DNA from: an uncultured delta proteobacterium
GTDB lineage: Bacteria; Desulfobacterota; Syntrophobacteria; BM002
NCBI GenBank assembly: GCA_963712115.1
Contig: CAVQGX010000001.1
Span: forward strand, 1-36,789
Length of the DNA stretch: 36,789 nucleotides
Direction: 5' to 3'
The translations under genes and the position numbers were made by a program. How positions within the stretch are numbered: position 1 is the stretch's first letter; every line of letters begins with the position of its first letter. Below, piece by piece: positions 1 to 36,789 of the stretch. The notes beneath the pieces are model-generated. The model saw nothing but the letters and a program-made list of their open reading frames with translations. It ran no database searches and had not been told where the DNA came from.

Positions 1-17
1 TCGAGCAAGACGAGCTT

Positions 18-347
18 GTGATGCTTGAGGATTTCATTCGGCTCGCCAAAGAAGGCGAAGATGTTCGTGTGTCAGTAAAGTTGCGGAAACTGAACATTCC
101 TGTCAAAGTCTATCCGGTGCATACGGAGGAGGGAAAAAGCGAGACGGAATCCTACCTGTTGATTGGTGACTACACCTGTAGCGTCAGGGAAGAAGTCCAA
201 AAAATCCCGAAAGTCTACATGTTTGGCTCCGCCGAGGAGTCCTTAAATGCCACCAAGATGCACAAGAACATTGCCAATGAGCGGTTGAAAAGGGATTACA
301 ACCGACTGAGGGAGGCCAAGATCAAAGTGGAGGAGAAGTATTTCTGA
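18..347 (+). CDS. Hypothetical protein, 109 aa (start GTG18 or ATG21)
   Basis: ORF with protein-like composition. No family recognised. Confidence 0.6.
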   Translation: MMLEDFIRLAKEGEDVRVSVKLRKLNIPVKVYPVHTEEGKSETESYLLIGDYTCSVREEVQKIPKVYMFGSAEESLNATKMHKNIANERLKRDYNRLREAKIKVEEKYF

Positions 348-349
348 TC

Positions 350-523
350 TGGGAGTTGGTGCTATCATGAGATGGGCGAATCTATGGCGTGACTTTTGAT
401 CAAATTTTTTCCATGATGGTAATGGTAATTATGCTAACCACCCTGCTGCCAGCTCTCATATTGAGTTTCTTGCTGAAGCGTCAGGATACGGCGGTTACTC
501 AAACAAATAAAGGCAGGTGGTAG
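350..523 (+). pseudogene. Possible remnant of the C-terminus of a cation:proton antiporter (CPA2-like), or a small membrane peptide
   Basis: Frame 350 reads WELVLS*DGRIYGVTFDQIFSMMVMVIMLTTLLPALILSFLLKRQ...W*. This resembles the last TM helix of Na+/H+ antiporters (IFSxxVxxxxLTTLxxP). Internal TGA at 368. Confidence 0.3.
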
Positions 524-587
524 ATTTGAGCAAGGGCATGGAAAAGCAAGGAGGAGTGCGCAAAAACCTCATGGAGGTAATTTCGCC

Positions 588-1385
588 ATGAAAAGACTGT
601 CAAATTTTGAGGTGGATTATGATTTCTTCTCTGGGGAAAGAGAGGAAGATATGGTTTGGATCAGGTTCAAAGAAAACCTTATCCAGCGCGCCACTCATTT
701 AGAGGCAAAAAATCTCCTTTTTGACTATCTTGATTTCATTGCCAAAAGCGATGAGATAAAAGTTCTTCTTATTGCAGGCTCGCCGAGTAAGGTCGGCCGT
801 GAAGATTATATTAGATTCTACCGTCAAATATTGAAGGTAGAATTTGATGCAAGAGACCTTGCGAGACTATACAATGCAGTTAACCAATTCGTCTTGAAAA
901 TTGTCGGATTTGGCAAACCAATTGTTCACGCCGACAGTGGCAAAGTTATTTCCCTCTATATGAACATCAGCCTTGCCTGTGATTACAGGATAATAGGAGA
1001 TAACTGTATCTTCCAGAATCCCTATCTCGATCTCGGACTAATTCCAAAAGGAGGCGGAGCCTTTTTTCTCTCGCGATTATTGGGCTTCAGCAAGGCATTG
1101 GAGATATTGCTCTCGGATAAGGATATCACCGCGGATGAGGCCTTTAAGCTTGGCATTGTGGACAAGGTCGTTCCTGCGGGTCAACTCAAAGAGGAGGCTC
1201 GAAAGATAGCCCAGGACTTCGCTGGAAAGCCCATTCACTCCCTTTCAGGGATCAAAAGGCTTTTGCGTTGTTGTATGAAAGATTTGGAAGATTGCCTGGT
1301 ATGTGAGAACGAGCTTTTATTACAAATGGTCAGCAGGAACGATTTTACAAGAAAGCTAGTTGAACTTACAGAAGGAGATCACTAG
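588..1385 (+). CDS. Enoyl-CoA hydratase/isomerase (crotonase) superfamily protein, catalytically atypical
   Basis: KPIVHADSG, LACDYRI, DLGLIPKGGGAFFLSRLLG, ITADEAFKLGIVDKVVP. RBS GGAGG at about 573. Confidence 0.85.
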   Translation: MKRLSNFEVDYDFFSGEREEDMVWIRFKENLIQRATHLEAKNLLFDYLDFIAKSDEIKVLLIAGSPSKVGREDYIRFYRQILKVEFDARDLARLYNAVNQFVLKIVGFGKPIVHADSGKVISLYMNISLACDYRIIGDNCIFQNPYLDLGLIPKGGGAFFLSRLLGFSKALEILLSDKDITADEAFKLGIVDKVVPAGQLKEEARKIAQDFAGKPIHSLSGIKRLLRCCMKDLEDCLVCENELLLQMVSRNDFTRKLVELTEGDH

Positions 1386-1453
1386 CAAACCCTTCACCCC
1401 CAGTACTCCATCATTCCAGTATCTAGTATCGAGCATCCAGCCTGCCAGCATTC

Positions 1454-1558
1454 TTTACAGGATGTAAAATTCCCCACTAAATCAGAATGGCAATGTTTTT
1501 TAACTAGTTAATAAATTCAATAACTTATGTGTATCAATCCTCTGGCACATTTATTTCA
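1454..1558 (+). promoter_or_regulatory. Putative sigma54 promoter with upstream palindrome and IHF-like tract
   Basis: TGGCAC-ATTTA-TTTCA at 1543-1558 (-12 box imperfect). TTTACA-N3-TGTAAA at 1454-1468. AT-rich TCAA-N4-TTA between them. Confidence 0.4.
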
Positions 1559-1633
1559 ATACCAGGGTGCAGAGGAAAAGCAAAGGCAGTTGAACTAACT
1601 AGCGCTCATTGGACATGCATTAGGAGGATTGCC

Positions 1634-1894
1634 ATGCAACTATATGCACCTAAGCCCAAGGAAAAGAAAGGGATTAAATACATTGACTGTCCCCTCTATG
1701 GCGACTGCCTTATGGGTGTGGCAAAGTCCAATTGGCAGGCCTGGAGTTGTGATAACTGTCCCAACCTTGAGCTGAAAGTTGTCCGACAGAGAATTCGATA
1801 TATGGCGCCTTATTATCGGCTACTGGCTGAGGTTTACCCGGAATTCAGGCGCAAGTATGAGCCGGTTATGAATTTCCTTCTCAATGAGTATTAA
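1634..1894 (+). CDS. Small Cys-rich hypothetical protein (C-x5-C-x13-C-x2-C)
   Basis: AGGAGG RBS at 1622-1627 favours ATG1634 over GTG1529. Motif DCPLYGDCL...WSCDNC. Confidence 0.7.
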   Translation: MQLYAPKPKEKKGIKYIDCPLYGDCLMGVAKSNWQAWSCDNCPNLELKVVRQRIRYMAPYYRLLAEVYPEFRRKYEPVMNFLLNEY

Positions 1895-1976
1895 GGCTTT
1901 TTTTTCCCAGGCACGGCCACCGGGGTTGATGGGGTGCAAGTTTAGAAAAACTCTCACGATGAAAGGAGGGAGGGTC

Positions 1977-2459
1977 ATGGCAGAAGTAAAAGAGATGGCC
2001 AAATTCGACATGTTCAAACCTTTTTCAGAAAGCCAGTTGGGGGAGGTTGCCAAAATCACCGAAAAGAAAACTTTCAAGCGGTATGCTCACATTTACGAGC
2101 GTGGCAACCCTGCCAAACATCTGTTTGTGGTCAGTAAAGGGCTTGTGAGTTTGAGAAGGATTGAACCGGGAGACGATGTGGGGATTGCCTTTGAAACGCG
2201 AGAGCCAGGGACCTTGTTCGGTGCTGCCTCGTTTATGCAGCCGCAGGAGTACACCCTTACAGCCGTGTGTCTTGAGGACACTGAGGTACTGGCGATTGAT
2301 GCCGATAAGCTGTCCAAACTGTGCGAGAAAGATCCATTACTGGGATACAGGTTGATGCTAAAAATCGCTCAGATCTATTTTGAGCGCTACAAAACCGCCA
2401 AAAGGAGTCTTTATGGCATGGTCCACACTCCGGCGGTTATTACCGCCCTCCCGGGATAA
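1977..2459 (+). CDS. Stand-alone cyclic-nucleotide-binding (Crp/Fnr sensor) domain protein, no HTH
   Basis: IYERGNPAKHLFVVSKGLV, PGTLFGAASF, YTLTAVCLEDTEVLAID. Strong RBS before ATG1977. Confidence 0.85.
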   Translation: MAEVKEMAKFDMFKPFSESQLGEVAKITEKKTFKRYAHIYERGNPAKHLFVVSKGLVSLRRIEPGDDVGIAFETREPGTLFGAASFMQPQEYTLTAVCLEDTEVLAIDADKLSKLCEKDPLLGYRLMLKIAQIYFERYKTAKRSLYGMVHTPAVITALPG

Positions 2460-2540
2460 AAGCGATGGACGTTTTGATCACCGGTGGCCGTGCCTAAAGT
2501 CTTAAATATGGCAGTTGAGACTGGCCAATAACCTTATAAT

Positions 2541-2711
2541 CCCCTCCCCCTTGTCGAAGATCCCGCTACGGAGCGGGGACGGGGGAGGGCTAGCCTGCCC
2601 GTTATCGCGAGCCTGCTCGCTCAGGCCAGGCGGGCGGGGGTGTCCCCCCTCCCCTTTATCCCCTCCTCTCCGAGGCGTAGGCTCTACGAGCCAGAGGCCG
2701 CCAGGGGAGGG
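2541..2711. repeat. REP-like inverted doublet (CCCTCCCC..GGGAGGG family) with three nested mini-palindromes
   Basis: Forward REP at 2541-2642 and reverse REP at 2643-2711. Inserts at 2553-2580, 2594-2635 and about 2667-2698. Confidence 0.75.
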
Positions 2712-2809
2712 AAAAGGGGTTGTTGGTTAGCCTGAAGGTGGGAAGGGAAAATAGGGGACAGGTAAAACCGGGCGAAGGATTACCATTGCCAGAATATCAA
2801 GGAAGCCAA

Positions 2810-3748
2810 ATGTCCATGTCCGAGAAAAGACAAATACTGATAGCGGTGGATGGGTCAGAACATTCGTTAAATGCCACAAGTTATGTGGCAAAGACCTGTC
2901 ATCCGGCGAACCTCAAAGTCACCCTCATGCACGTTATGCCCACAGCACCTGAGACTTTCTGGGATCTGGAAAAAGCCGACTATTTTAAGGCTGAGACCAG
3001 TGGCCACTACCCCAAGTGGAAAGAGGAAAGAAAAGAGGTGGCCCAAACTTTTCTGGCTAAGGCCAAGAGAAGTCTGGTCAAAGCAGGACTGGCGGAGAAT
3101 GAGGTGGGAGTAATCCTTCAAGAAAGGGAAGTCGGCATTGCCAGAGATATTCTAGCACAATCGGCACATGGTTATGACGCGGTCGTTGTGGCCCGCAGAG
3201 GCTTGAGTGAGTTTCAGGAATCCTATCTTGGCAGCGTATCTCAAAAGATCGTGGAGGGAATAAAAGATGTTCCCGTGTGGATAGTGGGCGGAGACATCCG
3301 AGCCAAAAGGATTTTGCTGGCGGTGGACGCTTCCGAAAATTCTCGCAGGGCGGTGGACTATGTTGGGTCAATTGCTGCCGAAACTAAAGCGGAGTTTACC
3401 CTATTCCACGTGGTGCGACGGTTTAGCTTTCTGGATGACCACACCCTGCAAGACCATGAGATAGAAGGATTTTGGGAAGAGGTCAAGAAGGACATTCCCC
3501 GAATGTTTCGTTTCTACAAGGAGAATCTTGAGAGAGCCGGGGTGGATGGGGCAAGAATTTCGACCAGAGCTAACCTGGACAGTGACAGCCGGGCAATGGA
3601 TATTCTCCAGGAGGCCACAGAAGGGGGCTACGGCACCATTGTAATGGGCCGCAGGGGATTATCCAAAGTGCGCGAGTTCCTCTTGGGTCGAGTCACTAAC
3701 AAGGTACTCCAACGGGCTGAAAAGTTTGCCGTATGGATTGTGCCTTGA
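2810..3748 (+). CDS. Tandem-domain universal stress protein
   Basis: Two USP domains: ILIAVDGSEHS...LGSVSQKIV and ILLAVDASENS...GRRGLS..LGRVTNKV. Start ATG2810 or ATG2816. Confidence 0.92.
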   Translation: MSMSEKRQILIAVDGSEHSLNATSYVAKTCHPANLKVTLMHVMPTAPETFWDLEKADYFKAETSGHYPKWKEERKEVAQTFLAKAKRSLVKAGLAENEVGVILQEREVGIARDILAQSAHGYDAVVVARRGLSEFQESYLGSVSQKIVEGIKDVPVWIVGGDIRAKRILLAVDASENSRRAVDYVGSIAAETKAEFTLFHVVRRFSFLDDHTLQDHEIEGFWEEVKKDIPRMFRFYKENLERAGVDGARISTRANLDSDSRAMDILQEATEGGYGTIVMGRRGLSKVREFLLGRVTNKVLQRAEKFAVWIVP

Positions 3749-3783
3749 CTTAGCCCTAGAAGAACATTTTCGCTAAGGGATAT

Positions 3784-5058
3784 ATGAACGGAGTAGATCA
3801 AAGGATGCTTTTCTCTGACAAATATGTAAGCGTCAAGTATGTCAGGTCCTCTTTGAAGAAGAGAAATGAAGCCCTTTCCGCCCTGCTGGAGCTGAGCAAT
3901 TTTCTCTCGGCTGCCATGGAATTTGAGCCTCTTTTGAAAGGTGCCCTTGCCATCGTTTTGAAGCACTTTGACCTGGACTCGGGTCGCATCTACTTGATGG
4001 AACCGAAGGAGCAAATCCTTGTCCTGGCTGCTCACAAGGGGCTGGACGTCTCGGGTCTGGAGAGAGTTCGGCTGGAAGACAGTTTTTCGGGCAAATCAGC
4101 CCGAAGCAAATCCTTCATTGCCCAGCATGTTTCGGAACTTGTCAGCGAGGAACGAGCGGAGCTTTTAGCTCTCAAGGGGCTGAAGATCATAATTTGCGTA
4201 CCCTTCATTGTTAGGGACCGAGTAGAGGGAGTCATGAACCTGGGATCAAAGAAAGTGATCAAGCTGGGTCAGGAAGAGATAGACCTGCTCATGACCATGG
4301 GACACCAGATCGGGGTGGCAAGTAGTAACGCTAGAATTTATAGGGACTTACAAGAAAAGCTAAGAGAAGTTCAGGAAAAAAAGGAGACCATCAAATTTTT
4401 CGCTTACTCCGCCTCCCACGATCTGAAAAGCCCTGCCATCGGTTTGTGTGGCCTGATGGAGAGGTTCTATAGGCAGTATGGCGACTTGCTGGATGACACG
4501 GGGAGACTTTACTGCAAGACGATCCTGAAGACGGCAGCCCAGATAGCCACTCTGGCCGAGCAGATTAACTCCTATATCGCCGCCAGAGAACTACCGTTAA
4601 GCATTGGCAAGGTGAATATGGAGGAAATGTTGACTCAGCTCAGGCAAGAATTCGACCACCCTTTACGAGAGCGGAATGTGGCCTTGCTGGAGCCATCTTT
4701 TTTTCCCGAAATCATGGGTGATGAACTCCGGCTAACCAGGGCTTTTAGAAATCTGCTGGACAATGCTCTGAAATACGGGGGAGAGGGACTCAGTGAAATT
4801 CGGTTTGCTTACGAGGAAAGCGAATACCATCACGTTTTCTCCGTCACTGACAATGGGGTGGGGATCAAAGAGGAAGATATCAAAAGGCTGTTTCACTTCT
4901 TTCAACGTTTGGAGACCTCAAGCCATACCGAGGGTTCGGGTATGGGACTGGCCATTGCCAAGGAGGCGGCGAAAAAGCACCTGGGTGATGTGTGGGTCGA
5001 ATCCGCGCCCCACAGGGGAGCAACATTCTATCTGTCCATTTCAAAGAGATTGAAATGA
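3784..5058 (+). CDS. GAF-domain sensor histidine kinase
   Basis: GAF domain, H-box SHDLKSP, N-box NLLDNALKY, G1 DNGVGI, G2 GSGMGLAI. Confidence 0.93.
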   Translation: MNGVDQRMLFSDKYVSVKYVRSSLKKRNEALSALLELSNFLSAAMEFEPLLKGALAIVLKHFDLDSGRIYLMEPKEQILVLAAHKGLDVSGLERVRLEDSFSGKSARSKSFIAQHVSELVSEERAELLALKGLKIIICVPFIVRDRVEGVMNLGSKKVIKLGQEEIDLLMTMGHQIGVASSNARIYRDLQEKLREVQEKKETIKFFAYSASHDLKSPAIGLCGLMERFYRQYGDLLDDTGRLYCKTILKTAAQIATLAEQINSYIAARELPLSIGKVNMEEMLTQLRQEFDHPLRERNVALLEPSFFPEIMGDELRLTRAFRNLLDNALKYGGEGLSEIRFAYEESEYHHVFSVTDNGVGIKEEDIKRLFHFFQRLETSSHTEGSGMGLAIAKEAAKKHLGDVWVESAPHRGATFYLSISKRLK

Positions 5059-5110
5059 ATAGAAAGTCATTACAAGAAGAAGGAACCATATTTTAGAGAA
5101 GGAGTACGGT

Positions 5111-5563
5111 ATGGAATTCGCCAAGAAAATCCTATTTCCAGTTGATCTGTCAGAGGTCTCTCCAAAAATAGCACCTTACGTTAAAGAGGTTGCTTCGAAG
5201 TTTGGCGCCGAGGTTCATTTAGTCTTTGTGGCCCGAATCCTAGAGCACTTCACCAGTATCTACGTGCCACATCCCTCTGTGAGGAACTTTGAAGCCGAAA
5301 TAGTAAAAGGTGCGGAGAGGAAACTGGACGAGTTCGTAAAGGACCACTTCCGAGGTGTTTCCCCCAAGGCACAGGTTATCTTGGGCGACGCCGCTGAAGA
5401 GATTCTGAAATACGTGCGCTCCGAAGGTATTGACCTGGTAATAATGGGAACGCATGGAAGAAAAGGTCTGGAGAAGATAGTGTTCGGAAGCGTTGCCGAG
5501 AGGGTGGTACAGAAATCCCCGGTGCCGGTTTTGACCATAAATCCCTATGGCAAGGCGGTATAA
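5111..5563 (+). CDS. Single-domain universal stress protein
   Basis: KILFPVDLSE...DLVIMGTHGRKG..FGSVAERVVQKSPVPVL. RBS AGGAG. Confidence 0.95.
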   Translation: MEFAKKILFPVDLSEVSPKIAPYVKEVASKFGAEVHLVFVARILEHFTSIYVPHPSVRNFEAEIVKGAERKLDEFVKDHFRGVSPKAQVILGDAAEEILKYVRSEGIDLVIMGTHGRKGLEKIVFGSVAERVVQKSPVPVLTINPYGKAV

Positions 5564-5606
5564 AGGCAAAGCCAAATGGTCCCTGATATTGTCAAAGGAG
5601 CAGTCT

Positions 5607-6566
5607 ATGAGTGAGAAGAGAAGACTGTTGATAGCTTTGGACGGCTCAGAGCAGTCTTTTGAGGCGGTCCGTTACGCAAGCCAGGTGCTTCCGCCGGAGA
5701 AGATGAAAGTGGTCCTTTTTCACGTACAGAGCAAGATCCCGGAGAGTTTCTGGGATATAGAGAAAGACCCTTCCTTCAGGCATAGACTGGCGCCGGTAGC
5801 AGCCTGGGCCATGCAACAAGAAAAGGCCATGGAAGAATTTATGGAAAGGTCTCGACAACTCTTGGTGGATCAGGGTGTGCTCCGGGAAGCGGTGGATGTC
5901 AAGATTCAGGATAGAGAGGTTGGCATAGCCAGAGACATCGCCAGGGAAGCGCAAAAAGATTATGACGCAGTGGTTTTGGGACGCTGGGGGATGAGTAAGA
6001 TCAAGGATCTCGTTTGGGGGAGCATTGCGAGCAAACTCGTGGGGCACTTGGTGCAGAGCCCTTTGTGGGTAGTTGGTGGATCACCGCAGCCTGGCAAGTA
6101 TCTTCTGGCTATGGACGGATCGGATGAAGCTATGAGGGCTGTGGACTATGTGGGAACCATGCTGGCGGGGAGTGATTGCACGGTAACTCTATTCCATGTC
6201 TTGAGAGGTTTCGAGTTCCTGCCCTTGGGTTTCGAGGGGGCTTTTGTACCGAGCCCGGAAGTCTTGGGCGGTGAAGAAATCAAGGCCGAATTTCAGCGGG
6301 CGGAGGAAGCCATAAAAACCGTTTGCAATCAGGCCATAGATAGGCTGGAGCAAGCTGGTCTCAAGGGGGATCAGATAAACACCAAAATTGTTACCGGTGC
6401 CGCCAGCAGGGCGAAAGCCATTGTTGAAGAGGCCAAAAACGAGGGCTATGGCACCATCGTTGTGGGTCGCAGGGGCCTTTCAAGGGTGGAGGAATTCTTT
6501 ATGGGGCGGGTAAGCAGCAAAGTCATACAGCTGGCTAAAGAAATGGCGGTTTGGGTTGTGGGGTAG
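5607..6566 (+). CDS. Tandem-domain universal stress protein (paralog of 2810..3748)
   Basis: Two USP domains. Shares MSEKR, PExFWD, EREVGIARDI and GRRGLS-type blocks with the paralog. RBS AAGGAG before ATG5607. Confidence 0.92.
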   Translation: MSEKRRLLIALDGSEQSFEAVRYASQVLPPEKMKVVLFHVQSKIPESFWDIEKDPSFRHRLAPVAAWAMQQEKAMEEFMERSRQLLVDQGVLREAVDVKIQDREVGIARDIAREAQKDYDAVVLGRWGMSKIKDLVWGSIASKLVGHLVQSPLWVVGGSPQPGKYLLAMDGSDEAMRAVDYVGTMLAGSDCTVTLFHVLRGFEFLPLGFEGAFVPSPEVLGGEEIKAEFQRAEEAIKTVCNQAIDRLEQAGLKGDQINTKIVTGAASRAKAIVEEAKNEGYGTIVVGRRGLSRVEEFFMGRVSSKVIQLAKEMAVWVVG

Positions 6567-6676
6567 ATAATTGTTTGCCTCACTCCTAAAAATTACCCAA
6601 AAGTGGTTTGACCAAAAATGGGTAAAAATGTGGATAGAGGGGGATTTTAAAGCGCGAGGAGAACGGCCACAGTTGC

Positions 6677-7858
6677 TTACACTCTGAGTTTTTCACTCTT
6701 GAAAGCGTAGGCCGCGATTATGCCGATAAGAAAGGCGACGCCCAGATTGGTGGCCAGGGCTATGCCCAGCATCAACAGGGCAACGAACAAATCCTTGCGA
6801 TCCCGGAGGTCCTGGATCATGAGGGCGAGCTGCAACCCGGCAAAGACCAGCAGGACCCCCAGCAGGGAGAAGGGCAGCAGTTTCAAAACGGCGACAATAT
6901 TCTCGCCAAAGATCAGGGCAAGGAACACGAATATCCCGCCAATAATCACATTGGAACCAGCCGTTCGGGCACCGAAACGGTAGTGGGCCGCCAATCCCCC
7001 AGCCCCGTGACACATGGGGATTCCCCCAAAGAAAAAAGAAACAATGTCCGCCAACCCCTGACTGTTGGCCATACTCCTGTAGGTAGCTCGTTTTGCCCGC
7101 TCACCAAAATATTCGTGGGTTATGTCGGTGTTGGAGATGATGGCGTTGCCAATGGTCATTGGAATTTGGGGCAAGACCAGAATCGGAAGCACCCAGAGAA
7201 GATCGTCCACAGAGGGCCAGCCGTAAGGAATCGGTTTTGGCAAGTGGATACCCCAGTTGAAACCTGCTGCATTTATAGGCTTTCCGATAAAAATCCCGAG
7301 AATAATCCCTGAGACAACAAGAACCAGAGCGGCTGGGAGTTTTTTGTTGTCCAGGAGCAGGAGGGTCAAAAAAAGACCGGCTGTTCCCAGGATGATGCTC
7401 ATGCTTACCGGACCGATGGCCTGAATAGCCAGGTTAGGGTCGGGTTCAATTATAAGCTTCAAGCCTTTGATCATGAGCACCACACCAACTCCCAGCTGCA
7501 CACCTCGCACCGTGCTCTTCGGGGTATACTTGCCGATCAACTGAATTAGCCCGGTGATGCCCAAGAAAAGGATAAAGATGCCCATCCACAGGCTCGACGA
7601 AACTATCTGGGTTGGAGTCAGGCCAGCGGCAATAGCGTAGGCGCCGATCACTTTCATGGGCTGAACCGCCACAGGCACCCCGAAGTAGTGACCTGCCACA
7701 ATGTAGAAAATCCCAATTAAGACAAACACATTGGTGGCGTGGAGTTTATTCAGGAGAATCATGCCAATGGCAAGGGGGAGAAGGGTGCCCAGGTCACCCA
7801 AGGAGCCGGCGACCTCCATGCGATCAAAACGGTATTTTGGCTGGTTCTCCTCTTTCAT
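6677..7858 (-). CDS. Putative molybdate/sulfate transporter (MOT1 family)
   Basis: GSLGDLGTLLP, PVAVQPMK, GGIPMCHGAGGLAAHYRFGART. Polytopic membrane protein. Likely start ATG7858. Confidence 0.85.
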   Translation of the reverse strand: MKEENQPKYRFDRMEVAGSLGDLGTLLPLAIGMILLNKLHATNVFVLIGIFYIVAGHYFGVPVAVQPMKVIGAYAIAAGLTPTQIVSSSLWMGIFILFLGITGLIQLIGKYTPKSTVRGVQLGVGVVLMIKGLKLIIEPDPNLAIQAIGPVSMSIILGTAGLFLTLLLLDNKKLPAALVLVVSGIILGIFIGKPINAAGFNWGIHLPKPIPYGWPSVDDLLWVLPILVLPQIPMTIGNAIISNTDITHEYFGERAKRATYRSMANSQGLADIVSFFFGGIPMCHGAGGLAAHYRFGARTAGSNVIIGGIFVFLALIFGENIVAVLKLLPFSLLGVLLVFAGLQLALMIQDLRDRKDLFVALLMLGIALATNLGVAFLIGIIAAYAFKSEKLRV

Positions 7859-7943
7859 GTCCCTCCATATATACCCGAGCGGACAGCAATGTCTATTTGA
7901 ATGTTGCCTATTCCCCATCCCACGTCCCAAAGACCAAATCTCA

Positions 7944-8060
7944 AGGTGTCAGGTGTCAGGTTTCAGGTGTCAGGGAGGAGAAACACAAAAGCTGAAATCT
8001 GAGTTCTGGATTCTGACTCCTGACTCCTTACCCTATGCCCCATGCTCTATGCCCTATGCC
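7944..8060. repeat. Degenerate heptamer tandem repeats (GGTGTCA / CTGACTC / CCCTATG units)
   Basis: aggtgtcaggtgtcaggtttcaggtgtcagg ... ctgactcctgactcct ... ccctatgccccatgctctatgccctatgc. Confidence 0.75.
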
Positions 8061-8227
8061 GTATCCCACATCGAGCGATTAGCTCTGATTTCGGATTTGA
8101 GGTTTTCCTGCCAGCGGCAGAGAAAACCACAATCAGGTTGACTTTAAAACCTGTTTGCTCTAGGTAAAAGAGAGGTCTTTCCATATATCGCAAGGTGGTT
8201 CTACATCACTATCTGAACAAAGATTAA

Positions 8228-9199
<972 letters not shown>

Positions 9200-9326
9200 A
9201 AAAAAGTTCTTGCGTTTCACCTTTGATATGCTAATCTGACACTGTCATATCAGGGTGAAACATTCGTTTCCACAACACTGGTCAGAAAAACATGGCGCAA
9301 TTCCCATCAACAGGGAGAGTTTAGTT

Positions 9327-10547
9327 ATGGAGGCAATAGTACTAAGCAAAAGGGAAAAAAGGAAATTGGCTGGTGAGTTTCCCGATCTTTGCCTCACCTG
9401 CGGCACCTGTGCCGGCGGTTGTCCGGTCACCGGGGTGGACGGCATGGACATGCGCAAAGCCGTGCGCATGGCCCTGCTGGGTTTGGATCAGGAACTTATC
9501 GATTCACGCTTCCCCTGGATTTGCACTATATGCGGCCGCTGCGAGCATGGATGTCCCATGAACATCGACCTCAATAAGATGATGAGGTCGGCACGGACCC
9601 ATCGCGAGCGGGACAAGGTGCCGGGTGTTCTTCACAAAGGGGTAGAGCAATGCCTGAAGTCGGGCAACAACGTGGGCATCCCCAAAGAAGACTACCTCTT
9701 TCTGCTTGAAGATCTCGGAGCTGAGTTGGCCGAGGAACTGCCTGGCTTCACGGTGCCTGTGGATAAAAAGGGCGCCAAAATCCTAGTGACCATAAATTCC
9801 AAGGAGCCCTTTGCCGAGCCCGAGGACATGTTTTTCTGGTGGAAGATATTCTACGCGGCCAATGAATCCTGGACCGTCACATCGGAGAACTGGGAAGGGG
9901 TCAATTGGGGTCTTTTCACCGGTGATGATGCCTCCATGAAAGAGCAGGTGCGGAGGATTGTGGAGCACTACAAAAACCTTGAATGTGAGTATCTCCTCTT
10001 GCCGGAGTGAGGCCACGCCTACTATGCGACCAGGTTTGGTCTGCAAAATTGGTTCGCCGATGAGGGTGTAAAGTTCATTTCCGTTCATGACCTCCTTAAA
10101 GAATACATTGAAACCGGACGGATCAAGCTGGATAAATCTAAACATCCCGAACTCACCACTTACCACGATCCATGCAACTACGCCCGTAAGAGTGAGCGTA
10201 CTTTCGGCCACGGGTACTACGAGGAGCCGCGCTGGATTACCCAGCAGTGTGTGGATAATTATGTGGACATGTATCCCAACCGGGCCAACAACTACTGCTG
10301 TGGCGCCGGTGGTGGTGCCTGGGCTTCACCGTATTCAGAGGAGCGCATCTATTATGGTAGGGTCAAGGCCAAACAGATCAAAGACACAGGGGCCGAACTT
10401 CTCATTGCCCCCTGCCACAATTGCCGCGATCAGATCATGAAGAGTCTGCGCAAAGAGTACGACATGATGGATCTGGAGGTTAAATACCTCTGGGAACTAG
10501 TGGCAGATTCTTTAGTAATAGAAGGAGTAGAGAACAAGGAAGAGTAG
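9327..10547 (+). CDS. HdrC/CCG-domain Fe-S oxidoreductase (HdrD/GlpC-like), selenoprotein with UGA=Sec at 10008-10010, about 406 aa
   Basis: ORFs 9255..10010 and 10251..10547 are one frame separated only by TGA in LPE-U-GH, which aligns with ECGH of DsrK. Motifs CLTCGTCAGGCP, CTICGRCEHGCP, YHDPCNY, CCGAGGG, PCHNC. SECIS-like hairpin downstream. Confidence 0.88.
10025..10045 (+). promoter_or_regulatory. Bacterial SECIS-like hairpin
   Basis: TGC-GACCA-[GGTT]-TGGTC-T-GCA. First loop G is at +23 after the UGA. Confidence 0.75.
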
Positions 10548-10575
10548 CTGTCTTCTGAGAAGATCTGTCTATGAC

Positions 10576-10611
10576 AAGCCCTCGGTCTTTGGAGACTGGG
10601 GGCTTTTTTTT
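10576..10611 (+). terminator. Rho-independent terminator
   Basis: AAGCCCTCGGTCT-ttgg-AGACTGGGGGCTT followed by a T tract. Confidence 0.85.
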
Positions 10612-10860
10612 GCAGCAAGCAGCGGGCAGCCGGCAGCAAGCAGCTATGGATAAAAGAACATCAGATAAAGCTTTTTCTGCCAGCTGTCTGCTGTCAGCTG
10701 CTTGCTAACTCCTGACTCCTGGATTCTCTCTTTAGTTTTCCGTTGACTTCAATGGAGTGTGCAATTAGGTTGATGAGGTGGGGGATTTCGGATTGCGGAT
10801 TTGCGGATTTCGGATTTCGGATTGCGCCCGCCCGCCTCGCGGGCGGGGATTGCGGATTGA
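10612..10860. repeat. Heptamer repeat arms (GCAGCAA vs CTGCTGT) and a GGATTT/GGATTGC repeat with an embedded palindrome
   Basis: gcagcaagcagcgggcagc...ctgtctgctgtcagctgcttgct. ggatttcggattgcggatttgcgg tract interrupted by cccgcccgcctcgcgggcggg. Confidence 0.7.
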
Positions 10861-10899
10861 TTTTTTGGGTTTCTGTTCAACTGATGTAGGCAAGGATCA

Positions 10900-12138
10900 A
10901 TGGCAAAAAAGAAACAACTAAAAAAAGATAAAAAACGGCATGATCGGCTGGTGCTCAAGGCAGAAGAGGAGACGCAACTTCAGATGCTGGTGGATCGGGT
11001 GCTGGCCCTAGACCCAGAGGCGAATAGTTTCACCCAATTTGTGGAAAGCTTGAAGCCTTTAGTTGAGCAATCAGTTGCTTTTACAGTTGCCTTGGCCGAG
11101 GCTCTTGCTTCCACGGCCAATCCTGTGGCAGTCAAGGTAATACAGGCCCTCCAAGGGATTGAGGCGAAGAAGCCCGTAAGGAGGGCGCTAAAAACAGCTC
11201 TCTACCGTTTGGCCCGTCAGGGACTGGTCAAAGAGCAAGAGGAGGCAGAGGTTGAGCCTCGGGTTCTGGTGCCCCGGCCGGAGGATCGGCAGGCAGAGGC
11301 CTGGGCCAGTTGGCCGGAGAGTCAGGGCGAGCGCGGAATTATCCTCAAACTCCCAGATGCTGGCCGTGGTTACCTGATGGTAATTGGCGTACTCAACTCG
11401 GAAGGTGTCTTCCACGAATTCGAGGCAGTCCAGACCACTCGCAAAGGAGTTAGAGCCATCCTCGAGCGCATGACAGGAGGGGTTTCAGGAAGAATAATAG
11501 AGATCCCCCTAGAGCACTTCCGTTTCCTTTATGAAGAGACGGCGGACACTTACCAGCGGCAAAGCATGGAACTCCCTGCTGGCTACGATGTGATGCTCAA
11601 GCAGCTTGACTCTTTGGTGGAGAAACCTGCAGGTCCGCATATCTACAACCTTTTGAATGAAAAGGAAATCGGCGGAGATACCCTCCTCCTCCGTAGCTCG
11701 GACGGTCTACTTGAGGTGCAGCCATTTGTATCCTGGCGTCTACCTGAAGAATTGGTAAGTCCCTTTGCCGCTAAGATAAAGGAGCTCAGCCAGAGCCGGT
11801 TGGTAATCTCCCAGAGTGCGCAATTGGAGCGGATAGAGCAAATTTACCGTGAGGCTGCAACGGAAATCTTCACCGCAGAGAGAAGGCAGCGCTATGGTAG
11901 ACTCCTGGAAGAGGCGGCTCTGCTCCTTTACCTGGAGAGCCGGGAGCAGGAGGCGAAACGAGCCTTTGCTGTTGCCCTTGACCTAGAGAAAGAGTTAGGT
12001 GTTTTCACTGAAAACAATTTTATCCTGGGGTTGGTGAAGCGCTCAATTTCGGCTAAAGTCGGCTCTCTGCTGGAAAATATAGAGGGTGAGAGGCAAAGAG
12101 AAAAAACTACCGAATCAGGGTTGATTATTCCTATATAA
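10900..12138 (+). CDS. Hypothetical protein, 412 aa, largely helical
   Basis: Long ORF with RBS AAGGA, Lys-rich N-terminus and C-terminal SGLIIP. No catalytic motif recognised. Confidence 0.8.
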   Translation: MAKKKQLKKDKKRHDRLVLKAEEETQLQMLVDRVLALDPEANSFTQFVESLKPLVEQSVAFTVALAEALASTANPVAVKVIQALQGIEAKKPVRRALKTALYRLARQGLVKEQEEAEVEPRVLVPRPEDRQAEAWASWPESQGERGIILKLPDAGRGYLMVIGVLNSEGVFHEFEAVQTTRKGVRAILERMTGGVSGRIIEIPLEHFRFLYEETADTYQRQSMELPAGYDVMLKQLDSLVEKPAGPHIYNLLNEKEIGGDTLLLRSSDGLLEVQPFVSWRLPEELVSPFAAKIKELSQSRLVISQSAQLERIEQIYREAATEIFTAERRQRYGRLLEEAALLLYLESREQEAKRAFAVALDLEKELGVFTENNFILGLVKRSISAKVGSLLENIEGERQREKTTESGLIIPI

Positions 12139-12246
12139 GAAGTTTGGAGCCTACTATATTCTGACTCCTGGCTCCTAACTCCTTTGTTTTCTCGCTCTGC
12201 GTTATTTTCTTAGTGCCCTTCGTGGTGAAATCCTTGGAGGTCCCAC

Positions 12247-12645
12247 ATGCTAAAAACCATTTCAGTGAAAACCTCAGCTCAAACCGAGATGGTGGATGTT
12301 ACCGGCCAGGTGCAGAAAGAACTGAGCAAGTCAGGGGTGGAGGAGGGGCGGCTGACCCTATACGTACCCCACACCACAGCTGCCATTACCATAAATGAAG
12401 GGGCAGATCCTGCGGTCAAGGCTGACATCCTCATGGTGCTGAACCAGATGGTGCCCTGGAAGGCAAATTACCAGCACATGGAGGGCAACTCCCCAGCACA
12501 TGTGAAAGCCAGTCTTATGGGCTCAGCCGAGACAGTGATCATTTCTGGCGGGCGTTTGGTCCTTGGTACCTGGCAAAGAATATTCTTCTGCGAATTTGAC
12601 GGCCCAAGAAACCGCAAGCTACACCTGCAAATAGCCTCCTTGTAG
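12247..12645 (+). CDS. yjbQ: YjbQ / UPF0047 family protein
   Basis: PHTTAAITINE, HMEGNSPAHVKASL, LGTWQ.IFFCEFDGPR. Confidence 0.93.
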   Translation: MLKTISVKTSAQTEMVDVTGQVQKELSKSGVEEGRLTLYVPHTTAAITINEGADPAVKADILMVLNQMVPWKANYQHMEGNSPAHVKASLMGSAETVIISGGRLVLGTWQRIFFCEFDGPRNRKLHLQIASL

Positions 12646-12691
12646 CACCGGGCCCTAGCTAGAGTGTCTCTGGTGAGGGCTAACTTTTCCC

Positions 12692-12746
12692 TTGACAGTT
12701 TGGCAAAATTTCCCTAGAGTTCCCTATTTAGAAATAAGTTTCACAA
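12692..12746 (+). promoter_or_regulatory. Sigma70 promoter of dsrTMKJOP with a downstream partial Rex-like site
   Basis: TTGACA(12692)-17 nt-TAGAGT(12715). TAGAAAT-AAGT-TTCACAA at 12729-12746. Confidence 0.6.
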
Positions 12747-12879
12747 AGTATGTTGAAAAATAGCCTCGCTCCACTCTCCTCACCTAATCCTCTACCGCTG
12801 AGGAAGCACTGCAATGCTTGGGAGAGTGGGAACGTTGTTTTCGGCTACCCTTCTTCCTCTCTTGGTTAGTAGACGCTAT

Positions 12880-13434
12880 ATGAGCCTACAAAAGCTCCTA
12901 GAGGAAAACAAGTCTGTTATCCTGAGTCGCTGGTTCGATTCCATTCTGGAAACCTATCCTGCTGATACGAAGCAGTTTTTGCGAACAAAGAAAAACCAGT
13001 TTGATAATCCGGTTGCCCACCGGATCACTAGTGGGATCGAAGGTATATTCAGCCAGATTCTCAATGATGCTGAGGAGAAAGACGTTTCGCCTTTCCTCGA
13101 TAAAGTTATCAGAGTCAGGGCTGTTCAGGATTTCACCCCTTCTCAAGCCGTAGCTTTTGTCTTTGACTTGAAGAGGCTTGTAAGGGAGGAGTTGGGGGAA
13201 GATATCCGTGAGGGCCAACTCTCCGAAGAACTTTGGAGGTTCGAGGAGGACATAGATAAAATGGGCCTCCTGGCATTGGACATCTACATGAAATGCCGGG
13301 AAGAAATCTACGAACTCAGGGTAAACGAAGTCAAAAGAAGCGTTAGTAGGTTAATTGAGAGGGCAAACAAGATATGCGGGATCCCCGGAAAAGAGGGAGA
13401 TCCCGAAGTGTGCAGCACTGATAACCTAACTTGA
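12880..13434 (+). CDS. dsrT: DsrT (RsbRD N-terminal domain protein)
   Basis: WFDSILETYP, FDNPVAH, IRVRAVQDFTPSQAVAFV, YMKCREEIYELRV. Lies directly upstream of dsrM. Confidence 0.9.
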   Translation: MSLQKLLEENKSVILSRWFDSILETYPADTKQFLRTKKNQFDNPVAHRITSGIEGIFSQILNDAEEKDVSPFLDKVIRVRAVQDFTPSQAVAFVFDLKRLVREELGEDIREGQLSEELWRFEEDIDKMGLLALDIYMKCREEIYELRVNEVKRSVSRLIERANKICGIPGKEGDPEVCSTDNLT

Positions 13435-13450
13435 AGCGAGGTAACTGTAA

Positions 13451-14440
13451 ATGGGTATCTGGGTTTCCTTCTTTGCGGTTATAGCACTCGTCTTGATCCC
13501 CTTGGTGGGGGCGCAGGGAGCCGGCCAGTATCTATTCGGGATCGCGATCCCTTACGCGGCTGTACTGATTTTCGTCATTGGGTTTATCTACCGGGTGGTT
13601 CAATGGGGTAAGACCCCAGTACCCTTTAAGATTCCCACCACCGGCGGACAGATGAAGAGTCTTCCCTGGATCAAATGGAGTCCCCTTGACAATCCTGCCA
13701 CTACTGGCGGTGTCATTGGCAGAATGGCCCTCGAGGTGCTCGCCTTCCGCTCCCTTTTCAGGAACACGAGGGTGGAACTGAGGGAGGGACCCAAGGTCAG
13801 CTACGGCTCCAACAAGTGGCTGTGGGTGGCGGCACTGGCATTTCATTATGCCTTTCTCGTCGTCTTCATCAGACACTTCCGTCTTTTTATGGAGCCCGTG
13901 CCCGGTTTCGTCGGTCTCCTGGAGAGCGTCGATGGCTTTATGGAAGTGGGGTTGCCGCGGCTGATGATGAGCGGGGTAGTACTGTTGCTGGCCGCGCTCT
14001 ATCTGTTTCTGCGAAGAGTTGCCGTGCCGCAGCTCCGCTACATTTCCCTTGCCGCCGACTACTTCCCTCTCTTTCTTATCGTCGCCTTGGCTGGTTCCGG
14101 CATCCTCATGCGCTATTTCATCAGGGTTGATATCACCAGCGTCAAGGAGTTGGTCACAGGTTTGGTGAGCTTCCGCCCCACTATCCCGGAGGGAATAGGA
14201 GCTATCTTTTTTGTCCACCTTTTTCTCCTGTCGGTGTTGATCGCTTACTTCCCCTTCAGCAAACTCATGCATGCAGGTGGAGTTTTCCTAAGCCCAACTA
14301 GGAACATGCCCAATGACAACCGGGCGAATCGACACATTAATCCCTGGAACTATCCAGTCAAAGTTCACACTTACGACCAGTACGAAGATGAATTCAGGGA
14401 GAAGATGAAAGAAGTTGGACTCCCAGTTGAAAAGGAGTAG
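13451..14440 (+). CDS. dsrM: DsrM, di-heme b membrane subunit (NarI-like)
   Basis: FRSLFRNT, FHYAFLVVFIRH, VHL..YFPFSKLMHAGGVFLSPTRN, NPWNYPV. Confidence 0.96.
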   Translation: MGIWVSFFAVIALVLIPLVGAQGAGQYLFGIAIPYAAVLIFVIGFIYRVVQWGKTPVPFKIPTTGGQMKSLPWIKWSPLDNPATTGGVIGRMALEVLAFRSLFRNTRVELREGPKVSYGSNKWLWVAALAFHYAFLVVFIRHFRLFMEPVPGFVGLLESVDGFMEVGLPRLMMSGVVLLLAALYLFLRRVAVPQLRYISLAADYFPLFLIVALAGSGILMRYFIRVDITSVKELVTGLVSFRPTIPEGIGAIFFVHLFLLSVLIAYFPFSKLMHAGGVFLSPTRNMPNDNRANRHINPWNYPVKVHTYDQYEDEFREKMKEVGLPVEKE

Positions 14441-14442
14441 AG

Positions 14443-16203
14443 ATGGCAAAGGTTGCACCCCCAGAAGAACTCTCTCGAGTAGATTATACCCCCCCTAAAA
14501 AAGGTTGGATGGACACGCCTGCCGAAATAAGAGAAGGTAGGTGGTGCTATGGTTCGAAGCCCAAAGACCACGAGGTTGTGGGTCTCCCTAATCCGCGGTC
14601 TTGGTCGCCGGGCGACGAAGACTGGAAGCTTCCGGACAACTGGAAAGAGATATTTCTTGAAGGTATGAAGGAGCGGCTGGACAAGTTCCGCACTTTCCGG
14701 ATCTTCATGGATATCTGTGTAAGGTGCGGCGCCTGTGCAGACAAGTGCCACTTCTTCATTGGCTCGGGTGACCCCAAGAACATGCCTGTGCTCAGGGCAG
14801 AGCTTCTCAGGTCAGTTTATCGCGGGGAATTCACCAACGCCGGCAAGATCCTGGGGAAACTTGCCGGTGGCAGAAAACTCACCTACGATGTCGTCAAGGA
14901 GCTATTCTACTATTTCTTCCAATGTACCGAGTGCCGCCGCTGTTCCCTATTCTGCCCCTACGGCATTGACACGGCTGAAATAACCATAATCGGTCGGGAG
15001 TTGTTGAACCTTTTGGGGTGCAACATCGACTGGATCATGGGTCCCGTTGCCAACTGTTATCGCACAGGCAACCACCTGGGCATTCAACCCCACGCCTACC
15101 ACTCCATGCTGGAGTTTTTCTGTGAGGAGATCGAGGAGATAACAGGCATCTTGCCCGAGCCCAGTTTCAATAGGAAGGGAGCCGAGATCCTGTTCGTCAC
15201 CCCGTCAGGTGATGTCTTCGCCGATCCGGGTACCTTCACTGCCATGGGCTACCTCATGCTCTTCCACTATCTCGAGGGTCTAGGCCTGGACATCACCTGG
15301 AGCACTTACGCCTCAGAGGGCGGAAACTTCGGTTTCTTCACCTCCCACGAGATGATGAAGAGGCTCAACTCCAAGATGTATGCAGAGGCCAAAAGGCTTG
15401 GGGTGAAGTATATCATCGGCGGGGAATGCGGCCACATGTGGAGGGTGTGCAACCAGTACATGGACACCATGAACGGCCCGGCTGACTTCCTTGAGGTGCC
15501 CAAATCTCCCATCACCGGCACTGTGTTTGAGAGCGCCAAATCCCATAAAATGGTTCACATTTGTGAATTTACCGCGGACTTGATCAAGCACGGCAAATTG
15601 AACCTGGACCCAAGCCGTAATGACCAATACAAGGTGACCTTCCATGACTCCTGCAATACTGCCAGGGGCATGGGGTTCTTCGAAGAGCCACGGTATATCC
15701 TAAACAACATCTGTAATGATTTCCATGAAATGCCAATAAATACCATCAGGGAGCAGACCTTTTGCTGCGGTAGTGGATCCGGCTTGAACACAGATGAAAT
15801 CATGGATCTGAGGATGAGGGGGGCCTTACCCAGGGCAAATGCTCTGCAGTATGTCCACGACAAGCACGAGGTGAATTTGATGTCCTGCATCTGCGCCATT
15901 GATCGCGCAACCCTGCAAACCCTGGTTGACTATTGGATTCCCGAGGTGGAAATTAGTGGCATCCACGAGTTAATAGGCAATGCCCTCATTCTGGAGGGGG
16001 AGAAGAAGAGAACCATGAACCTCCGTGCCGAAGAATTCCCCTGGGTCGAAGAAGAGGAAGAAGAAGCTGAAGAGGAAGCTTTAGAAGTCAATTTAGAAGC
16101 AGTCGAAGAAACAGCCGAAGAATTAGCCGCAGAAGCAGCTGAAGAAGCAGCAGAGGAAGCTGCCGATGAGGCAGCGGAAGAAGAAGCGGAGGGTGAAAAA
16201 TAA
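14443..16203 (+). CDS. dsrK: DsrK, Fe-S/CCG catalytic subunit with an acidic C-terminal tail
   Basis: CVRCGACADKCH, CTECRRCSLFCP, GECGH, FHDSCN, CCGSG, CAID. Confidence 0.97.
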   Translation: MAKVAPPEELSRVDYTPPKKGWMDTPAEIREGRWCYGSKPKDHEVVGLPNPRSWSPGDEDWKLPDNWKEIFLEGMKERLDKFRTFRIFMDICVRCGACADKCHFFIGSGDPKNMPVLRAELLRSVYRGEFTNAGKILGKLAGGRKLTYDVVKELFYYFFQCTECRRCSLFCPYGIDTAEITIIGRELLNLLGCNIDWIMGPVANCYRTGNHLGIQPHAYHSMLEFFCEEIEEITGILPEPSFNRKGAEILFVTPSGDVFADPGTFTAMGYLMLFHYLEGLGLDITWSTYASEGGNFGFFTSHEMMKRLNSKMYAEAKRLGVKYIIGGECGHMWRVCNQYMDTMNGPADFLEVPKSPITGTVFESAKSHKMVHICEFTADLIKHGKLNLDPSRNDQYKVTFHDSCNTARGMGFFEEPRYILNNICNDFHEMPINTIREQTFCCGSGSGLNTDEIMDLRMRGALPRANALQYVHDKHEVNLMSCICAIDRATLQTLVDYWIPEVEISGIHELIGNALILEGEKKRTMNLRAEEFPWVEEEEEEAEEEALEVNLEAVEETAEELAAEAAEEAAEEAADEAAEEEAEGEK

Positions 16204-16586
16204 TGTATAACAAAGGAAAAATCATCACCGGGCTCGTTATCTTTGTTGTCTTTTTCACCTCACCCTTCCTGTACGGTTTGGTGAAATCCGGCCCGCCGCC
16301 TGAGCGTGAGCTTTCGCCCAAGGCGAAGGAGGCGAAGCTGTGTGTGGAAGCCAAAGAGTTCATGGTGGAATCACATATGCAAATGCTCAACGATTGGCGG
16401 GACCAGGCTATTCGCAACGGTCAACGAGTCTACGTTGCCACAGACGGGAAAGAGTATGTGGTGAGCTTGCAAAACACCTGCATGGATTGCCACAACAACA
16501 AGAGCAAGTTTTGCGATCAATGCCATAACTATGCCGGAGTCAGCCCTTACTGCTGGGAATGCCATATTGAGCCGAAGGAGAACTAG
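16203..16586 (+). CDS. dsrJ: DsrJ triheme cytochrome c
   Basis: N-terminal anchor, HMQMLNDWRD, CMDCH, CDQCH, CWECH. Confidence 0.96.
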   Translation: MYNKGKIITGLVIFVVFFTSPFLYGLVKSGPPPERELSPKAKEAKLCVEAKEFMVESHMQMLNDWRDQAIRNGQRVYVATDGKEYVVSLQNTCMDCHNNKSKFCDQCHNYAGVSPYCWECHIEPKEN

Positions 16587-17377
16587 TGATGGACAGGAGC
16601 AGAAGACGCTTCCTAAAGATACTCGGAATCTCCACCCTGGGTGTGGGAACGATTTCCTCGGTGGATCTGTTGGCCATGGTTGGTAAAGGCGAGCCTGTTT
16701 ACAACCGGACCCCAGATGCCTTGGTAGGAAAGAGATGGGCCCTGGTGGTGGATGTGAATAAGCTTGATGAGGAGACCACCCAGAAGGCCATAGAGGCCTG
16801 TCACCGGGTCCACAACGTTCCTGACTATGGGGACGAGGAAGAGATCAAATGGATCTGGACCGACAAGTATGAACACGTCTTTCCGGGGCAGGAGCACGCC
16901 TACCTCGCCGCAGAAATTGAAGAAAAGCCTTTTCTGGTGCTCTGCAACCATTGCGCCAATCCCCCTTGCTGCAGGGTCTGCCCCACCCAGGCCACCTGGC
17001 AGCGGGCAGACGGGATTGTGATGATGGATCAGCACCGCTGCATTGGTTGCCGCTATTGCATGGCCGGATGTCCTTTCGGGGCTCGAAGTTTCAACTGGAA
17101 AGATCCCAAGACTACTTACTGGAAGGAGCATGAGCCGCCAAATCGCACATATCCGGTACGGAGCAAAGGGGTGGTGGAAAAGTGCAACCTCTGCGCTGAA
17201 CGTCTGGCCGCGGGTCAAATTCCGGCGTGTGTCGAGGCAGTCAAGGACACAAAGGCAATAGTTTTTGGTGATTTGGAAGATCCCAACTCGGAAGTGCGGG
17301 AGTTGCTTCATGAGCACTTTACCATTCGGCGTAAACCAGAGCTTGGGACCAATCCCAACGTCTACTACATAGTGTGA
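16586..17377 (+). CDS. dsrO: DsrO periplasmic Fe-S subunit (start GTG16586 or ATG16589)
   Basis: Tat motif SRRRFLK, CNHCANPPCCRVCP, CIGCRYCMAGCP, KCNLC. Confidence 0.95.
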   Translation: MMDRSRRRFLKILGISTLGVGTISSVDLLAMVGKGEPVYNRTPDALVGKRWALVVDVNKLDEETTQKAIEACHRVHNVPDYGDEEEIKWIWTDKYEHVFPGQEHAYLAAEIEEKPFLVLCNHCANPPCCRVCPTQATWQRADGIVMMDQHRCIGCRYCMAGCPFGARSFNWKDPKTTYWKEHEPPNRTYPVRSKGVVEKCNLCAERLAAGQIPACVEAVKDTKAIVFGDLEDPNSEVRELLHEHFTIRRKPELGTNPNVYYIV

Positions 17378-17384
17378 GGTGGTT

Positions 17385-18542
17385 ATGCTTGAGACTGCTC
17401 TGAAAGGAAGCAAGAAATACTGGGTGTTAGTATTGGTTTTGTTCGGTCTTCACGGGATAGGCGCCACCGCCTTTATTTACCAGCTCACAAAAGGCTTGAC
17501 TGTAACCGGCATGAGCAGGGACGTTTCCTGGGGAATCTACATTGCCCAGTTCACCTTCCTGGTCGGCGTGGCAGCCTCGGCAGTCATGGTTGTCCTACCC
17601 TACTACCTGCATAACGTCAAGGAATATGCCAAGGTCACTATTTTGGGTGAGTTTCTTGCGGTGGCTTGCGTCTCCATGTGTTTGATGTTTATCCTGGTGG
17701 ACCTGGGCAAGCCCATGCGGGCGTTGAATGTTATCCTGCATCCAACGCCCAATTCCGTTTTGTTCTGGGACATGGTTGTCTTGAACGGCTACCTATTTCT
17801 GAACATTGTTATTGGGTGGATAGTATTGAGTGCCGAGCGCAAGGAGGTGCCCCCGCCCAAGTGGATCAAGCCTGTCATCTACGTTTCAATACCCTGGGCT
17901 GTTAGCATCCACACGGTCACTGCTTTTCTCTATGCAGGCTTGCCGGGAAGGCATTTCTGGCTCACCGCCATTATGGCCGCCCGCTTTTTGGCTTCAGCCT
18001 TTGCCTCCGGACCTTCGCTTCTTATCCTGCTGTGTCTTATTGTCAGGAAGTTCACCAATTTCGATCCCGGCAAAAAGGCCATCCAAACACTATCCAAGAC
18101 CGTGTTGTATGCCATGATCATCAGCATATTTTTCGTAATTCTGGAGCTCTTCACCGCCTTCTACAGCCAAATACCCGGGCACACGCACGCTTTTGTCTAT
18201 CAGTTTGTAGGCTTGCACGGTCACGGTGCGCTGGTTCCCTGGACCTGGGCTTTTGCCATCCTGGCAGTGATCGCCACGCTCATGTTGCTCTGCCCGCCAA
18301 TCCGAGAGAACGAGAAGACCCTGGCAATCGCCTGTGTGATGGTTTTCGTCTCCCTGTGGATCGAAAAAGGGGTTACCCTGGTCATTACCGGGTTCATCCC
18401 TAACCCCCTGGAGAAGATAACAGAATACGTACCCACCATTCCCGAACTAGCGATCACTGTTGGAGTGTGGGCTACCGGCTTCCTGGTTCTCACAATCCTT
18501 TACAAGGTCGCGGTTTCGGTCAAGGAAGAGTTGGGCACCTAG
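17385..18542 (+). CDS. dsrP: DsrP, NrfD/PsrC-family membrane subunit
   Basis: TGMSRDVSWG, WAVSIHTVTAFL, ARFLASAFASGP. Polytopic membrane protein. Confidence 0.96.
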   Translation: MLETALKGSKKYWVLVLVLFGLHGIGATAFIYQLTKGLTVTGMSRDVSWGIYIAQFTFLVGVAASAVMVVLPYYLHNVKEYAKVTILGEFLAVACVSMCLMFILVDLGKPMRALNVILHPTPNSVLFWDMVVLNGYLFLNIVIGWIVLSAERKEVPPPKWIKPVIYVSIPWAVSIHTVTAFLYAGLPGRHFWLTAIMAARFLASAFASGPSLLILLCLIVRKFTNFDPGKKAIQTLSKTVLYAMIISIFFVILELFTAFYSQIPGHTHAFVYQFVGLHGHGALVPWTWAFAILAVIATLMLLCPPIRENEKTLAIACVMVFVSLWIEKGVTLVITGFIPNPLEKITEYVPTIPELAITVGVWATGFLVLTILYKVAVSVKEELGT

Positions 18543-18564
18543 GTACTCAACTAACCGCAGAAAC

Positions 18565-18599
18565 AAAAAGGCTCATGCTTTGAAGGGTGAGCCCTTTTT
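18565..18599 (+). terminator. Rho-independent terminator after dsrP
   Basis: AAAAAGGCTCA...TGAGCCCTTTTT. Confidence 0.7.
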
Positions 18600-19029
18600 C
18601 ATTGAAACCGCCTATCTTTTATGTCTCTCGCCCGCTCCCCTTCGACTTTGCTCAGGGTTCGCTAGAGCACACAGAGAACGCAGAGAGAAAAATACTTGTC
18701 AAAGTTTTGGGATCGCCCAGAGACTACCGCAAAGCGGGTAGCCCCGATGCTTACGCATCTGGGCAGTGGGCAGCTCTTGATGACCAGAATAAGCAAGCTT
18801 ATTACTGTCCCTCAAGAACTCCCCACTCAGCCTCTAGGCGATCCCCCTTAAACGGACACCTGCACCTCTCAATTGATTTTATGATTAAGAGTTCCCAGAG
18901 TTTTATTGAGCCCTCTGAGTGATAGATTAACCCTATGATTTTTTCGAGCGGTTTTCTTCAGGGTGATGATTATTCTTGTGATCCAATCTGTTGACAAAGG
19001 CTTGTTCTTTTACTGCGGGCTCCAAATTC

Positions 19030-19245
19030 CTCAGTGGGCTCCCCCCAAAAAAACAGTGGCAGGATCGCTTTAAGCCCCTTGCGCAGCTGGGGCTGCCGAG
19101 GCGGATGCATCGGCAGATGTGGGGATCCATTGTGGGAGGGGAGAAGCTTGCTTAGGCGGGACCACAAGGGATCTCCGCTCAGCCTTAAGCGATCCCTATA
19201 TAAGTCAACGCTACGTCCTTTTTTTGGTGAGCTTATACCTCTGAG
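19030..19245 (+). ncRNA. Unassigned structured element (4-way junction): candidate ncRNA or MITE
   Basis: P1 19062-70/19187-95, P2 19074-78/19089-93, P3 19094-99/19110-15, P4 19119-35/19162-78. Outer stems also pair, and G-U pairs favour the + strand. Confidence 0.4.
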
Positions 19246-19278
19246 TGCTCTGTGAGCTCTGTGAGAGATATATAAGCA

Positions 19279-19869
19279 CTACCAGATATTTTTCTCCTCA
19301 CTGACCAGTTCCCTCCCTTCCCCGGGATACACCTTCCTTTCTTCAGGAGGGGTGGGTTTGGTTACTTTGGGCCAACGATCCGGTTGCGGTTCAGGTCCTT
19401 CTCTGGTGACATGGGAAGGAGCGGAGTCCACCATCCGTGGGCTTTTTCTAATATCCACGGCCTCTACATTGAGGCTGAATTCTATGGGAATGCCGTTGGG
19501 GTCGAAAGAATATATGGAGTGAATAAAGCCGTGGTCTATTGGTTCTGAAACCCAGAACCCGGCAGCTGACAATTTGTCCTTGATTTCATAGAGATCGTTT
19601 TCTGATTCGACGCCAAAAGAGATGTGGTCAAAGACGACGGCTCCAGAAGTAGGATAGCCGTGGTCTTTCTCCGGCAAGGGCTTTACCCCAGGCCACTCAA
19701 AAAAGGCAAGAAGATCGTTGTCGGAGATGTGAAAAAAGTAATGTCTGTATCCGGGCTTGCCCAGACCAGCAACCAGTCTCATCCCCAATAGGTCTCTCCA
19801 GAACCTTATGGTTGCGTCCATATTGCCAGTTACCATAGCCAAATGATTGATGCCGTTGAATTTGATCAT
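19279..19869 (-). CDS. VOC (glyoxalase/dioxygenase) family protein
   Basis: GINHLAMVTGNMDATIRFWRDLLG, LAFFE, DHISFGV, SIYSFDPNGIPIEF (His/Glu/His/Glu metal ligands). Confidence 0.92.
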   Translation of the reverse strand: MIKFNGINHLAMVTGNMDATIRFWRDLLGMRLVAGLGKPGYRHYFFHISDNDLLAFFEWPGVKPLPEKDHGYPTSGAVVFDHISFGVESENDLYEIKDKLSAAGFWVSEPIDHGFIHSIYSFDPNGIPIEFSLNVEAVDIRKSPRMVDSAPSHVTREGPEPQPDRWPKVTKPTPPEERKVYPGEGRELVSEEKNIW

Positions 19870-19905
19870 GACTATTCCTCATTCAAATTAATTGGATAGA
19901 GCTTA

Positions 19906-20033
19906 TCCCCCTCCCCCTAGCCCCCTCCCGCCAGGGGAGGGGGGAAATTATTGGGATCACCTATGAATTCCCTCCCCCTTGTCGCAGATCCCGAGCTCGT
20001 CGCGGGGACGGGGGAGGGTTAGGGTGGGGGTGA
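19906..20033. repeat. Two REP-like copies in opposite orientation, one with a nested palindrome
   Basis: Reverse copy at 19906-19944. Forward copy at 19970-20033 with insert gtcgcagatcccgagctcgtcgcggggac, homologous to 2553-2580. Confidence 0.75.
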
Positions 20034-20298
20034 TCAGTGGTCCGTAGTCAGTTGTATCAAAACTAGGCAGAAATTGGGAGTGGGGGATTTCCAGCGGGCA
20101 GCAAGTAGATGATTTCGGATTGGATTGCGGATTTGAGAAGGCATAGGGCATGGAGCATGGGGCATGGAGTAAGAAGTCAGAGGTCGGAGGTCAGAAGTCG
20201 GCAGGCAGGGTTTCAGTTTTCAGGTCTATCATTTCTGACACCTGAAACCTGAAACCTTGAGACTTATTTCTTGTGCCTTGCGCCTTGAAATCCTTTTT

Positions 20299-20349
20299 TT
20301 GCAAAATTCTTCACAAAAGGTTGACAAAAGAAAACCTTCACGATATATT
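20299..20349 (+). promoter_or_regulatory. Sigma70 promoter of the ferredoxin array with an adjacent Rex-like box
   Basis: TTGCAAA-ATTC-TTCACAA at 20299-20316. TTGACA(20321)-17 nt-TATATT(20344). Confidence 0.7.
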
Positions 20350-20473
20350 GACCGCCGGGTAAAAATATAACTGTTTTCTGTCCCTAACATCTTAATTTCA
20401 CTATTGATTTACTCTAATTTTTGAGCCCACCTTTCAGTAAGGAGAATCCACTACATCAGGAGGTGACCAGTCC

Positions 20474-20659
20474 ATGTGGCAAGTAACTGTAGATAAGGAT
20501 AAGTGTACAGGCGACGAGGAATGTGTGGATATCTGCCCGATGGATGTCCTTGAAATGGTTGACGGCAAGGCCGAGCCGGTAAATATGGATGACTGTGAGG
20601 GATGTGAGAGCTGTGTGGAGGTGTGTGAAGCCGACGCGATCACAGTAGAAGAGGTCTAA
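20474..20659 (+). CDS. Dicluster ferredoxin 1 (CxxDxxC type)
   Basis: CTGDEECVDICP / CEGCESCVEVC. RBS GGAGG. Confidence 0.95.
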   Translation: MWQVTVDKDKCTGDEECVDICPMDVLEMVDGKAEPVNMDDCEGCESCVEVCEADAITVEEV

Positions 20660-20897
20660 CGGGCAACGCCGTCAAGCAGCCTCTTAGAAGACCTCAGGAG
20701 TTGGAATCTCACACGAGAACTTCCAGCTTTCTTTACCAGCCTTGATTAGAGCCAATCATAATTTAACCCTTTATTTAAGCTCCTGTCTGGGACAATGGAG
20801 TTATGTGTATTTTCTAAAATCCAGCAGAGCTAAAATGACTCAGAGCAGAGATTGAATATAAAATATAATTTAAAGCGCCTAAGGAGGTAACCGGCAC

Positions 20898-21083
20898 ATG
20901 TGGGAAGTAACTGTGGACAAAGACAAATGCACTGGCGACGAGGAATGTGTGGAAGTATGCCCTGTGGATGTGTTTGAGATGGTTGACGGCAAGGCCGAGC
21001 CGGTGAATGCCGAGGAGTGTTTGGGTTGTGAAAGCTGTGTAGAGGTGTGCGAGTCAGAGGCCATTACGGTCGAAGAAGTGTAG
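20898..21083 (+). CDS. Dicluster ferredoxin 2 (CxxDxxC type)
   Basis: CTGDEECVEVCP / CLGCESCVEVC. RBS AAGGAGG. Confidence 0.95.
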   Translation: MWEVTVDKDKCTGDEECVEVCPVDVFEMVDGKAEPVNAEECLGCESCVEVCESEAITVEEV

Positions 21084-21236
21084 TGATTGCTCGAAAAAAC
21101 TCGCTGTGGTTTTACAAAAGCCGCAGATCTCCGACGGATTCCAGTCAATCCCTCCCTTAAACTTGTCAATAGTGGGTGGAGATGTTCTTATCTGTTAGGA
21201 GAACCTTAATCAATTACGGCAGGAGGTATTGAGCAC

Positions 21237-21422
21237 ATGTGGGAAGTAACTGTGGACAAAGACAAGTGCACTGGCGACGAGGAATGTGTAGAAGTATGCC
21301 CAACTGACGTGTACGAGATGGTTGATGGTAAGGCCGAGCCGGTGAATGCCGAGGAGTGTTTGGGTTGTGAAAGCTGTGTAGAGGTGTGCGAGTCAGAGGC
21401 CATCACGGTCGAAGAAGTCTAG
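21237..21422 (+). CDS. Dicluster ferredoxin 3 (2 aa different from ferredoxin 2)
   Basis: CTGDEECVEVCPTDVY / CLGCESCVEVC. RBS AGGAGG. Confidence 0.95.
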   Translation: MWEVTVDKDKCTGDEECVEVCPTDVYEMVDGKAEPVNAEECLGCESCVEVCESEAITVEEV

Positions 21423-21463
21423 CAATTTTAAAGAAAGGCATATCTGATTTTTCTTAAAGAGCT

Positions 21464-21504
21464 AAAGCCGGAGTTCCCAAGAAAAGGAGTTCCGGCTTTC
21501 TTTT
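21464..21504 (+). terminator. Terminator after ferredoxin 3
   Basis: AAAGCCGGAGTTCC...GGAGTTCCGGCTTT followed by CTTTT. Confidence 0.7.
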
Positions 21505-21711
21505 CAAAGCTGTCAGCCGTCAGCTCTCATAAATTAGAAAAGTAGAAGATAGGAGTCAGTAGCCAGTAGAACTGAGCATAGGGCATAGGGCAGATTCAAA
21601 ATCCTGCACTCTGTGCTCTATGCTCTATGCCCATACTTTCTAACTCAAGACTTCTAACTTCTCTATTTTTTCGCTATGCGCTTTGCTCTGGACTCAAGGA
21701 GGAATCAGGAC

Positions 21712-21897
21712 ATGTGGAAAGTAACGGTGGACAAGGAAAAGTGCACAGGTGATGGTGAATGCGCAGACGTATGTCCTGTGGATGTTTACCAACTGGTTGA
21801 AGGCAGGGCCGAACCTGTAAATGAAGATGACTGCCTAGGTTGCGAGAGTTGCATTGAGGTCTGTGATTTCGATGCAATTACAGTGGAGGAGGTCTAG
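21712..21897 (+). CDS. Dicluster ferredoxin 4 (CxxDxxC type)
   Basis: CTGDGECADVCP / CLGCESCIEVC. RBS AAGGAGG fixes the start at ATG21712. Confidence 0.93.
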   Translation: MWKVTVDKEKCTGDGECADVCPVDVYQLVEGRAEPVNEDDCLGCESCIEVCDFDAITVEEV

Positions 21898-22168
21898 AAT
21901 TCTCCAAACACCCTACAGAAGGTGGACGGTGCTCCATCTCTTTTTAGTAAAGCCAGAAAATCCTAATATCTCAAATCCAAAATCCCAAACGGTGCATGGT
22001 CAAATGTTCAGATTTCTAGTGGCTTTAATCTATTCCGTTTCGGTCATTTGAGTTTGGGGTTTTGAATTTTTTTCTGATTTCGTGCTTAGGATTTAGAATT
22101 TTAGGCGGGAGAAATGCAGGTGTGTTTTGTCTAAGACAAGTGGGCGTAGGCTACTGGATGTACGCCGC

Positions 22169-22210
22169 AAAAAAATAAGCCGGAGGCCTTAAAGTGACTC
22201 CGGCTTTTTT
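22169..22210. terminator. Bidirectional terminator between the ferredoxins and cytochrome c3
   Basis: AAAAAAATAAGCCGGAG...CTCCGGCTTTTTT. Confidence 0.8.
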
Positions 22211-22277
22211 GCCTTTGGCTGAAAGAAGTTAACGCAAAGCCTGAACGAGAGCAGTCAGCAACGTCTCTACCTTGCTC

Positions 22278-22736
22278 TTACTTCTCCTTCGACTTTGTAT
22301 GGCACTTGATACAGGTGGTAGGGATCTTACCGTATTTTGCCTGGTCTTTCTTCTTCATCTCTTTATGGCACCCCTGGCAATTGTCGTGAAAGGCGATTTT
22401 CAGGTTGAGCTTTTGCTTGTCCGCGGAGAGTTTCTTTTCGCCCTTAATCGTAGGCTCATTATGACACTCCATGCATTTCTTAACCTGGTCGCCTTCTTTC
22501 CAGATGTTCTTGCCGTCCTTATAATCGTGATGGCACTGGTCGCACTTGATCTTGTATTCTTCTTGGTGCTTCTTGTGATGAAAGTTCACCGGGCCCTTGG
22601 TGTGCTCTGACCAGAGCTTGGCTTGTATGTCGATCACTTCGGGCGCCTTTTGCTCGGCCGCACCACTCAGGCCCAAAAGAGCCACACTGAACATCAACCC
22701 CACAACCGCTAGAACTGTAAGGAAACGTCTACCCAT
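22278..22736 (-). CDS. Tetraheme cytochrome c3 (class III)
   Basis: Signal peptide, VNFHHKKH, CDQCHH, CMECH, AFHDNCQGCH, CIKCH. Confidence 0.93.
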   Translation of the reverse strand: MGRRFLTVLAVVGLMFSVALLGLSGAAEQKAPEVIDIQAKLWSEHTKGPVNFHHKKHQEEYKIKCDQCHHDYKDGKNIWKEGDQVKKCMECHNEPTIKGEKKLSADKQKLNLKIAFHDNCQGCHKEMKKKDQAKYGKIPTTCIKCHTKSKEK

Positions 22737-22798
22737 GGTAAAGTTCCACCCCCTTTCTCCTCATACTGACAGCAACTAAACTATTTAAGTTCCAACAA

Positions 22799-22881
22799 AG
22801 ATTTAGCCCACTCAGTATGATTGGGCTAAATCTAGTATCCCACAAGTCAAACTCTATATCAGCATGTGAAAGTTTTGTCAA
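22799..22881 (-). promoter_or_regulatory. Cytochrome c3 upstream region: -35 box overlapped by a Rex-like site, plus a 12-bp hairpin
   Basis: TTGACA on the minus strand at 22876-22881. ATGTGAA-AGTT-TTGTCAA at 22864-22881. AGATTTAGCCCA/TGGGCTAAATCT inverted repeat. Confidence 0.45.
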
Positions 22882-23042
22882 GCTGTATTCGCATGAGCGC
22901 AAGAGCATAGCGCAACGCGGCATAGGCTAAGAAATAGAGTCGAGACGGTAAGAGTCAGAGACAGCGGTAGCCGGATTTCCGAAAAAAGGATGCAATGCTC
23001 ACCAGTCGCGTAATTCAGGCTAATCCCCGTCTCAAATGTCAT

Positions 23043-23885
23043 TCATTGCAAAAGGAATTCCGACAAATGCACGAATCTGCGTAATGCCGCAAATATGCAC
23101 ATGCTATGCGCTATGCGCTTTGCCCTCTGCGGGGGCTCCTCTTCTTCCAAATCCAGGGGTTTTCGGCCAAAAACTTTGGCAATCCAAATACTTAACTCGT
23201 AGAGAAGCAAGAGAGGTCCGGCCATCATGATCTGGGTGACTACATCGGGGGGTGTCAATATGGCGGCAAGCACGAAGATAATAAGGATGGCGTATTTCTG
23301 CTTGCTTCTGAGCATTTCCGCTGTCACCAGACCAAGCCTTGCAAGGAAAAAAGCAAAGAGGGGTAATTCGAAAATGAAGCCGAAGGCGAAGAGTAGTTTG
23401 CTGGCGAACTTCAGATACTCGCGGATACTGGGCAAGGCCCTGATACTGTCGCTGGCAAAACCGATAAAGAACTTGAAACCAAATGGAAACACCACGAAGT
23501 AGCCAAAGAGAGCTCCGCCGAGGAAAAAAACCGTGGAGAATAGCACGATGGGTAAAAGGGCTCTCCGCTCCCGATTGTAAAGGCCCGGGGCCAAAAAGCG
23601 CCAGAACTGGTAAATGATTACCGGAGAGGCCAATCCGATACCAGTGAGCAGCGCCACTTTCAGGTAGGTGATAAAAGCCTCTGGAAGGGCAGTGAAAATC
23701 AACCCCTCTCCCGGCGGCATTACCTTGATTAGGGGCCGCATTAGAATTTCGAATATCTGCTTGGCGAAGAAATAGGAGATGACAAAACCGATTCCAACGG
23801 CTACAAAACAGATTATTAGTCGACGGCGCAGTTCTTCCAGGTGCTCGGTGAAGGGCATTTTGGAATCGGTTTCATTTGTCGCCAT
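23043..23885 (-). CDS. tatC: Twin-arginine translocase subunit TatC
   Basis: [49 protein letters not shown]. Confidence 0.96.
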
Positions 23886-24219
23886 GGGGAGGCTTCTCCT
23901 CGGCTAGCTCAACATCTTCCTTGTTTGCTTGGTCGGAATCCCTGCTGGCGGTTTCATCCTCACCGGTATCCAGTTCTTCCCCCGGATCTGGAGGAATAGT
24001 TGCGTCGATCGCTGGGTCCTGAATTTCATCGAAGCTCTTCTTCAACTCGGAGAAGTCGGTATTCGTTTCCAGGCTTTCCTTGAGTTCGTTTGTGGCCTTC
24101 TTGAATTCGGCGATGCCTCGGCCCAGGGCTCGGGCCAACTCAGGCAATTTTTTGGGCCCCACGACAATGAGGGCTATGGCCAGAACGAGGAGAAGTTCTG
24201 GCATGCCAATTCCGAACAT
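23872..24219 (-). CDS. TatA/TatB family subunit
   Basis: [33 protein letters not shown]. Confidence 0.92.
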
Positions 24220-24505
24220 TTTTAATATTCTCCTGTGGCGAAAAAAGAAAATTAGTAATAAAATAGATTATTTGGAGACAAGGAATTGTAGTTGGTTTTC
24301 CAAAAACTGTCAACTATTTAAGTACCACAAGTCCTCATCGTAGGACCGGTTGATGGATGTGGGATGTGCGATATGGGATCAGCAATGAACTTATGCGGTG
24401 ATCTCACATCTCAGATCTCACATCGACTGCGGATTTTCCCTCTATACTCTGATTTGAATACAATAACTTAATTCTCTAGGGAATTGACCTGCCAGGAGAA
24501 ATTCG

Positions 24506-24829
24506 ATGGACCTAAAAGTGAAATGGTGGCTGGAAAAAGATGGCGGGCTGGTGCTCGGCAAGGGGCGGTGCATGCTGCTCGAGGCTATAGACCGTGGGGG
24601 TTCACTCCGTGAAGCAGCGCGGATTTGCGGCATCTCATATCGTGCTGCCTGGGGAAAGCTTCGGGCCTCAGAAGATCGGTTAGGTGAGCCACTTGTGGAA
24701 ACACAGCCCGGCAAACGGGGCATGAAAATAACTCCAAGGGCTCGTCAACTGATAAAGATTTTCCACTCCATCGACGAGAAGTTACAAAAGACCTCTGCTT
24801 CCATAGTGGAAAAAAGTCTCAGAGATTAG
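24506..24829 (+). CDS. ModE N-terminal-type winged HTH protein, no molybdate-binding domain
   Basis: LGKGR..LLEAIDRGGSLREAAR..GISYRAAW..L..SEDRLG.PLV. Confidence 0.85.
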   Translation: MDLKVKWWLEKDGGLVLGKGRCMLLEAIDRGGSLREAARICGISYRAAWGKLRASEDRLGEPLVETQPGKRGMKITPRARQLIKIFHSIDEKLQKTSASIVEKSLRD

Positions 24830-24924
24830 CGGTGTGCTAGACCCGGCAACTGAGGTCTTCTCAGATTCTAGATGGCGAACTTCACGGACGCTGGGGGCTC
24901 TCTGATGTTCTATGGAAAACTTGC

Positions 24925-25030
24925 TTGACAAAGAATATGCGGTAAGTATAATGACCACAAGTTCCAGAGGACATAACCATATAATTTCAGTAGGTTTTTT
25001 CGTTATACTAAATTGTTAAATATTTCACTT
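24925..25030 (+). promoter_or_regulatory. Consensus sigma70 promoter and Rex-like operator upstream of the hydrogenase genes
   Basis: TTGACA(24925)-16 nt-TATAAT(24947). TTGTTAA-ATAT-TTCACTT at 25013-25030. Confidence 0.7.
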
Positions 25031-25470
25031 CTTTAATGACCAAGCAGTGATTCTTTGCCGGGCCTCGGTCGACGCAACGGCCAGCATTGTCCAGGGAGGC
25101 TTTTTTGCCTGGGAAAGAGACAACTCTGCTCCAGCCGTTTAGGGGACTCAGCAACCAAAGTTTATTATAGTCACCAGAGGAATAGGACTGCGAATAGTTC
25201 TTAACTGCCTGAAGACCTTGAAGAGTATGGTAAGAAGACGGACCGAGAAGTAGGTGCGTTTTTTGAATCTTCTCCCCTTATACCTAAAATACTAGAGCAT
25301 CCTAAAACAGGTGTGTACAGCTCCGAGGCACATAGGGACACCCGAGCCAAAAGGCAGGGAAAAATCGATTTCGGAACCGTATATGTCCGAATCGATCTTG
25401 CCCACACAGACACAAGTTTGTGTATGCGGTTATAACTCCTAAACCCCAAGGCTCTTAACTGGAGGACGCG

Positions 25471-26412
25471 ATGGAAAAAGAAAAGGACTTTTACCGAAGG
25501 CTGTCGGAAAGTGGGGTCTCACGGCGAGACTTCATGAAGTTTTGTACCGCCCTGACAGCGACTATGGGTCTCAGCGCCACCTGGGTGCCCAAGGTAGCTG
25601 AAGTCTTTGCCGCACCCAAGCAGAGACCGCCAGTCGTCTGGCTCCACTTTGCCGAGTGCACCGGGTGTTCTGAGGCTACCTTACGGACCATGTACCCGTG
25701 GATAGATACACTCGTTCTGGAGATTATATCCATGGAGTATCACGAAACGGTCATGGCCGCTGCCGGTCACCAGGCGGAAGATGTCTTGCGTGCCGCTGTC
25801 AAGAAGTACAATGGCAAATTCATTTGTGTGGTGGAGGGTGCCGTGGCAACCAAGTATAATGGAGCCTATGGCAAGATTGGCGGTCGCACCTTCCTGGAAA
25901 TTGCTAACGACGTTTGCAAGAAGGCCGCTGCCACCATCGCTATTGGGGCCTGCGCCACTTACGGTGGTGTCCAAGCGGCTGCTCCCAACCCAGGTGGTTA
26001 CAAGGGAGTTGGTGAGGCTATCGGCATCAAGACAGTCAACATCGCTGGCTGTCCACCTAATCCCATAAACTTTGTCGGTACCGTAGTAAACTACCTCCTT
26101 CTGGGTAAACTCCCGGAACTGGACAGCTTTGGCCGTCCTCTCTTTGCTTACGGAAAAACGGTTCATGATCAATGTCCAAGAAGGGGACACTTTGAAAATG
26201 GCGAGTTCGTCACAGAATTCGGCTCCGCAGAAGCCAAAATGGGTTACTGCTTGTACGAAATGGGATGCAAGGGTCCAGATACCTTCAATAATTGTCCCAC
26301 TGCCAAGTTCAACGATGGCACCAGCTGGCCGGTTGAGGCGGGCCATCCTTGCATCGGGTGCAGCGAGCCGGATTTCTGGGACAAAATGAGCCCATTTTTC
26401 AAGAGTTCATAG
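25471..26412 (+). CDS. Periplasmic group-1 (probably 1b) [NiFe] hydrogenase small subunit
   Basis: Tat signal [46 protein letters not shown]. No C-terminal TM helix. Confidence 0.96.
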
Positions 26413-26464
26413 AAATAACGTATGAATCGAATGCTGGATTCCAAAGACAGAGAGGAGATTACAT

Positions 26465-28102
26465 ATGGCTAGTAAAATCACGATCGATCCGATCACCAGA
26501 ATAGAGGGCCACCTGCGGATCGAAGTGGAGGTGGCCGGCGGCAAGGTTGTCAACGCCTGGAGCTCTGGTCAGATGTTTCGGGGTATCGAGATCATTCTTC
26601 AAGGGCGTGATCCCCGGGATGCACCGCTCTTCACCCAGCGTTCCTGCGGGGTCTGAACTTACACCCATTACCTGTCCTCGGCGAGGGCAGTTGAAAGTGC
26701 TGTTGGCGTAAAGATCCCCGATAATGCTCGCATTATCAGAAATCTTCTTATGGGAGCCCAGTTTCAGCATGACCATATCGTCCATTTTTATCATCTCCAT
26801 GCCCTGGACTGGGTTGATGTGGTCAATGCCCTAAAGGCAGACCCCAAGAAGACAGCAGCTTTATCAGACAATGTCAGCAATGCCCCGTGGGGTGGCGCAC
26901 CTTACTTCAAACAGGTAGCGCAGAGGCTCCAGACCTTCGTAGATAGTGGTCAATTAGGTCCTTTCACCAATGGCTACTGGGGACATTCTGCCTACAAACT
27001 GCCGCCTGAAGCTAACCTGATGGCCGCTTCCCATTACATCGAAGCGCTTCGCCTTCAGGCCAAAGCAGCCAGGATGCACGCCATATTCGGCGCTAAAAAT
27101 CCCCATCTCCAGAGCCTGGCAATAGGCGGGGTGACCTGCGTCAAGGATCTGACCCCCGACAGGATTGCAGAGTTCAAGTTCCTGTGGAGGGAGACCCAGG
27201 ATTTCATTGAGAACGTTTACATCCCCGATCTCCTTGCGGTTGCCAGTTTTTATAAGGACTGGGGAGCCATTGGCGGGACCTCCAACTTCCATGCATGGGG
27301 CGAATTTCCCTTGAGCGATAAAGAGCCGGAAAGCCTCCTAATGCCCAGAGGGGTGATAATTAAGCGGAACCTCCAAGGGGTGCAAATGGCTCAGCAGCAA
27401 CAGGTCACTGAGCATGTGGCCCGCTCCTGGTATGAAGGTAATAAGGATAGGCATCCATTCCAGGGAGAAACCAAGCCGCAGCATGGTGATTACAACCCAA
27501 AAGGCAAATACTCCTGGGTCAAAGCGCCTAGGTATGACGGCGAGCCATGCGAAGTGGGTCCCCTGGCTCGGGTTCTCGTGGCCTATGCCAAAGGAGACAA
27601 GGCCACTCAGACTGTGGTGAATAAGACTCTGGCGGACCTGGGTATCCCGGTCACCGCTTTATTCTCCACTCTCGGCAGGACGGCTGCCCGAGGCCTGGAG
27701 ACTGTCATCATCGGCCAGGCAATGGAAGGTTGGATCAATGAACTGGTGGGTAATCTGAAGAATGGCAATGATAAGACCTATACCCCTTGGAAGATGAAAG
27801 ACGGCATGGGATACGGCCTCAATGACGTTCCCAGGGGTAGTCTGGGTCACTGGGTCCAGATTGAAAAAGGGAAGATCAAGAACTACCAGTACGTGGTTCC
27901 CTCAACTTGGAATCTGGGACCCCGTGATGCTAAGGGGAAAATGGGTCCGGTGGAGGAGGCTTTGATTGGCACGCCTGTCGCCGATCCGAAACGGCCTCTG
28001 GAAGTACTGAGGACCGTCCATAGCTTCGATCCTTGTATTGCCTGCGGGGTGCATGTAATCGATCCCGACTCCAACCAGGTCTATAAAGTCAGGGTAACAT
28101 AA
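26465..28102 (+). CDS. Group-1 hydrogenase large subunit, 545 aa, with UGA (Sec64) in the N-terminal CxxU motif
   Basis: [10 protein letters not shown]...QRSCGV-(TGA)-TYTHYLSS continues in frame into 26750..28102. Also VPRG and VVPSTWN. C-terminal DPCIACGVH plus a cleavable tail. SECIS-like hairpin downstream. Confidence 0.88.
26672..26690 (+). promoter_or_regulatory. Bacterial SECIS-like hairpin
   Basis: CTGTCCTC-[GGC]-GAGGGCAG, an 8-bp stem with one G-U pair. First loop G is at +24 after the UGA. Confidence 0.72.
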
Positions 28103-28124
28103 GCAGGCCAGATTTACAGTTATA

Positions 28125-28161
28125 CCCCCCAGCTGCCAGGTTATGCAGCTGGGGGTTTTTT
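28125..28161 (+). terminator. Terminator after the hydrogenase large subunit
   Basis: CCCCCAGCTGC...GCAGCTGGGGG followed by TTTTTT. Confidence 0.88.
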
Positions 28162-28182
28162 GTGATGGCATAGGGCATCGAG

Positions 28183-28316
28183 TCCATGTATTGCCTGTGG
28201 GGTGCATGTAATCGATCCGGACTCCAACCAGGTCTACAAGGTCAGGGTAACATAAGCAGGCCAGATTCACAGTTATACCCCCCAGCTGCCAGATTATGCA
28301 GCTGGGGATTTTTTTT
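28183..28316 (+). repeat. Direct duplicate of the large-subunit 3' end and terminator (28030-28161)
   Basis: Offset 153 bp. Encodes identical [23 protein letters not shown] with 5 synonymous changes. Confidence 0.92.
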
Positions 28317-28604
28317 GAAAGGCTCAAGGCACACGGCGCAAGGCACAAAGGAAGTGCAAGACTGGCGAGACGAGCAGAAAAGATGAGAGAGTCGGGAAAA
28401 GCAAGAAAGGCAAAAAAGTCAATCAGACGCTTTTAACGACTTTAACGGTTTCAACGATTTGAACGGCTTGAACGATTTGAGCCACGGACAACCGACCACA
28501 GACACAGCGCAATCTGCGAGCTGAATTGCATCTGTACAGGTAGAGAAAATTTGTTAAATTCGTTCAAATTGGTACACGGGATACTCATCACAACTTACTC
28601 TAAT

Positions 28605-28696
28605 TAGTATCTATCCGGAAACCTCCTTTCCCCTCCCCTGGCGGGAGGGGATACAGGGGAGGGGGAGGAGATTATTGTATTTCGGGATGGACGCTA
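28605..28696. repeat. REP-like copy (28630-28666) inside an imperfect inverted repeat
   Basis: tagtatctatccggaaa ... cccctcccctggcgggaggggatacaggggaggggga ... tttcgggatggacgcta. Confidence 0.65.
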
Positions 28697-28714
28697 AATC
28701 AATTCTATTAGCCT

Positions 28715-31700
28715 ATGACAAATTCAAAAGAGATAAGTTTATCCTTTACCGGAATACTTCTGAGTATTGTCCGGCGGCGCGTGCAGGTCTTGCTGGCCAT
28801 TGCGTTAGTCACTCTTTTTTTTGGCTGGCAGGTGCCGAAGCTCCACATTAAGACCTCCATCTACGACCTTGTAATCGAGGACCTCCCCGAGACAGCCCGC
28901 TACAATGAATTCAAAGAAGTGTTCGGCTCCGACGAGATCATCCGCGTGGTGGTTAAGGCCGAAAACATTTTCGATCCGGCAACCTTTCGCAAGATTGAAG
29001 AACTGGTGTCCACCGCAACGGAGATGGAAGGGGTGAGGAGGGTCATTAGCCTCCCCGGAATTAAAAAGGACGTAGACCCAGGCGATACGTGGAGTCTGGA
29101 TAGGTTTGCCGACATGGTGACTCCCGTTGCCATATTCAGGAAAAATCTCATTTCCGAGGATCACAAGGCTAGTGTTCTCACCCTTGTTCTGGAGGACCAG
29201 GCTGATAGGGACAAGGTGATCCAAAGGGTAAGAGAGATGATAGCCGGGGCGAGCAAAGACCTTTCTCTCTATCAGATCGGTATGCCCTTGGTTTCTGAGG
29301 CCTTGGCCAATTTTACTAAGAAGGATTTTTTCAGCCTTCCTCCAATCACCTTTCTGATCATTGCAGTCATTCTATTTTTTCTGTTCAGAAATCTTGGCTT
29401 GCCTGGCGTACTGCCATTCAGCTGTGTGGCGCTGGCACTAGTCTGGACATTCGGCCTCATGGCCTTGACCAAGACACCTCTTTCCATGCTCACCATGATA
29501 GTCCCGGTTTTTCTCATTGCGGTTGGCACAGCCTACTGCCTCCACATTGGTTCCGAGTATCTCACTTCAGCCCAAGAGACAGAGTCTCGAACCGAGGCGA
29601 CAGTTTCCACTTTTTCCCTGGTGTCCTTTCCCACGGCCCTCGCCGTGCTTACCACAGCTATCGGCCTCGGATCTCTCTTGGTCAACCGAATTGTTGCAAT
29701 CCGCGAGTTCGCCATCTTCTCCTGCTTTGGAATGTTCAGTCTCCTGGTCATCGTCCTGACTTTTTTCCCTGCGGCTCTGAGCATCTTTCCCTTGCCCAAG
29801 AAAAAGGGTGATGAGACGAATATCACGCCGCACTTCTTCGATCGTTTTCTGGACTGGGTAGTCAACCTGGACCTGCACAAGCAAAAAGTCACCCTGCCGA
29901 TTCTAGGGGCTCTAGTGCTGTTTTGCATTATAGGGATTTTGCGCATTCGGGTGGAGACCAGCCCCGTAGAATATTTCAAGAGAGACACTGAGGTCAGCCG
30001 CCATTTCCATGACATATACCGGGATTTGTCTGGAAGTTTTCCGGTAAATGTGGTCATGGCAAGTGAGGAAGAGGACTATTTCGAGGACTCCGAGCATCTC
30101 GCAGAGATCGGGACTCTGCAGCAATTTCTGGAGACGCTTCCCTTTGTAGATAAGGCCGTATCTTTCGCCGAATACATGAAGCTGGTCAACTACGCCATGA
30201 ACCAGTTCGATCCTGAATTCTACACTCTTCCCCGAAGAGGGCTTTGAAGTGAGGATGTTGATGAACAATTACAGGATCATGCTGGGCGATGACATGTATT
30301 CGCGCTTTATGAATCCTGAGTTAAACAAGGCAAACATTTTGCTTTTTACTCACCTATCAAGTTCGCGGGACTTTCTCAAAACCAGGGACGATATCCTTGC
30401 TCACGTGCAAGCGAATTTCTCCAAAGACCTGAAGTGGGATGTCACCGGCCTTGGCATGGTGATTTCGGCCAGCAGCCATCTCCTTACCAAAGGTCAGGTA
30501 AAGAGCCTGTCTATTACCGTGGTCCTGGTGTTCAGCATTATGTTCATGCTCTTTCTCTCGAGCAAGGTTGGTCTCATTGCCATCGTCCCCAATCTTTTTC
30601 CCATTGTCGTTGTCTTCGGGGTCATGGGATGGCTTGGTATAGAACTTTCAATGGTTACCAGTCTTATAGCTAGCATCGCCATTGGTCTGGCCGTAGACGA
30701 CACCATCCACTATCTGGTCCGGTATAACCGGGAGTTCAAAAAGAGTCTGGACGACAAACTGGCTCTCAGGCAGACGATCAAGCAAGTTGGAAGACCTATA
30801 GTTTTTACCACTCTGACCATTGGGGTTGGTTTCTCCATCCTCACCTTGTCGAGCTTCAAACCCACGGCCATATTTGGCCTCTTGATGGTGATCACCATGT
30901 TTTCGGCGCTGGTGGGAGATCTGATTATCCTTCCTTCTCTTATGCTCCATGTGGAGCTGGTAACCCTGTGGGATCTCTTGCGGCTAAAGATCGGCAGGGA
31001 CCCGCATCTGGGCATTCCGATTTTAGGTGGCCTTACCCGTACGCAGGCACACTATGTCTTAATGGCAGGGGCCCTGAGGGAATTCCGGGCTGAAGAGGTA
31101 CTGTTTCGCAAAGGCGATCCCAGCGATTTCATGTACGCGGTGCTCTCCGGGGAGATGGATGTGGTGGACCCAGTTATGGTAGACGGTCAACCAGATGAAT
31201 CCGGCACGGCTAGATTCATAACCCGTTTGAAAGCCGGCGACCTGTTGGGTGAGATGGGTTTTATTCGTTCCGTTCCCCGCTCCGCCACTGTCGTAGGAAC
31301 GGAACCTGGGGAGCTTCTTCAAATCAACTGGCGCATGATTAAAAGGCTGCAATGGTTATACCCCCCAACTGCCCACAAGTTTTTCTATAATCTGATAACC
31401 ATACTTTCCGATCGTCTTGAGAGATCCACCGACCGCCTCACCGAGATAAGCCGGATTGATTATCTTACCGGGTTAATAAACAAAAGAGGGTTTGTAGAGA
31501 TACTAGGAGGTGAAGTTCACAGAGCAAAACGGTACGAGTCGAAACTTTCACTATGTTTAATGCGCATGGACTTCCATACAACCAACCCGGGATTGAACCA
31601 CGACGACAACGATCGGATGCTCAAACTCCTGGCTGGAATTCTTTCAGAGGGTGTCCGCAGGAGTGACACCCTGGGCAGGGTAGATACCCACATGTTTGGC

Positions 31701-31943
31701 CTAATTATTCCCCATGCCTCGGCGTCAGAGGCTCAGCAGATCAGTGAGAGGTTGTGGGGGTCTCTGCAAGAAGAGGCCCGCCAAGATGGGGAAAACAGCG
31801 TCAGGGTTGCCCTTGGTCTAGTCGAGTTTCAAGCTGAAGCTGACGAAACAGAGACTGACTTTCTTGGCAGGGCCACTGAAGAGCTGTTGAAAGCCATGGA
31901 GGCCGATCAGGTTCGTGTGTTTCCGATACCGGAGGCTCAATAG
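28715..31943 (+). pseudogene. MMPL/RND exporter fused to a cNMP-binding domain and a degenerate GGDEF domain, split by a +1 frameshift near 30230-30247
   Basis: Two MMPL repeats (GLAVDDTIH), LFRKGD..GEMG..PRSATV, DYLTGLINKRGF. Removing one C from CCCC at 30230-33 gives YTLPEEGFEVRMLMN and a 1075-aa ORF. Confidence 0.75.
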
Positions 31944-32121
31944 GCCACTAGGCACTAGGGACTATGCACTAGGCACAGCGGCAAGACACGGGGACGGGGA
32001 GAAACGGCGAGATCGGGGATTAAAGATTTTCAAAATCCGCAATCCGAAATTCGCAATTTCCAAAGTGCCTAGTATTCAGGATTGTGGAAGCGGCTTTTAG
32101 CCGCGATTTGATGATCAGATC

Positions 32122-32652
32122 ATGGAATCCAAACAAATAATGATCCTCGGTGTGGGAAACCTCCTCTTCACTGATGAAGGAGTGGGGATACGGGTGGCTG
32201 AAGCCCTGCAAGACCGCTACGAGTTTCCGCAGAACGTAAGAGTAGTGGACGGCGGGACCCTGGGGCTAAATCTCCTGGGAGTTATTTCTGAGGCTGATCA
32301 CCTCATTGTGGTTGACGCAGTGCGGCAAGGCGGTGAGCCTGGCTCTCTTTACCGGTTGGCAGGAGAGGAAATTCCCAAGCGCATCCGGGCGAAGAACTCT
32401 CTGCACCAGGTGGAGTTTCTGGAAGCCCTGACCTGTTGTCAGGCCTTGGACAAGGTCCCGGAGACGGTGATAGTGGGAGTTGAACCCGAAGATATTACTA
32501 CTATGAGCATAGAGCTCACCGCAACTGTAAGTGCCAGAGTAGACGACCTGGTGGAAGCGGTTCTCAAGGAATTAACCAATCTGGGGGGAAGTTACTGCAA
32601 CAGAAAAGAAGGCGATAGTTGCGCTGATTCAGAATTTGTCAGAAGAATCTGA
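32122..32652 (+). CDS. Hydrogenase maturation protease (HyaD/HybD family)
   Basis: LGVGNLLFTDEGVG, VDGGTLG, VVDAV, SLHQ, GVEP. Confidence 0.95.
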   Translation: MESKQIMILGVGNLLFTDEGVGIRVAEALQDRYEFPQNVRVVDGGTLGLNLLGVISEADHLIVVDAVRQGGEPGSLYRLAGEEIPKRIRAKNSLHQVEFLEALTCCQALDKVPETVIVGVEPEDITTMSIELTATVSARVDDLVEAVLKELTNLGGSYCNRKEGDSCADSEFVRRI

Positions 32653-32670
32653 TATCAATAAAAAACACTT

Positions 32671-32790
32671 CCCCTCCCCTGGTGGGAGGGGATAAAGCCT
32701 GCCCGCCATCGCGAGCCTGACTCGCTCAGGCGAGGCGGGCGAGGGGGAGGGGGATCACCCCCACCTTAATCCTCCCCCTCAAGGGGGAGG
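32671..32790. repeat. REP-like inverted doublet with a nested palindrome
   Basis: Forward REP with insert 32698-32740 (homologous to 2594-2635), then reverse REP at 32755-32790. Confidence 0.78.
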
Positions 32791-32819
32791 AGATAATAGG
32801 GAATTCAGGAGAGTGATTC

Positions 32820-33107
32820 ATGTGCTTAGCGATACCGGCGAAGATTGTGAATATTGAAGATAACATGGGCACGGTGGACATGGCAGGGATTCAGAAAAAG
32901 GTGAGCCTGATCCTCCTGGAAGACGCCCAAGTAGGGGATTACGTCATCGTTCATGCCGGCTTTGGCATACACAAGATCGATGAACAAGCGGCCATGGAAT
33001 CATTGCGAATCCTCAGAGAGGCGGCATTCTTGCTGGATGTTGAGGATCCAGCCGGACCAGACGAAGTAACCATTACGCGTTTTGGGAGCGAAGAGGCAGA
33101 TTCGTAA
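32820..33107 (+). CDS. hypC: Hydrogenase chaperone HypC
   Basis: MCLAIP..., VGDYVIVHAGF. Confidence 0.96.
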   Translation: MCLAIPAKIVNIEDNMGTVDMAGIQKKVSLILLEDAQVGDYVIVHAGFGIHKIDEQAAMESLRILREAAFLLDVEDPAGPDEVTITRFGSEEADS

Positions 33108-33377
33108 ACGAGGCATAGAGCATAGGGCATAGAGCAAGGAGTCAGGAGTCAGAATCCAGGAGGATTGCGTAAGGGTTGTGGGAATGCTGGGTCAAATGTA
33201 ACCGAGAAGAGTAACCTGCAGTTGTCTCTTTTTCCCATTATTCCACTATTCCACTATTCCAATCTTCCATTTTGATGCAAATCTTTGCTCTTGACTTGTT
33301 TTTTTAATTGACGGTATCCTGCCTCTATATTTCAGTACTCTTAACTATTCAATTCTATAAATAAAAATCCCCCTCTA

Positions 33378-33430
33378 CCCTGTTAAATCCCTGTTTCGCA
33401 GGGTCCGCCTTAAGGCGGAATTTAACAGGG
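33378..33430. repeat. 53-bp cruciform mini-element
   Basis: Terminal IR CCCTGTTAAAT/ATTTAACAGGG enclosing the hairpins CCCTG..CAGGG and TCCGCC-TTAA-GGCGGA. Confidence 0.7.
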
Positions 33431-33456
33431 CGAGTCCCCTGCACGACAACTATTTT

Positions 33457-33889
33457 CCCCTCCCCTGGCGGGAGGGGATTAAGGGGAGGGGGAAAAACAA
33501 GGATACCATGACTAGCAGACTTACTAACCTCGCAAAAACCTTGAGAAAAAGGTCCACTGATGTAGAATTGCTTTTATGGCAAAGGCTTAAAGCCAGACGG
33601 CTCGAAGGAATCAAATTCAGAAGGCAACAACCGATTGAAGATTTCATTGTGGATTTTGTCAGTTTTGAGAAGCGAATCATAATTGAGTTGGATGGTGGAC
33701 AGCACGCGGATGATAGGAAAAGGGATCGCGAGAGGGATAGCCTTCTAAGAGAGGCTGGATTCAAGATACTGAGGTTTTGGAATAATGAGGTGTTAGAGAA
33801 CTTGGAAGGTGTGTTGGAGAGGATAAGAGAAACATGTTTAAGTTGATCTTTCACCCTCCCCCTGGCCCCCTCCCGTCAAGGGAGGGGGG
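33457..33889. mobile_element. Candidate element: DUF559 gene tightly flanked by inverted REP-like palindromes
   Basis: Left REP at 33457-33493 and right REP at 33851-33889 in reverse orientation. The same repeat is dispersed at four other loci. Confidence 0.55.
33508..33846 (+). CDS. DUF559 (Vsr-like) endonuclease
   Basis: AKTLRKRSTDVE.LLW..L, KFRRQQPI..FIVDF, IIELDGGQH, RD..L...G.KILRFWNNEV. Confidence 0.93.
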   Translation: MTSRLTNLAKTLRKRSTDVELLLWQRLKARRLEGIKFRRQQPIEDFIVDFVSFEKRIIIELDGGQHADDRKRDRERDSLLREAGFKILRFWNNEVLENLEGVLERIRETCLS

Positions 33890-33939
33890 AGGAATTTAAA
33901 GTTTGTCGGAAAGGCTCTAGCTGGGATTTGGGAAAAAAC

Positions 33940-36132
33940 ATGACAGACAAAGAAAAGTCCAAAGAGCAGCTATTGGATGAGCTGGCGGCATTGCGCCATC
34001 GCATCGCTGAGTTGGAAAGAACGGAGAGGGAGCACAAGCAGTCGGAGGAGGCACTCCGGGAGAGTGAGGAACAGTATCGTACCATAGTGGAGGCTCAGAT
34101 GGAGCTGGTCTGTCGCTTCTTACCAGATGGTACGTTGACTTTCGTCAATGAGGCTATATGCCAATTACTTGGACAGGAACGTGAAGAGATAATCGGACAA
34201 AACTTCTACGCATACGTGCACCCCGATGACCAGGAGAAAACCCGCAAGAAAATCAAAGCCCTGTCCAGAGAAAATCCCCTGGGAATTAATGAAGAGCGCG
34301 TGATTTTGCCGAATGGCGAAATGCGCTGGTGGCAATGGAGCAACCGGGCTTTGTTCGATGGCGAGGGCAAGTTCAGTGAGTTTCAGGCGGTTGGTCGAGA
34401 CATTACCGAGCGGGTGGAAACGGAGCAGAGGCTGCGGGAGAGCGAGGAAAGACACCGTTTGCTTCTGGAATCCTCCCCTGATCCTATAGTGGTCTACGAC
34501 ATGGAAGGGAGAGCCACCTATGTTAATCCAGCCTTTGAGAGTACCTTTGGTTGGTCTTCCGATGAGCTTTTAGGTAAACGCATTGATTTTGTTCCTGAGG
34601 ATAGTTGGCCGGAGACCAAAGCCGCTATTGACAGGATGAAAGGGGGAGAGAGAATTGTCTTCTTTGAAACCAGGCGACTAACTAAAGACGGAAGGGTCCT
34701 TGACATACAACTGAGTTCGTCTCTTTTCGAAGATCGAGAGGGCAACCCGGCAGGTAACATCGTCATCCTCCGGGACGTTACCTATCAAAAGCTGGCACAG
34801 GAAGTTATCAGGGAAAGTGAGGAGAAGTTTCGTGCCCTATTTGATCACATGCCCACCATGGCCTTTGTCATTGACAGGAATCACCGCCTCATTGCAGGCA
34901 ACTCGGCATTTACTGAAAAGATGGGAGACCAGTTCAACAGAACTACTTTGGAATTGTCAGGTGTACCTCGGTCCAAAAAGGAATTCTGGTATGGAATTGA
35001 AAAACAAGTGATTGAGTCCGGCCACCCCACCTGGTACGCGGAGGTGGTGGAGTCCCGCAATCAAGGGCGGACTTTCATTGAATGCAGAAAGCAGCCGGTT
35101 AAGGATCAGGATGGCGACGTTTCCATGGTCGTTGGTATCGCCACGGACGTTACAGATCATGTCAAGGAGCAGATCGCCCTGGCAGAAGAGGTGAGAGAGC
35201 TTCGAGTTCAGATATCCAAGGAGGCAGGCCCAACCATTATCGGCAAGAGCAAGAAAATTTCCGAAGCTCTCGGGCGGGTAAAAGCAATTGCTGGGACTGA
35301 TACCACGGTTCTCATCACGGGTGAGTCGGGTAGTGGTAAAGAGTTGGTGGCGGAAGCCATCCATAATCTGAGCAAGAGATCAAAGAAACCATTGATCAAG
35401 GTAAATTGTGCTGCCTTGCCTGAATCGATTATTGAGAGCGAGCTTTTCGGTCACACCAAGGGCGCTTTTACTGGTGCAGTCAGTAACAGGATCGGCCGCT
35501 TCGAGGCAGCAGATGGGGGTACAATCTTTCTCGATGAGATCGGTGATATCTCTCCCGGTGTGCAGGTAAGGCTACTGCGCGTTTTGGAAGAAAGAAAGGT
35601 TGAGAGGGTAGGGGATTACAGACCCATCAAAGTGGATGTGAGGATCGTTGCAGCTACCAATCAAAACCTCAGAAGCCTGGTGGAAAAGGGACGCTTTCGC
35701 GAAGATCTATTCTATCGCTTGAACGTCTTCAACATCCATATGCCGCCACTTAGGGAGAGGACAGAGGACATCCCTCTGCTGATAGCTCATTTTATCAAAA
35801 AATGCTCCAGGGAGATGGGGAAAGAAATTAGTTCAGTGAGCGATGAGGCCATGAGCTCTCTCCTCCAACACAATTGGAGAGGGAATGTACGAGAACTCAT
35901 GAATATCATCGAGAGTGGTTGCGTTCTCTGCGCCGGCCAGACCATCCAAGCAGAGCATCTGCCGCCGATTCTGGAAACTTGGACCACGGGTATTGAGGCA
36001 ACCAGCGACAAGGACATTCGAGAGGCTCTGCGCCTTACGAGAGGGAACAAAGCAAAGGCGGCAAGACTTCTAGGTATCCACCGGAGTACCCTCTATCGCA
36101 GAATGGAGCGCTACGGAATTGCGACAGAGTGA
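33940..36132 (+). CDS. Triple-PAS sigma54-dependent transcriptional activator
   Basis: Three PAS/PAC domains, [33 protein letters not shown], Fis-type HTH. Confidence 0.96.
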
Positions 36133-36224
36133 CGCGCGACATAGGCGACATTTTGCGACACATCTTATTTAATACCAAAGTATTATCATCTTGCAATCCC
36201 AACACTTTTTTCTTAGGATTGCCT

Positions 36225-36240
36225 TGGTACGCACATTGCA
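36225..36240 (+). promoter_or_regulatory. Sigma54 (-24/-12) promoter
   Basis: TGGTAC-GCACA-TTGCA. GCGACA repeats lie 65-105 bp upstream. Confidence 0.7.
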
Positions 36241-36375
36241 ATTGTCAACACCAATTATCCCCACCCTCCAGTCCTTTTTCTCACCCTGGGGGGGAAATGG
36301 CACCAAGGAAGTCTGAGGCATCTACTGGCGTCGGTGTTCTAATTATCCCAAAAACCCATACACTTCCTTGGGACC

Positions 36376-36789
36376 ATGAGTGCTCAACCTCCTTTAGGCC
36401 ATTCCACCACTGGGCAAAGCCTGGAACCCTCCACTGGCAAGGTAATCTACATTGTCGGCCCCAGGAGGCTGCAGAACGAAGCCATAGCCTCGTGTTTGCA
36501 GCGACAAACAGGCGATCCGTGCTTTGTCCATGAAGTTCTAGGTTCCGTCCCTCTGGATGAGGCAAGTGACAACAGCCGACAAGGACTGGTGCTCCTGGAC
36601 TGTCAGGGAAAAGATGAGAAAAACGTCCTGGCAGAACTGAGGCCCTATCTCAGCCGAAAACAATCTGAAAACCACATAGTCCTTTTCAACGTGTCCCGCG
36701 ACTCCGGCATTGAAAAAAGATGCATATCTGAAGGAGTACGGGGCTTTTTTTATGCCGAAGACCAACTGGAAATACTGGTAAAAGGTGTT
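36376..36789 (+). CDS. CsgD/VpsT-like LuxR-family regulator, N-terminal part (truncated by the window end)
   Basis: Open frame absent from the ORF track: VIYIVGPRRLQNE...LVLLDC...IVLFNV...GVRGFFYAEDQLEILVKGV. Confidence 0.72.
   Translation, partial: MSAQPPLGHSTTGQSLEPSTGKVIYIVGPRRLQNEAIASCLQRQTGDPCFVHEVLGSVPLDEASDNSRQGLVLLDCQGKDEKNVLAELRPYLSRKQSENHIVLFNVSRDSGIEKRCISEGVRGFFYAEDQLEILVKGV

Follow-up and report, generated by a model that had tools for sequence, protein, structure and literature searches.

In [NiFe] hydrogenases of solved structure, the second cysteine of the N-terminal CxxC motif bridges nickel and iron. To our knowledge, selenium is a terminal Ni ligand in every characterised [NiFeSe] hydrogenase, and the effect of a selenium bridging Ni and Fe is known solely from one engineered, poorly active variant. 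According to the available parts of PMC8020662, the C79U variant of E. coli Hyd-1 (Evans et al. 2021) retains 13% of native activity, the highest of four Sec variants. Being less active than the native enzyme and not more O2-tolerant, it gives no evident advantage of a bridging Sec.

Natural sequences of the N-terminal CxxU form are in print. The form was noted in 2007 in 'FrhA' of Olavius symbionts (PMC1976440, available in part), and Baltazar et al. 2011, as cited in the available parts of PMC13582414, described CXXU in three sequences, two of Group 1 and one of Group 3, with the Sec as a predicted Ni-Fe bridge. Such cases are termed 'purported examples' in PMC8020662, and the hydrogenase forms treated in the accessible portions of PMC2702500, PMC13188914 and PMC4730141 are C-terminal or UxxC only. 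An earlier note on the DNA analysed here knew of no characterised natural example. This stands, in that the available parts of the literature neither characterise nor count a natural Group 1 CxxU enzyme (alignments in supplements, e.g. those of PMC8020662 and PMC13582414, may bear on the point); as sequences, however, such forms had been reported in 2007 and 2011.

The window, a stretch of 36,789 nucleotides from an uncultured delta proteobacterium, carries a [NiFe] hydrogenase whose closest solved relatives, for both subunits, are the group 1b HynAB enzymes (D. vulgaris Miyazaki F 1h2a, D. gigas 1frv/2frv, D. fructosovorans 1frf). Motifs, C-terminal extension, Tat signal and medial-cluster proline are common to both, and a c3-type cytochrome gene lies near the window's hydrogenase; unlike HynAB, the window's gene has UGA in place of Cys at codon 64, followed by an LSSARA segment fixed by an RNA hairpin. 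With the group 1a Hys enzymes (Desulfomicrobium baculatum 1cc1, D. vulgaris Hildenborough 2wpn/5jsu) it shares a periplasmic location, occurrence in sulfate reducers, predicted selenium and predicted UGA recoding through a hairpin inside the gene. However, the Sec of Hys replaces the first C-terminal Cys and is a terminal Ni ligand, whereas the predicted Sec of the window is N-terminal and Cys524 occupies the Hys position.

As far as the available descriptions go, the N-terminal CXXU Group 1 sequences of Baltazar et al. and the Olavius 'FrhA' have the same motif type and a predicted bridging Sec. Baltazar's Group 1 sequences, which may belong to the present clade, number two, and the present form is seen in more than 100 species genomes. 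Hyd-1 C79U, also a Group 1 enzyme, has Sec at the equivalent second N-terminal Cys, where Sec is predicted in the window's gene, but was made artificially, by UAG programming, from a group 1d enzyme that tolerates O2, and is no product of natural co-evolution (PMC8020662, in part). The Group 4 CXXU, UXXC and UXXU [NiFeSe] forms identified in silico, as described in the available parts of PMC13582414 (2026), resemble the window's enzyme in their N-terminal Sec positions, gene calls cut at the UGA, SECIS elements with an apical-loop G, and Cys-type sisters. They are membrane-bound, energy-converting and rare (47 sequences, about 0.2%), whereas the window's enzyme would be a soluble periplasmic member of Group 1, common in its order.

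The large-subunit gene and its neighbours

The features of the window referred to in the text are the following.

9255-10547, plus strand: second UGA gene, HdrD/GlpC-like Fe-S oxidoreductase; U252 is TGA 10008-10010, with a hairpin downstream
22278-22736, minus strand: class III (c3-type) multihaem cytochrome (PF02085, E = 6e-15)
23043-24219, minus strand: tatC (23043-23885) and tatA/B (23872-24219), PF00902 and PF02416; route for the folded enzyme
25471-26412, plus strand: [NiFe] hydrogenase small subunit (PF01058, PF14720), twin-arginine signal SRRDFMKF
26465-28102, plus strand: [NiFe] hydrogenase large-subunit gene, 545 codons, its sole interruption an in-frame UGA at codon 64
26654-26656, plus strand: UGA codon 64 (predicted Sec, predicted Ni-Fe bridging ligand), in place of the second Cys in the N-terminal motif RxCGxCxxxH, context RSCGV-U-TYTH
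26672-26690, plus strand: SECIS-like hairpin, 8-bp stem CTGTCCTC (26672-26679) / GAGGGCAG (26683-26690), loop GGC (26680-26682)
28028-28054, plus strand: C-terminal Ni-binding motif DPCIACGVH (Cys524, Cys527, His530)
28055-28099, plus strand: C-terminal extension of 15 residues before TAA, presumed target of the maturation protease
28175-28318, plus strand: tandem duplicate of the last ~70 nt of the large-subunit gene, the downstream inverted repeat and a T-run (BLAST, 92.4% identity over 144 nt)
32122-32652, plus strand: HycI/HynD-type maturation protease (PF01750, E = 7e-38)
32820-33107, plus strand: hypC/hupF maturation chaperone (PF01455, E = 2e-27)

Apart from its one TGA, the large-subunit gene is free of stops and frameshifts and has all motifs intact. 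Its full-length match to PF00374 (E = 2e-220) runs from position 1 to 508 of the 508-position profile and takes in residues 39-530, and it is the sole PF00374 match in the window's assembly. Codon 64 aligns with residue 84 of chain 1h2a_L. Codon 524, the canonical [NiFeSe] position (DPUxxC of group 1a Hys), is TGT and specifies Cys, not Sec. Mature solved chains end at the position of residue 530; from these chain ends and from what is known of the family, the protease presumably removes the 15-residue extension. The small subunit, endopeptidase and Hyp chaperone that accompany the large subunit are all intact. These observations bear out the earlier note, which had read a single TGA at 26654 (RSCGV-U-TYTH) in a 545-codon gene ending in a DPCIAC motif, a GGC-loop hairpin with its loop G at +24 (+23 in the other UGA gene), and intact small-subunit, protease, hypC and tat genes; both loop positions were recovered, and the accessory genes have the Pfam matches given above.

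The cytochrome c3 gene lies 2.7 kb upstream of the hydrogenase genes on the opposite strand. Its product is likely the periplasmic electron acceptor of the hydrogenase, a partnership that we infer. Prototypical group 1b uptake hydrogenases combine a Tat-exported small subunit with a c3-type cytochrome partner, and their operons hold neither a membrane-anchor gene nor a cytochrome b gene. Genes 3' of the large subunit are of MMPL/GGDEF types, and dsrMKJOP is also within the window. Among 85 loci that gave a hit, the tandem duplicate was seen at one, the window's own; a 29-codon ORF from ATG 28166 was noted within it.

Read with table 11, positions 26465-28102 yield two ORFs of 63 and 450 aa, and the 63-aa fragment is stored in databases as a separate protein. 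Among the best 120 short database proteins, 101 end directly before the UGA column. Gene callers do break the gene; the earlier note had expected standard annotation to discard it as a pseudogene.

The hairpin and the selenocysteine machinery

The accepted distance window is 16-37 nt (bSECISearch). In the large-subunit gene the first loop G lies 24 nt past the A of the UGA, and the hairpin loop of the gene at 9255-10547 begins at +23. A different candidate for the other UGA gene, 10087-12138, was rejected, as its read-through shows many stops, 7 TGA among them.

When the 57 nt that follow the UGA were folded as a single sequence, the hairpin formed, but at a z of -0.08 it scored no better than shuffles. 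Such a fold being uninformative alone, comparative tests were used instead. Across 119 distinct versions of the hairpin, 99.6% of cells are paired, loop residues G27 and G28 are invariant, and compensatory changes occur at two stem pairs (1 and 4); RNAalifold recovers the same helix independently. The GGC loop of the window is a minority version (15 of the 119), the remainder having GGU. Codons 71-75 each use one codon throughout 86 unique complete Sec-type genes; synonymous variation is zero at 5 of 336 usable codon columns, and these are solely the hairpin codons 71-75. In the 86 Sec-type genes the hairpin region folds at a median of -11.3 kcal/mol, compared with -4.5 for 11 genes of the Cys-type. 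The hairpin is missing from most Cys-type relatives, and one of them (L187) specifies identical residues (LSSVRA) by different codons, which break the stem. Judged from the codons used at 71-75, L187, the fold energies, the compensatory changes and the RNAalifold result, the hairpin is under selection as an RNA. A Cys-type sequence nested in the Sec clade (L212) retains the hairpin, which by itself is therefore no proof of recoding.

The window's genome carries selA (618 bits), selB (395 bits) and selD (382 bits), all above the NCBIfam cut-offs, and selD has an in-frame TGA of its own. In the window's assembly, the best RF01852 score is 45.8 bits, the matches being tRNA-Ser, Trp or Leu, and ARAGORN gave no tRNA-Sec at default or lowered thresholds; tRNA-Asp and tRNA-Phe are likewise absent from this assembly. 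Genus-wide, 13 of 18 genomes each have a single RF01852 match to tRNA-Sec, at about 75 bits, and no other score exceeds 47 bits; the copy in genome G006 is called tRNA-SeC, anticodon tca, by ARAGORN. Contig C31 ends 14 nt after losing synteny with the region upstream of a relative's selC, and contig C54 starts with 14 nt identical to the 3' end of a relative's selC. These contig ends suggest that selC of the window's genome was likely lost to an assembly gap. The earlier note had looked to selABCD for the Sec machinery; that holds for selA, selB and selD, whereas selC was not found in the window's assembly.

Distribution and ancestry of the UGA

Within the window's class, an ortholog with TGA occurs in 12 other genomes, namely 11 of 17 of the genus and one of another family, and all 13 TGA-bearing orthologs of the class have it at the same column. 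In the other 6 of these 17 genomes no such hydrogenase was found. The exact pattern matches at least 119 stretches in GTDB species genomes, and 116 of the 119 listed are the large-subunit gene. In an even sample of the order holding genome G122 (301 genomes), 163 have an ortholog; by hand count, 82 of the 150 rows listed show one TGA, and 26 of 30 loci fetched have TGA at the codon-64 column. Cys-type orthologs have TGC or TGT there, and close relatives of the large-subunit gene include UxxU forms with two TGAs. Altogether, UGA and hairpin are conserved jointly in more than 100 species-level genomes.

Between the window and its relatives, dN/dS over codons 81-545 has a median of 0.068 and a maximum of 0.109 (22 pairs with finite dS); the median upstream of the TGA is 0.065. 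By this measure, selection downstream of the TGA is strongly purifying. The earlier note had weighed two outcomes: homologs with TGA at the same column, a conserved hairpin and purifying selection, or a TGA private to this genome with a hairpin equally present in Cys homologs. The former holds: TGA and hairpin recur in more than 100 species genomes, omega is ~0.07 over the 22 pairs, and most Cys-types are without the hairpin. Contigs from metatranscriptome libraries of two studies span the UGA (X10, 26400-28087; X11, 26458-26801), though contigs from RNA libraries are no proof of transcription, nor of read-through. Contigs from four public runs cover 26654-26656 with no difference there among the rows listed; all four runs being contigs, their depth, coverage gaps and lack of listed differences prove little.

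The large subunit scores 718 bits against 1h2a_L and 682-684 against the D. gigas chains, which we take to be group 1b, compared with 521-555 against Hyd-1 types (presumably 1d), about 500-508 against Hyd-2 (1c) and 326-344 against [NiFeSe] enzymes (1a). Solved Cys-type group 1b structures share ~62% identity with it. The best solved relative of the small subunit is 1h2a_S (412 bits), [NiFeSe] small subunits reaching 183-207 bits. Group 1a small subunits have Cys for Pro near the medial cluster and contain three [4Fe-4S] clusters; the small subunit of the window keeps W-P-V in this region, aligned with D. gigas W238-P239-V240. These affinities make it a group 1b-like enzyme, of the type of HynAB from Desulfovibrio vulgaris Miyazaki, and not a group 1a [NiFeSe] hydrogenase.

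In a FastTree phylogeny, which took in 4 of about 68 Cys-type rows from the sampled order, a single clade, with support 0.997, unites 111 Sec-type sequences with 4 of the Cys-type. The sister group consists of 22 Cys-type sequences from the window's own class, and C-terminal-Sec enzymes lie outside. Strict monophyly of the Sec-type had been read from a first tree whose Sec rows were chosen by TGA pattern and whose Cys rows came solely from the window's class; it was withdrawn when an unselected sample put the 4 Cys-type rows inside the clade. Cys-type sequences are nested there at three places, so that Sec is dispensable. Sec-type and sister Cys-type sequences differ at 8 columns, at which the nested Cys-types mostly hold the clade's residue; on this pattern the 8 columns are lineage markers, with no clear active-site co-substitution. 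Since the large subunit is closer to group 1b structures and has Cys524 at the canonical Sec position, the predicted Sec arose independently of the Hys/Vhu/Fru type. Both the group 1b-like character (718 bits, versus 344 for 1a) and the separate evolution of the Sec site had been proposed before, and both proposals stand.

Proposed mechanism and alternative readings

The locus very probably encodes a periplasmic group 1b-type uptake [NiFe] hydrogenase with a bridging Sec64, a predicted site with one origin within Cys-type 1b enzymes, separate from 1a, and with occasional reversion to Cys. That codon 64 is read as Sec and as no other residue, and that the selenium takes the mu-Se geometry, we infer from homology; partners and physiology are likewise putative. 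SelB with Sec-tRNA(Sec) would bind the 8-bp GGY-loop hairpin, which starts 16 nt past the UGA, and selenocysteine would be inserted. The Hyp machinery would load NiFe(CN)2CO, with Cys61 and Cys524 as terminal ligands and Sec64 and Cys527 as bridging ones. Cleavage after His530 by the HycI-type protease and export of the dimer by Tat, through the RR signal of the small subunit, would follow. The c3-type cytochrome may then take up the electrons from H2, which would go on to serve sulfate reduction (dsrMKJOP).

A tRNA of the tRNA(ReC)/SelC* type could instead recode the UGA as cysteine, using the same hairpin and SelB, and the product would be an ordinary all-Cys [NiFe] enzyme. Such tRNAs are reported, in the available parts of PMC13582414, from some Desulfobacterota with Sec-type Group 4 hydrogenases, especially UXXU, and UxxU forms exist among the close relatives described here. 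The single ~75-bit RF01852 match per genome (13 of 18 in the genus), with nothing else above 47 bits, speaks against this, as do the tca anticodon of the G006 tRNA-SeC and the presence of selA and of selD, itself a UGA gene. On balance, cysteine recoding is improbable.

A nonsense mutation in a decaying gene, leaving truncated products only, would agree with the table 11 split, with the 63-aa piece held as a separate protein in databases, and with the accessory nature of a hydrogenase not found in 6 of 17 genus genomes. Yet the same TGA in more than 100 species-level genomes, an omega of ~0.07 downstream that equals the upstream value, the lack of any further stop or frameshift, the intact motifs and maturation genes, and the position of the gene as the only PF00374 member of its assembly make a pseudogene very hard to credit. 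In Methanococcus VhuA/VhuU, the large subunit consists of two polypeptides, and by analogy residues 1-63 might assemble here with the downstream piece. The split ORFs fit, with nothing more specific in favour; the first ATG past the UGA is codon 96 (26750), and a piece begun there would be without His68 and the bridging ligand, while what is conserved after the UGA is a hairpin with a GG loop instead of a ribosome-binding site and start codon. Two assembling polypeptides are just as hard to credit. The window's genome is a 70-contig assembly with an estimated contamination of 5.99%, where a TGA might be an error for TGC or TGT, but the same TGA recurs in independent assemblies and the contigs of the four public runs show no difference at 26654-26656 among the rows listed; the chance of an error is close to nil.

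Selenocysteine at a bridging position, the reading preferred here, extends to a broader one towards which we lean by a little: that CxxU marks a single-origin natural Ni-(mu-Se)-Fe lineage, the group 1b enzyme that prevails in the periplasm of Desulfobacterales and their allies in sediments of seas and estuaries, present in metatranscriptome libraries, systematically split by gene callers and, in some members, of double-Sec UGVU form. CxxU sequences are already in print; the commonness of the form and the existence of UxxU double-TGA relatives look under-reported. The gene and its many relatives offer a natural, evidently selected and predicted bridging-Se site in a textbook group 1b scaffold; with solved structures of that scaffold at ~62% identity, these natural versions are good material on what Se contributes at each ligand position. 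Hydrogenase surveys that start from called proteins will miss or mis-size the enzyme in Desulfobacterales. If the broader reading is true, H2 uptake in abundant sulfate reducers would proceed by active-site chemistry nobody has measured and would be selenium-dependent. With just one PF00374 gene in the window's assembly, H2 oxidation in these sediment sulfate reducers may hinge on selenium supply.

The large-subunit gene and its hydrogenase class

The hydrogenase large-subunit gene occupies positions 26465-28102 of the forward strand as a single 545-codon frame, interrupted only by a TGA at 26654-26656, within RSCGV-U-TYTH. Rechecking the sequence showed that the coordinates, motif and hairpin described in the earlier note, including the +24 geometry (+23 in the second UGA gene), were all correct. 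The product covers the whole PF00374 profile (E = 2e-220) and ends in DPCIACGVH followed by a 15-residue extension. The main features accompanying it are:

25471-26412: small subunit with Tat signal, directly upstream of the large subunit
32122-32652: HycI-type protease, downstream of the large subunit
32820-33107: hypC, downstream of the large subunit
upstream of the hydrogenase genes, other strand: tatA, tatC and a class III cytochrome c
13451-18542: dsrMKJOP-like row (NarI-like, Fer4/CCG, small ORF, Fer4_11 and NrfD-like proteins)
9255-10547: HdrD/GlpC-like Fe-S oxidoreductase, second selenoprotein candidate (U252, TGA 10008-10010, LLPE-U-GHAYY)

The dsrMKJOP-like row marks the host as a dissimilatory reducer of sulfate or sulfite. 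The structural genes of the hydrogenase are separated from the protease and hypC by 28715-31943, which encodes two MMPL/RND-like membrane proteins; the second of these also carries fused cNMP-binding and GGDEF domains. Such an insertion is unusual in a hyn cluster. In addition, about 70 nt from the 3′ end of the large-subunit gene, together with a terminator-like inverted repeat and T-run, are duplicated in tandem at 28166-28318 (92.4% over 144 nt). The duplicate holds a 29-codon ORF (ATG at 28166) ending like the true C-terminus (PCIACGVH...); by eye, the shared coding part has four differences, all synonymous. Of 85 related loci, only the window's has it, which points to either a private duplication or an error of assembly.

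Comparison with all PDB chains bore out the proposal of a group 1b-like periplasmic enzyme. The best match of the large subunit is D. vulgaris Miyazaki 1h2a_L (718 bits), followed by the group 1b enzymes of D. gigas (682-684 bits) and D. fructosovorans (677 bits), the Hyd-1 types (521-555 bits) and Hyd-2 (about 500-508 bits), as against 326-344 bits for [NiFeSe] enzymes. Likewise, the small subunit scores 412 bits to 1h2a_S versus 183-207 bits to [NiFeSe] small subunits. Judged by sequence, the large subunit is thus closest to group 1b periplasmic enzymes. The small subunit retains W-P-V, aligned with D. gigas W238-P239-V240, a mark of a [3Fe-4S] medial cluster as opposed to the [4Fe-4S] cluster of [NiFeSe] enzymes. 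Residue 64 (UGA) falls, in a gap-free alignment, on residue 84 of 1h2a_L. The sole TGA of this frame occupies the N-terminal bridging-Cys position, as claimed. For CXXU forms, PMC13582414 gives the second Cys position of the N-terminal motif as a bridge between Ni and Fe. Unlike this gene, three loci (L048, L049 and L050) in genomes of the same family or class (G019, G020 and G028) encode canonical [NiFeSe] enzymes with C-terminal Sec (DPU[LA]xC; 40-42% identity), so both kinds of selenium hydrogenase exist in the class.

Conservation of the UGA, of the frame and of the hairpin

Matches (E <= 1e-50) were found in 27 of 41 genomes around the window's own. The ortholog (72-94% identity) carries one TGA in 12 genomes besides the window's, 11 of the 17 other genus members and one of another family, and the TGA lies at the identical column in 13/13 TGA-bearing genes, the window's included. 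Class-wide, an ortholog (E <= 1e-150) is present in 98 of 122 genomes; in families f5 and f6, 83 matching genomes are free of any stop (60-72% identity). A same-family genome of another genus yielded by tblastn just residues 220-545 (L047, 86% identity); this locus, lacking the N-terminal part with the UGA column, may be a truncated remnant.

Scanning one genome per GTDB species with an exact pattern, which itself selects for TGA, returned at least 119 stretches, 116 of which are this gene (...QR[STA]CGV-U-TY[TIV]H.LSS[VA]R), in records titled nearly always Desulfobacterales, Desulfobacteraceae, Desulfosarcinaceae or "delta proteobacterium" MAGs. Stretches L057, L115 and L151 were rejected as chance matches. 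Because of this selection, we added a sample of 301 genomes drawn evenly from the order containing G122 (the genome of locus L077). An ortholog is present in 163 of them; a hand count of the 150 rows listed (18 more exist) gave one TGA in 82 and none in 68, and the 30 loci fetched have TGA (26) or TGC (4) at this column. Genes with TGA at this codon (Sec-type, as opposed to Cys-type) thus make up roughly half of the orthologs in the sampled order.

Nei-Gojobori comparison of the window's gene with other Sec-type genes gave a median dN/dS of 0.068 (maximum 0.109; 22 pairs with finite dS) for codons 81-545 and of 0.065 (60 pairs) for codons 1-63. In 93 complete Sec-type genes, the one other stop is an extra TGA at codon 172 of L124. 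Hence two of the comparative signs sought in the earlier note, TGA at the same column in homologs and purifying selection downstream, are both observed. As to its expectation that standard annotation would discard the gene, translation table 11 cuts the frame into ORFs of 63 and 450 aa, and the 63-aa piece matches 1267 clusters of 34-111 aa in a collection of 5.8 billion proteins. Among the best 120 clusters, 101 end exactly before the UGA column (99 of these in CG[VL]), indicating that gene callers routinely split this gene.

The hairpin past the UGA behaves as a selected RNA element. Codons 71-75 (S S V/A R A) use one codon each in 86 unique complete Sec-type genes (TCC 84/84, TCG 86/86, GTG 77/77, AGG 86/86, GCA 85/85), with 3-5 codons in use at flanking four-fold sites. 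Among the 336 columns whose residue is conserved and degenerate, these alone show zero synonymous variation, and the five-codon window with the least such variation begins at codon 71. The same codons vary freely in 11 Cys-type genes. The Cys-type L187 spells the same LSSVRA as CTC TCT TCG GTG CGG GCG, destroying the stem; as a caveat, the hairpin persists in one nested Cys-type gene, L212. Median fold energy of the 26-nt region is -11.3 kcal/mol in the 86 Sec-type genes versus -4.5 in the 11 Cys-type genes. In 119 distinct 54-nt versions, the 8-bp helix, also returned by RNAalifold unaided, is paired in 99.6% of cells; loop residues G27 and G28 and six pairs are invariant, and two pairs change on both sides (pair 1, C-G / U-G / U-A; pair 4, U-G / G-U). 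The element varies so little that covariation is sparse.

Selenocysteine machinery and public sequencing runs

Regarding selABCD, to which the earlier note had looked for confirmation, the window's assembly contains selA (618 bits), selB (395 bits) and selD (382 bits); a search of the whole assembly did not find tRNA-Sec. The assembly has 43 tRNAs, with tRNA-Asp and tRNA-Phe missing too. A tRNA-Sec match of about 75 bits occurs in 13 of 18 genomes of the genus, and ARAGORN calls the copy in G006 tRNA-SeC, anticodon tca. The region upstream of the G006 selC matches contig C31 of the window's assembly until 14 nt from the contig end (358437), and contig C54 opens with the last 14 nt of that selC. 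This synteny suggests that the window genome's selC most likely falls in an assembly gap. The selD gene (G000:C22:26789-27709) has one in-frame TGA and is probably a selenoprotein gene itself. The second candidate in the window (9255-10547) has a hairpin with a GGUU loop starting 23 nt past its UGA and adjoins a malate/lactate dehydrogenase gene (8264-9199).

Searched by sampled words, the gene is matched for a third to a half of them in 20 public runs, which come from 17 studies (metagenomes of marine sediment, estuary, marsh and sediment; 6 recorded as RNA). Four runs were compared with the gene, all as contigs. In RNA library X10 a 1756-nt contig spans 26400-28087 with 60 differences, and in X11, a metatranscriptome from another study, a 344-nt contig spans 26458-26801. 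None of the 40 differences listed for the four runs (141 more exist) falls at 26654-26656. This shows that the gene occurs in metatranscriptome libraries of two studies, and is proof of neither transcription nor read-through.

Origin, double-TGA relatives and known examples

A FastTree phylogeny (LG+gamma) was computed for large subunits of three kinds, 111 Sec-type, 28 Cys-type and 3 C-terminal-Sec, with the last as root. It unites all Sec-type and four Cys-type sequences in one clade (support 0.997), within which the Cys-types branch at three points (L200; L187; L210 with L212). Sister to this clade are the 22 Cys-type genes from the window's class; the window's gene itself is nested well within a subclade made up mostly of Desulfobacterales MAGs. 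On the simplest reading, Cys changed to Sec once in group 1b, some lineages later reverted to Cys, and a Sec-type gene was transferred into the window's lineage, the direction of the switches being one we infer. Since the tree took in 4 of about 68 Cys-type rows from the sampled order, its count of switches is a minimum.

Among the best 120 short database proteins, 17 (P0062, P0066, P0077 and 14 others) stop short by three more codons, after ...FTQRT. Scanning metagenome contigs with a pattern yielded 15 stretches; three are chance matches and 12 read FTQRT-U-GV-U-TM[TV]HYLSSVRAVE:

L220-L224, L226, L228, L229 and L231-L234: double-TGA contigs, close relatives of the window's large subunit

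All 12 have TGA at both N-terminal ligand (Cys) codons and the same hairpin, the frame staying open to DPC[IV]AC[AG]VH wherever the contig allows. The excerpts of PMC13582414 (2026) describe CXXU, UXXC and UXXU forms in Group 4, the one group for which they mention UXXU.

PMC8020662 (2021) mentions "purported examples" of bridging substitution and reports the full set of four Sec variants of E. coli Hyd-1, among which C79U was the most active (13% of native activity), with O2 tolerance not raised. Our search of main texts found no characterisation of a natural Group 1 CxxU enzyme and no count of its frequency. The gene is not the first of its kind; others like it had already been noted in print. 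The biological reading, a predicted Sec at the N-terminal bridging ligand, has strong comparative evidence in its favour; Sec insertion and mu-Se geometry at codon 64 are likewise predicted. What goes beyond the literature found is the scale, the clean RNA-level signature, a single apparent origin with reversions, and the double-TGA relatives.
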